DNA of 64,000 nucleotides, from positions 2,046,001 through 2,110,000 of the forward strand of contig JAGIQG010000016.1 of NCBI GenBank assembly GCA_024679065.1, read 5' to 3'. Source of the stretch: Sphyrna mokarran. Lineage: Eukaryota. The notes below the pieces were generated by a model, which saw only the letters and a program-made list of their open reading frames with translations, did not search any database and was not told the origin of the DNA. The position numbers and the translations under genes were made by a program. The number at the start of each line of letters is the position of its first letter. The first letter of the stretch is position 1. Shown piece by piece: positions 1 through 64,000 of the stretch.

Positions 1-11
1 ATCATTGCGAG

Positions 12-1170
12 GCAGTGCCGCACTGTCAGAGGGTCAGTGCTGAGGGGTGCCGACTGTCAGAGGGTCAGTGCTGAGGGAGTGCCGCACTGTCAGAGGGTCA
101 GTGCTGAGGAGTGCCGCACTGTCAGAGGGTCAGTACTGAGGGAGTGCCGCACTGTCAGAGGGTCAGTGCTGAGGGAGTGCCGCACTGTCAGAGGGTCAGT
201 GCTGAGGGAGTGCCGCACTGTCAGAGAGTCAGTGCTGAGGGAGTGCCGCACTGTCAGAGAGTCAGTGCTGAGGGAGTGCCGCACTGTCAGAGGGTCAGTG
301 CTGAGGGAGTGCCACACTGTCAGAGGGTCAGTGCTGAGGGAGTGCCACACTGTCAGAGGGTCAGTGCTGAGGGAGTGCCGCACTGTCAGAGGGTCAGTGT
401 TGAGGGAGTGCCGCACTGTCAGAGGGTCAGTGCTGAGGAGTGCCGCACTGTCAGAGGGTCAGTGCTGAGGGAGTGCCACACTGTCAGAGGGTCAGTGTGA
501 GGGAGTGCCGCACTGTCAAGAGGGTCATGCTGAGGGAGTGCCGCACTTCAGAGGGTCAGTGTTGGGGAGTGCCGCACTGTCAGAGGGTCAGTGCTGAGGG
601 AGTGCCGCACTGTCAAGGGGTCAGTGCTGAGGGAGTGCCGCACTGTCAGGATCAGTGCTGAGGGAGTGCCGCACTGTCAGAGGGTCAGTGCTGAGGGAGT
701 GCCGCACTGTCAGAGGGTCAGTACTGAGGGAGTGCCGCACTGTCAGAGGGTCAGTGCTGAGGGAGTGCCGCACTGTCAGAGGGTCAGTGCTGAGGGAGTG
801 CCGCACTGTCAGAGGGTCAGTGCTGAGGGAGTGCCGCACTGTCAGAGGGTCAGTGCTGAGGGAGTGCCGCACTGTCAGAGGGTCAGTGCTGAGGGAGTGC
901 CGCACTGTCAGAGGGTCAGTGCTAGGAGGGAGTGCCGCACTGTCAGAGGGTCAGTGCTGAGGGAGTGCCGCACTGTCAGAGGGTCAGTGCTGAGGGAGTG
1001 CCGCACTGTCAGAGGGTCAGTGTTGAGGGAGTGCCACACTGTCAGAGGGTCAGTGTTGAGGGAGTGCTGCACTGTCAGAGGGTCAGTGCTGAGGGAGTGC
1101 TGCACTGTCAGAGGGTCAGTGCTGAGGGAGTGCCACACTGTCAGAGGGTCAGTGCTGAGGGAGTGCTGCA
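12..1170 (+). repeat. 33-bp minisatellite (GAGGGAGTGCCGCACTGTCAGAGGGTCAGTGCT)n
   Basis: About 35 tandem near-identical units; explains the repetitive ORFs in this interval. Confidence 0.97.
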
Positions 1171-1369
1171 ATGTTGGATGTTCATGGTTAGGGGAGTGTC
1201 AGATTGTCTCAGGACTTGTCTTTCTTCTCATCTTTGTGCTTCTTATTTGGATTTTTCATGATGTTCACTAACTGATACTCATTGTAGCAATACTGTGCTA
1301 AATGTTACCTTCAGCTGAAAATATTCTCACCACTTACATACTGATTCCGCACAATGTTCTCCATAGAAC

Positions 1370-1905
1370 TGTCATAGAAACTAGAGGCATGAGTAGGCCA
1401 TTCAGCCCTTTGAGACTGCACTGCCATTCATGTTCGTCATTGCTGGTCATCAAATTCAATCTCTTGATTCACTCCGCTTTCCCCCATATCGCTCGATCCT
1501 TTTAACTCCAAGAATATATCTCATTCCTTCTTGAAATCGCGCAAAGTTTTGACCTCAGCTGTGAATTCCATACATTCAGTACCCTCTGGATGAAGAAATT
1601 TCTCCTTATCTCAGTTCGAAAAGGTTTTCCCCTTATCCTCAAACTCTGACCCCTAGTTCTGGACTCCCCCCACCATTGGGAACATTCTTTCTGAATCTAC
1701 CCTGTCTAACCCTGTGTGAATTTTATAAGTTTCTATCAGATCCCCTCTCACTCTTCTAAACTCCAGTGAATATAATCTTAACCGACTTAGACTCTCCTCA
1801 TATGACAGACCTACCATCCCAGGAATCAGCTGGTAAACCTTTGCTGTACTTCCTCTATAGCAAGGACATCCTTCCTCAGATAATAAGACCAAAACTGCAC
1901 ACATT
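1370..1905 (-). mobile_element. CR1-type LINE 3' fragment
   Basis: Minus ORF 1653-1985 has the CR1 RT C-terminal motif LYSLEFRRVRGDLIETYKI; CR1-like 3' UTR. Confidence 0.85.
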
Positions 1906-2045
1906 ACTCCACTATCCCTCACCTTGCACTGGTATCTTGTGATCTTATGTTGCTGATGATGTCTTGTAAATGTTTCATGTTGCATTTTTATATTTCATCT
2001 CCTTCAAGTTTCAGATTCCAGGGGTGCATTATTTACAGTAAAATG

Positions 2046-2675
2046 TGTCACAACACCAGGGTAAAATCCAACAGGTTTATTTGGTAGCAAAGCTTTCTGA
2101 GCATTGCCCCTTCATCAGGGGAGTGGAAGATTGAGTTCACAAACAGGGCATATACAAACATAGACTCAATTTACAAGATAATGGTTGGAATGCAAGTCTT
2201 AACAGGTGCGAATCTTAACAGGAAATCAAGTCTTTACAGGTGCAGATAATATGAGTGAAGAGAGGGTTAAGTACAGGTTAAAGGGGTGGAAATTATCTCC
2301 AGCCAGCACAGTTAGTGGGCGTTACAGGTACGGTGACATGAACCCAAGGTCCCAGCTGAGGCTCTCTTCATGTGTGCAGAACTTTGCTGTCAGTATCTGC
2401 TCAGTGATTCTGCGTTGTTGTATGTCTTGAAGGTTGCCTTGGAGAACACTTACCCAAAGATCAGAGGCTGAATGTCCTTGACCGCTGAAGTGTTCCCTAA
2501 AGGAAGGGAACACACCTTCTGGTGATTGTCGAGTGGTATCCATTTATCTGTTCGTATAGTGTCTGTATGGTCTCGCCAAGTTCACGCTACCAAATAAAGC
2601 TGTTGGACTTTAACTTGATGTTGTGAGACTATTTACTATGCCTCCCCCTGTCCAATACCGGCAACTCCACATCAT
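2046..2675 (-). mobile_element. Penelope-like element 3' fragment with inverted terminal segment
   Basis: GIY-YIG C-terminal peptide (EHFSGQGHSASDL...RRITEQILTAKF); inverted ends 2046-2090 and 2586-2630; hammerhead core on minus strand near 2090-2118. Confidence 0.8.
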
Positions 2676-2963
2676 GCACTATTTACACTATCCCGCATCC
2701 TCTTTCTGACACGTTAAACCTTGGCCCTCTGCTTTCTCAGATTCACATGACACAAGGAGTTCACTCTTGTGAAAATGTAATGAGAAGAAAAGGACAATAT
2801 CTGTCCTCACTGCAGTGCTGTGGGATCTTGCTGTGCAGAATGGAAACTATTGTACCAGGTGTAGAATGAATTAAGACAATAAAACTATAAGATATAGGAG
2901 CAGAATTGGGCCATTCTGCCCATCAAGTCTGCTCCGTCACGCAATCATTACATCCGTACTTAC

Positions 2964-3257
2964 ATGGCACAGTCAATACAAGGATCCGCTCTGATGAAAC
3001 AGATGGGTATCTCACTCTACAGGTGAGATTGTGTCCGTGGTGTTTGGGTGATGGGATCAGGGTCAGAACAGAAGTATAGGTCAGAGTGTTGCCATGCTGA
3101 GTTACAGTGTTTGAGACTGATCCAGGTATGTCAGTGGGAGTGTACCAGGTTAAGACAGGTGCTGTTCCATTGCACGTTGTATTGAAGGTGCAGCTTATGT
3201 TCACACGCTTTTCTGCAATAGTTTCAGCAGGGAATATTGTGGGTTTATCTGTGAAAT
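2964..3257 (-). CDS. Siglec-like receptor, Ig C2-set exon (domain 2)
   Basis: 294 bp, AG/GT bounded, phase 1-1; DFTDKPTI...ISCTFNTTCNGTAPVLTW...LTCRV, with the extra Cys typical of Siglec domain 2. Confidence 0.9.
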
Positions 3258-4343
3258 CTAACACACAGAGAATGGATCTTTTTAGATAAATATATCATGA
3301 AGCATCAGTTCAAATAGAAATCACAGTCACGCAAGAGAAAGCATTGTTACAGGAGAAAATCAGAACTCAGTTTATACAGCCAATGAAGAACATTTCTTTT
3401 TCAAAATTATTGGACTGTCTGTTTCTCAGCTTAATACACTTTTGCTCCAAGACTATTGATCTGATAATCACAGGTGAGCGAGAAAGGGTAGTTTATAAGA
3501 CTATTAAATAGGATGAGAGTGATCGATGGGATTGGATGATCTGATCATGTCGATGGATGCAGTCAGTACATTTAATCATTGATATTAAAGTGAATATTCG
3601 GATGGGTACATGAGTAGCAAAGTACAAACCTCTTCCTTTCAGAAAGATTGACTGCATGGAGTTTTCCATTGTGACAGAAAGCAAGAAAGATTGGTATATT
3701 TCTGGACAGGTTCAGAGCCCATGGTTTAAACAAAGAGCTCAGAACATTCTTGTGCACTGTCATTTTAAGGGAAGCTTTATAACGTGATATAGCCTGTGAC
3801 TATAGTAAACCCATTTCCTGACCAATGTCTCAATGTTTGAACACAGCGCCAAGTGCGATCCTGAGAACAGTAGTGACGCAGTCAGAGGGTGAAGAAAGCA
3901 ACTGAGTATTTAAAGCAGCTATTCCCATTCAGAAACTGACAACTAATTGGATGCATAAGTTTCTGTAACATATCTGACCATTGAAATTCTGGATAATTAT
4001 TGAAGCATTTACAAGCTGGGAGTACAGATACAAAGCATGTTTGTTCTTCCCATACTGTTATTTTCAATTCAGTTTCTTTGTCAGTTTGATCAGTAACTAC
4101 CTCCATCTCACTTTGATTTTTATACATAAGTACATGTTTGAAATCAATAATCACAGGTACAAATAAATTCACCTGAATCGACAAACCAACCTTTTGAATG
4201 AGTCAACAATTTGTTCTCTTGTGACTAGAAACAAATTATTAGTTTGAACATGAGAGGAATCCAATATATAAATGTCGCAGTCTGTATTATTTCCCATTGA
4301 ATATTGAATGTGAATTGTTGAATAATTATAACACAGCACTTAC

Positions 4344-4709
4344 CAGAAACGTGAAGCCGGGTTACTGGGTAATAGTTATGGGTGGGACCGTTGTCAAATT
4401 CGATTCTGAAAAAATAAGGTCCTGCATCTTCCCGTGTGACATTGTTTATAATCAGGGAACAGTCACCATCTTTCAGGTCTCCTGACAGCCGGGTCCGATG
4501 ACGGAACTGTGGCAACTCGTGATTGTGATCCTTGGAGTGAAAGGCTAGAGGAGCCCAGGGAATCTGTTTCTCAGCATAAAACCAGACTCCACCTCGAGGC
4601 TGGTTTGCCAAATGTGATGGATAACTGTAATGACATGGAATCTGTACACACGAACCTTCCTGCGCTGTCACCTTTCGTGGAGTGTCGCCTTTCCACTCTT
4701 GTGACAGTC
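4344..4709 (-). CDS. Siglec-like receptor (CD33-related/CD22/MAG family), V-set sialic-acid-binding exon
   Basis: 366 bp, AG/GT bounded, phase 1-1; SCVQIPC, GDCSLII and DAGPYFFRIE give the Siglec Cys pattern plus the essential F-strand Arg (codon 4405-4407). Confidence 0.92.
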
Positions 4710-6699
4710 CTATTGGGACAGAAATATCAACGTTTAACATTGGATGGATTGTCGATCCACTAGACTCGATATTCACCCCCTCCGTCGCTGGTGCACAGTG
4801 GCTGCAGTGTGCACTATCTACAGGACACACAAGGAACTCCCCAAGGTTTCACAATGAATGAAGAGAATCCTGGACACAGGAGTGGACAAATTCATCTTAC
4901 ATTGATTCATGGTCCTCAGGACACTGCTTAATGAAGCCACTCTCCACCCAACACAATGTCTACAAGACACACCAATGGAGATAACATTCAGTGCTGATTT
5001 ACAAGGCAGGACAATGGATTAGGAACCCCCAGAACTCCCACCATCATGAATTACTGATTAGCCTCACCTTCCAGTTTGCTTTTCAAGACAGCTGATTTTT
5101 TAGTCCAGTATTCTATGTCCTTTTTGTGATGTGGTGACGTGAACTGTGCACAATTCTGTAAGTGTGGTCTAACCAAGGATCGATACAGGTTTAGCACCAC
5201 TGCCTACTTTTCAATTCTATCCTTGCAGAAATAATTCTAGTGTTTGATTTGTTGCTACAGCTTTGCCAACCTGTGCTGTAAGTTTTAGTGATTGATGTGA
5301 TTGTATCTTAGATCTCTTTATTCCTCTACTCACCCTCATTCTGACAGCCAGACTGACCTAGACATGGAGAGTGAAGTTTAAGAATTCCAATAGCTCACGC
5401 ATTTTGGAATTTTCACATTGGTGCAGGAATATATGGCACATGCACAGTTTGACTTTTTTGTAATTTTTCAGACCAAGGTAAGGACCAGTGCATGTGTGCA
5501 AAAAAAGGCAAGAAAACTCAGGTCATGTGATCCAGGAGCGAGAAGGATCCTAACAGGGAGAGGGGGCTACGGAAAGCTAGACAAAAGAGGAGGCCCAGAC
5601 AGAGCGGGGTTAGGGTAGAGTCCCAAAAGTGGAGTCAAGCCGAGCACAGGAAGAGGGAATAGGGAAGGGTTCCAAAAGAGCACCCCCAAATAGGAGACTG
5701 AGATAGCAGAAATGGAGAGGTCCTAGTCATGGATAAAGAGGAGCAGAAAGACAGAGGCTGCAAAGTTACAAAGCCAATGCTCGGAGTGGACCACACAGTC
5801 TCAAATCCTTCTCCTTGCTTGTTCCAGAAACCAAGTTCAAATTCTGATTGAATCCAATTCACGGTTCCTGCAAAAGAAACAAACAAGATCCAGGCTGACA
5901 GGATAAGGGATTGCACCCTATCTTGGGCTTGATCCAACGATGCTTAGTCTTAGCCAAATGTCAAAGAGATGCCGTTGGCAGAATTTAAATGGTGAGGACT
6001 CAGGAAAAAGCCAAATCAAAATCTGAAAATGATTGTTCCGATTCTGACACTGATCAAAATTCTGGGGGGTCTGGTTAACTTTCATAACAGGCTACACTTG
6101 CACATTCCAACCAAAACATGTTTATTTCATTTATTCTTTTCTAGGATGGTAAACAAGAACATTTTCTTCCACTCTAAATTTTCCTTGATTTGAATGGCTT
6201 GCTTGAACTTTTAAAGAGTCTGTTTAAGAGTCTGCCACATTACTGTGAGTCAGGAGTCACATGGAGGACAGACAGGGTAAGGCTGGAAGATTTCCTTCCC
6301 TAAAGGACATTAGTGAGCCCGATAGATTTTTCCATTAATCGATCATGGTCAACATTACTCAGATTAACTTCCATTATTTTATATAAAGCAAACAGTTTTC
6401 CATTTATCCAGCCTTTCACTCTCTCTCCAGTATTTTTCTCTCTCTCTCATCCAATAGACTGATTCTTCAGAGGACCAATCGGAAAGTCATAGGCCCTAAT
6501 TTGAGAAACAATGGAATAAAATCTCTCTTCAGATCCTTAGTGTCTAAGGAATCTCTTTGGATCCTCATTGTCTAGGAGATTACTAGTCATCCAATATTGT
6601 TGTATTGTTGATTCTGATGCGGCATTGGAGACTGACTCGTCTCCAAGTCCAGTGCTGACCCTGTGAAACACTGTAAAACACACAAGCAAAGTGCCTCCA

Positions 6700-9600
6700 G
6701 CCTGAGATCTGCGTGTGGTAGAGGTGTTGTTATGTTGGGTTCACAACTTTCACAGATGGTTTCACTGGTGGACACCAAGACTGTTCCCAGTGAGCACGTC
6801 TGCAGTAAGTGCTGGATGCTTGAGGAATTACAGCTCAAGGTAGATGAGCTGAGCTCTATGATTCAGTCACTAAGACTCATTCGGGAGGGGGAGTGCAACC
6901 TGGAGAATGTCAAAACCACCGAAATGACTACCTCTGAACTGCAGGTTCAAGAGAGGGTTGCGGGGGGGTGGGGGGAAAGAGGCAGGGGAGGAAGGATGGG
7001 ATTGGTGAGGGGAGGAAGGGAGGGAGGATGGAGGGGGTTGGTGAGGGGAGAAGGGAGGGAGGAAGGAAGGGGTTGGTGAGGGGAGGAAGGGAGGGAGAAG
7101 GAAGGAAGAGGGTTGGTGAGGGGAAGAAGGGAGAGAGGAAGGAAGAGGGTGGTGAGGGGAGGAAGGGAGAGAGGAAGGAAGAGGTTGGTGAGGGGAGGAA
7201 GGAGGGAGGATGGAGGGGTTGGTGAGGGGAGGAAGGTAGAGAGGAAGGANNNNNNNNNNNNNNNNNNNNNNNNNNNNNNNNNNNNNNNNNNNNNNNNNNN
7301 NNNNNNNNNNNNNNNNNNNNNNNNNNNNNNNNNNNNNNNNNNNNNNNNNNNNNNNNNNNNNNNNNNNNNNNNNNNNNNGAAGGAGGAGGAGACCCAAAAG
7401 CCTCAGCCCCTGAATCTGCACAACAGATTTGAGATTCTTGCTGCCGGTGCGGACAAGTTGTGAGGTGAATGAGCAAACTGCCCACAGCACAATGGTGCAG
7501 ACAGAGGCCAGAGCAGGAAAAGTAAAGAGAAATGTAGTGGTTATTGGAGATAGTGTGGTTGGAGGCATAGACACTGTCCTTTGCGACAAGGATAAAGAAC
7601 ACTGAAAGGTGTGTTGCTTGCCTGGTGCTAGGGTCCAGGATGTCGCGTCTGGGCTGCAGAGGAACCTAGAGTGGGAGCGGGGGAATCTGGTTGTTGTGGT
7701 TCATGTGGGGACCAATGATATAGGCAAAATAGGAACTAAGGATCTGCAAAGGGAGTACGAAAATCTGGGTGCCAAATTAAAGAGTAATGGGACTTGTTCA
7801 GAAGGGATGGTCTACATCTGAATCATGCAGGGAACAGAGTCCTGGCAAATTGTATAATTGGAACTGTAGATAGGGCTGTAAACTAATTTGGGAGGGGCGG
7901 GGGGGCGGGAGAGGGGACAGGGGAAGGGGAAATTACAGAATCTGGAGTAAAAGAAAAGGTACATGTGCATGTGAATGTTGAGGATGTTCTGCCTATTAGA
8001 GGAGTAGGGAGCATGAGAGAGACTAGTAGCGTTTCAACAAATAAGGTCCAGGCAAAGGCTGGTATAAAGGCACTTTACGTGAATGCACAAAGCATTCGGA
8101 ACAAAGTGAATGAGCTGATGGCGCAAATTGGCACAAATGGATATGATCTAGTGGCCATTACGGAAACGTGGTTGCGGGGAGACAGGGACTGGGAACTGAA
8201 TGTCCAAGGCTATTAGGAGTTTAGGAAGGATAGACAGGAGGAAAAAGAGGGCTCTATTGATTAAGGATAGTATCGAGGCAGTAGTAAGAGAGGATATAGG
8301 CCCCAAAGAGCAAATGTGGAATTGCTGTAGGTGGAGATAAAAAATAGTAAGGGGAGTAAGACACTGGTGAGTGTGGTCTATAGGCCCCCAAATAACAACT
8401 TTGAGATGGGGCAGGCTATAAACAAACAAATAAGACTTGCGTGCAAAAACGGAACAACGTTAGTAATGGGAGATTTCAATCTGCATATGGACTGGGCGAC
8501 ACAAGTCGGACAAGGTGGGCTGGAGGAAGAATTCTTGGAATGCTGTCGGGATGCATTCCTTGAACAATATGTTACAGAACTGACGAGAGAGCAAGCTAGC
8601 TTGGATCTGGTACTATGTAATGAGGCAGTAGAATTAGGGATATTCACGTGAGGGGTCCTCTAGGAACGAGTGATCATAGTATGGTAGAATTTATGTTGCA
8701 GATGGAGGATGAGAAAGTAGCGTGCCGGACCTGTGTACAATGTTTGAACAGAGGGGACTATGATAGGATGAGAGAGGAATTGGCAACTGTGGATTGGAGG
8801 AATACATTGATTGGTAAGATGGCTGAGGAACAGTGGCTGATTTTTAAAGAGATCTTTTTCAGTACTTAGCAGAAATATATTCCAATGGTAAAGAAGGACT
8901 GTAGGAGAAGGGAAAATCAGCCATGGTTCTCAAGGGAAATTAAGGAGAGTATTAAATAAAAAGCTGAAGCGTTCAGAGTGGCTAAAAATAGTGGGCGATC
9001 AGAGGACTGGGAAAGTTTTAAACAATGGCAAAGAATGACTAAGAAGGTGATTAAAAAAGGAAGGATAGAATATGAGGCTAAACTAGCTCAAAATATCAAA
9101 AAGGACAGTAAAAGTTTTTATAAATATATAAAGAATAGGAGGATGGCCAGAGTTAATGTTGGACCCTTGGAGGATGAGAGGGGGGATTTAGTGATGGACG
9201 ATAAAAATATTGCGGAGACTTTGAATAAGTTTTTTGTGTCAGTCTTTACGGAGGAGGACGTAAGTAGCTTGCCCAAAATTAAGGATAGAAGGGTGGTAGC
9301 AGATGAGGTCCTTGATGAGATTACAGTCACTAGAGAAGTGGTGCTTGATAGGTTAACAGGGCTGAGGGTAGATAAGTCCCCGGGACCGGATGGAATGCAT
9401 CCCAGGGTTCTCAAGGAAATGGCAGAGATGATAGCGGATGCCCTAGTAATTATCTTTCAGAATTCGCTGGACTCCGGGGAAGTGCTGGAAGATTGGAAAA
9501 TGGCTAATGTTACATCGCTGTTTAAAAAGGTAGCAGACAGAAGGCAGGGAATTATAGGTCGGTTAGTTTAAGGTCTGTAGTCAGAAAAATGCTTGAAACT

Positions 9601-10948
9601 GTCATCAAAGCAGAAATAAAGAGGCATCTGGATACGAACTGTTTGATCAAGCAGATGCTGCACGGATTCGTTAAGGGGAAGTTGTGATTGACGAATTTAT
9701 TGGAGTTTTATGAGGAAGTGACTAGTGCGGTAGATAGAGGAGAATCAGTGGATGTGGTGTTTTTGGATTTCCAAAAGGCGTTTGATAAGGTGCCTCACAA
9801 AGGATTGCTGTAGAAGGTTAGGGTGCAGGGAGTTGGGGGTGGGGTGTTAGACTGGATGGAGGATTGGTTGTCTAATAGAAAGCAGAGAGTAGGTATTAAT
9901 GGGTGCTATTCTGATTGACAGCTGGTGACTAGTGGAGTGCCCCAGGGATCGGTGCTGGGGCCTCAACTGTTTACCACTTAAATAGATGATCTGCAGGAAG
10001 GGGCTGAGTGCAGGATAACCGAATTTGCTGATGACATGAAGATGAGTGGAAAAGCAAATTGCATGGAGGGTGTGCAGAGGGATCTGGATAGGTTGAGTGA
10101 GTGGGCGAGGACTTGGCAGATGGAGTATAATGTTAGCAAATATGAGATTATCCACTTTGGTAGGAATAATGGTAGGAAGGATTATTATTTAAATAGCGAA
10201 AAGCTGCAGCATGCAACTGTGCAGAGGGACCTGGGGGTCCTTGTGCACAAATCGCAAAAATACAGTCTGCAGATGCAGCAGGTGATCAAGAAGGCGAATG
10301 CAATTTTGGCCTTTATAGCTAGGGGGATAGAATATAAAAGTAGGGAGGTACTTTTGCAGCTGTACAAAACTGCACAGTTGGAGTACTGTGTGCAGTTTTA
10401 GTCGCCGCATTTGAGGAAGGATATATTGGCCTTGGAGGGAGTGCAGAGAAGGTTCACTAGGCTGATACTGGAGATGAGGGCGTTGGATTATGAGGAGAGA
10501 CTAAATAGGCTAGGTTTGTACTCATTGGAGTTTGGAAGGCTAAGAGGAGATCATATAGAGACTATGAGATAATGAAGGGGATGGATAGGGTAGAGGTTGA
10601 GAGACTCTTCCCACTTAGCAAAGATAGCAGGACTAGAGGGCACAGCCTCAAAATAAGAGGAGGGGTGCGGTTCAGATCAGAGTTGAGGAGGAATTTCTTC
10701 ACGCATAGGGTGGTGAATCTTTGGAATTCTCTGCCTGTTGAAGTGGTGGAGGCTTCCTCACTGAATATATTTAAGTCAAGAGTGGATAGGTTTTTGATAG
10801 ACAAGGGAATTAAGGGTTACGGGGAGAAAGCGGAAAAGTGGTTCTGAACCACTACAGATCAGCCATGATCTTATTGAATGGCGGGGCAGGCTCGAGGGGT
10901 TGGATGGCCGACTCCTGCTCCTATTTCTTATGTTCTTATATTCTTATG
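6700..10948 (+). mobile_element. Near full-length decayed CR1 LINE in the Siglec intron, antisense to the gene
   Basis: ORF1 zinc-finger/zipper (HVCSKC...LQLKV) and SGNH esterase (IGDS, CCLPGARV, HVGTND); ORF2 APE endonuclease (ITETW, MGDFN, SDH) and RT (GVPQGSVLGP, FADD); several stops; TTCTTATG-type tail. Confidence 0.93.
6960..7390. repeat. G/A-rich low-complexity repeat with assembly gap (N 7250-7378)
   Basis: Repeated GGTTGGTGAGGGGAGGAAGGGAG units flanking an N run. Confidence 0.9.
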
Positions 10949-11467
10949 TAATTTTGTCAAAAATAAACTCGGTCTCACACGAGATGCTGACACCAAAACC
11001 CTCTTGTTCCGTGTCCTTTTCAAACATCTGTGACTTCAGCAGAAACCTGTAAGTGGCTGAGTCAGAACTAAATAATTGAATCAGGAATTGGATAAAGCTG
11101 AGGCCATTCAGGCCATCATGTCTGTGCTAGCACTTTGACAAATTTATCCAAATATTATAAATTACCCCCAACACCGTTCTTTTCCCCAAAACCAGGCAAA
11201 CATTTTCCCATCACACATTTATTCAATTTCTCCTATTGAAAATTCCAATTACCTTCCTCCGTTGTACCTGGTGTTGTCGGGGTCAACTCTGCTGTCAGAC
11301 GGGGAGTCAGTGTATATCAGTGAGCACAGGGTGTTTGGGACTGGGTCTGGGACTGTGAGTCTGTACACTGGGTCACTGCTGAATTGGCTCCCAATCAGAG
11401 CTCAGTAAGAGTCATCTTTTACAAAGATTATTAACCACAAATCTGTCTGAGCTGACAATGATATTAC

Positions 11468-11519
11468 CTTGGAGAAGTGACAGAAGGAAGTAAAATTTCG
11501 CCATCATTGTCCACTCCAT
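11468..11519 (-). CDS. Siglec-like receptor, signal-peptide exon (coding part; full exon 11468-11544)
   Basis: Encodes MEWTMMAKFYFLLSLLQG and ends phase 1 at GTAAT, joining in frame to LSQEWK of the V exon; pyrimidine-rich acceptor at 11545. Confidence 0.85.
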
Positions 11520-11917
11520 TTCACCAGCTTCTCACTCTCAAACTCTGAAAGAGAAAAGAGTTAATAAGACCTCATCTCTTGCCCGACAGCTCTCGAGAGA
11601 CTGCTTTCAGTCACTGTATTTACAGACTAATTGGATTCTGTGTGGAATGATAATACTCTTCAGAGACACAAGGCTTTCGGAAAGAGAAACAGTGAAGGAC
11701 TTGCATTTCCATAGCGCCTTTCACCACCTCAGTATGCCCCAATGCTTGAATTCGAAAGTTGTTCTTTATGACAGACTGGAGCCTCACAGCCAGATCTCAA
11801 TTATCAGTAGAAATATTTCAAAGGCATCAGTCATTAGAATCTGTATTTATAACATCACACCATCAACAAAGGACAGTGTTGATTGTGGAAGTGAATTCCA
11901 ATCATTCCGTTACTTAC

Positions 11918-12060
11918 CCAGGACCTATCCGTCTGCTCGCCTGGGGAGTAACTGCTGACCAACTCTGTTTGGGCTGAATGTCCTCTTCCTGTACTGTTCC
12001 CTTTGTGTGTTTAATTAGAAAGGGTTGATGTGTGACTCTGAATCCAAATGAGGGTGGTAA
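11918..12060 (-). promoter_or_regulatory. Putative Siglec non-coding first exon/promoter
   Basis: Strong donor TGG|GTAAGT at 11918/11917, about 370 bp upstream of the signal exon acceptor; conserved in a paralogous copy at 20.4 kb. Confidence 0.6.
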
Positions 12061-12244
12061 CAATATGAGACAACAGTTGATATTTTGAGTTGCTGACAAA
12101 CTGTTAACTCTTTGTATCCTGTCCCTGTGATCATACTTCTGCTCAGAGGGACACTTACTGACAAGGATTTTCTGGAGTGGTTCCAAGAATTTTGCACCCT
12201 CACTCCTGTCAAGCAGAAGGATTTGGATTTAAACATAATAAGCC

Positions 12245-12670
12245 TTACTACCGGAAGGACATGGAGACTCTGGAGAGAGTGCAGAGGAGGTTTACCAGGA
12301 TGCTGCCTGGTATGGAAGGTCTGAATTACAAGGAGAGGTTAGGCAAGTTGGGACTGTTTTCCTTAGAAAGACGTAGACTTAGAGGAGATCTAATAGAGGT
12401 GTACAAGATTATGAGGGGTATAGATAGAGTAAACAGGGTTAAGCTTTTTCCTAGGATGGACTCGAATAGCACGAGGGGTCACGGGCTTAGGGTGAGGGGG
12501 GTAAGGTATAATTTGGATGCTAGAGGGAGTTTTTTCACACAGAGGGTGGTGGGGGTATGGAATGCGCTGCCAAGTAAAGTGGTGGAGGCAGGTAATCTGG
12601 AGTTATTTAAGAAATACTTAGATGGGCACATGAACAGAATGGGAATGGAGGGGTATAGAAAACTGATTTA
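12245..12670 (+). mobile_element. CR1 LINE 3' fragment
   Basis: ORF 12177-12671: LERVQRRFTRMLPG...RRRLRGDLIEVYKI...FFTQRVV. Confidence 0.9.
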
Positions 12671-12889
12671 AAATAGGGATCATGAGCCTTGGGAGTCCCT
12701 GGGAAGTGTGTAAATAGATGATGATATTGATGTACTTGTTTTTATCCTACAGGTGCTTTGGTCCACCTTGTTGTCTAACAAGGGGCATACATGCGATGGG
12801 TCATGAGAGGGCTGCTCTTGGATTTTTTTCGAGAGTATCCTAGTGCTTCACGTTGTTAGTGTACACTTGACCAGGACCATTTGATGGGC

Positions 12890-13205
12890 AACACGACAGC
12901 TCAGTGACTATCGCTGTGCTGTGCAGATACATGGATTTGGGCCTGTGTCTGTGGGAGTTTGCGCATTTTCCCCATGCTTGCGTGGGTTTTTTCCGAGCGC
13001 TCAGGTTTCCTCTCACATCCCAAAGATGTGCTCTTAGGCTAATTGGCAAAACAAATTCTCCCCAAATTGTCTCAAATTTGGTTTTTAATCCATACATCTA
13101 TAAACATAGACAGGGATTATGGGTAGAGATGGGAACATCGGTGTGGCAGCGCGGGCTTGTTGGGCCGAAGGGCCTGTTTCCCGTGCTGTTTTGTTCTTTG
13201 TTCTA
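12890..13205 (+). mobile_element. HE1-like V-SINE (decayed)
   Basis: V-domain-like GTGGGAGTTTGCGCATTTTCCCCATG...GGTTTCC and a LINE-like 3' end. Confidence 0.65.
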
Positions 13206-13319
13206 TAACTCCAGAGATTTAAGCTCCATTAGATAGTTCAATGCACCTCATTCATTACAGAAGGAACATGGCACTGTTGAAACATCAGTACTGAGTGCCA
13301 AAAGGTGAGATGGTTAGTA

Positions 13320-14320
13320 ATGAGGGAGTGCCGCACTGTCAGAGGGTCACTGCTGAGGGAGTGCCACAGTCAGAGGGTCAGTACTGAGGGAGTGCTGCAC
13401 TGTCAGAGGGTCAGGACTGAGGGAGCGCCATACTGTCAGAGAATCAGTACTGAGGAAGTGCCGCACTGTCAGAGGGTCAGTATTGAGGAAGTGCTGCATT
13501 GTCAGAGGGTCAATACTGAGGGAGTGCCACACTGTAAGAGGGTCAGTACTGAGGGAGAGCTGCACTGTCAAAGGATCAGTACTGAGGAGTGCCGCACTGT
13601 CATTGGGTCAGTATTGAGGGAGTGTCAGACTGTCAGAGGATAGTACTGAGGGAATGCTGCACTGTCAGAGGGTCAGTGCTGAGGGAATGCCGCACTGTCA
13701 GAGGGTCAGTGCTGAGGGAATGCCGCACTGTCAGAGGGTCAGTGCTGAGGGAGTGCCACACTGTCAGAGGGTCAGTGCTGAGGGAATGCTGCACTGTCAG
13801 AGGATCAGTGCTGAGGGAATGCTGCACTGTCAGAGGGTCAGTACTAAGGGAGTGCTGCACTGTCAGAGGGTCAGTACTGAGGGAGTGCTGCATTGTCAGA
13901 GGGTCCATACTGAGGGAGTGATGGACTGTAAGAAGGTCAGTAATGAGCGAATGCTGCAGTGTCACAGGATCAGTGCCAAGACAGTGCTGCACGGTGAGAG
14001 GGTCAGTGCTGAGGGAGTGTCGCACTGTCAGAGGGTCAATACTGAGGGAGTGCCGCACTGTCAGAGGGTAGTACTGAGGAAATGCCACACTGTCAGTGGA
14101 TCAGTGTTGAGGAATGCTGCAGTGTCAGAGGGTCAGTACTGAGGAGTGCCGCACTGTCAGAGGGTCAGTGCTGAGGGAGCGCCGCACTGTCAGAGGGTCA
14201 GTGCTGAGGGAGTGCCGCACTGTCAGAGAGTCAATGCTGAGGGAGTGCCGCACTGTCAGAGGGTCAGTGCTGAGGGAGTATCAGAAGGTCAATACTCTGA
14301 ATGCCGCAGTGTCAGAGAGT
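13320..14320 (+). repeat. Degenerate array of the 33-bp minisatellite
   Basis: Same unit as 12-1170, more diverged. Confidence 0.93.
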
Positions 14321-14423
14321 CTGTTATGATGATGTTATCCACTAGATGCCAGTGTATCAGCAACAATATGTCCAAGTAGAATATCTCCTCCTGTATCTGT
14401 GGCAAGGCTGTGATATTACAGCA

Positions 14424-15275
14424 CAGTAAGAATCTGGCAACACCAATTTTAAGTCCAATCAATTTATTTGATAGTAAATCTGCGAGCTTTTGACTTTTCG
14501 TCTTTGTCAGGCAAATGCAATGTTCTGCTCTGTAATAGCACACATCAGCAAAGACAGTCACAGATTGCTGATTAGAATGCAAATCCTTACATCTAACCTG
14601 CTATTCAAGTATTAAAAGTGGCTAACAATGTGAGTGAAGCATTGGTTAGAGAAATGAGTATTTTCTCCAGACAGCACAGTAAGGGAGGTTTTTTGCTAAC
14701 CCAGGTAAGTCATGGGGGTTACAGATAGCGTGACATGAAGCCAAGATCCCTGTTAAGACCGTCCTCATGTGTGCGGAACTTGGCTATCAGTCTCTGCTCA
14801 GCGACTCTGCGCTGTCGTGTGTCACGAAGGCCCCCTTGAAGAACATTTACCCGCAGGTCGGAGGCTGAATGCCGGTGACTGCTGAAGTGTTCGCCCACAG
14901 GAAGGGAACTGTTTTGCCTGGTGATTGTTGAGCGATGTTCATTCATCCGCTGTGTTAGTGTCTGCATGGTCTCTCAGTTACTGTGCTGTCTGGAGAAAAT
15001 ACACATTTCTCTAACCAATGCTTCACTTACATTGTTAGCCACTTTAACACTTGAATACCAGGTTAGATGTAAGGATTCGCATTCTAATCAGCAATCTGTG
15101 ACTGTCTGTGCTGATATGTGTGTTATTGCAGACCAGAACACTGCATTTGCCTGACGAAGACAAAAGTCGAAAGTTCGCAGATTTACTATCAAATAAATCG
15201 GTTGGATTTAAAATTGGTGTTGCCAGACTCTTATTGAGTTTACCCCAGTCCAACACTGACATCTCTACATCATGA
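14424..15275 (-). mobile_element. Penelope-like element with ~258-bp inverted pseudo-LTR arms
   Basis: Arms 14424-14680 and 14978-15237 are reverse complements; spacer encodes the GIY-YIG C-terminus (MQTLTQRMNEHRS...AEQRLIAKF); hammerhead core at 15151-15172. Confidence 0.88.
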
Positions 15276-16475
15276 CTACTATCGTTACAGTACCACCACA
15301 GTCAGGAGGGTGTAACTACAATGTGACACGTTTTCATGGGAAATTTCTATTGTAACAGTGGACACAGGAATTCATATTAATGGGGAAAATGTGACAACAA
15401 AAAGGAACAAATCTGAGCCAGAAATTTGCTTCAAAATAAGAAGTTTAATTTCTAAATATCTACAGAACAGCCTGAGCAATTTAATCACTTGTATTAATAA
15501 ATATAATATTGTTCATAACCCAAATGCTTCTTACAATCTAACTCAGCACGGAACAACTTATTAATCTTCACCTGGATCCAGGACAATGAAAGATGCACAC
15601 TGGATCATAAAGGACAAAGGGATCACTGGCGGAGAGGCCAATGCTGCTTAACACAAGGGAAAGAATCACTGATTAAGGAAGGAAGATTGCAGTAAATATT
15701 TAACAAAATATCAAGTTAAACCTTCTCACTAATTTTCTCATACACAAGAAGACTAAGATTCCAGCCACATAAACACTGAATGTGATCCCAGCTATGAGTG
15801 ATCCTCCATTTACTGGAGTTTCTCTTTGTAAAAACAGACATTAATTATTGCACTACACTTTTAGAAAGATGCGCCAATGTATCTCGAGAAGCGATACATT
15901 CGCTCAATGTTTAAATACTCATTTTAGGGACCTGTCAACTTTTATTGTCTATCCCTAGTTTCCCCTAAGAAGGAGGGGGAGGATCTTACTCCTGAACCGC
16001 TGCATGGACACAAACTGGGAAGCTAGTTCAGAGGGCAGCATGAGAGTTAACGTGTTGGTGTCAGGAAACCTTCCACACTTGGCAAAGATTTCAGAATCGA
16101 AGACTGTCGGAACGGGAGGAGGCCATTCAGCCCCCTCGAACCTGGTCGCCTTTCAATGAGATCATGGCTGATCTATGACTTGGCACCTATTCCTTTTTCC
16201 AGAATACCTTTGGATAACAAGAATCTATCAATCTCAGATTTGAAATTGAACAATGGGTCTAAGCACAGATTGCTTATAGAAAGTAATGCCAAATTTCCCT
16301 CAGGGTTCTGAGTGTCAGACTGATTCCTAATTTCATTTCTGAAATTTCTGCCTCTCATCTTTAGACACTGTCCTCTATTCCTAGACTCTCCAACTCATGG
16401 AAATAGTTTCACTCTATCCATCTCTATCTGTTCTTATTAATATCTTGATATAAGCAACTTGTCAACCAGTCAACT

Positions 16476-17420
16476 TGATTTGATTTGATTTATTGTTACA
16501 TGTATTAACATACAGTGAAAAGTATTGTTTTTTGCATGTTAGACAAAGCATACCATTCATAGAGAAAGAAACGAGAGAGTGTAGAATGTAGTGTTACAGT
16601 CATAGCTGGGGTATAGAGAAAGATCTGCTTAATGTGGGTCCATTTAAAAGTCTGATGGCAGCAGGGAAGAAGCTGTTCTTGAGTCGGTCAGTGCGTGACT
16701 TCAGACTTTTGTATCTTTTTCAGGAAGGAAGAAGGTGGAAGAGAGAATGTCCGCGGTGCTGGGGGGGTCCTTAATTATACTGGCTGCTTTGCTGAGGCAG
16801 CGGGAAGTGTAGACAGAGTCAATGGATGGGAGGTGGTTTGTGTGATGGATTGGGCTACATTTACAACCTTTTATACTTTCTTCTGGTCTTGGGCAGAGCA
16901 GGAGCCCAGACCAAGCTGTGATACAACCAGAAAGAATGCTTTCTATGGGGCATCTGTAAAAGTTGGTGAGAGTCGTAGCTGACGTGCCAAATTTCCTTAG
17001 TCTTCTGAGAAAGTAGAGGCATTGGAGAGCTTTGTCAACTATAGTGTCCAGGACAAGTTGTTGGTGATCTGGACACCTAAAAACATGAAGCTCTCGACGC
17101 TTGTTACTTCGTCTCCATTGATATAGATAGGGGTGTGTTCTCCTTTACGCTTCCTACAGCTGATAACAATCTCCTTTATTTTCTTGACATTGTCAGCAAG
17201 ATTATTGTTGCCTTACCAGTTCACCAGATCCTCTATCTCTTTCCTGTACCCTAGCTTGTCATTGTTTGAGATCCGACCCACTACGGTGGTGTTGTCAGCA
17301 AACTTGAAAATCAAATTGGAGGGGAATTTGGCCACACAGTCATATATGTATAAGGAGTATAACAGGAGCTGAGAACACAGCTTTGTGGGGCACCAGTGTT
17401 GAGGATGATCGCAGAGGAAG
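16476..17420 (-). mobile_element. Rex1/Babar-type LINE 3' fragment
   Basis: LLYSLYIYDC...IFKFADNTTVVGRI RT motif; (ATCAA)n tail. Confidence 0.8.
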
Positions 17421-17683
17421 CTTGTGTGTGTGTGTGTGTGTGCGTGCATGTGTCATGGTGTGCTTCACCTTTTTAAGTATCTTTATACCTTTATCTGTGT
17501 GAGTTTTTGTATCAATAGGAAATGATCCTTTTGTATTTAAACACAAGAAATTTACAATCAGCACACAAACAGACATTTAATTTGTACCTTAATCTTTATA
17601 AATGACAAAACAAATCCTTCTAACATCAACCAAGAAGTGAGAAAGGCCAAGGTCACAGACATTTTTTGACAATCCATTAACAG

Positions 17684-18140
17684 AGGAGGCCATTCAGCCC
17701 CTCGAGCCTGTTACACAGGAACAGGAGGCGGTCCCATTCAGCCTCTCGAGCCTGTTACACAGGAACAGGAGGAGGCCCCATTCAGCCCCTCGAGCCTGTT
17801 ACACAGGAACAGGAAGAGGCCATTCAGCCCCTCGAGCCTGTTACACAGGAACAGGAGGAGGTCCCATTCAGCCCCTCGAGCCTGTTACACAGGAACAGGA
17901 GGAGGTCCCATTCAGCCCCTCGAGCCTGTTACACAGGAACAGGAGGAGGCCATTCAGCCCCTCGAGTCTGTTACACAGGAACAGGAGTAGGCCCCATTCA
18001 GCCCCTCGAGCCTGTTACACAGGAACAGGAGTAGGCCCCATTCAGCCCCTCGAGTCTGTTACACAGGAACAGGAGTAGGCCCCATTCAGCCCCTCGAGCC
18101 TGTTACACAGGAACAGGAGGAGGCCCCATTCAGCCATTCA
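17684..18140. repeat. 42-44-bp tandem repeat derived from a CR1 3' terminus
   Basis: About 10 units of CATTCAGCCCCTCGAGCCTGTTACACAGGAACAGGAGGAGGCC, contiguous with a minus-strand CR1. Confidence 0.9.
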
Positions 18141-20240
18141 GCGAGGAAGAGTTCCACAGATTCACCACCCTGTGGCTCAAGAGATTCCTTCTCATCTCTG
18201 TTTTAAAGGAGCATCCCTTTAGCCTGAGATTGCACCCTCAAGTTCTAGTCTCTCCACTAGTGGAAATATTCTCTTCATGGCCATTCTATCCAGGCCTCTC
18301 AGTGCTCTGTAAGTTTCAATTAGATCCCACTTCATTCTTCTAAACTCCACTGAGTACAAACCCAGAGTCTTCAACTGCTCCTCATATGACAAACCCTTGA
18401 TTCCAGGATTACTCTTGTGAATCTCCTTTAGATGGTTTCCAAGGCTGATACATCCTTCCTTAGGATGAATGTTACAGTTTGCAGAGGGACATAGATAAGT
18501 TCCGAGCTGGGCCGAGAAGTGGCAAATGGAGCTTAATGTGGAAAAGTGTGAGGTGATTCACTTTGGTAAGAGTAATATGTGTGCAGAATATAGGGCTAAT
18601 GGTAGGACTCTTAGTAGTGTAGATGAGCAGAGAGATCTCGGTGTATTGGTGCATAGATTTCTGAAAGTTGGTACTCAAGTTGATAAGGTTGTTAAGAAGC
18701 TGTATAGTGTGTTAGCATTTATTGATAAAGGGATTGAATTTCAGAGCTGAGATGTCACGTTGCAACTGTACAAAACTCTGGTGCGGCCGCACTTGGAGTA
18801 TTGTGTACAGTTTTAGTTGCCACATTATAAGAAAGATGTGGAGGCATTGGAAAGGGTGCAGAGGAGGTTTACCAGGATGTTGCCTGGTATGATGGGTAGG
18901 TCTTATGAGGAAATGCTAAGGGACTTGAAGTTATTTTCATTAGAGAGAAGAAGGCTAAGAGGTGACCTAATTGAGACATATAAGATGATCAGAGCGTTAG
19001 ATAGGGTAGGTAGTGAGAGCCTTTTTCCTCAGGTGGAGATGGATAACACAAGGGGACATAGCTTTAAATTAAGGGGTGGTACTTATAGGACAGATGCTAG
19101 AGGTGGAATCTTTACTCAGAGGGTAGTAAGGGCGTGGAATGCCTTGCCTGCAGTAGTTGTGGACTCGTCAAGTTTAAGGGCATTCAAATGGTCAGTGGAC
19201 AGACATATGGATAACATTGGAATAGTTTAGGTTAGAGGGTCATAAATTGGTTCCATTGGTCGGCACAACATCGAGGGCCGAAGGGCCTGTACTGCGCTGT
19301 AATGTTCTATGTTCTTAGATATGGGGCCCAAAACGGCTCCAAATATGGTCTGACCAAAGGCTTATACAGCCTCAGCAGTACATCTTGTATTCTAGCTCTG
19401 TTGCTGACATTGAATTTGCCTTCCTAACTGCTAACTGAACTGTGAGCCCTTATTCCAGATCCTCTCCCCGAGCCAGAGAAAACAACATCCTTCATCCTGT
19501 CTGACCCAATCTCTCCCTGTATGATAATTCCCCCATCCCAGGGATCAGTCTGGTGAGTCTTTGCTGCGCTCCCTCTGTGGTATGTATATCCTTTCTCAGA
19601 TAAGGAGACCAAAACTGCCCACAATACTCCAGGTGTGGTCTCACCAAGACCCGGGACAGCTACAATGAGACATCCTTGTTTCTGTACTCAAATCCTCTCA
19701 CAATGAAGGCCAACATGTCATTTGCATTCTGAACTGCTTGCTGTACCTGCACACTTGCTATCAGTGACTTGTGTACAAAGACACACAAAGTTCTTTTGTA
19801 CATCAATATTTCCCAATCGATCAACATTTAAACAATACTCTGCTTTTCTGTTTCTCCATCCGAAGTGGAGAAATTCGCATTTATCCACCATATTCTGTGC
19901 CTGCCACTTATTTACTCAATCACCTTGAAACCTCTCAACATCTTCTTCATCACTTACACTCCACCAAGTTTTGAGCTGTCAGCAAACTTGGAAATATTAC
20001 ATTTGGTTCCCTTATCCAAACCATCAAATTATACTGACATATAATGAATAGCTGGGTCCCAAACACTGATCCCTGCGGGATACCCACTCATCACTGCCTG
20101 CCACTTTAGAAAAAGACCCATTTATTCCTACTCCCTGTCCTGTCTGCAATTAATTCACAATCCCTACCAATATATTACCCCCAATTCTATGCACTTTATG
20201 TTTACACACTAACCTTTTCAGAGGCACTTTACCAAAAAAA
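18140..20240 (-). mobile_element. Cluster of minus-strand CR1 fragments, interrupted by a nested plus-strand CR1
   Basis: CR1 RT-derived sequence on both sides of 18464-19313. Confidence 0.75.
18464..19313 (+). mobile_element. 5'-truncated CR1 nested insertion with CTTAG target-site duplication
   Basis: ORFs 18526-18750 and 18817-19230 are CR1 RT C-terminus; CTTAG at 18459-18463 and 19314-19318. Confidence 0.85.
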
Positions 20241-20427
20241 AGTTAGAATCCAAATAAAAGGACAAAAAGCATACACAAGTTGCTGAAATGTTTGAAAGAA
20301 CTGGTTTTGTTTGAAAATGTTGGTGTTGAAGTTCAGGTAAATGAACGATTCTGGAGTTAACCCTTAGCCTGGACAGCTCAAGTGTTGATAGTTTAACAAC
20401 ACAGAATAGGAACCATTTTTACAAGCA

Positions 20428-20737
20428 ATGACCACATCCTCATGCAGAGTCACAGTGACAAATCAACCTCTTCTAAGTAAACATGAAAAGGAACTTCGAC
20501 AGAAAGAGGATGTTCAGCCCAAGCAGAGCAAGTCAGTAGTTACTCCCCAGGCAAGCAGTCAGACAGATCCCAGGTAAGTAACGGAACAACTGGAATTCAT
20601 TTCCACAATCAATATTATCCGTTGTTGATGTTGTGACTTTATAAAGACAAATTCTAATGATTGATGCCTTTGAAAGATTTCTACTGATTATTGAGATCTG
20701 GCTGAGAGGCTCAAGTATGTTGTATAGAACATCTTTC
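20428..20737 (+). promoter_or_regulatory. Inverted paralogue of the Siglec first exon/promoter; putative 5' exon of the GPCR
   Basis: Aligns by eye with the reverse complement of 11754-12060; donor CAG|GTAAGT at 20573/20574. Confidence 0.65.
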
Positions 20738-22149
20738 TGGTGTTGTAAAAATCAGTGTTTTAACCCTTATACAGTGGACAGATAATTTACAAGGGGGAAT
20801 AGGTTCAAGGTGAGAGGGGAAAGTTTAAGTAGATGTGCAGGGACGTTTTTCACACAGTGGTGGATAGTTGGAACGCACTGGCAGAGGAGGTGCTGGAAGC
20901 AGGCACATGAAGATACAATGAAAATTTACATAGAAACAGAAGATAGGAGAAGAAGGAGGCCATTCAGTCTTTCAAGCCTGTTTATAGGTTGTCTGGATAA
21001 AGTTTATTTATTAGTCACAAGTAAGGCTTACATTAACACTTCAATGAAGTTAATATGAAATTCCCCTGATCGCCACTCTCCGGCATCTGTTCGGGTCAAT
21101 GCACCCTAGTCAGCACGTCTAGTCAGAGGAAACTGGAGCACCCAGAGGAAACCCATACAGACACGAGGAGAATGTGCATACTCCCGCACAGACAGTGACT
21201 CAAGCTGGAAACTGAACCCAGGTCTCTGGCGCTGTGAGGCAGCAGTGCTTACTGCTGTGCCACTGTGCCATCCACAGTACATGAATAGGGACGAGAGAGA
21301 TATGGACTAGGTAAGGGCCGAAGGTTTTTTAGTTTAGTTAGGGCATCATGATTGGCATAGGCTGAGTGGGCTGAAGGACCTGTTCCTGTGCTGTAGTGTT
21401 TTTTGTTCTTTGTCTGCTGAAGCAGGGTCAGCGCTGAGTTTGGGGACAAGTCAGGCTACAATCCTGCATCAGAATCAACAATATGAGGTTGGATCAGAAA
21501 CAATGCCTTCGACAATGAGAATCCAAAGAGATTCTGTAGGCCAGGGTCATCTAATAGCATCTTCCAAACCCACCAGCTCTACCATCTAGAAGGACAAGGG
21601 CAACAGATACCTGGAAATACCCCCATCTGGAGGTTCCCCTCCGAGTCACTCACCATCTCCATTTGGAAATATATCAGCCATTCCTTCACTATCACTGGGG
21701 TCAAAATCCTGGAACTCTTTCCCTAACAGCAAGGTGGGTGTACCTACAGCATACGGGGAACTGCAGTCGGTTCAAGATGGCAGTTCACCACCACCTTCTC
21801 AAGGGGACAATTAGGGATGGGGAATAAATCCTGAATCCGGCCAACAAGACATCAGGAGTTTGATTGAAATGTATATCATTTTGCAGATCCACGTCCTCTT
21901 TCCCAGTGTAAGTGAATTATAATCAGATTCTGCTCAATGTCACTGCAAATTTCAGTTGGTTTATGGTCTGTCTCCAATGATGCTGAAAGATTTATTGCTT
22001 ACTGAGAAATAACTTTTACTCAGAAAAGCAACAACAGTGCAAAAATGCAACTAATCTAAAGAAGGTAAAACAATTAGGAGTCAAAGCTTCTGAGTCTTCC
22101 TGCTCCCATCACTCCTCTGTGGAGACTTCCTCTTACAGTGGATCATTCC

Positions 22150-22545
22150 CTCAGTACTGACCCTGTGACAGTACAGCACTCCCTCAGTACTGACCCTGTG
22201 ACAGTACGGCACTCCGTCAGCACTCACCCTCTGACAGTGTGGCACTCCCTCAGCACTGACCCTCTGACAGTGTGGCACTCCCTCAGCACTGACCCTCTGA
22301 CAGTGCGGCACTCCCTCAGCACTGACCCTCTGACAGTGCGGCACTCCCTCAGCACTGACCCTCTGACAGTGCGGCACTCCCTCAGCACTGACCCTCTGAC
22401 AGTGCGGCACTCCCTCAGCACTGACCCTCTGACAGTGCGGCACTCCCTCAGCACTGACCCTCTGACAGTGCGGCACTCACTCAGCACTGACCCTCTGACA
22501 GGTGCAGCACTCCCTCAGCACTGACCCTCTGACAGGTGCAGCACT
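22150..22545 (-). repeat. 33-bp minisatellite, reverse orientation
   Basis: About 12 units of CAGCACTGACCCTCTGACAGTGCGGCACTCCCT. Confidence 0.95.
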
Positions 22546-22691
22546 TCCTCAGTTCCTGCACATTCCAAGTGGCCTTTTGCTGTGCTGTAGGGACAATCTC
22601 TCAAATGATGGAACAGTTTGTGAATGTGAGTTTTCTTCCTGTCACAGCTCTCAGCACTGGATTTCTGTCCTTTTGTTTTTTTCAGATCAGC

Positions 22692-23680
22692 ATGGACAGG
22701 CGTGAGACTGATGCTGCTTTCAATCTTTCGTTCAAGGCGGGAGTCACAGCTAACCTCACCAGGGGCTCTGTCAATCAGACCTTGTTAGGGCTGAGCCTGT
22801 CCTTGCACCTTCTGGTTTTCCTGCTGGGGCTAAGCGGTAACTGCCTTGTGCTGTGGATCGCCGGCTTCAAGATGAAGAAGACAGTGGCCAGAGTCTTCGC
22901 TTGCAACCTGGCAGCAGCTGATCTCTCTTTCGTCCTCTTCCTGCCCTTCTCCTTCAGTTACCTAGTCATGGGCTTCCACTGGCCTTTTGGCAGAGCTCTG
23001 TGCAAGTTCATTGTCTCCATCGAGTATCTGAATCTCTTTGACAGCATCTTCCTGCTGACCACTATCAGTGTCCAGCGCTGTGCCTCTGTCTGTGCGCCCA
23101 TCTGGGCCCGCAATCACCTCAGCCCCCGGATAGCTATTCGCACCTGCCTCTTCCTCTGGGGCCTAGCCCTACTCTCCATTATCCCCTACCTGCTCTTCCT
23201 TGATACCGTGCCCGCGGGAGGGAACCGCACCCTCTGCCAATTCTGCTATCGCCTGCCGGATACCCCCCAGGCGAGCAGGGTAAGGTCCTGTCCCACCAGC
23301 GGGAGGCTGCGCTCCTCCTCAGCTGCTTCTTCCTGGCTTTTCTCCTCCCCTTTATCGCAATTGCGGGCTGCCACACTGCCATCCTTGTCCACCTGCGGAG
23401 GAGGCAGGGAGTGGTGGATCGCCCCAGCAGGCCTCTTCAGGTCACACTGACCATCGTGGCTGCCTTCTTCTTCTGCTGGATGCCCTATCATGTCTTCAGA
23501 CTCCTCAAGGTGGCCATGGGCCCCACCCCCGCCGTCCATCTGGGTGTCATTCTCAGCCACAACCTAGTCCTCTTCAGCTGCTGTCTGAACCCTATCATCT
23601 ATGCCTTCCTGGGACGCAGGTTCCAGGAGACATTCAAACAGTCTCTGCAATCCATCTTGGAACAGATTGGCTTGGACTAG
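22692..23680 (+). pseudogene. Chemoattractant class-A GPCR (FPR/CMKLR1-like) with one frameshift near 23263-23268
   Basis: Acceptor TTTCAG at 22685 then ATG; GN-LV-W-AGFKM, NLAAAD, HWPFG-LCK, QRC (DRC position), CWMPYH, NPIIY; TM5-7 are in a different frame; about 329 aa if one C is restored; AATAAA at 24267. Confidence 0.85.
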
Positions 23681-24469
23681 GGGGCAGGCTGATGCAGGCA
23701 GCTTGCTTATCACGCAGTCAGAGCAGGGAGAAGAGACATCTCTCCAGCGATCATCCCCAGCGCAGGACGTCCCAAAGCCTTTCCCTCCCTGCCCCATCTG
23801 CACACCAACCTGCCTCCCCATGCTCCCCTGCTGCCCCACCTTCTTGTCTGCGCAATCTCCCCACACCCTGGTCTGCTCATTCACCCATATCCCTCTCCCC
23901 CTCCCTGTGTATCCACCCACCCGTCTCCCCATTGCCCTCCCCTGTCTCTCCTCCCACTTCTTCACCGTCCCCCACCCCGTCTGCCCACAGCCATCGTTCC
24001 CACAGTCTGAGTCCAGTCACACGCACATATATCTGTCTGGTGCCTGCAAGGAGATTTCTAGCTATGTGTCGCAGGCAGGAAGCAGTGAGCACGGATCTAT
24101 CAAGCAGCCTCAATCAGCACCTCCAGGAGAACTGTGAATATGGGACACAGAGTGCAGCACTGCTACTGACCTGATGCCTTTTTACTACTAATAGAAACTG
24201 TTTGACCAACATTGCAAATCAATTGGGAAACACATCAGGGGATCCACCTTATTAAACTCACTGTTTAATAAAATTCTCATCTCCCTCCCACCTCCACTTC
24301 TGATTCTTTTCCCGATTCTCTTCAATCTGTGTCTCCTCTGGTTACCAAACCTCCTGTCCCTGGAAACTTCATTCACTTCATCCAAACGCCCCCTCTCTCC
24401 CCCTCATGATTCTGAACGCCTCAATTCAATATTCATTTTGTCCTTGAAACCCTCACAGATTTAACAAAC

Positions 24470-24819
24470 CTCTCCACCCCTCTCTATCTCTATAACCTCC
24501 TCCAGCCCCTACACTCCTCCCTATCTCTGTAACCCCTTCCAGCCCCTACATCCTTCCCTATCTCTGTAACCTCCTCCAGCCACTACACCTCTCACTGTCT
24601 CTGTAACCTCCTTCAGTCCCTACATGCCTTTCTATCTCTGTACCTCCTCCAGCCCCTATACCCCCTCCCTGTCTCTGTAACCTCCTCCAAACCCTACAAT
24701 CTTTCATATCTCTGTACCTCCTCCAGCCCCTACACCCCTCCCTATCTCTGTAACCTCGTCCAAACCTTACAACCCTTCCTATCTTTCTAACCTCCTCCAG
24801 CCACTACACCTCTCCCTAT
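24470..24819. repeat. ~35-bp C/T-rich minisatellite, left part (split by the ERV)
   Basis: CTCTGTAACCTCCTCCAGCCCCTACACCCCTCCCTAT units; resumes at 34337. Confidence 0.9.
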
Positions 24820-25290
24820 TGTGAGAGAATATTGTAGTATAAGCAGTAAAATGTGAAATGACTCGATGTGATTATAACTAAAAGAAAAGAATGAAGTAAA
24901 TATGCTCTTTTTTATTATTTGACTTAAGTCAGCTAAACTAAGCCGACAATTATTGTAGAAACAGAATGATTTGGTCAAGGACAAAGATTGTAACTACGAT
25001 GGTTTCATAGAGTAAGAGATGCATCAATTAGTGACCAATCACAGAAAAGGTAGATAAAGGACGGGCTCAACAACAATGGTGGCTAAGAAAGCCAACCTTG
25101 AGGATGAGATAAGGGTATGCAGCTGTAGTGAGCATAAAAAGACTGTAAGCGCATCGTTCGTTGGAATGTTCCGGACATCCCGGCTTTGTTCTTTTGTGCT
25201 GGAGAATAAAGTCTACTGCTTGGAGGATTACAACTCAGACTCTCTGTTTCAATCGGGTTAAATAAGTTGTCGTCTTGGGGAACCACGACA
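24820..25290 (+). repeat. 5' LTR (471 bp)
   Basis: TGT...ACA ends; CCAAT at 25035, TATA-like CATAAAAA at 25133, AATAAA at 25205. Confidence 0.97.
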
Positions 25291-25294
25291 AAAT

Positions 25295-25312
25295 TGGCGC
25301 TGCGAGCAGGGT
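25295..25312 (+). promoter_or_regulatory. Primer-binding site, tRNA-Ser
   Basis: TGGCGCTGCGAGCAGGGT, complementary to the 3' end of vertebrate tRNA-Ser(UGA/CGA) with about one mismatch (from recall). Confidence 0.8.
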
Positions 25313-25407
25313 TGGTGCGAGATCACCCAGAAAAAGGCATCTGGAAGGAGTGGCGGAGACGGTGGTCCGACCGGGGCTGGACATCCCAAAGCCGGCATTC
25401 TGACAGC

Positions 25408-25416
25408 AAGGTAAGC
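25408..25416 (+). promoter_or_regulatory. Putative major splice donor of the ERV leader
   Basis: AAG|GTAAGC about 100 nt downstream of the PBS. Confidence 0.55.
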
Positions 25417-26552
25417 AGATTTATATTGCATGTAAATCCTTGTTGTCGGAAAAGGGATCTCGAGGCCCGGCGCACCCGGCTCTCTGCTGGTCCTGGATCT
25501 CCCCAACCCAAAAGACATCCTGCATAGGTAAAACTAAATTGTGTAAAACATTTTGAGAGACTGAGTCTGATCTGAAGGGTAGAGTTTTGCATGCAAAGCG
25601 CGCTGCGAATACTGTATTGTCTGTGAATGGGTAAAAAGCGAGACGCAAAAAGAACCGAACGCTAATTGATGCAACTAGGTTCAGTCGAGCGGTTTGGAGC
25701 GGGATTCCAGGTTACGACTTGCCCAAGGAGAGTAAGTGTAGGAAGGCCTGCCAGTCCGAACCTACCCAGGACCTCGGATAAAGGACGTCAACCGAGAGAA
25801 GGAGAGATCTGTGAGAGATTGATCTCCTACCTAATACAGTTGTACAGTTGTCAGGGTTACTAAAGCACAAATCAGTAGAGAAGGAGACAATTGGTTGGAC
25901 GTGTGACAAAGGGGCTGTAAGGAACCAGCCTGTGATGAATGGTTCAGAACAGCGGTGCAAGGATTGATGGTGAATGTGGCACTCAGGACGCACTCAGAAT
26001 AGTGACAAACAGCTTAGAATAACTGCAGTAACAGATTCTTCTGAGCAGTAGTGTTAGCACACATTACCTAAAAAAAGAGAACTAATGAAAGCAGTTGGAG
26101 GGGAAGTTAGGGAGTGGCATAAGGGTGAAAAAGACGCTCTGTTGAGAAAGATTACACATATAATTAATTTGGATGAAGTAAGAAACGAGTGGCCGTAAGT
26201 GAACTGGGAAGGAATAATAAGCAGAAATTGGATAAGTGAAACAATAGCAGAAATGTTAATAGAATTAATAAAGGAACCCAGATCGCGTAGGGCTTTAATA
26301 CACATAGACCAACAAGTAAAGGCATATTATTCTTTAGCAAGTGAAAGAAGAATATTGCCAGGGAGAGGGAAAACAGGGAAGTGGATATCGGAACCCCGGT
26401 TAGAAGTACAGGTGATAGTAAGAGAAGCGCAGTGGGAGAGTGAACAGGGGATTGGTCAAGAAAACACAGTGTATTGTGTAATAATAACTATAATACCAAA
26501 TTCAGACAAATTAAACAACAGAATTCATAACAATAGTTCAAGAGTACAGACA

Positions 26553-28648
26553 ATGATAAGCAAGGCTAAAACACCAGTAGAAATACTAGGGGATAAGTTT
26601 CCAGCCCTTAGAGGAGATATAGCATACATCTCCAAAAAAAATGGACTAAAAGAACAAACAAATCAAATACACGATGGCCAGAAGGGGGCACATGGTGTGT
26701 GGAGAGATGCGAGGAGCAGAAAGGATTTTTGAAGAATTATAAAATAAAAGATAAATCTAAAAAAAGACAAGAAAAGCGAGAAAAAGAACTGGAGATACTG
26801 ACATTGTTTGAAAAAGAAGGGAAAGAAAGGAGAAGGGTATGGGAGGGAGGTAGGATGCAAATGCCGGTGCAAGCTCAGGAAAAGGAGGGATTGAAAGACC
26901 CAAATGCAGCTCCACCTCCATATCCGGAGGAACAGAGATCCACTGGGTTATATCCAATCATAACAGGTACAATGAATTTTGAAGGAGAGTATGAGGTAAA
27001 ACAAATAACAAAAGAAGAATGGGTAGCACAAGATACAGAAAGGAGACAAAACATTGAGGAAGAAAGTAAAAAAGTAGAAGAGGATTTGGACAAAGTCATC
27101 CAGATGAGACAACGGTTGGAAGAGGAAGTGAAGATGGTAGATGTCCTAGAGTGGGCAAAGAAAGTAATGGAAAGGAAGGAAGATGAGGAGCAGGCAAGTG
27201 AAGGCGGATGTGATAAAAGGGAAAATAGAAGGAAACAGGAAAGCGAGAGAAGAGACAGAAATGTAGGCGTAAAGGACAACTGGAAGCAAAAAGGGGACTG
27301 GGACTGGAAACTTCCAGAAAAAGGGAGAAAGGAGGAAATAGAAAGAGAGACAGAGGGTAGTAGTGAAGAAGAAGGGGATTTATTGGCAGTGTTAGCGTCA
27401 CAGAGAAGGTCACTACGGGTAAGAAGACCACCAATAAAATACTCAAATGAAGAACAAAGAGAGGAAAATATATTCCCTGTGGTTCTGAAGGGTGGCAGAC
27501 TACAATATATCCCTTGGTCAGGTCAGGACTTGCCGAATTTGATTAGTGAATTACCCAATATTTTGGACAGAGCCGGAAGGTGGATTGGACAGCTGGAGGC
27601 TGGAATGGTGGGAAAAAGGATGGCGCTGGGTGATATCAAAGCCCTCCTGACAAAAGTGCTGGGAATGAATCAAATGGCTGAGGTGATGAGACTTGCAGGC
27701 ATCCCAACCGCAGCATATGACCCAGATGTGGATGGAACGCTAATGGACCCATACCGCCACGATATTTGGCAGGCATTACGGGACATGTACCCCAATCGGA
27801 TGGATATAAAAACCCTGAGAGGGGAGCCATTGGGTGAGGAAGAGAATGCGGCTGTATATGTGGAAAATCAATTGGGAAGGTGGAGAAGGAACACGGAGAG
27901 GGATACTCTAACAGACCCACTAACCAACTCCCTGTTCCGAGCTGCAATTCTAGAAGGCTTGCCAGTTTCAGCTAAGTCTAGATTGGAGGAAGTGGTAGGC
28001 CTGGAGTCAAAAAGCTATAGAGAATTCTTAGACCGTGTCATCCACGCGGTAGAAAGACACCACAAGGAGGAAAAGAATGCAGACAAGCAGCTGAAAGACG
28101 TACAGCGCAAACTTCTCCAAGCTCAGCTGGAGGAAATTAAAAACAAAGAAAAGCAGAAATTAAAAGAGGATTCCACACCCAAGAAAATGGCACCGATGGT
28201 GGCTGACCTAACGATCGGAGAGATACCCACACTACCACAAGGGAGAAGTGGAGGTGGAAGTCAGCCCATCATAACCTATAACATTTCTGGTTTCCCACTG
28301 TCCATGAATCCAGGAGGTTACAATCCAAATTACCAAAATAATTGGAAACCCCAGAACCAAAATAACTGGAATGAGAAAGGACAGGGGCAGGGAAGTGGTA
28401 GACTACCCTATCAGAACCAGAAGGGACAAAGTCAGGGAAATAATCAAGGTCAGAAACAGGGACCGCCACCTGGTCCTCCAGGTGTATGTTTCGGGTGTGG
28501 GGAAGCAGGACATATAAAAAGAAACTGTCCTCAGAACCTTCAGAGACAAGGAGGGAACCAGCAGTATGTAAACCAACAGATAATGCAAACACCGCTAAAC
28601 GACCCCCAGATGTCCCAAGGACCAGTGAATCATCAGGGTTTCCTATAG
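26553..28648 (+). CDS. gag: ERV Gag (frameshift in A8 run 26634-26641)
   Basis: MISKAKTPV... joins KWTKRT...WPEGGTW (matrix-like WPxxGT); PPPY late domain 26912-26923; single CCHC knuckle CFGCGEAGHIKRNC 28487-28528; ends in TAG. Confidence 0.9.
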
Positions 28649-31600
28649 GGAGGCCCAGAGAACCCCGAAATGGTAGGCCAATACATACAAATAACGGAAA
28701 CAGCAAACCAGGAACCCATAATTAGTGTTAGAGTAGGAGGGGTCGAGGTCCCCATGATGATTGATACCGGTGCTACTTGTACATGCATACAGGCAAAGTA
28801 TGCAGACCACCCACCATTGTCAGGTCAGTTTGTAAAAACTGTGGGGTTCTCGGGGAAAGCGACATTGACCCAAATAACGACGCCGATACCTGTCACCGTC
28901 AGAAACAAAACTACCCATGTACCCGTGTTAGTCTGTAGTAAAACGCCACTAAATTTGTTAAGAAGAGACGCAATCCTAGGTTTAGGATTGAAACTAGAAT
29001 GTACAAATCAGGGAATTAACTTAACAGGAATGTACCCACTTAGGATGCAAGGGGAAGAATGGGCTAATGTATATTGGTTAGGAGATATAGAAGAACAAGT
29101 TAAAGAACAAGTGTGGGAAACGTGGGGGAAGTTTGTAGAAGCACAAATTCCAAAAGCTGAATGGCCAAAGACAGAATTACATTGCACAATGATATTTGAT
29201 GAGAAACAAAAACCTGAAGTGCAGGAGAAATGGGAAAAAGAGGCAGGACAGGAACAGGAGGTAAAGTCAGGAAGTATTCTAATTGGACCAGAGGGAGCAG
29301 CCCTCACAATCATGAAAGATGCATGGGTTAGCAAATGGTTCTCCGTTCTTGGAGCAGAACCACACATTACATTAAAAGTAAATCCCGGATATAGACCAAA
29401 AGACCTGGGGCCAATGGTGCTTAGAGCAAGGGAACTAGAATTTGTTGAAACAGACAATGCGAATATTTGGATGTCCACTGACGGACAAATGATGAAAATA
29501 CTCTCAGACACTGAGATGGTTGGAAAACCCAAACAGGTGAGAATAGAGGTAAAGAATAAAGAACAGGAACAAGAGTGGAGGGAAAGACTGGAAAAAGATC
29601 TTAACTCTCTCTCGCAAGAACTGTGGTCGAAGCAGGACACTGATGTAGGTAGGGTCAAGATAGCCAACCCAGCAGAGATTAGGTTAAAACCAGGATGCCG
29701 AGGACCCTACAGGCCTCAGTATCCAGTTAACCCGGAAGCAATAAAAGGCATTAAAGAGACAATCAGAGGACTAGTAGAAGTAGGGGTATTAAAAGAAACC
29801 CACAGCAGATGTAACACACCATATTACCAGTCAAGAAAGCCGATGGAGAAAAATGGAGATTGGTACATGACTTAAGGGCAGTCAATGAGGTAGTAGAAGA
29901 CATGCCGGTAGAAGTACCGAACCCCTACACCTTGTTGACTAATATTCCACCTGAAAGCAGATGGTTTACTGTAGTAGATCTATGTTCAGCACTTTTTAGT
30001 GTGCCACTAGCTCAAGCAAGTCAGTACCTATTTGCATTTACATACGAAGGACAGCAATACACATACAATAGAATGCCCCAGGGATTTAAGCATTCACCAC
30101 ATATATTTAATCAGGTACTAAGGGCAGATCTGGAAGGAATACAATTAGAAGGAACATTGATACAATATGTTGATGATTTGCTGTTGTGTGCAGAAACAAA
30201 AGAACAATGCAGAGAGGATAGTCTAAAATTATTAAGGCGACTGGGTGAAGGAGGACACAAAGTGTCCAGGAAAAAACTGCAGTTGTGTCAAAGAAAGGTA
30301 GAATATCTTGGAAGGGAAATAACAACAGGACAAAAGAGGATAGCCTTTCAACAGATAGAGGCTGTATTGAAAGTCCTGAAGCCACAAACAGTAGGGCAGA
30401 TGATGACATTCTTGGGAATGACAGGATTTAGCTCAGAATGGATAGAGAGCTATGCAGAAAAGACGTGGGCACTAAGGAAAATCATGAAGGAAGCAGGATG
30501 TGAAGAACTAAAAACAAACCTAATATGGGATAGAGAAGCCCTGGAAACATTCGAAAACATAAAAAAAGGAAATGGCACAGGCACCAGCATTGACTCTTCC
30601 CATGTATAATAAACCCTTTGATCTCTTCGTGGGTAACAGGGAAGCAGGATTTGCAACAGCAGTGCTGATGCAGGAAAGTTGTAAAGGCAGGAAAAGGCAG
30701 GCCATAGCTTATTACAGCACCAAGCTAGACGATGTAGCTATGGGATACCCCCCGTGCTACCAAGGCCTGGCAGCAGCCTGGTGGGCATATGAAAAAGCAG
30801 CCGTGGTCACGATGGGATATCCAATAAACATACATGTATACCATAAGGTAGCTGAACTGATCGAACAGGGGAGATTTGTACTGACGCCTGCCAGAATCCA
30901 TCACTACCGGATGCTGACCACCTTTCCAGATATTACGATAGTGAGATGTAACAGGGTTAATCCAGCCGACTATATGCCATTACCTCATGAAGGAGAGGAG
31001 CATGAGTGTGTAAGAGAAGCAAAAACATTCATGAAACTAAGAAAAGACTTAAAAGCAGAAAAACTAGACACAGAAAGGAAAAGAGTACTATATGTTGATG
31101 GCTCGTGCTACAGGGATCATGTAGGAAACCATGCAGGTTATGCTATAATTGAACAGAAAGGGGAGACATTTGAAGTGTTAGAGGCAGAAAAGTGTGAGCA
31201 ACCCTGCTCAGCCCAACTAGCAGACCTCAAAGCATTAACTAGAGCATGCGAGTTGACAGAAGGGGAAATAGTGGAGGTATATACAGATTCAGCTTATGTG
31301 CATGGAGTGTGCTACCTATTTGGAGCAATATGGAGACAGAGGGGATTCATGAAAAGTGGAGGAGGACCAATACAGCACGAAAGTCAAATAAAAGCATTAA
31401 TATGAGCAATGATGGGTCCAAAAGAATTGGCCATAATCAAATGTCAGGTGCACAAAAAGGGAAAGGATAATGTTACCAAGGGAAATGCTAAAGCTGATAA
31501 AGTAGCCAAAGAAGTGTCAGGATGCATCATGACCACAATAGCCCCAGTCGAGGTGAGACCACACCCAGGACCAGGGATGGGGAGCATTGCTCCCCAACCC

Positions 31601-33014
31601 ACCCTAGAAGATGTGGTGCAGTTACAGGAGGAAGCCATGATAGCTGAAAAGACAATGTGGAAAGATAGAGGAGCAGTGCAGGGTCAACATGATAGAGTGT
31701 GGAGAAACGGGAAAGGGCTGATCGTAGCACCTACATCATTACTAACCTTACTAATCAGCGAAGCACACGGAGTCAATCACTGTGCAAGGGGGGAGGTGAC
31801 CAGAAAAATAAAGAAGGAAGGATTCTGGTCACCTTACCTGCAGAATTCAATTGATTATATGTTAAGTCAATGTGAGGTATGTGCCCAGAATAACATCAGG
31901 AAAGGTATAACTGCTCCTATAGGGCACATACCAATTCCTGAAGGGCCGTTTAAACACCTATGCATGGATTATGTAGACATGGGGAAATTGGTGAGAGGAA
32001 AGAGATATATGTTGGTGATAATTGACAAATTCAGCAAATGGATAGAAGCAACACCATCCAAAGACCAAGGGTCTGGAACGGTAATTAACTTCCTGTCAAA
32101 AGAGATCATTCCAAGATTTGGCATACCCACTCACTTGAGTTCAGACAATGGATCCGCATTTATCGGAAGGGTACTGAGAGAAACTCTCTCAGCACTACGA
32201 GTAAAGCAGAAGTTTGGTTGTGTGTACCATCCCCAGTCTCAAGGAATGGTAGAGAGGGCAAACGGGACCCTCAAGGCCAAAATAAGTAAAATTTGCAGTG
32301 AGACAGGGAAAAATTGGATTGATGCCCTGCCACTAGCACTAATGCAATGCAGAAGTCAAGAAAACAGAACCACGCATTTAAGTCCACATGAAATGATGAC
32401 AGGAAGAGTAATGCCGGTACCAAAAAATTAGGGGATCGGGAGGCCCTACACTAGAATGTTTAGATCAAAGCACAAAAGAATATATACAACAATTAACTGT
32501 TATACACAGAACTTTATTTGAACAGGAGAAGGCCAAGGAGGAGGAGAATCCGGTGGCAGAACACCAGATCAAACCTGGAGATCGCGTGTATATCAGAAAG
32601 TTCCGGAGGCGCTGGGACGAACCCGGGAGAGAAGGACCATTTGAAGTTATCAAAGTCTCTCCTACGGCTGTGCAAATAGAAGGCAGTACACTGTGGTATT
32701 TAAATCATTGTACCAAAACAGTATCAGAGATAGAGGTTGATGGGAGAGTTGTAAGTACCGAAAGCCCGGATAGGAGTAGTGATGAGGAGGCAGGAGAGCC
32801 AGGGGAGGGTCCTTCTAGCCAAACACAGGATCAGGATAGGAATGCAGAAGTTGAAGGTAGTAAGAACGATTTTATGTCTGAGTTGGTTGATGATCCAAAT
32901 GTCCAGCCTGATGCCCTTGGCCAAGGCTCAGGAGGTGATGGGGAAAGAGCAGAAACCTCTTTTCCCACCTGGGACTTGGGGACCATCTCCCTCCCAGACT
33001 TTCTTGACCCATAA
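28649..33014 (+). pseudogene. pol: ERV Pol: protease - 2H-like domain - RT - tether - RNase H - integrase (disrupted)
   Basis: DTG 28763; MPQG and YVDD 30166; RNase H YVDGS/YTDS; integrase HHCC, D-D-E and GPF; frameshifts near 29820, 30565 and 32425, TGA at 31403. Confidence 0.93.
29045..29560 (+). other. 2H phosphodiesterase (CNPase/LigT-like) domain within Pol
   Basis: ELHCTMIF (29180) and EPHITLKV (29363): two HxT motifs 61 aa apart, between protease and RT. Confidence 0.8.
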
Positions 33015-33566
33015 CAGGGAGAGACAGAATGCAGAAAACCCACAATTAAGGTTAAAAGAAAATAAGAAAGTATTGAGATTAAAAGTGCAAGAACCCTTAG
33101 GCAGAATACTAAGAGAACGAAATAACAAGATACTTGGAAGAGATATTAGCCCGCCAAGGCGGATGGGTCATAAGAGATCAATAGACGCAACCACAATCTG
33201 GGTTCGGTCATGAGATTTGGGACTGGCTAGACAGTACGCTAGGGAAAATGGGGAATATGGCTTGCTAGAGCAGGAATTATAGCAGTAGTTATACTACTCA
33301 TTGTGGGATTAATGACTTGCTGTTTTTTGCCTGTTCTGAGATCTCTCGTAACTAGACTGATGGTGCAACAAATGGTGGCACGAATGAGTTATGATCAACC
33401 TCTCGATACAGAAACAGAGGAGTGGGAAGATGTCGAGCTGCCCCCACTGAATGGACTCACAATAACTATGATCAAAAACGAGGTGCAGTGCCCTGCGAAA
33501 ATGACGCCACCAAGGAGTTGCCCTACCAAAGTGGTAACAACCTACCAGTGCCCTGTTAAGACCTGA
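32779..33566 (+). pseudogene. env: ERV env remnant with a large internal deletion
   Basis: Signal-peptide-like MQKLKVVRTILCLSWLMIQMSSLMPLAKA overlapping the pol end; joined near 33200 to IWDWL...GKWGIWLARAGIIAVVILLIVGLMTCCFLP (membrane anchor and tail). Confidence 0.75.
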
Positions 33567-33851
33567 GAACTTAGTCTGTACACAGTGATTGGTCTTTTTC
33601 CTTTCTCTAGTCAAAAGTGGAAAGGTTTTTGGCTGATGACTGTTAGTCATAGGTAATCTGGGGGAGCGACCTATAATCAGAACATTGATAGATAAGTTAT
33701 AATAAAGTTAGAATAGGGACATTGATCCCTGACCCAAATACCTGGCTCCTCCACATTTTCTACTAAAACTACAGGAGCACATATATATATATATAAATTG
33801 AGAATATAATCATGTAGGGTAGTATTTTTGGGTGAGACTCGAAGGAGTCTC

Positions 33852-33862
33852 AAAGGGGGGAA
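33852..33862 (+). promoter_or_regulatory. Polypurine tract
   Basis: AAAGGGGGGAA immediately before the 3' LTR. Confidence 0.9.
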
Positions 33863-34332
33863 TGTGAGAGAATATTGTAGTATAAGCAGTAAAATGTGAA
33901 ATGACTCGATGTGATTATAACTAAAAGAAAAGAATGAAGTAAATATGCTCTTTTTTATTATTTGACTTAAGTCAGCTAAACTAAGCCACAATTATTGTAG
34001 AAACAGAATGATTTGGTCAAGGACAAAGATTGTAACTACAATGGTTTCATAGAGTAAGAGATGCATCAATTAGTGACCAATCACAGAAAAGGTAGATAAA
34101 GGACGGGCTCAACAACAATGGTGGCTAAGAAAGCCAACCTTGAGGATGAGATAAGGGTATGCAGCTGTAGTGAGCATAAAAAGACTGTAAGCGCATCGTT
34201 CGTTGGAATGTTCCGGACATCCCGGCTTTGTTCTTTTGTGCTGGAGAATAAAGTCTACTGCTTGGAGGATTACAACTCAGACTCTCTGTTTCAATCGGGT
34301 TAAATAAGTTGTCGTCTTGGGGAACCACGACA
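33863..34332 (+). repeat. 3' LTR (470 bp)
   Basis: Differs from the 5' LTR by one indel and one substitution. Confidence 0.97.
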
Positions 34333-34336
34333 AAAT

Positions 34337-34575
34337 CTCAGTAACCTCCTCCAGCTCCACAGCCCTCCTTATTTCTGTAACCTCCTCCAGCCCCTGCACC
34401 TCTCCCTATCTTTGTAATCTCCTCCAAACCTTACAGTCCTTCCTATCTCTATAACCTCCTCCAGCCCCTATACCCTCTCTCTATCTCTCTAACCTCCTCC
34501 AGCCCCTACGCCATCTCTCTAACCTCCTCCAGCCCCTAACCCCCCTCCCTATCTCTGTAATCTTCTCCGCCCCCT
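34337..34575. repeat. ~35-bp C/T-rich minisatellite, right part
   Basis: Continuation of the 24470-24819 array. Confidence 0.9.
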
Positions 34576-34679
34576 ATCTTTACTATCTCTTTCTTTGTCT
34601 CAATGTGAAATTCTGTTTGTGAATTGCTACCGAGAAGAGTCTTTGTGTTTTTAACCATTTCAAAACTATTCTATGGCAG

Positions 34680-35330
34680 AACCCTGAGCAACATTAACAT
34701 ACAGCAGGATCCGGGCATGCAGGTCCACAGTTCCCTAAAATACGGGTGGCCAAGGTGATTAAGGCAGAATATGACGTGTTCATCAGCCAGAGCACTGTGT
34801 ATAGGAGTTGGGAAATCATATTGCAGCTGTATAAAACTTTGGTTAGGCTGCATTTGGAGCATTGCATGCAGTTCTGGTCACCACACTATTAGAGGGATGT
34901 TGCCTGGTCTTGAGGTGGATAAACTAGAATTGTTTTCATTGGAAAAACGGAGGCTGAGGGGAGATTTGATAAAGGTCTATAAAATTATAACAGCATTGAC
35001 AAGGTGGATAGTCAGAGGCTTTTCCCCAGAGTGGAAGTGTGAATTACAAGGGGACACGGGTTCAAGGTGAGAGGGAGAAAGTTTGAGATGAGTGAGGGAA
35101 GTTTTCCACACAGAGAATGATGGGTGCCTGGAACACACTGCCAGAAGAGATGGTGGAAGCAGGCATATTAGTAACATTTAAGAGGCATCTGGATGGCTTT
35201 GGAAATACGGAGGAAGTAGAGGGATACAGACTGAGTAAGGGGAGAAAGTTTTTTTTAGTTTACTTAGGGCATCAAGATCAGCACAGTCTTGGAGGGGCCA
35301 CAGGGCTTGGTCCTTACTTTGTTCTTTAGT
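34680..35330 (+). mobile_element. CR1 LINE 3' fragment
   Basis: LELFSLEKRRLRGDLIKVYKI; WNTLPEEMVEAG. Confidence 0.85.
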
Positions 35331-35424
35331 TGCTCATACTCGAATGGTCTGTCTTGTGAGGTGTCGTGAAGCACAAATAGATCAGGACAAGGAGGGAACA
35401 GTTCATAAAAACATTCACACCATC

Positions 35425-35430
35425 TTTATT
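35425..35430 (-). terminator. Polyadenylation signal of the PPP2R1A-like gene
   Basis: AATAAA on the minus strand about 480 nt after the stop codon. Confidence 0.6.
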
Positions 35431-35905
35431 CTAGAACAACCTGTAACTCCCCCTGTCAACCAACCCAACAGTAAACCTTTCAAACACAACGTTGCAACTG
35501 GAGAGATAAAGAAAGAGAGTGAGAGTGAGGGAAATCTAAAGGCAGAGGGAGGGAAAGGGAGGAAATGGCAGAATGAGCAAAGGGCAGAAGGAGGGAAGGG
35601 CAGAGGGAGGGAAGAGGATGGAAAGGGAGGGAATGGCAGAATGAGGAAAAGGCAGAAGGAGGGAAGACAAGGAACAAGTGGAATGAAGAATGGAAAAACA
35701 AAATGGGAGAAGGAGGCAGCGGTTCCAGTGAGATAAAAAACCCGTCACCATATCGCTGCCGACTCGCAGCTTCCTATCGAGGGGACAAGTCTCTGGGACT
35801 GTACACCTGCTTCTCGGATGAGTGCATCAGCGAGGAGAAGACATCATTGCTGCTGCGGGCTGTTTTGCTGCTGTGATTGGGACCCTCTGGCTCAGCCACT
35901 CCGTC

Positions 35906-35922
35906 CTAGTTCAGGCACAACA
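35906..35922 (-). CDS. PPP2R1A: PP2A scaffold A subunit, last coding exon (15)
   Basis: TTTCAG acceptor, 17 nt encoding (V)LCLN*; human end is VLSLA*. Confidence 0.8.
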
Positions 35923-36029
35923 CTGAAAGGAGGGAAGATTCAGGGAGGAGAGGTCAATTCAAGAACAGGACATCAGACATCAAACTGCAGAGCAAACCTG
36001 CTCGGCACAATGATGGGAAGGCAGAGAGA

Positions 36030-36280
36030 GTAAGAAGTCTCACAACACCAGGTTAAAGTCCAACAGGTTCATTTGGTAGCACAAGCCACCAGCTTTCGGA
36101 GCGCTGCCCTTCATCAGGCGAATGGGATTTCCGTTCACAAACAGGGCATATAAAGACACAAAACTCAATTTACCTGATGAAGGAGCAGCACTCCAAAAGC
36201 TAGTAGCTTGTGTGACCAAATAAACTTGTTGGATTTCTTACTGTGTTGACCCCAGTCCAATATCGGCATTTTCACATCAA
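36030..36280. mobile_element. Short palindromic Penelope-derived element with hammerhead cores
   Basis: Inverted arms 36030-36118 and 36173-36243; CTGATGA...GAAA on the minus arm. Confidence 0.75.
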
Positions 36281-36466
36281 GGCAGAGGGACCCACGGTAT
36301 GTAGCCCGTTGGGTACATGGTTATCTCCATGGCCCTCTCGGACATCCCCACATTTAACTTGATCAGTTTAGCACTGAATTCCCTTCTCCCTCTTCATTAC
36401 CCAGATTCCCTCATTAAGTGTCTTAGTGCTATTTACCGCATGTACCCACAATGGTCCCTCCTGTAA

Positions 36467-36600
36467 CATCCCAATGTTCCAGCCTTGTCCATTCACCCAG
36501 TGTACACAATACTATCCCAATGTTCCAGCTTTGTCCATTCACCCAGTGTACACAATACTATCCCAATGTTCCAGCCTTGTCCATTCACCCACTGTACACA
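36467..36600. repeat. 46-bp tandem repeat, 3 copies
   Basis: ATCCCAATGTTCCAGCCTTGTCCATTCACCCAGTGTACACAATACT. Confidence 0.9.
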
Positions 36601-37351
36601 GTACAGAACCAGTGAAGCCTATAGTGACATTAGGATGTATTAAAAAACTTCATAAAAATTATTCATTGATAACTTACTATTTCATTAAAATTATCATTTT
36701 TAGTAAAGGTCAATAAATGTGTAGTCATTAAGACTTGTTAAAGCATCAACAGCTGAAACTGCAAGCACTTGAACCCTTTTAACCCTGAGTAAGTCGACAT
36801 TGTGAAATTGACAAAAGATCAGGCAGCCGGAGCTGTCAATCAAGCAATGTTTTCTTTGGGATTCTCGTGTGTCAGTAGTCTAATATATTTCTGACTCTCA
36901 GCCAAACATACATGATGAGACTAGGCGGAGAGCGCAGATATCTATGAGAGACCATTTGTCCTTTATGTGTTTCTCCAGCTTTTCTCTTATGTATCAATGT
37001 TATTTACCTCAACTACTCCCTGTGGGAGAAGAATCTCTGTTCTTACCGCTCTGAAACTTAAAGAAGTTTCTCCTGAATCCCCTACTGAATTTATTAATGA
37101 TTGTCACAAATAGTTGACTCCAAGTTCTGGTCTCCCTCCCCGCAGCACGCCCCCAACACCCCCCCACCCCCCCTCCCCACACCCCCCCTCCCCCCCCCAC
37201 ACCCCCCCACCACACACACAAATGGAAACATCCTCTTCATATTGATTCTATCAAAACCCTTCTATAATCCTGAAGACCCCACCCCACCCTGTGCTGTCTC
37301 CAGTGCCTGCCCCAATGTCGGGAAGATGTTCTCCCCTTGCCAATAACTCAC

Positions 37352-37443
37352 CGATCAAAGCTTCCTGGGCAAAGTACTTGACGTCAATGTCCTGATCACG
37401 GCTTAGTCTATCCAGAACGGGCTTGACTTCATTATGTAAGGGG
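37352..37443 (-). CDS. PPP2R1A: PP2A scaffold A subunit, exon 14
   Basis: 92 bp; [30 protein letters not shown]. Confidence 0.93.
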
Positions 37444-37759
37444 CTGAAAAACAACAGAGAGGGAAGAAACTATTAGCCTCACAGGAAGACAGGAAAATAA
37501 CAGACACTCAGACACTGCTCACTGTCATAATCTGTGTACCCTTCAACAGACTGCTTCCTGAACCTTGTGAGATCGCCCACAGATCCAAAATCAAAGGTCT
37601 TTAACATCAGCAAGTTCTTATCCGATCACACTCGAAATGCTACCTCTGTTTTTCTCTCTCTCTCTCCACACACACACTGCAAGACCCACTGAGTTTCCCC
37701 AGCACTTTCTGTTTGATGTCAGATTTCCAGCATCCGTGATTCATTATCACTGAACACAA

Positions 37760-38232
37760 AATTTCTATTTCTCCAGTGCCCCTCCGAACTCAAGACATCC
37801 CAAAGCCTGATACCGCCAAGGAAGGGTTTGCTTCAAAGTCTTGTCACCAGTAATGCAGGAAATGTGGCAGCCAATTGGTGCACGATCACACACACAGCCT
37901 TGAGATAATGGCCTGGATCAGATTGTTATTACTGGTGTTGGGAACTGAACGTGGATTGGGTTTAATATTTCATTAACAGGCAGCACATCTGACAGTGCGG
38001 CACTCTCTCAGCACTGACCCTCTGATAGTGTGGCACTCCCTCAGCACTGACCCTCCGACAGTGCGGCACTCCTTCAGCACTGACCCTCCGACAGTGCGGC
38101 ACTCCTTCAGCACTGACCCTCCGACAGTGCGGCACTCCCTCAGCACTGACCCTCCGACAGTGCGGCACTCCCTCAGCACTGACCCTCTGACAGTGCGGCA
38201 CTCCCTCAGCACTGACCCTCCGACAGTGCAGT
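37760..38232 (-). mobile_element. Deu-domain SINE with internal 33-bp minisatellite expansion (37990-38230)
   Basis: Array runs into CATTATCTC...GTGCACCAATTGGCTGCCACATTTCCTGCATTAC...GCTTTGGGATGTC on the minus strand. Confidence 0.75.
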
Positions 38233-39319
38233 GGAGGGTGTAATAAAAACAAGAATTACTGGATAGTCTCAGCATCAGGCCAGTTGGGAGTATTGCTGTG
38301 GATTGTGTGGGGGCAGGGCTAAGGGTTCCTGATGGTGAATCAGAGCCAGTGTGACTGAGGACACAATGGCAGTGAAGAGTGGGAGCAGCTGGGATTGACG
38401 GACTATGAGAGACCAGAAGGCGGGCAAGGGGAGCACTGCATCCCATCGGAACAAGTGGTGCCTTGCTGGCCTCACTCTGTCCACCCGTGTTCAAATGCCA
38501 CTGCAGCGAAATCCAATTAGGAATTCTCAAATTAATCTCAGCGACAGTGACCACGACTACGATTGATTGCTGTAAAAACCCAGCTGGTTCACCGTGGTTG
38601 TTTTGGGAGGGAATCTGCCATCCTTACCTGGTCTGCCCTACATCCTGGGCCCAAATAGGGAAATGACTTGAGGGCCGCTGTGGGAGAACGGCCATAGGTG
38701 AGGTTCAGTCTGAGAAGGCCGAATGGCCTCCGCCTGCGCTGTTTGCAATCCCAGTGACTGAGAAGGAACATGCGCAGTTACCGAGCAAAGCAGTAAAGGA
38801 GACAACTTTACTCAGGATGCTCTTAAACTGTACACCAAACAGAAACGCGTTCTCCCTTTAAACAGAAGATGAGGCAGGGACGGGGGTGGGGAATGGGGCA
38901 GGGGGATGGGACAGGGGGAGGGTTCAGGGCGATAGGGAATATCTGAGTGATGGGGAGGAGGCAGGAATGGAGAGAGTAGGGGAATAGGACAGGGGGATGG
39001 TATAGGGAGGTTGAGGCAGGAGGATGGGGAGGTGTTCGGGCAGGAGGAGGGTTCAGGGGGACGGGGTATGTCTGAGTGATGGAGAGGAGGCAGGGGAATG
39101 GGGCAGGGGGATAGTATGGGGAAGTTGAGGCAGAGGGATGGAGAGATGTTGGGTATGAGGAGGATTCAGGGGGATGGGATAGGTCTGAGGGATGGAGAAG
39201 GGGCAGGGGCAGGTCTGAGGGATGGGGAGGGGTCAGGAGGATGGAGTTGGGGGGAGGGGGGGGTTTGCAAGGTTGCTGGGGAGTGGCTGGAATTGTTCAG
39301 TTCAGAGCTGTCCACTTGC

Positions 39320-39462
39320 TTGTAATCCAGGATGGGACCGATCCTCTGCAGTGTTTTGGCGACATTGAATCGCACGTTCGCCACTGGGTCACTCCCCATC
39401 CGCAGGATAGTGGGCAGCATGATCTTGGTGGTGATGTCCTTTCCGCACACGTCGTACAGAGC
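39320..39462 (-). CDS. PPP2R1A: PP2A scaffold A subunit, exon 13 (GC donor)
   Basis: 143 bp; [17 protein letters not shown]...[12 protein letters not shown]; donor AA|GCAAGT. Confidence 0.92.
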
Positions 39463-39944
39463 CTGGGGAGAAGGCGGGGGGGTGGGGGTTTGAGATGGGG
39501 AGGGGAACGGGAGTGGGGTTGTGAGAAGAGATTGAGAGATACATTCAAAAGATGTTCCTAAAGCAACAGCAGAAATGTGGAAGCTAATCTGCAAACAGCA
39601 AGATCCCACAAACAGCAGCAGATTCCATGATCCAGTTGATCCGTTTCTGCAGATGCCAGCACTCAGTCTCAGCATCTCTCCACTGAACATATACAAGTAC
39701 TATAGGAGCAGGAGGAGGCCATTCAGCCCCTTGAGTCTGCTCCATCATTGAGTATGATCATACCTAATCTCATTGTAATCTCAACTCTACTTTCCTGCCC
39801 ATTCCCCATAACCCTTCCACCCCATTAGTGACTAAATATCTGTCTAACTCCTCCTTAAATTTACTCAGTGTCTCGGCATCCATCGCACTCCAGGGCAGTG
39901 AATTCCAGACTCACCAGCCTTTGAGAAAAACAGTTTCTCCTCAC

Positions 39945-40225
39945 AGAATCATAGAATAGAACCATTGAATCCCTCCAGTGCAGAAGGAGGCCACACTCCC
40001 ATCCTGGCCTATCCTGAGAACGCCACATATTTCCCCTATTAATCCCTTTGATACTCGGGGCAGTTTATCATGGCCAATCCATCTAACCCACACATCTCTG
40101 GGCTCCTGGAGGAAACCCATGCAGACATGGGCAGAACGTGCAAACACCATACAGGCAGTGACCCAAGCCAGAATTGAACCCGGTCCCTGGCACTGTGGTA
40201 GCAGTGCTAACCACTGTGCTGCCCT
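39945..40225 (-). mobile_element. HE1-like tRNA-derived V-SINE
   Basis: Minus strand has A/B-box head GCAGCACAGTGGTTAGCACTGCT...GGTTCAATTC and a TTCTATG tail. Confidence 0.8.
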
Positions 40226-40680
40226 ATTTCAGTTGCAGATCTGCCACCCCACAGGATCTTTAATTCCCCAATTGGGGTGGGGGGTGGGGGGTGTGGTGAC
40301 GGGAATGGGGGGGGGTGGGTGGCAACATCTCCAATCTCAGGAATCAGTGACAAAATAAATAAAACTGAGAACAAGACCCGGGTGGATGCAAAAAATGCCA
40401 CATTTGGAAAGATAGTTGTGCAAAGGGGAGAGCGCTCCCCTCCCAACGTCCTGGGACCAATCTCTCTGCCAACATCATTAAAGAAAACTAAAATAACCTG
40501 CAGCATTATCACATTGCTGTTTGTGGGATCTTGCTGTGCATACACTGGTTGTCAGATTTCCCGCATTATAACCACAACCATATTTTAAAATAGTATAGAA
40601 TGTTTTCAGATTTTCTCACCATGCTCACTCTGCAGTGTCATCTTAGATAAAGAGTCTCAGTCCGAGGGGATGGGACTCTA

Positions 40681-41742
40681 TGTCATGATATTCTGAATCT
40701 GAGACTGGACAGAGAGACAGAGAGGGGTCAGAGACAAAGAGAGACAGAGACAGACTGACAGAATGACAGAGACATAGAGGAGAGTAAGACAAACAGAGAG
40801 GGACTGAAAGAGAAAGTGAGAGAGGATAGGAGTGGGTGTGACTACGTGTCTTAAAGACGTTACTGCGTCTGTAAGGTTTTTTTAAAATCTGCAGTTGTAA
40901 GCAGACCTTTTCAGTCTTTTTCTCATTGTTGTCGGGCTGTCTGCTAGAAGTCTTTTGTTGTTCCTTCTATGGCTTAAATGGGTTGTTGTTTACTTTTATT
41001 CTGGGCCTCGGATTTTTCTGGGGTCAGTTTTATGACCCTGCATTGTTAAGTGACATTGACAGGTCATATGTTTATTGTTTTTACTTCCTAGTGAATTTAG
41101 GGATTCACTTTTAATTTTTTTGCAGCAGCAGCTTTAGTTTAGAAGGGGGTGTCATCAGGTGGAAAGCAGTGTTTTTTTCTCTCTCTCTCTCTCCCCCTGG
41201 TATTATGGAGCCTGCTGGCTACCTGAAAACAGGTCTCCTTGTGTTCCTGGAGTGGAACCTGCCTTTGTGGCTGGCTTATCTTGAGTCTCTCTCTCTCTCT
41301 TTCTGGTGTTTTGGGAAGCTCTTCAACCTGCACTGGGTGTATGTCAAGAAGGCTGCTAGAAGTTACACGGTTGGGAAGTCAGGGTTTCAATTCTCCACCC
41401 AAAGGACTAAGTTCCAGTATCTCATGAGCATTTGTATTTGCTGTGTTAAACCTATGGCAAAGATTTTGTTTGAGATTTGTTTGATTGGAACATTTCCTAC
41501 TTTCATTAAGGGTTATCTGAAATTGTGGTTTTTTTTGTTTGTAATTGGTAAAAGTTATTGCCAATTTTTATACATGTTAACAATACTCTTGAGCTTTGTT
41601 TAATAAAAGCTCCCTCGTGGGTCATTTGAATCATACCTGAAGTGAAACATATCATGCTTATCCTAGCCAAATTCAAATTGCAAATCTTATGATCCAGGCG
41701 AACTTCATGAAACATTTTGGAGTTTCTGACCTGAATTATAAT
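40681..41742 (+). mobile_element. Possible decayed solo LTR
   Basis: Starts TGTCATG, AATAAA near 41602, ends ATAATA (ACA expected); no TSD found. Confidence 0.3.
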
Positions 41743-41749
41743 AAGAGAG

Positions 41750-42526
41750 AAAGAAAGGGAGATCAAGAAAGTGAGCGAGAGGAGGTGGAGGGAGAGGGGG
41801 ATGGGGGGGACGGTAAGTGAGAAAGCCAGAGAGATACAGTGTCAGACAGTAAGAGAGAGAAAGAGACAGAGAGTGAGAGGGTCAGAAAGAGACAGAAACA
41901 AAGAGACACGGAGTGATACAGAGGATGCAACTTCCCCATCCACTACAGGAATCGTAGTGGGAGGATGCTCCATTTAAAGGTCCATTGACCTCAGGTGGGG
42001 TTTTCCAGTCTCGGGGCAAATGAGGTCAGAAACATCAAATCCAGAAAGCGAGAGGAGAGTGAGACAAAAAGAGAAATCCTGAGAAACAAAGTGAGCGAGT
42101 CAGAGTGAGAAAGACTGAGACCCGAGTGATTGAGACAGAGTGAGAAAGACAGAGACAGAGTGAGTGATGCAGGAAGAGAAAGATGGAGAGACAGAGTGAG
42201 CAAGGCAGGAAGAGGAAGACTGATAGAAAAAGATTGAGACACGGAGGGAAAGAGACTAAGAGACAGAGATAGACATATATACAGAGACACAGAGAAAGAG
42301 ACAGAGTGGGAGTGAGATAGACAAAAACAGAGACAGAAGCATAGATAGAGAGAAAAATAGAGGGGGACAGAGAGAAGTAGAGGGAGAGACAGAACGGAAG
42401 ACAGAGAAAGACAGAGAGCCAGAATGAGAGAGAAAAAGAGAAGGAAACGGAGAGAGAGAGACAGATAGACAGACAGAGAGAGAGAGAGAGACAGAGGCAG
42501 GGAGGGAGAGACCGAGAGAGACAGAT

Positions 42527-42557
<31 letters not shown>

Positions 42558-42675
42558 GAGAGACGCACACAGAGGCAGAGAGGGAGAGATAGAGAGGGAG
42601 ACACAGACAGAGAGATAGAGACTGACAGAAAGAGACACATAGACAGAGGCAGGGAGGGAGAGAGAGAGAGACAAA
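41750..42675. repeat. (GA)/(GACA)-rich simple repeat
   Basis: Low complexity; source of Ser/Leu-rich spurious ORFs. Confidence 0.95.
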
Positions 42676-42769
42676 AGACAACATCTTCAATCTGCTGAAT
42701 AATGTCTCCCTCTGATGGGCATGATGAGATGTGAATGTCACAGAGAAATGCAGCATGCAAATAGGCCAT

Positions 42770-43250
42770 GTCAAAACCAACACTTATTGCCCATCTTTCT
42801 GAACCACTGTAGTCTGTACAGGTAGGTACACCCACAGTGCTGTTAGTCCCAAAAGATTCACCCAGCGACAGTGAAGGAACAACTGATATATTTCCCAATC
42901 GGGATGGTGAGTGACTCGGAGGGGAACCTCCAGTGGGGGTGTTCCCAGGTATCTGCTGTCCTTGCCCTTCTAGATGGTAGAGATGGTGGGTTTGGAAGGT
43001 GCTGCCTAAGGAGCCTTGGTGAGTTACTGCAGGGCATCTTGTAGATGGTACACACGGCTGTCACTGTGCATCGGGGTTGGAGGGAGTGAGTGTTTGGGGT
43101 TAGTGTGTCGATCGAGCGGGGCTGTTTTGTCCTGGAAGGTGTCAAACTTCTTGAGTTGTTGTTGGAGTTGCACCATCCAGGCAAGTGGGGAGTACTCCAT
43201 CACACACCTGACTTGTGTCCTTGTAAGTGGTGGACAGGCTTTGGGGAGCC
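42770..43250 (-). mobile_element. CR1/L2-group LINE 3' fragment
   Basis: QVRCVMEYSPLAW...KKFDTFQDK; same family at 51690-52370 (+) and 21540-21830 (+). Confidence 0.7.
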
Positions 43251-44448
43251 CCGCGTTGAGGTACACTCCGCAGGAGCCCCGCGTTGAGTTACACTCCGCA
43301 GAATTCACAGCCTCTGATTCGCTGTTAGACACTATAGGGCCCAGTTTGAGTTGTCGGCAACAGAGTCAGTACTGAGTAAACCAGCAGATGTGGCCTCAGC
43401 CATTTCACAGTTTTCCACACAAAGTGCTGGAGAAAAGCTGTTCCAGATTCAGGGGACTGGGGCAATGGACTGCCACAGGTTGGTTCACAGAGAGGAAATC
43501 AAGCAGCAAACACAGGGACATTTTCAGGGTTGGCAGACTGCAAGTGCTGGAGTGTCAGTGAGACTTTGATTCTTGCATAATTAATTTTATAATTATATCA
43601 ACAACTTGGGTTCAGCCACACGGCCTCTACAAACGTATGGGCGGGAAGTAGACAGTGCTATCATGGCGTGATTGCTGGACTGGTGACACAAGCGCCCAGG
43701 TAAATGATCGGGGAAGCCAATACAGGTTCAAGTCTCATCACGTCGGCTATTTAAATTCAATTAATTTATTTTTATTTATTCATGGCATGTAACCATCCCT
43801 GTGCATTTATTGCCCATTATTAATTGGCCTTTGACTGAGTGTCTCACTCAGAGGGCAGTCGAGAGTCGACCACATTGACCTGGGGTCACGTGTAGGCCAG
43901 ACTGGGTAAGGAAGGCAGAATTCCTTCCCTAAAGGACATTACTGAACCATATGGATTTTTCCAATAATCAACAATGATTTCACGGTCATTGGTAGATCCT
44001 TTATTCCAGATTTATCACAAAATTCGAATTTTATCACCCATTGTGGTGGGAATAGAATATTGTGGAATCATAAAGCTAACCTCAGCAACTGGGATCATGA
44101 AGCTATCATTCGATTGTCGGAAAAACCCATTTGGTTTCCTTTAGGGAAGGGAATCTGCCATCCTTACCTGGTCTGGCCTACATGTGACTCCACAGCCACA
44201 GCAGTATGGTTGACTCTCGATCACCTTCTCTTGAAATGGCCGAGGCTCCTCTGTTACTGGAGGAACTGCAGAGATTCAGGAAAGTGGCTCACCATCACAT
44301 TTTCAAAGGGGAAATTAGAGATGGGCAATAAGAATGCTGATCTATCCAGTAACGTCCATGAGAATGGGGGGAAGATGGGGAATGGGGAGAAGTTAGTGGG
44401 AGGAGGGAAAGGAGGAGGGTAACAACCCGGTCCATAGTAGAAACTTAC

Positions 44449-44603
44449 ATTGACACAGAAGAGAGTGGTCATCCTGTGCAGGTAGTTGGGATTACTGGAC
44501 ATCGCGAGGACCTTGGGGATGATAATGTTCTGGGCCCAAACTTTACCAAACTTCTGAGTGAGCTTCTTCAGATTGTTGGTGGCCGCTTCACGAACAGCAA
44601 AGA
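44449..44603 (-). CDS. PPP2R1A: PP2A scaffold A subunit, exon 12
   Basis: 155 bp; [14 protein letters not shown]...[13 protein letters not shown]. Confidence 0.95.
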
Positions 44604-44969
44604 CTGAAGGAGGGGGAGAAAAGGAAAGAGTCACTAACTCAGCGGGACAGTCAGACTGCAGCCCACCCCCCCGCCAACCCCTCACCATACCACACTCTCA
44701 TCAGCGCAACTTCTAAGTAAACATCAGAGCTCTATCTTGAAAGCAACATCAAGCAATGTAACTCAGTTCCACTGAATCTATTACCTCAGTACCATAGCTC
44801 AGAGACAGACCATTCAGCCCATCTTTCCCAAGCTGGTTTTCATGCTCCACAAGAGCCTTTGCCCACCCCTTTCTATTTCACCCCTCCCATCTCCATATCC
44901 TTCTATTCCTCTCTCCATCAGGCATTTATCCAGCTTCCCCCCATAAACACATCACTACTATTCACATTA

Positions 44970-45292
44970 ACCGCTCCCCGTGGGAGCGAGTCCCACATTC
45001 TCCCCCCACCTTCCTGTGGGAGCAAGTCCCACATTCTCCCCCCACCTCCCTGTGGGAGCAAGTCCCACATTCTCCCCACTCCCCGTGGGAGCAAGTCCCA
45101 CATTCTTCCCCCACCTCCCTGTGGGAGCAAGTCCCACATTCTCCCCACTCCCCATGGGAGCAAGTCCCACATTCTTCCTCCACCTCCCCGTGGGAGCGAG
45201 TCCCACATTCTCCCCCCACTCCCTGAGGGAGCAAGTCCCACATTCTTCCCCCACCTCCCTGTGGGAGCGAGTCCCACATTCTCCCCACTCCC
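44970..45292. repeat. 34-37-bp minisatellite (CCCCGTGGGAGCRAGTCCCACATTCTCCCCCACT)
   Basis: About 9 units; same family as 62755-63200. Confidence 0.92.
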
Positions 45293-45299
45293 CTTACAA

Positions 45300-46290
45300 G
45301 GTATTGCATGGTAGTTTGTTACATAATACTAAATCTCATGGAATTCAGGGTGAGGTAGCCAAACGGATACAAAATTGGCTTGACGACAGAAGCCAGAAGG
45401 TGGTTGTAGAGAATTGTTTTTCAAACTGGAGGCCTGTGACTAATGGTGTGTCTCAGGGATCAATGCTGGGTCCACTGTTATTTGTCATTTATATTAATGA
45501 TTTGGATAATATAGGAGGCATGGTTAGTAAATTTATAGATGACGCCAAGATTGGTGGCATAGTGAACAGTGAAGAAAGTTATCTCAGATTGCAACAGGAT
45601 CTTGCTCAATTGGGCCAGTGAACTGACGAATGGCAGATGGAGTTTAATTTAGATAAATGTGAGGTGATGCATTTTGGTCGATTGAACCAGGGCAGGGCTT
45701 ACTCAGTTAATGGTAGGGTGTTGGGGAGAATTACTGAACAAAGAGACCTAGGGGTACATGTTCATAGCTCCTTAAAAGTGGAGTCACAGGTGGACAGAGT
45801 GGTGAAGAAGGCATTCAGCATGCTTGGTTTCATCGGTCAGAATGTCAAATACAGGAGTTGGGGCGTCTTGTTGAAGTTGTACAAGACATTGGTAAGGCCG
45901 CACTTGGAATACTGTGTAGTTTCAGTCATCCTATTATAGAAAGGATATTATTAAACTAGAAAGAGTGCAGAAAAGATTTACTAGGATGCTAACGGGATTT
46001 GATGAATTGAGTTATAAGGAGAGGCTGGATAGACGGAGACATTTTCCCTCTGGAGCATAGGAGGCTGAGGGGTGATTTTATAGAGGTCTATAAAATAACC
46101 ATAGTCCATATCTTTTCCCAAAGTTGTGGGGGTCTAAAACTAGAGGACATAGGTTTAAGGTAAGAGGAGAGATACAATAGGGTCCAAAGGGGCAATTTTT
46201 TCAGAGGATGGTATCTGGAACAAGCTTCCAGAGGTAGTAGTTGAAGCAGGTACACTTTTGTCTTTTAAAAAGCATTTGGACAGTGACATG
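45300..46290 (+). mobile_element. CR1 LINE RT 3' fragment
   Basis: GVSQGSMLGPLLFVIYINDLD...KFIDDAK; LYKTLVRPHLEYC. Confidence 0.9.
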
Positions 46291-47967
46291 AATAAGATTA
46301 AAAGAGAAAACGCTGGAAAATCTACGCAGATCTGGCAGCATCTATAAGGAGAGAAAAGAGCTGATGTTTCAAGTCCAGATGAGCTTACGTCAAAGCTGTG
46401 GAGTTTAGGAGAATGAGAGGTGATCTTATTGAAAGCTGTTGCAGGGGATTTGGGGGAATGGACACTGAGAAATTGTTTCTGCTAGTCAGAGAATGAAAAA
46501 TACAGAGGATGGGGGAGGGTGGGTGAGACAGTTTCAGGAGAAGGGGGCAGCCATTTAGGACTGAGATGAGAAGAAATGTCTGCATTCAAAGGGTGGTGGA
46601 AATCTCTCCCCCTGAGAGTTGTGGGAGCTCCAGCGAGGAGTATATTTGAAGTTGGCTAAGATGGGTTTTTGATGTCTTGGGGATTATGGGATATGGGGAG
46701 TGGGCAGGAAGTGAGGTCCATGCGTGACCATGATAGTACTGAGTGACAGAGCAGACTCAATGGGCCGAATAGTCAGCTTCTGATCCAACCTCTCATGCTC
46801 TGGAATTCAATGGTATGTGCTGTGTGCTCAGTGATTGGGCCTGGCACAGCTAGTACTAGCAGTCTGTCAGTGACCCTCTCAGACCACACAAGCTCAAGAC
46901 ACACTGTGAGCTGGGAGAAGGATAGTGTCTGAATTCTTGAGGACACAAGGAGGTCAGTGTCATAGTGATTAGACTGAAAGCAGGGAAATGTAACAGGGTA
47001 ATGTGAGGAGATACACTGAGGTAGGAAAAATGTGGAGAGACAATATAAAATAAGGTGACAATTTTGAAAGGGGTGAAGGAGCAGAGGAAGGTGAGTGCAT
47101 CTGTACAGAGATCATTGGAGGGGATTAAGACAGCTGGAAAGAGCAGTTAATAAAGCAGATAATATTCTGGAGTTTATTAATACTGGCACAGAGTAAAAGA
47201 ACAAGATTATATAAAACTCGTATTAAATACTGGTTCACCCTCAACTGGAGCATTGCATCCAGTTCTGGCAATGCATTACATGAAGGATGTGAAGTTAGAG
47301 AGACAGACAGAAAGAGCGCGCCAGACAGGCAGAAAGAGCGCGCCAGACAGGCAGAAAGAGCGCGCCAGACAGAGAGAGCGAGAGAGACAGAAGGAAAGAT
47401 ACAGAGAGAAAAAAAGAGATAGACACAGACAGAGAGAGAGCAATAGAGGGAGAGTGAGAGAAAGTCAAAGAGAGAGAGACAGAGAGCGTGAGAGACACAG
47501 AGACAGAGAGAAATGGAGAGAGACAGGATGCGGAAAAAATTAACAGGAATGGTTCCTGGGATGAGGAGCTTCAGTCCTGAGATGGATGGGAGAAGTTGGG
47601 AATATTCTCCTGGGAGAGGGAGAGGGAGATTTGATGGAGGTGTTCAAAGTCACGAGGGAGCCTCGGACAGAGTGGGGGGAGGGAGGAACTGGCCCCATCG
47701 GCCAGGGTCGGGAGGGTGGAAATCAGGAAGCAGGGAGACAAAGAGGGAAGGTGATTGGACACAGAAGCGAGGGGGACTCGAGGAGAAACTTTTCCACCCT
47801 GTGTGAGTGGTTAGGATCAGGGAATGAATTGAGGGATTCCAAAAGGGAACTGGATTGCAATCTGATCAGAAAGAATGTTCCAGTTCCCGGAGAGAAAGTC
47901 AGGGGCGGCGGGAGGAACTGGATGAAGTCAGAACAGACATGATGGACCTCGGGCAAAATGACCCTCA

Positions 47968-48189
<222 letters not shown>

Positions 48190-48719
48190 TTACTATCCCC
48201 TCCCCACATTATACTGTCAGTCTCTACTGCCCTAGAAATCCAAAACCAAGGAAAAGAAAAATATCTTTACATCACTACAGAAGACATTAAATATTTGTAT
48301 ATCTAACAAGAAAATTCCAACCATCCTGTGAGTTCCAAACTGTTCCCAAACTTTTGACTCTGCTCCCTCATCCGAGACTCTCCCCAATAAGTGTAAATAG
48401 TTTCTCTCTCTCCACCCTGATCCATTCTCTTCTTCCATCAAACCACAATTCATCTCCTGAATTCGAGGAAAGACATCTTTTGAATTCACATGCTATTGCA
48501 ACGTTTCGGCTAAATGTAAGAAGAGGAACTAACTGAGATAACGGCAAACTTTCTTCACTCAGGTTTCACATCAAACAACAAACTGAGGGCCCCTCTCAAA
48601 TGGAGCTATTATCTGGAGTTGCCAGCTTTGGACTGGGGAGGTTGAAGGTCCTGTGCGGTGGAGAAGGCTTGTTCGAACCTGTGCAGTTGAACCAGGCACT
48701 CTACACAAACATCACCCAC

Positions 48720-50200
48720 AATGGCAGCATTGCTGCAACTGCCTCAATACTCAATACCAACAACTGCCAATCTCCAGACACAATTCTACAACTCCGCTGC
48801 ATCCTGGACCATGACGTCTTCTTCACTTCATCAATCAGTTCTTTATCCAGACACACGGTACAGCCATGGGGACCAAATTTGCACCTCAATATGCCAACAT
48901 CTTCATACACAGGGTCCAAGCAAGCCCTCTTCCCCATACAAGACCTTCAACCGATGCTATACATTAAATACATCGATGACATTTACTTCCTTTAGACCCA
49001 TGGTGAGCAATCACTGAAACAACCATATGATGACATCAACAAGTTCCATCCCACCATCAGACTCACCATGTATTACTCTCCAGAATCGGTTGCATTCTTG
49101 GACACACGCATCTCCATCAAGGATGGTCACCTCAGCAGCTCACTGTACCGCAAGCCCACAAATAGTCTCACAATGCTCCACTTCTCCAGCTTCCTCCCCA
49201 AACACATTAAAGAAGCCATCCTCCACGGCCAAGCCCTTTGGATACACAGGATCTGTTCAGATAAGGAAGATCACAACAGACATCTATAGACACTGGAAAG
49301 CGCTCTCGTAAGAACAGGATATGGCACTCAACTCATCAAAAGACCGCACCATCTCAGAAGACAAACATGGGACATGGTGGACACAGTATCCTTTGTCGTC
49401 CAGTACTTCCTGGACTACATCTTCTCCAGAACTTTCAACATCTCATTGGTGGAGATGAACATTTCGCCAAGGCCATCCCCAGACCTCCATTTCTTGCCTT
49501 CAAACAACCTCAAACAGACCATTGTCTACAGCAAACCACCCAGGCTTCAGGAGAACAGTGACCACAACACCACACAACCCTGTCACAGCAACATCTACAA
49601 AACATGCCGGATCATTGACATGGATGCCATCATCTCACACGAGAACACCAGGTACATGGTACATACGCTTGCAAATCGGCCAGTGTTGTCTATCTGATAC
49701 ACTACAGGAAAGGATGTCCTGAAGCATGGTACATTGGGGAGACCATGCAGACACTACAACACCAGATGAATGAACACTGCTCGACAATCACCAGGCAAGA
49801 CTGTTCCCTTCTGTTGGCAAAAACTTGAGCGGTCACGGGCATTCAGCCTCTGATCTTCGGGTAAGCATTCTCCAAGGCGGCCTTCACAACACACGACAGC
49901 GCAGAATCGCTGAGCAGAAACTGACAGCCAAGTTACGCACACATAAGGACAACTTCAACCGGGATCTTGGGTTCATGTCACACTATCTGTAACTCCCATG
50001 ACTTGCCTGGGCTTGCAAAATCTCACTAACTGTCTTGGCTGGAGACAATTTGCATCTGTTTAACCTGTGCTTAATCTTCTCTCCACTCACACTGTCTGCA
50101 CCTGTAAAGACTTGATTACCTGTTAAAACTCTCATTCCAATCATTATCTTGTCATTGTGTTTGTGTCTGTTATTGCCCTGTTTGTGAACCAAACACCTTC
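48720..50200 (+). mobile_element. Penelope-like element, decayed RT plus GIY-YIG endonuclease
   Basis: YIDDIYF, FLDTRI...LYRKPT, IHRICS, WYIGET motifs across frames. Confidence 0.88.
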
Positions 50201-52370
50201 TAGTTGTGTGGCGATCAGAACTGTGTGCAATACTCCAAATGCAACCTAACCAAGGTTTGATACAGCTGCAATACGATTTCCCAAATCGTGTACTCAATGC
50301 TCTGGCTAATGAAGGCAAGCATCCCATATTCCGCCTTAATCATCTTGGCCACCTGTTTGCCATTTTTAGAGAACTATTGACCTGCATGCCCGATCCCTCT
50401 ATACGTTAATATTCCGCAGGGTTCTGCCATTTACAGTATAATTCACATCTAAATCTGATCCTCCAAAATGCATCACCTCACATTTGTCTGGATTAAACAC
50501 TATCTGCCATTTCTGTGCCCAAGTCTCCAATCAATCAATACCCTGTTGTATCCTCTGACAATCCCCGACACTATCAGCAACTCCAGCAATCTTTGTGTCA
50601 TCTGGAAACTTACTAATCAGACCTCCCCATAGCTTCCACCAGATCATTTATATATACTACAAACACCAGAGGTCCCAGCACTGATCTCTGCGGAACAACA
50701 CTAGCTACAGATCTCCATTTTGAAAAACACCTTTCCACCACTACTCTCTGTCTTCTATAACCCAGCCAATTCTAGTTTCTATCTATCCAAATCATCCCGA
50801 ATCCCATGTGATTTTAATTTTTGTACCAGTCTGCCTTGTGGAAAGGTCAACTCGTTGTGAAAAACAAAAGCTCATGGTGTAGGGGGTAATGTTTTGCCGT
50901 GGACTGAAGATTGGCTAGTTAAGAGGGAACAGAGAGTATGCATAAATACCTGGTTGGCTGAAAGTGACCTGTGGTGTGCCTCAGGGATCAGTGCTGGGGC
51001 CTCAACTTTTTACAACTTCTAAGTGACTTGGATTAAGGGAAGGAATATCACAAAGATAATCATAGAATTTACATCAGAGAGGCCCTTCAGCCCATAAAGT
51101 CTCTGCTAACCATCAAGCACCTATCTATTCTAATCCCATTTTCCAGCACTTGCTCTGTAGTCTTGCTTGCTATGGTGTTTCAAGTGCTCATATAAATGTT
51201 TCTTAAATGTTGTGAGGGTTCTCACTTCCACCACCCTGTCAGGCAGCGAGTTCTAGATTCCCACCACCCTCTGACCGAAAAAAATTTTTCTTAAATCCCC
51301 TCTAAATCTCCTGCCCATCACTATAATTTCTGTCCCCTGGTTACTGAACCTCTGCTCTATGCAGCTCAAGTGGAACAGTGGATGTGTTGTACTTAGACTT
51401 CCAGAAGGCATTTGATAAGGTGCCATATTAAGGTCATTGCGGAAAATTAAAGCTCATGGTCTTGGGGTAACATATTGACATGGAAAGAAGACTAGTTAGT
51501 TACCAGGAAACAGGGAATAAGGATAAATAGGTCTTTTCTGCATGGCAGGATTTTACAAATGGTGTTTGTACCATTTAGTGCCAAGGATTTAGTGCTTGCA
51601 CCTCAGCTTTATACCATTTATATACATGAATCGGATGAAGGGGCTGAAGGTATGGTTGCTAAATTTGTTGATAATATTGAAATGGTAGGATCTAATACAC
51701 TTTGCATTTAATGGCATCACCAGCATCACCATCACTGAATCCCCCCCCCCACTATCTACATCCTGGGGGTTACCAATGATTAGAAACTGAACTGGACCCA
51801 GCCACATAAATACTGTGGCTCCTAGAGCAGGTCAGAGGCTGGGAATCCTGCAGAGAGTAACTCACCTCCTGACTCCCCAAAGCCTGTCCACCATCTACAA
51901 AGACACAGGCCAGGAGTGTGATGGAATACTCCCCACTCCCCACCGGATGGGTGCAACTCAAGAAGGTCAATACCATCCAGGACAAAACAGCCCTGTTCGA
52001 TCGACACACTAACCACAAACACTCACTCCCTCCAACTCTGATGCACAGTGACAGTGTATACCATCAAAAGGTGCACTGCAACATCTCCCCAAGGCTACTT
52101 AGGCAGCACCTTCCAAACCCACCACTTCTACCATCTAGAAGGACAAGGGTAGCAGATACCTGGGAACACCCCCACCTGGAGGTTCCCCTCCGAGTCACTC
52201 ATCATCCCGACTTGGAAATATATCGGCCGTTCCTTCACTGTCGCTGGGGTCAAAATCCTGGCACTCCCTGCCTAACAGCACTGTGGGTGTACCTACACCT
52301 CAGGAACTGCAGTCGATTCAAGATGGCTTACCCACCACCTTCTCAAGGGGCAATTAGGGATGGGCAATAG
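50200..52370. mobile_element. Mosaic of LINE fragments (CR1 on both strands; CR1/L2-group 3' fragment 51690-52370)
   Basis: RT-derived motifs LDFQKAFDKVP and MEYSPL...IQDK. Confidence 0.7.
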
Positions 52371-52572
52371 ACACTAAGTCTGGCCAACAATTAACAGACA
52401 GATTAAAGAATCAGATGATCTTGGTCCGTATCGCACTGTTGTTTGTGGGATCTTGCTGTGCAAAATGATTGCCACGTTTCCACAGGTGAAAAACTGGTCT
52501 CCATTAACTGAGAGACAAGTCGAGGTGGGAATAGGTGCTACAGCAATGCCTGACAATCATGGAATCAGATCA

Positions 52573-52744
<172 letters not shown>

Positions 52745-53391
52745 NNNNNNNNNNNNNNNNNNNNNNNNNNNNNNNNNNNNNNNNNNNNNNNNNNNNNNNN
52801 NNNNNNNNNNNNNNNNNNNNNNNNNNNNNNNNNNNNNNNNNNNNNNNNNNNNNNNNNNNNNNNNNNNNNNNNNNNNNNNNNNNNNNNNNNNNNNNNNNNN
52901 NNNNNNNNNNNNNNNNNNNNNNNNNNNNNNNNNNNNNNNNNNGACGGACGGAGACGGAGGGAGGGAGAAGAGACAGACGACAGAGGGAGGAGNNNNNNNN
53001 NNNNNNNNNNNNNNNNNNNNNNNNNNNNNNNNNNNNNNNNNNNNNNNNNNNNNNNNNNNNNNNNNNNNNNNNNNNNNNNNNNNNNNNNNNNNNNNNNNNN
53101 NNNNNNNNNNNNNNNNNNNNNNNNNNNNNNNNNNNNNNNNNNNNNNNNNNNNNNNNNNNNNNNNNNNNNNNNNNNNNNNNNNCAGACGAGGGAGAGAGAG
53201 ACAGACAGACAGAGGGGAGAGAGACAGACAGACAGAGGGGGAGAGAGACAGACAGACAGAGGGGAGAGAGACAGGAACAGGGGGAGAGAGACAGACAGAC
53301 AGAGGGGGAGAGAGAGAGAGACAGACGGGGGGAGAGAGAGACAGACAGATAGAGGGAGAGACAGAGAGAGAGAGAGAGAGACAGACAGAGA

Positions 53392-53423
<32 letters not shown>

Positions 53424-53425
53424 AA
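52745..53425. repeat. Assembly gaps (52745-52942, 52993-53182) within a (GA)n repeat
   Basis: N runs flanked by GA/GACA repeats. Confidence 0.95.
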
Positions 53426-53869
53426 TAAAGTTTATTTATTAGTCACAAGCAGGCTTACATTAACATTGCAATGAAGTTATTGTGAAAATCCCCTAGACGC
53501 CACACTCCAGCATCTGTTCAGGTACACTGAAGGAGAATTTAGCATGGCCAATGCACCCTAACCAGCAAAGGCTTTTGGAGAGTGTGGTGATTATCCCTTT
53601 ATGAAGCAATCTGCAGACCAAAGGTCACATGATCCAGGGATCCAATTCCAGAGTTACTCTGGGGAGCTCAGGTTTCTGTTCCGGAAATTTCTCAGAAGCT
53701 GGCTGCAGACATGAGGCTGGAAGCCTCTGTATAAACTTTACCTGGAAACAAACCTATTGCTGTTTCTCTCAAAAGGTGGACAAGGATTACATTGGCAATG
53801 AGGGTAAAATTGAGCTCAAACTGAGAGTGGACACTTTCTGTTGCAGTTGAGATGGAGAAGGATTATTAA

Positions 53870-54240
53870 AAATATGTACTTTATTTGGACGGTTCAATCC
53901 TTTCGGTGTCTCTGTGGAGGACAGGATGTTTGGGTGACTATTTTCAGGCTAATGAAAGGCAATCCACCTGAGTGTGTGTGGGACCCAAAGGTGCGATCTG
54001 ATTCACTATCTCACAACACTAAGAGCCCCTGGCTACAAGTCATTGAGTGAGACGGTAGAATTGATAAGTCACATTTCCATCTGAAACTATTGATCATGTT
54101 GCAGAGATTTCAATTTCATTCCAGGGGTGAGTTCTAGGGGAAATTATTGTGCCTCATATCACTGAGCAAATCTCAAAGTGCTACAACTTTAGAACCACTT
54201 TGAATGATATGCTGTGGGACAGATTAGTCGGCAGGGTGAA
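53870..54240 (+). mobile_element. Possible decayed Gypsy gag fragment
   Basis: CYNFRTTLNDMLWDRLVGRV resembles the Gypsy gag motif LNDMLRDRLVCG. Confidence 0.4.
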
Positions 54241-55205
54241 CAGAACCATAGAATCACAGAATAGTGCAACCCTATATTGCAGAAGGAGGCCATTTGGCCC
54301 ACTGAGCCAGCACCAACAAATGTCTGTACAGCCTTTACCTGTAATTAAACTATTGCTGTTTTCCCTCAACTGGTGAACAAGAATTTTTACAGACAGCTTG
54401 AGTGAGAAAGTGAGAAACACAGAGATAGAGAAAGAGAGAGAGAAAGCGTGTTCAAGAAGCGAGAGTGCCACAGAGAAAGACTGTGCAAGACAGAAAGAGA
54501 GAGAGAAAGCAAGAAGGCAGAGAGACAGCAAACAGATAAGAAGAGAAACAGAAAAACAGAAAAGAGAAACAGGCCAATAGAGAGAGAAAAAAGACAGGAG
54601 AAAGAGAGAAACAGGGGTGACTGACATAAAGAGGGCAGAGAGAGAGAGATGGGAGAGGGACAAACAGAGAGAGAGAGAGCAGAGAGACAGATGGAGTGAG
54701 ACAGAAGGCACAGAGAGAGGGCAGGCAGAGACACAGGTACAGGAGATAAAGAGGATACAATAAGTGTGTGAAGAAACATTAAACCATGTGACACAATCCG
54801 CTCTGAGGACAAAATATTTTCCACACAGCGACTTGTTGTGATCTGAAAGGGCAGTGAAAGCAGATTCAACAGTATCTTTCAACAGAGGGGAACAGCAAGA
54901 GGAGCCCAGTAAGCTACAGGGCAGGGGGCGGGTAGAATGGGAATGTCACTCAGACCCAATCCAGAGCAGGGGAATCCATAAGGATTAAAGCCCATTGAAT
55001 TCAGCATAACCCACACACAGGAGCTGGTTTACAGGTGGATTCTGGCTCCCTCTCAGCCAGAATCCACCTGTAAACAGTTGCTCCATCCCTATGCCAAGGG
55101 GGAAAACCGATAGCGACCCAGTCCATTGGCAGCTCTCACTGCAACAGGTCAAAGGTCTGCAGGGGTCCCGGAACCTGAGAGACCTCCGGAGCCCAGGAAA
55201 CTCAC

Positions 55206-55340
55206 CTCATCTTTCAGCTGTGCCAGGAAGAGAGGCAGAAGATGTTCCACAGTGTGGTCCTTGCCGAGCATTGGGGACAGTCCCATAATTACAGAGGCCA
55301 GAGCCGACTTCACATGCTCATTCGCATCCGAGACAAGGTC
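55206..55340 (-). CDS. PPP2R1A: PP2A scaffold A subunit, exon 9
   Basis: 135 bp; [45 protein letters not shown]. Confidence 0.95.
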
Positions 55341-55409
55341 CTGTTATAAAGCAGAACACAGCGAGGTGAGAAACTCACCTGACCTTTTACACTGCAGATA
55401 TAGCACAGG

Positions 55410-56040
55410 GTTAGAAACAGAGTAAAGGTTCTTCTATACTGTCCCCCATCAAACACTCCCAGGACAGGTACAAGATGGGGTGAAATACAGAGTAAAGCTC
55501 CCTCTACACTGTCCCCCATCAAACACTCCGAGGACAGGGACAAGATGGGGTGAAATACAGAGTAAAGCTCCCTCTATACTGTCCCCCATCAAACACTCCC
55601 AGGACAGGGACAAGATGGGGTGAAATACAGAGTAAAGCTCCCTCTACACTGTCCCCCATCAAACACTCCCAGGACAGGTACAAGATGGGGTGAAATACAG
55701 AGTAAAGCTCCCTCTACACTGTCCCCCATCAAACACTCCCAGGACAGGTACAAGATGGGGTGAAATACAGAGTAAAGCTCCCTCTACACTGTCCCCACAT
55801 CAAACACTCCCAGGACAGGTACAGCACGGGGTTAGATACTGAGTAAAGCTCCCTCTACACTGTCCCCCCATCAAACACTCCCAGGACAGGTACAGCACGG
55901 GGTTAGATACAGAGTAAAGCTCCCTCTATACTGTCCCCACATCAAACACTCCCAGGACAGGGACAGCACGGGGTTAGATACTGAGTAAAGCTCCATCTAC
56001 ACTGTACTCATCAAACACTCTCAGGACAGGGACAGCATGG
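55410..56040. repeat. 70-71-bp tandem repeat, about 9 copies
   Basis: ACAGAGTAAAGCTCCCTCTACACTGTCCCCCATCAAACACTCCCAGGACAGG... units. Confidence 0.95.
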
Positions 56041-56110
56041 GAATATATTTAGCTCCAGAGTTATACTTGGAAAGGTGAAGGTGGTATCTGTCAGGATTAT
56101 GGAGGTTCAC

Positions 56111-56181
56111 CTTCACATTGGGCAGGATGTTGGTCATGATGATATGCTGTCGTCCATCAGCAGGCAGATTCTCACAGAATT
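56111..56181 (-). CDS. PPP2R1A: PP2A scaffold A subunit, exon 8
   Basis: 71 bp; (E)FCENLPADGRQHIIMTNILPNVK. Confidence 0.88.
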
Positions 56182-56321
56182 CTGAAAGAGACCAAAATTC
56201 AGTCAGGAACGCTCAATTCTCATTCCATTCTTGCTGAACATCTCAATGTTAACTCACATCAGCAGTAAAACTAATGCATCAATAACAGAAGAGGACTTTT
56301 AAACTCAGTCTGGCACACACT

Positions 56322-56640
56322 CAGTGCCGGGGGCGTGCCGCGCGGTCAGAGGGTCAGTGCCGGGGGCGTGCCGCGCGGTCAGAGGGTCAGTGCCGGGGGC
56401 GTGCCGCGCGGTCAGAGGGTCAGTGCCGGGGGCGTGCCGCGCGGTCAGAGGGTCAGTGTCTTTCTGGATGAGGTGTAAGTGGAGGCTCTGTGTGTTCTCT
56501 CGAGGCAGTATAAAGATCTCATAGTCACTATTTGGAAGAAGAGAGGGGGAGGCAGAGAGGAATGGAATGGGGGTGAAATCTAGCCTGTGTCCTGGGGCTA
56601 ATATTTATTCCTCAATCAACATCAGTGAAAAAAAGCAGCT
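56322..56640 (+). mobile_element. Deu-domain SINE with 4 GC-rich variant 33-bp units
   Basis: Array 56322-56458 followed by GTCTTTCTGGATGAG...AAAGATCTCAT...AATATTTATTCCTCAATCAACATC; SINE appears to resume near 57505. Confidence 0.75.
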
Positions 56641-56933
56641 AATGTTGGTCAATAAAGAAGAAGTAAATTTAACGCAGTCCCTGGGGAGCACAGGCTGGTC
56701 TCTCCTTCAAGGGACAGACTGACTGGTGCTGACTGAACCTGAGGATCACCACACCTCAGGCGAGCGGCTAGGTCCAAAGATGGAGCTTTCATGAGTGACC
56801 TCAGCCTGTCCGGGATTAAAAACCTGCACTGTTGGTATCATGAAGCAGCCATCCAGCTAATGAAGTTAAATCGATTTCACAATGTTCACGTTGTGCGGGG
56901 GCACAACGCCAGGGCCCGGGATTTGATTCCCGG

Positions 56934-57505
56934 GGGCACCGTGACACAGTGGGTTAGCACTGCTGTCTCACAGCGCCAGGGACCCGGGTTCAACTCCCGG
57001 GGACACGGTGACACAGTGGGTTAGCACTGCTGCCTCACAGCACCAGGGACCCGGGTTCGATTCCCGGGGGGGCACGGTGACACAGTGGGTTAGCACTGCT
57101 GTCTCACAGCGCCAGAGACCCGGGTTCGATTCCCGGGGGGGCACGGTGACACAGTGGGTTAGCACTGCTGTCTCACAGCGCCAGAGACCCGGGTTCAATT
57201 CCTGGCTTGGCTCACTGTTTGTGCAGAGTTTGCACATTCTTCCCGTGTCTGTGTAGGTTTCCTCTGGGTGCTCAGGTTTCCTTCCATAGTCCAAAGGCAT
57301 ACAGCTTCGGTGGATTGGTCATGCTAAATTATCCTTTAGTGACCAAAGATGTGTGAGTCAGGTGGATTGGCCATTGTAACTTGCCCCTTAGTGTCAGGGG
57401 GAGTAGCTAGGTAAAAGCATGGGGTTACAGGGATCGGGCCTGGGTAAGATTGTGGTTGGTGCAGACTCGATGAATGGCCTCATTCTATACAAAGGATTCT
57501 ATGAT
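56934..57505 (+). mobile_element. HE1-like V-SINE with four tandem tRNA-derived heads
   Basis: Four ~70-bp heads (A box ...ACAGTGG, B box GGTTCGATTCC), then V-domain body and TTCTATG tail. Confidence 0.85.
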
Positions 57506-57688
57506 TATCACATGGCTGATTGTGGCATCTTGCTGTGCACTTGTTGGTAGCCACATTTCCTGCATTCCAAACTGCGACTTGTCATAGAAATAAAACCCCT
57601 CCTTTCACTCTGTCGGCCTCACTGCGAAAGCTGATGGTGGCGAGAAGGGGGAGGGGGTTCTTTCCCTGACCTCTGTGCAGACACTGAC

Positions 57689-57803
57689 CTTTGACCTTGC
57701 CAGCCGCCGAGGCGCGTACCTCAGCTTCGCAGTCCTTCATGAGGTTCTGGAAGGCTGATACCAGGTCCTTCTTGGTAATCTCTGGCCCGATGGCTTTCTG
57801 CAG
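57689..57803 (-). CDS. PPP2R1A: PP2A scaffold A subunit, exon 7
   Basis: 115 bp; [38 protein letters not shown]. Confidence 0.95.
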
Positions 57804-58094
57804 CTGTCAACAATAACACACAGAGTGGAGAGGGAGGGAGAGAACGAAACAGGGGGAAAAAGTAAAGAAGAAACTCTTAAACTTCAGGGTAAATACTGCC
57901 TGTTACCTCAGCACAACTGAAAGAGTTAAAACTATGAGCACTGACAGACCTGGCTGGTGTCCCAACTCCATCTCCGCACCCCACTTTCCACCCCTATCTT
58001 AGTCAGAACCGTAGAGTAGGTTGTTGCACAATGTTAAATCTCACGGGATCCACGGTGAGGGACTAAATGGATACAAAATTGGCTTCTTGACAGA

Positions 58095-58495
58095 ATAAAA
58101 AGTCTCACAACACCAAGTTAAAGTCCAACAGGTTTATTTGGTAGCAAACGCCACTAGCTTTCAGAGCACTGCTCCTTCGTCAGGTGAGTGGGAGTTCTGT
58201 TCACCAACAGGGCATAAAAAGACACAAACTCAGTTTACAGAATAATGGTTGGAATGTGAGTCTTTACAGCTAATTAAGTCTTAAAGGTACAGGTAGTGTG
58301 AGTGGAGTGAGGGTTAAGCACAGGTTAAAGAGATGTTTATTGTCTCCAGACAGGACAGTTAGCGAGATTTTGTAAGCCCAGGCAATTCATGGGAGTTGTA
58401 AATAGTGCGACATGATCCCAGTTGAGGCTGTCCTCATGCGCGGAACCTGGCTATCAGTCTGTGCTCAGTGACTCTGCACTGTCGTGTATCATGAA
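58095..58495 (-). mobile_element. Penelope-like 3' fragment with intact hammerhead core
   Basis: Same terminus as 2046 and 36030; CTGACGA-AGGAGCAGTGCTCT-GAAA-GCTA on the minus strand, 58151-58188. Confidence 0.8.
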
Positions 58496-58563
58496 GGCCA
58501 AACAGAAATCCTTTCCCCATGCGACAGTGACACCAATCTTCCCCTCTCGCTCTGCCCACTTAC

Positions 58564-58719
58564 CTCAGTGAATTTGTCTGCCACCATGTAGCGCACGCGC
58601 CATGATTTGTCCTCCACCGCCTGGCGCAGTGTGGGCATCACCAGCTTTTCCACCTCCTCCCGCTTCAGGAGCTCCGCGATGCTCACACAACTTTCGACAG
58701 CCAGCAGCCGCACAGAGTC
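58564..58719 (-). CDS. PPP2R1A: PP2A scaffold A subunit, exon 6
   Basis: 156 bp; DSVRLLAVE...[17 protein letters not shown]. Confidence 0.96.
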
Positions 58720-60056
58720 CTACAGAGACAGCAGACAGTTAGCCTCCAGGAAGGGGCCGAATAGCCACCCTCATCAATCCGTCACATCCTCCCCGCTTCA
58801 CCTGTTCTGTATTGTTCGACACTCACCGAGCCCACAGCCAGCAAGGCTCCTTCGCACAAACAGGCCATTCAGCCCATCGGATCCACGCTGGTGTCCACAC
58901 CAGCCTCCATCGAGAGCCAGCATTCCCATGCCCCTCTGTACTGACATCAAATCCAGGGTCAACATCAGGACGTCTTTCTCCTCTCTTGGCCTTTGAATCA
59001 TCTAATCCTTACAGCGCAGAAGGATATTCGGCCCATCAAGCCTATACCAACAATAATTCCACAGGCCCCATCCCCAGAACCTCACATATTCACCCCACTA
59101 ATCCTCCTGACACTAGGGGCGATTTAGCATGGCCAATCAACCTAATTGATGAGTCACAAGTCAGGCTTACATCAACACTACAATGAAGTCACTGTGAAAT
59201 TCCCATTGTCGCCACACTCCGGCGCCTGTTCAGCTCACTGCACGCTAATCAGCATGTCTTTCAGACTGGGGGGGGAAAACTGGAGCACCTGGAGGAAACC
59301 CACACAGACACGGGGAGAATGTGCAGACTCCACACAGACAGTGACCCAAGTCAGGAATCAAATCTGGATCCCTGGCACTGTGAGACAGCAGTGCTAACCA
59401 CTGTGCCACCCCTGCACATCTCTAGACACCAAGGAGCAATTTAGTATGACCAATCCACCTAACCTACACATCTTTGGACGCTAAGAGACAATTTGCATGG
59501 CCAATCCATCTAACCTACACAACTCGGGGCTGGTCTCGAACCCAGGAGCTCTGGTCCTAAGACAGGGCTGCTAACCAGTTGCAGTAAAGCCTGATACCCC
59601 GTTTCTGCTGTGGGGCCATTCACATCAAATAAGAACAGTGAGACGCAGGCTGTGAGAGGACAGCTGAGAGGGCAGTGGCTGTGGCGAGGAGAACAGTTCA
59701 CATGACAAGATAGTGAGAAGCTGCAACGAGCAATCAGTGTGATGTTGTGAACAAGCTTGGGAACAGGAAATATTTCAATAGGAAAGGGGAAGTGCAAAAA
59801 CGTGAACTGCGGTTTGCAGCCAGAAGGAGGAAGCAGTTAAACTGTGGTTCATTCCACTCAACACACAGCTGTGTAGGGAAAGGTGCAGACTTGCAGAAAC
59901 CTCTTTCAAGTTTGACCTTCGAGTTCAGACAGTTGCTGACATCAGGGCTGTCAGTGATTCCGCAAGCGTGGATAATTAATGTTTCATCTGGAATGACATT
60001 CCGGCCTGTCATGGTTTGAAGCATTTGGGATCAAGTTCAGACAGCTTGTCCAATTG

Positions 60057-60600
60057 AAGCACTGAGGGAGCGCCGCGCTGTCACAGGGCCAGTGCTGAGG
60101 GAGCGCCGCGCTGTCACAGGGCCAGTGCTGAGGGAGCGCCGCGCTGTCACAGGGCCAGTGCTGAGGGAGCGCCGCGCTGTCACAGGGCCAGTGCTGAGGG
60201 AGCGCCGCGCTGTCACAGGGCCAGTGCTGAGGGAGCGCCGCGCTGTCACAGGGCCAGTGCTGAGGGAGCGCCGCGCTGTCACAGGGCCAGTGCTGAGGGA
60301 GCGCCGCGCTGTCACAGGGCCAGTGCTGAGGGAGCGCCGCGCTGTCACAGGGCCAGTGCTGAGGGAGCGCCGCGCTGTCAGAGATGTCATCTTTTAGGAT
60401 CAGACATTGAATTTTACACGCTCTCAGGGGTAAGATTTGGAAAAGGAGCAGGAGCATTGGGGTGAGGAGGGAGTTCTCCTCAGTGTCCTGTGACCGATAT
60501 TTATCCCTCAAACAGCATCACGAAAAGGTGATCTTGCTGTGCGTGGATTGGCTGCTGTGTTTCCAACATTATAAACAGACAGTCAGTTACTTGACTTCAG
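60057..60600 (+). mobile_element. Deu-domain SINE with ~10 homogeneous variant 33-bp units (60057-60382)
   Basis: CAGTGCTGAGGGAGCGCCGCGCTGTCACAGGGC array, then GATATTTATCCCTCAA...GATCTTGCTGTGCG...TTGGCTGC. Confidence 0.8.
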
Positions 60601-60714
60601 GTGAATGGATAAAGCTATTCCAGGCTTGGATAGCTGCTGGGCTGGCTGAGGGTGGAGGGGAGTTGGCGGGAGAGATAGGGGAGGGTGCGAGGGAATGGAT
60701 ACTCCGACAGGTAC

Positions 60715-60862
60715 CTGCTCATCAGAGGCCAGGTTGGTGAACATGGGGATGATCTCGGATTTCAGGCTCTCGATTTCCAGCACTTTGGCAAACTCGCCAA
60801 GTTTGGATGCTGCAGCTCGCCGAACCATCGGAGTATCATCAGTGCAGAGATTCCGGAAGCTT
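60715..60862 (-). CDS. PPP2R1A: PP2A scaffold A subunit, exon 5
   Basis: 148 bp; [25 protein letters not shown]...LASDEQ. Confidence 0.96.
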
Positions 60863-60879
60863 CTGTGTGAGGGGAAGTG

Positions 60880-62452
60880 TGGAGGGAGGGTAGACAGAAG
60901 CAAGAGGGGAGGTGAGGGGGAGAGGCAGGGACGGAGGGGGAGAGGCAGGGACGGAGGGGGAGAGGCAGGGACGGAGGGGGAGAGGCAGGGACGGAGGGGG
61001 AGAGGCAGGTGGAAAGAGATGAAGGTATGCATGGAGGAGGAGGGAGGAGGGAGGAGGTAAGAGGGAGGGATTGATGGACAGACGAGAGAAGGTGGAGAGG
61101 GAGGAAGGGATGGATGGAGGAAGGGAAAGTGGAGATGGAGGGATGGATGGAGGAGGAAGCAGGAGATGAGGATGGAGGTGGTGGAAAGGGAGGGAGGTGG
61201 TGGAGAGGAGAGAGGGAGGTTGAGGTGAGAGGGGAGAGGGGAGGGAGGGTGGAGAGGGAGGTGGGGAGAGGGAGGAGGTGGAAGATGGAGGAGGTGGGAG
61301 GGGGAGAGAGAGGTGGTGGAGAGGGAGGGAGGAGTGGGAGAGGGGGAGGGAGGGGGTGGTGGAGAGGGGGAGAGAGAGGTGGTGGAGAAGGGAGGGAGGG
61401 AGGGAGGTGGTGGAGAGGGAGGGAGGAAGGGAGTGTGGAGAGAGAGGGGGAAGGAGGGAGGTGGGTGGGGAGAGAGAGGGAGGGAGGAGGTGGTGGAGAG
61501 AGATGGAGGGAGGGAGGTGTGGAGAGAGAGGGAGGGAAGGGAGGTGGTGGAGAGAGAGGGAGGAGGGAGGTGGTGGAGGGAGGTGGTGGAGGGGAGGTGT
61601 GGAGGGAGAGGGAGAGAGGGAGGGAGGGAGGGAGGTGTGGAGAGAAGGAGGGAGGGAAGGTGGTGGAGGGAGGTGGTGGGAGAGAGGGGGGAGGGAGGGT
61701 GTGGAGGGAGATGGTGGAGAGGAGAGGGAGGAGGGAGGTGGTGGAGAGAGAGGGAGGGAGGGAGGTGGTGGAGAGGGAGGAGAGGGAGGGAGGTGGAGGG
61801 AGAGAGGAGGGAGGGAGAAGGGGAAGGGANNNNNNNNNNNNNNNNNNNNNNNNNNNNNNNNNNNNNNNNNNNNNNNNNNNNNNNNNNNNNNNNNNNNNNN
61901 NNNNNNNNNNNNNNNNNNNNNNNNNNNNNNNNNNNNNNNNNNNNNNNNNNNNNNNNNNNNNNNNNNNNNNNNNNNNNNNNAGGGAGGTGGTGGAGAGAGA
62001 GGAGGTGGAGAGGGAAGGATGGATAGAGGAGGAGGCAGGAAATGGAGAGGGAGGGATGGATGGAGAGGTGGGGAGGGATGGATGGAGAGGTGGGGAGGGA
62101 GATGAGGAGGGAGGGAGGGAGATGAGGAGGGAGGGAGGGAAAGTAAGGGAGGGAGAAGGGAGTATGAGGAAGGGAGGGAGGGAGAGAGAGGGAGGAGAGT
62201 AAGGGAGGGAGATGAGGACGGAGGGAGGGAGATGAGGACGGAGCCAGGGGCGAAGGAGGGAGGGAGGGAGATGAGGAGGGAGGGAGGGAGATGAGGAGGA
62301 GGGAGGGAGAGAGGAGGGAGGGATGAGGAAGGAGGGGGAGATGAGGAGGGAGGAGGGGAGAGAGGAGGGAAGGAGAAAAGGAGACGAGGAGGGAGGGAGA
62401 TGAGGAGGGAGGGAGATGAGGAGGGAGGGAGATGAGGAGGAAGGGGAGGGAG
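60880..62452. repeat. Polypurine (GGA/GAG) low-complexity tract with gap (N 61830-61980)
   Basis: Almost purely G/A on the plus strand; source of Pro/Ser-rich spurious ORFs. Confidence 0.95.
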
Positions 62453-62754
62453 CCACATCACGAGGTGTGGTTTTGAGATGGAAAAGTGAATGAGGTGAAT
62501 AAAGAGCTGAATTTGAAATCACAGCGCGATTGGCAAGGCCAAATCATTCACCGTTTCCCAGCACACAAACAGGCCTTTCGGCCTATATCCATATTCAATC
62601 CCACACTCACTGAAATCCCGGAGTCCCAAAGTCCAAACTGGAGGCAAATATTATAAAATCGTACCCCCCAGCAATCTCCGTCTCGTTCTATTCCTCCCTC
62701 ATGCGTTTATTCAGGTTCCTCTTAAATACATTGATAATATTCACCTAAAGCATT

Positions 62755-63200
62755 TCCCGTGGGAGCGGCTCCCGCATTCTCCCCCGCTCCCCGTGGGAGC
62801 GGCTCCCGCATTCCCCCCCGCTCCCCGTGGGAGCGGCTCCCGCATTCCCCCCCGCTCCCCGTGGGAGCGGCTCCCGCATTCCCCCCCGCTCCCCGTGGGA
62901 GCGGCTCCCGCATTCCCCCCCGCTCCCCGTGGGAGCGGCTCCCGCATTCCCCCCCCCCCCGCTCCCCGTGGGAGCGGCTCCCGCATTCCCCCCCGCTCCC
63001 CGTGGGAGCGGCTCCCGCATTCCCCCCCGCTCCCCGTGGGAGCGGCTCCCGCATTCCCCCCCGCTCCCCGTGGGAGCGGCTCCCGCATTCCCCCCCGCTC
63101 CCCGTGGGAGCGGCTCCCGCATTCTCCCCCGCTCCCCGTGGGAGCGGCTCCCGCATTCCCCCCACTCTCCCCGTGGGAACAAGTTCTACGTTCTCCCCAC
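62755..63200. repeat. ~34-bp GC-rich minisatellite
   Basis: About 13 units of CGCTCCCCGTGGGAGCGGCTCCCGCATTCCCCCC. Confidence 0.95.
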
Positions 63201-63543
63201 TCTCCAGGTAAAGAAGTTTCTCCTGAATTCCTGGTTGGATTAATTAGTGAGTGTCACATATCAATGGTTCTGCTCTGACATCTAATCCTGGGCTTCACTT
63301 CCTACCTTAGAGCAATCATGATGCTCCTTGATTGCTAAGAAGCATTTTGAGAAACCACATAGTGCCAGTAGGCGCTACAGAAATGCAGATCTATCTTTAT
63401 ATTGAATGTCTCAAAGCGGTGTTCCGATCCTCAGCCTGAGCAATAGGTGGATTTGGCCTTCAGAAAACACATCATCACAATCCCCTGCCCCCCCACCGCA
63501 TGGCTCCAACGTCTCTTGCACCTGCTCAGTGTGCCATACTCAC

Positions 63544-63776
63544 AGCCTCAACTCTGCCTTGACGGGGTTGGGGACTCGCTGGTAACACACGCTGAAGAGG
63601 CCGCACGCCGATGTCCGCGAGGTGAACCAGTCGCCACTGGCCAAGCGCTTAACCAGCGGCACAAAGTATCGCTCCAGATCGAGTGCCGAGTGCTCCTTGG
63701 AGATGGCACGCAGCGACTCCACTGCCTTGTCCCTCACCACTGTCTCCTCCACTGTGGCCAGGCTTTCCAGCGGAGG
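63544..63776 (-). CDS. PPP2R1A: PP2A scaffold A subunit, exon 4
   Basis: 233 bp; [23 protein letters not shown]...[14 protein letters not shown]; A versus B paralogue assigned mainly by synteny. Confidence 0.96.
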
Positions 63777-64000
63777 CTGATTCCAGGAGGTGGGGGGAGG
63801 ACAAGAAATACAGGCATTTACACAGAAATATTACCACAATGTATCCGAGAATTGTGCACAGACAAACTCGAGGAGATGCAGAATGGGTCTGTGTAACAGG
63901 ATCGAGGAACTGAATGGCCTCCTCCTGTTCCTGTGTAACAGGCTCGAGGGGCTGAATGGGGCCTCCTCCTGTTCCTGTGTAATGGGGGATCCTTCCTGTC

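Follow-up and report, generated by a model that had tools for sequence, protein, structure and literature searches.

The window, a 64,000-nucleotide stretch of DNA, contains a Siglec gene on the minus strand (2964-12112) and a chemoattractant-family GPCR exon on the plus strand (22686-23680), in the gene order Siglec, chemoattractant GPCR, PP2A scaffold subunit. The Siglec gene includes a C2-set exon (2964-3257, minus strand; Pfam C2-set_2, E 3.8e-10), with splice sites placed from the sequence, and a V-set exon (4344-4709, minus strand; Pfam V-set) that encodes the sialic-acid-binding Arg (YFFR). The best solved relative of the V-set exon is Siglec-5, in which the Arg is aligned, and the exon has 110 shark and ray homologues. 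The signal-peptide exon (11468-11544, minus strand), with a leader, an ATG and a phase-1 donor, matches the signal peptides of the family. The gene combines a signal exon, a V-set domain with the essential Arg and a C2-set domain, as does a Siglec of the CD33-related-like kind. No further V or C2 exon was detected in the window. The cytoplasmic tail lies past window position 1, and relatives bear tyrosine motifs. Upstream of the signal exon is a 373-nt intron (11545-11917, minus strand; sequence and alignment), preceded by a short exon (11918-12112, minus strand) that is one of two copies, A and B, of a duplicated segment.

The GPCR exon has an acceptor at 22685, an ATG at 22692 and a stop codon at 23678-23680. 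Its nearest relatives are the chemoattractant class A group (FPR, CMKLR, C3aR and C5aR), and the database names of these relatives conflict with each other. In the tree, the four shark GPCR rows form their own clade (100/100) on an open fork, and no grouping with the FPRs is resolved. The only genera in which we found orthologues are Mustelus, Scyliorhinus and Heterodontus. The Mustelus and Scyliorhinus models are full-length, and those of S. canicula and Heterodontus are entered via the same phase-0 acceptor (-ISM). In the assembly studied here, the reading frame is broken near 23256-23263 and carries an excess of changes, which the initial annotation did not remark. Run X1, which is perhaps the assembly's own source, contains 0.98 of 138 words from the GPCR stretch, a share that fits a real frameshift and an assembly error equally. 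We consider the GPCR a probable pseudogene in this lineage.

An inverted duplicate related to the Siglec tail exon

Comparison of the window with itself (BLASTN) aligned 11754-12056 with 20737-20435 over 303 columns at 80.9% identity (E 2.8e-77), bearing out the inverted duplicate of about 80% identity described in the initial annotation, and detected no third copy within the 64 kb. Local alignment lengthened the duplicate to 12112-11754 versus 20380-20737 (~360 nt). The five shared blocks quoted earlier each occur exactly once per strand; one of them, CAGAGTCACA, is 6 nt off register in the alignment of A and B. The splice sites had also been placed correctly (donors 11918/11917 and 20573/20574, acceptors 11545 and 22685), and alignment together with the gene identities confirms that the segment lies, transcript-oriented, 5' of two unrelated genes.

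The exon core of copy A (~12005-11918) ends in a GTAAGT donor and has an AG upstream at 12037-12036, with weaker homology out to 12112. The first 164 nt of the following intron (11917-11754) make up the intron half of the segment, which we refer to as the cassette. Copy B (20380-20573, plus strand) is a candidate 5'-UTR exon of the GPCR based on alignment and donor ranking, with an exon core at ~20487-20573 and the donor CAG/GTAAGT. It would be non-coding because it is in phase 0 with an in-frame stop upstream. Its intron half (20574-20737, plus strand) is 84-88% identical to A, and the homology stops just short of a LINE fragment. The remainder of the putative 2,112-nt intron (20738-22685, plus strand) consists of fragments of interspersed repeats together with a 33-bp minisatellite (22129-22552), and we found in it no vestige of Siglec exons (signal, V, C2 or tail). 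A search downstream of B for the rest of intron A or the signal exon found no remnant (best case 1/300 shuffles, on the minisatellite).

We found that, when translated, the cassette exon corresponds to the coding exon with which the cytoplasmic tail of shark Siglecs begins. Copy A was matched by 43 of 159 Siglec entries (E ≤ 0.002), and the cassette is the post-transmembrane segment in 21 of the 159, from 10 shark genera. Copy B was matched by the Mustelus tail exon P0123 with E 3e-12. The exon codes in the Siglecs of both galean and squalean sharks. None of the 23 ray and skate Siglec entries matched the cassette at E ≤ 0.002, a weak result given that many of these entries are partial. Nine Mustelus Siglec entries are among 110 matches, and eight of the nine share sequence length with the Mustelus GPCR orthologue.

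Predicted models also place the cassette at the 5' end of Siglec genes. The Carcharodon model P0122 starts with ..SPGEHSDRSW-SLRVRS, which is the frame of copy A read through the junction 11918>11544, and the Cetorhinus models P0289, P0292 and P0294 likewise join the cassette to the signal exon. Because these white-shark and basking-shark models join a copy to the signal exon, copy A is very probably a 5'-UTR exon of the Siglec, homologous to the family's first cytoplasmic coding exon. The initial annotation had made it the first exon of the gene; homology to the predicted models upholds a spliced 5' exon, but by origin this is an internal exon with acceptors. A single Siglec-cluster cassette probably has a dual use, as a coding tail exon and as a leader exon.

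The cassette is present in low copy number. In run X1 (DNA contigs) there are ~11 copies at ≥ 80%, against a ~1,300-fold depth on the adjacent LINE piece, so that it is not the dispersed high-copy repeat that, according to the initial annotation, would have refuted its reading. Depths in X1 were 17.3 upstream of B (single-copy), 130-178 on the intron half and 23,144 on the LINE piece. At position 20655, nine X1 contigs (depth sum 148.4) are additional to B and A, records 2 and 5 being copy A by allele arithmetic; these nine extra copies would belong to Siglec genes. The cassette depth reached ~70 times single copy in one run other than X1. Over its first third, the exon is similar to the antisense 3' tail of a LINE in the window (27/33, score 42 vs ≤ 28 in 8 shuffles), and a LINE origin for part of the exon is possible.

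Between copies A and B we identified an orphan Siglec transmembrane exon (15733-15844, minus strand; tblastn with the 159 Siglec entries) that was missing from the initial annotation. It is frameshifted with a decayed donor, has no V or C2 exon upstream within the window, and shows the same text in the Mustelus model P0075.

We compared 25-residue peptides of cassette copies in two species and found that copies read in the other frame are closest to their own species' tail exon. Forced differences numbered 1 to the own tail exon vs 4-10 to other species in Heptranchias, and 1 vs 4-8 in Cetorhinus. This resemblance within lineages may be the work of successive duplications or of gene conversion. 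One of the two conversion cases would fall away if the N-terminal copy in Heptranchias were the tail exon of a neighbouring gene, wrongly joined during gene prediction, as it may be.

Proposed history of copy B and alternatives

We propose that the duplicated segment belongs to the shark Siglec cluster as a small cassette made up of an exon and adjoining intron sequence. In one form, it would be a coding exon directly after the transmembrane exon; in a second form, represented by copy A, it would lie 0.4 kb upstream of the signal exon, to which it would be spliced as a 5'-UTR exon. The inverted copy B, at the edge of the cluster and 2.1 kb upstream of the GPCR's only coding exon, would have arrived before several shark species split. 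The acceptor at which the GPCR exon opens is conserved and requires a donor somewhere upstream, so copy B most likely turned into the spliced leader exon of the GPCR. Both the GPCR and copy B now appear to be decaying in this lineage. We infer the direction from Siglec to GPCR, the conversion, the splicing of B to 22686 and any promoter activity. We put the capture of copy B as a GPCR leader exon at about even, and the proposal as a whole a shade below that.

Among the potential donors for the conserved GPCR acceptor, that of copy B is the best placed. It ranks joint first among 663 GT sites (plus strand, 12251-22685), its co-leader lies inside a repeat, and no better non-repeat donor exists in the 10.4 kb that precede the acceptor. 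The perfect donor is partly lineage-specific, with A at position 20572 here and G in every X2 and X9 contig covering that position. One low-depth contig bearing B's own upstream flank was present in each of runs X2, X9 and X14, and copy B appears to predate the split of the four sampled runs.

Upstream exons occur in only two GPCR models (P0181 and P0003), and both are unrelated to the cassette. The scanned receptor proteins gave no match to the cassette at E ≤ 0.002. A Heterodontus GPCR extension derived from the cassette was rejected, as 23/300 and 135/300 shuffles score equally. A likeness of the S. canicula GPCR extension to integrases was unsupported by Pfam (E 0.1) and by pairwise comparison. 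The 27/32 match between exon A and GPCR positions 23259-23289 is probably due to chance because most codons there suit the GPCR orthologues.

The strongest alternative is that copy B is inert, the leader or tail exon left behind by a Siglec unit of opposite orientation that has since been lost, comparable to one member of a head-to-head Siglec pair. The GPCR would then have another first exon, as two predicted orthologues do, and the neighbourhood would be a by-product of cluster turnover. A stray copy beside the GPCR would call for no function, given the ~11 copies and the orphan transmembrane exon that separates A from B. Drift is also at least as great in B as in its flank: 24/265 flank vs 18/108 cassette positions differ in the X2 contig (p 0.046). 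Copy B is equally near the P0123 tail exon and copy A (6/25 residues differ in each case), and human head-to-head Siglec pairs lie ~9 kb apart (PMC5701461). A lost unit is harder to reconcile with the plus strand near copy B, where none of the Siglec exons (signal, V, C2, transmembrane or tail) was detected, with the retention of B and its flank in three other runs, and with the donor ranking. We regard an inert remnant as a real possibility, though a less than probable one.

The initial annotation favoured a promoter module restricted to the two genes. A narrower form of our own proposal holds that transcription starts at both A and B, so that a shared promoter would give the two genes common expression in myeloid cells. 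Homology does extend ~110 nt upstream of the exon core (an 80-nt test beats 300/300 shuffles), one Carcharodon model begins within the exon, and the CAG acceptor of the Cetorhinus models seems to have been lost in A and B, as expected of first exons. However, a second upstream AG is retained in both copies and the cassette is an internal exon in the Cetorhinus models. Identity climbs in the direction of transcription, from 65% (20380-20427) and 70% through 80% in the 3' half of the exon to 84% and 88% in the intron, with the lowest values upstream and the highest in the intron. The RUNX-like and ETS-like motifs cited earlier are present, but each in one copy only (ACCACA in B is ACCACC in A; GGAAGT in A is GGAAAT in B), and there is no TATA box within 250 nt. 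The GPCR is, moreover, frameshifted here. We consider a shared promoter unlikely, and its restriction to two genes is unsupported given the copy number and the tail-coding internal origin of the exon.

The reverse history, in which the cassette was first a GPCR leader exon and was then copied into the Siglec cluster, is very unlikely. The receptor family is old and copy B is older than the split of the four sampled runs, but the exon is coding in the Siglecs of galean and squalean sharks and the GPCR orthologue was found in only the three genera above. Copy B is also a derived family member, because A carries the family base at 18 of the 23 listed alleles. A dispersed transposon or a structured RNA unconnected with Siglecs is a barely credible identity for the segment: the LINE-like first third and the ~70-fold depth in one run fit it, but the same run that has ~11 cassette copies has ~1,300-fold LINE depth, Rfam gave no matches in 11000-24000 at E ≤ 0.1, and in 10 genera the exon codes for a conserved part of the Siglec tail.

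A more speculative extension, which we think rather improbable, is that an 87-nt exon, which arose in early sharks and owes part of its sequence to an antisense LINE tail, came to serve as a Siglec juxtamembrane coding exon, a Siglec leader or first exon, and a captured first exon of the GPCR, whose expression would be tied to that of the Siglecs. Because it forms a direct repeat on either side of the Siglec ectodomain-transmembrane cassette, the exon could be a handle for unequal crossover and conversion, expanding and reshuffling the cluster.

Significance and comparison with known systems

If the GPCR junction is real, the locus would show, in traceable form, how a receptor gene long ago took a 5' exon from an unrelated neighbour. 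It would also offer a possible route to joint expression in myeloid cells, and the order of genes in the block is reminiscent of human 19q13.41. Even without GPCR capture, the reuse of a tail exon as a leader would be a testable model of recombination in the shark Siglec array and would account for the read-through chimeras that fill shark Siglec annotations. Two points temper the surprise: mechanisms of this class have been described before, and the receptor in this lineage is probably no longer functional.

Mammals have a SIGLEC-FPR-PPP2R1A block, at 19q13.41 in human, and FPRs have one coding exon behind a 5'-UTR intron. The shark order of Siglec, chemoattractant GPCR and PP2A scaffold subunit is similar, whereas the shark receptor is not resolved with the FPRs in the tree. 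We know of no leader exon common to Siglecs and FPRs in mammals. Searches of the open PMC and bioRxiv literature yielded neither a shark Siglec leader exon nor an exon common to a Siglec and a GPCR. Exonised antisense retroposon tails are a general mechanism; the likeness in the shark is limited to 33 nt in the first third of the cassette exon, and such an origin is a lead.

A known example of promoter capture between unrelated genes is primate LRRC37, whose promoters are copies from BPTF and DND1 acquired via segmental duplication (PMC3371713). As in that case, the 5' segment of one gene has been duplicated ahead of an unrelated gene. LRRC37 promoter activity was seen by RACE and reporter assays, whereas the shark case is known from sequence. 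Unlike in LRRC37, the shark donor segment also codes in its own family, the genes are adjacent and the event is old.

The SIGLEC11/SIGLEC16 head-to-head pair is homogenised by gene conversion (PMC5701461). The shark locus resembles it in being a Siglec cluster with inverted copies ~9 kb apart, and conversion may preserve their likeness here too. In the human pair, both genes are Siglecs with ~3 kb in common, including V and C2 exons, whereas the shark copies share 0.36 kb and the partner is a GPCR.

Structure and copy number of the inverted cassette

Self-BLASTN of the window paired 11754-12056 with 20737-20435 in inverted orientation over 303 columns at 80.9% identity (E 2.8e-77), bearing out the inverted duplicate proposed in the initial annotation, and detected no third copy in the window. 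Local alignment extended the pair to ~360 nt. Copy A lies on the minus strand (12112-11754), before the signal exon of a Siglec gene, and copy B on the plus strand (20380-20737), before a GPCR gene. Each copy of this cassette comprises an exon with a GTAAGT donor and an intron half. Identity between A and B is lowest upstream (65-70%), rises to 80% over the 3' half of the exon and is highest within the intron, at 84-88%. The donor and acceptor positions proposed earlier were all confirmed in the sequence, but the RUNX-like and ETS-like motifs are not common to the two copies: ACCACA occurs in B only and GGAAGT in A only. The ETS-like intron motif at 20600 is kept in A, and the common allele of other runs and copies restores it; copy B of the window has therefore lost a motif that is otherwise general in the family. 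At 20465-20537, where A and B of the window are equal in length, the window has 73 letters versus 86 in contigs with B's flank from sequencing runs X2 and X9. Because substitution is slow in cartilaginous fishes, according to the whale shark genome paper (PMC8455134), which mentions Siglecs once, 80% identity need not imply a young event.

We assessed copy number by aligning DNA contigs of four runs to 20200-20850 at 80% likeness. In X1, which is possibly the source of the assembly, depth was 17.3 in the unique flank and 130-178 in the intron half of B. Nine X1 contigs besides A and B were found at 20655 among the contigs listed, with a summed depth of 148.4, a measure that is not a true copy number; as a positive control, X1 records 2 and 5 bear A's alleles. 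The cassette would thus have about 11 copies in X1, the same order as the size of the Siglec family (Mustelus Siglec entries: 9 among 110 matches). The adjacent LINE piece reached a depth of 23,144, and the cassette is not the dispersed high-copy repeat that the initial annotation had considered as an alternative. Among the contigs listed, peak depth in the other three runs was ~30-75 times their own single-copy flank, and X2, X9 and X14 each had a single contig of low depth that includes the upstream flank specific to B. B therefore predates the split of these lineages.

The cassette exon as Siglec tail exon and probable leader exon

A tblastn search of the two islands with 159 Siglec entries gave 43 matches to A. 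For 21 entries, spanning 10 shark genera, the matched segment falls just after the transmembrane helix (observed directly for most), which makes the exon a homologue of the first cytoplasmic coding exon of Siglecs; one example is residues 265-288 of the predicted Mustelus protein P0123, which matched B (E 3e-12). The leader role was read from predicted XP models of a few genes. Six isoforms of one Carcharodon gene start within the exon and run through to the signal exon; their reading frame is the one obtained from A over the junction 11918>11544. Cetorhinus models use the cassette as an internal exon spliced onto the signal exon via two acceptors, and the Cetorhinus protein P0114 contains both forms in succession: a tail exon, another copy of the cassette exon and, after these, the next signal exon. 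These models indicate that A is very probably a 5'-UTR exon, first or internal, of the Siglec gene, whose signal exon (11544-11468), V-set exon carrying the Siglec Arg (Siglec-5 being the best relative with a solved structure) and C2 exon all lie on the minus strand. This Siglec exon cassette is real and low-copy and has two roles within its own family; no earlier description of it was found in the literature searched.

Comparison over 25 residues suggests that cassette copies are homogenised within species. The other-frame copies of Heptranchias and Cetorhinus each have one forced difference from their own species' tail exon, versus 4-10 and 4-8, respectively, from others; the Carcharodon copy is fitted better by Cetorhinus P0114 (1) than by its own P0148 (4). 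The exon's first third is similar in sequence to the tail of an antisense LINE, a lead to the exon's possible source. The unit of a 44-bp array at 17679-18135 is also similar to a LINE tail.

Many shark Siglec models (P0071-P0124, P0281-P0296) have several tandem V-set domains and gene-to-gene read-through via the cassette exon. An orphan Siglec transmembrane exon (15844-15733, minus strand) marks Siglec debris between A and B; the Mustelus model P0075 incorporates the same remnant plus its downstream intron text. No Siglec protein matched 11254-11400 (minus strand), a stretch directly past the signal exon that resembles an exon and carries a GTAATT donor.

State of the GPCR and its possible use of copy B

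The GPCR is a single-exon, chemoattractant-family receptor on the plus strand (22686-23680), 87% identical to its Mustelus counterpart over residues 1-190; the window's proteins indicate a shark near Mustelus. In a 34-row tree, the four shark receptors group together as a separate clade attached at an open fork, so the labels CMKLR1 and FPR are both unestablished. The reading frame is broken near 23256-23263. With S. torazame as outgroup, 28 residue changes fall on the window lineage versus 11 on Mustelus (p 0.009); at sites supported by Heterodontus as well, the counts are 18 versus 4 (p 0.004). Of the 28, 21 are C>T or G>A, and one places Asp in helix 3. This pattern fits relaxed selection, with an assembly error possible at the frame break. 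If the gene is dead, two working receptors cannot be co-regulated here, though they could be in Mustelus or Scyliorhinus. At the frameshift, 23259-23289 and the 3' half of exon A agree at 27/32 positions (score 40; shuffles ≤28), which is probably chance but may alternatively be a short conversion tract.

Predicted S. canicula and Heterodontus orthologues use, in phase 0, the acceptor that lies 6 nt ahead of the ATG (22692), and an upstream GPCR exon is therefore expected. B is on the correct strand, 2.1 kb from this acceptor (22685), and no Siglec exon was found downstream of it. Its donor ties the best of 663 GT sites, ranked with a donor frequency table, and its equal lies in a repeat. Against such use, this donor owes its perfect form in part to a lineage-specific change, and the upstream exons of the S. 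canicula and Heterodontus GPCR models are unrelated to the cassette. Between B and the X2 contig, 18 of 108 cassette positions and 24 of 265 flank positions differ, which gives no sign of extra constraint on B. Cassette-coded residues were absent from the receptor proteins scanned (first 130 residues of 71 in one scan, 92 in a second and 143 in a third), an absence of limited weight because a non-coding exon need leave none. Overall, we consider the chances about evenly balanced that B is spliced to the GPCR in some shark, and a third cassette role there is a plausible candidate only.

Gene order and comparison with known systems

Exons of PP2A scaffold subunit A occupy 39169-63830 (minus strand). 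The order Siglec, GPCR, PP2A scaffold mirrors SIGLEC-FPR-PPP2R1A of human 19q13.41; no paper on the human order was found in the literature searched. Source-sequence lengths of GPCR and Siglec entries coincide in Heterodontus, Mustelus and both Scyliorhinus species, which points indirectly to linkage of the genes there.

An LTR retroelement (24820-34336) sits within a 37-bp minisatellite, 1.1 kb past the GPCR, with zinc knuckle, protease, RT, RNase H and integrase each in separate frames; its 475-bp terminal repeats are 99.6% identical, so insertion was recent. One 33-bp minisatellite family forms six arrays (2-1174, 13308-14279, 22129-22552, 37991-38229, 56321-56458 and 60062-60380).

Promoters captured by LRRC37 from unrelated genes through duplication are documented (PMC3371713), as is gene conversion that keeps Siglec pairs in inverted orientation alike (PMC5701461).
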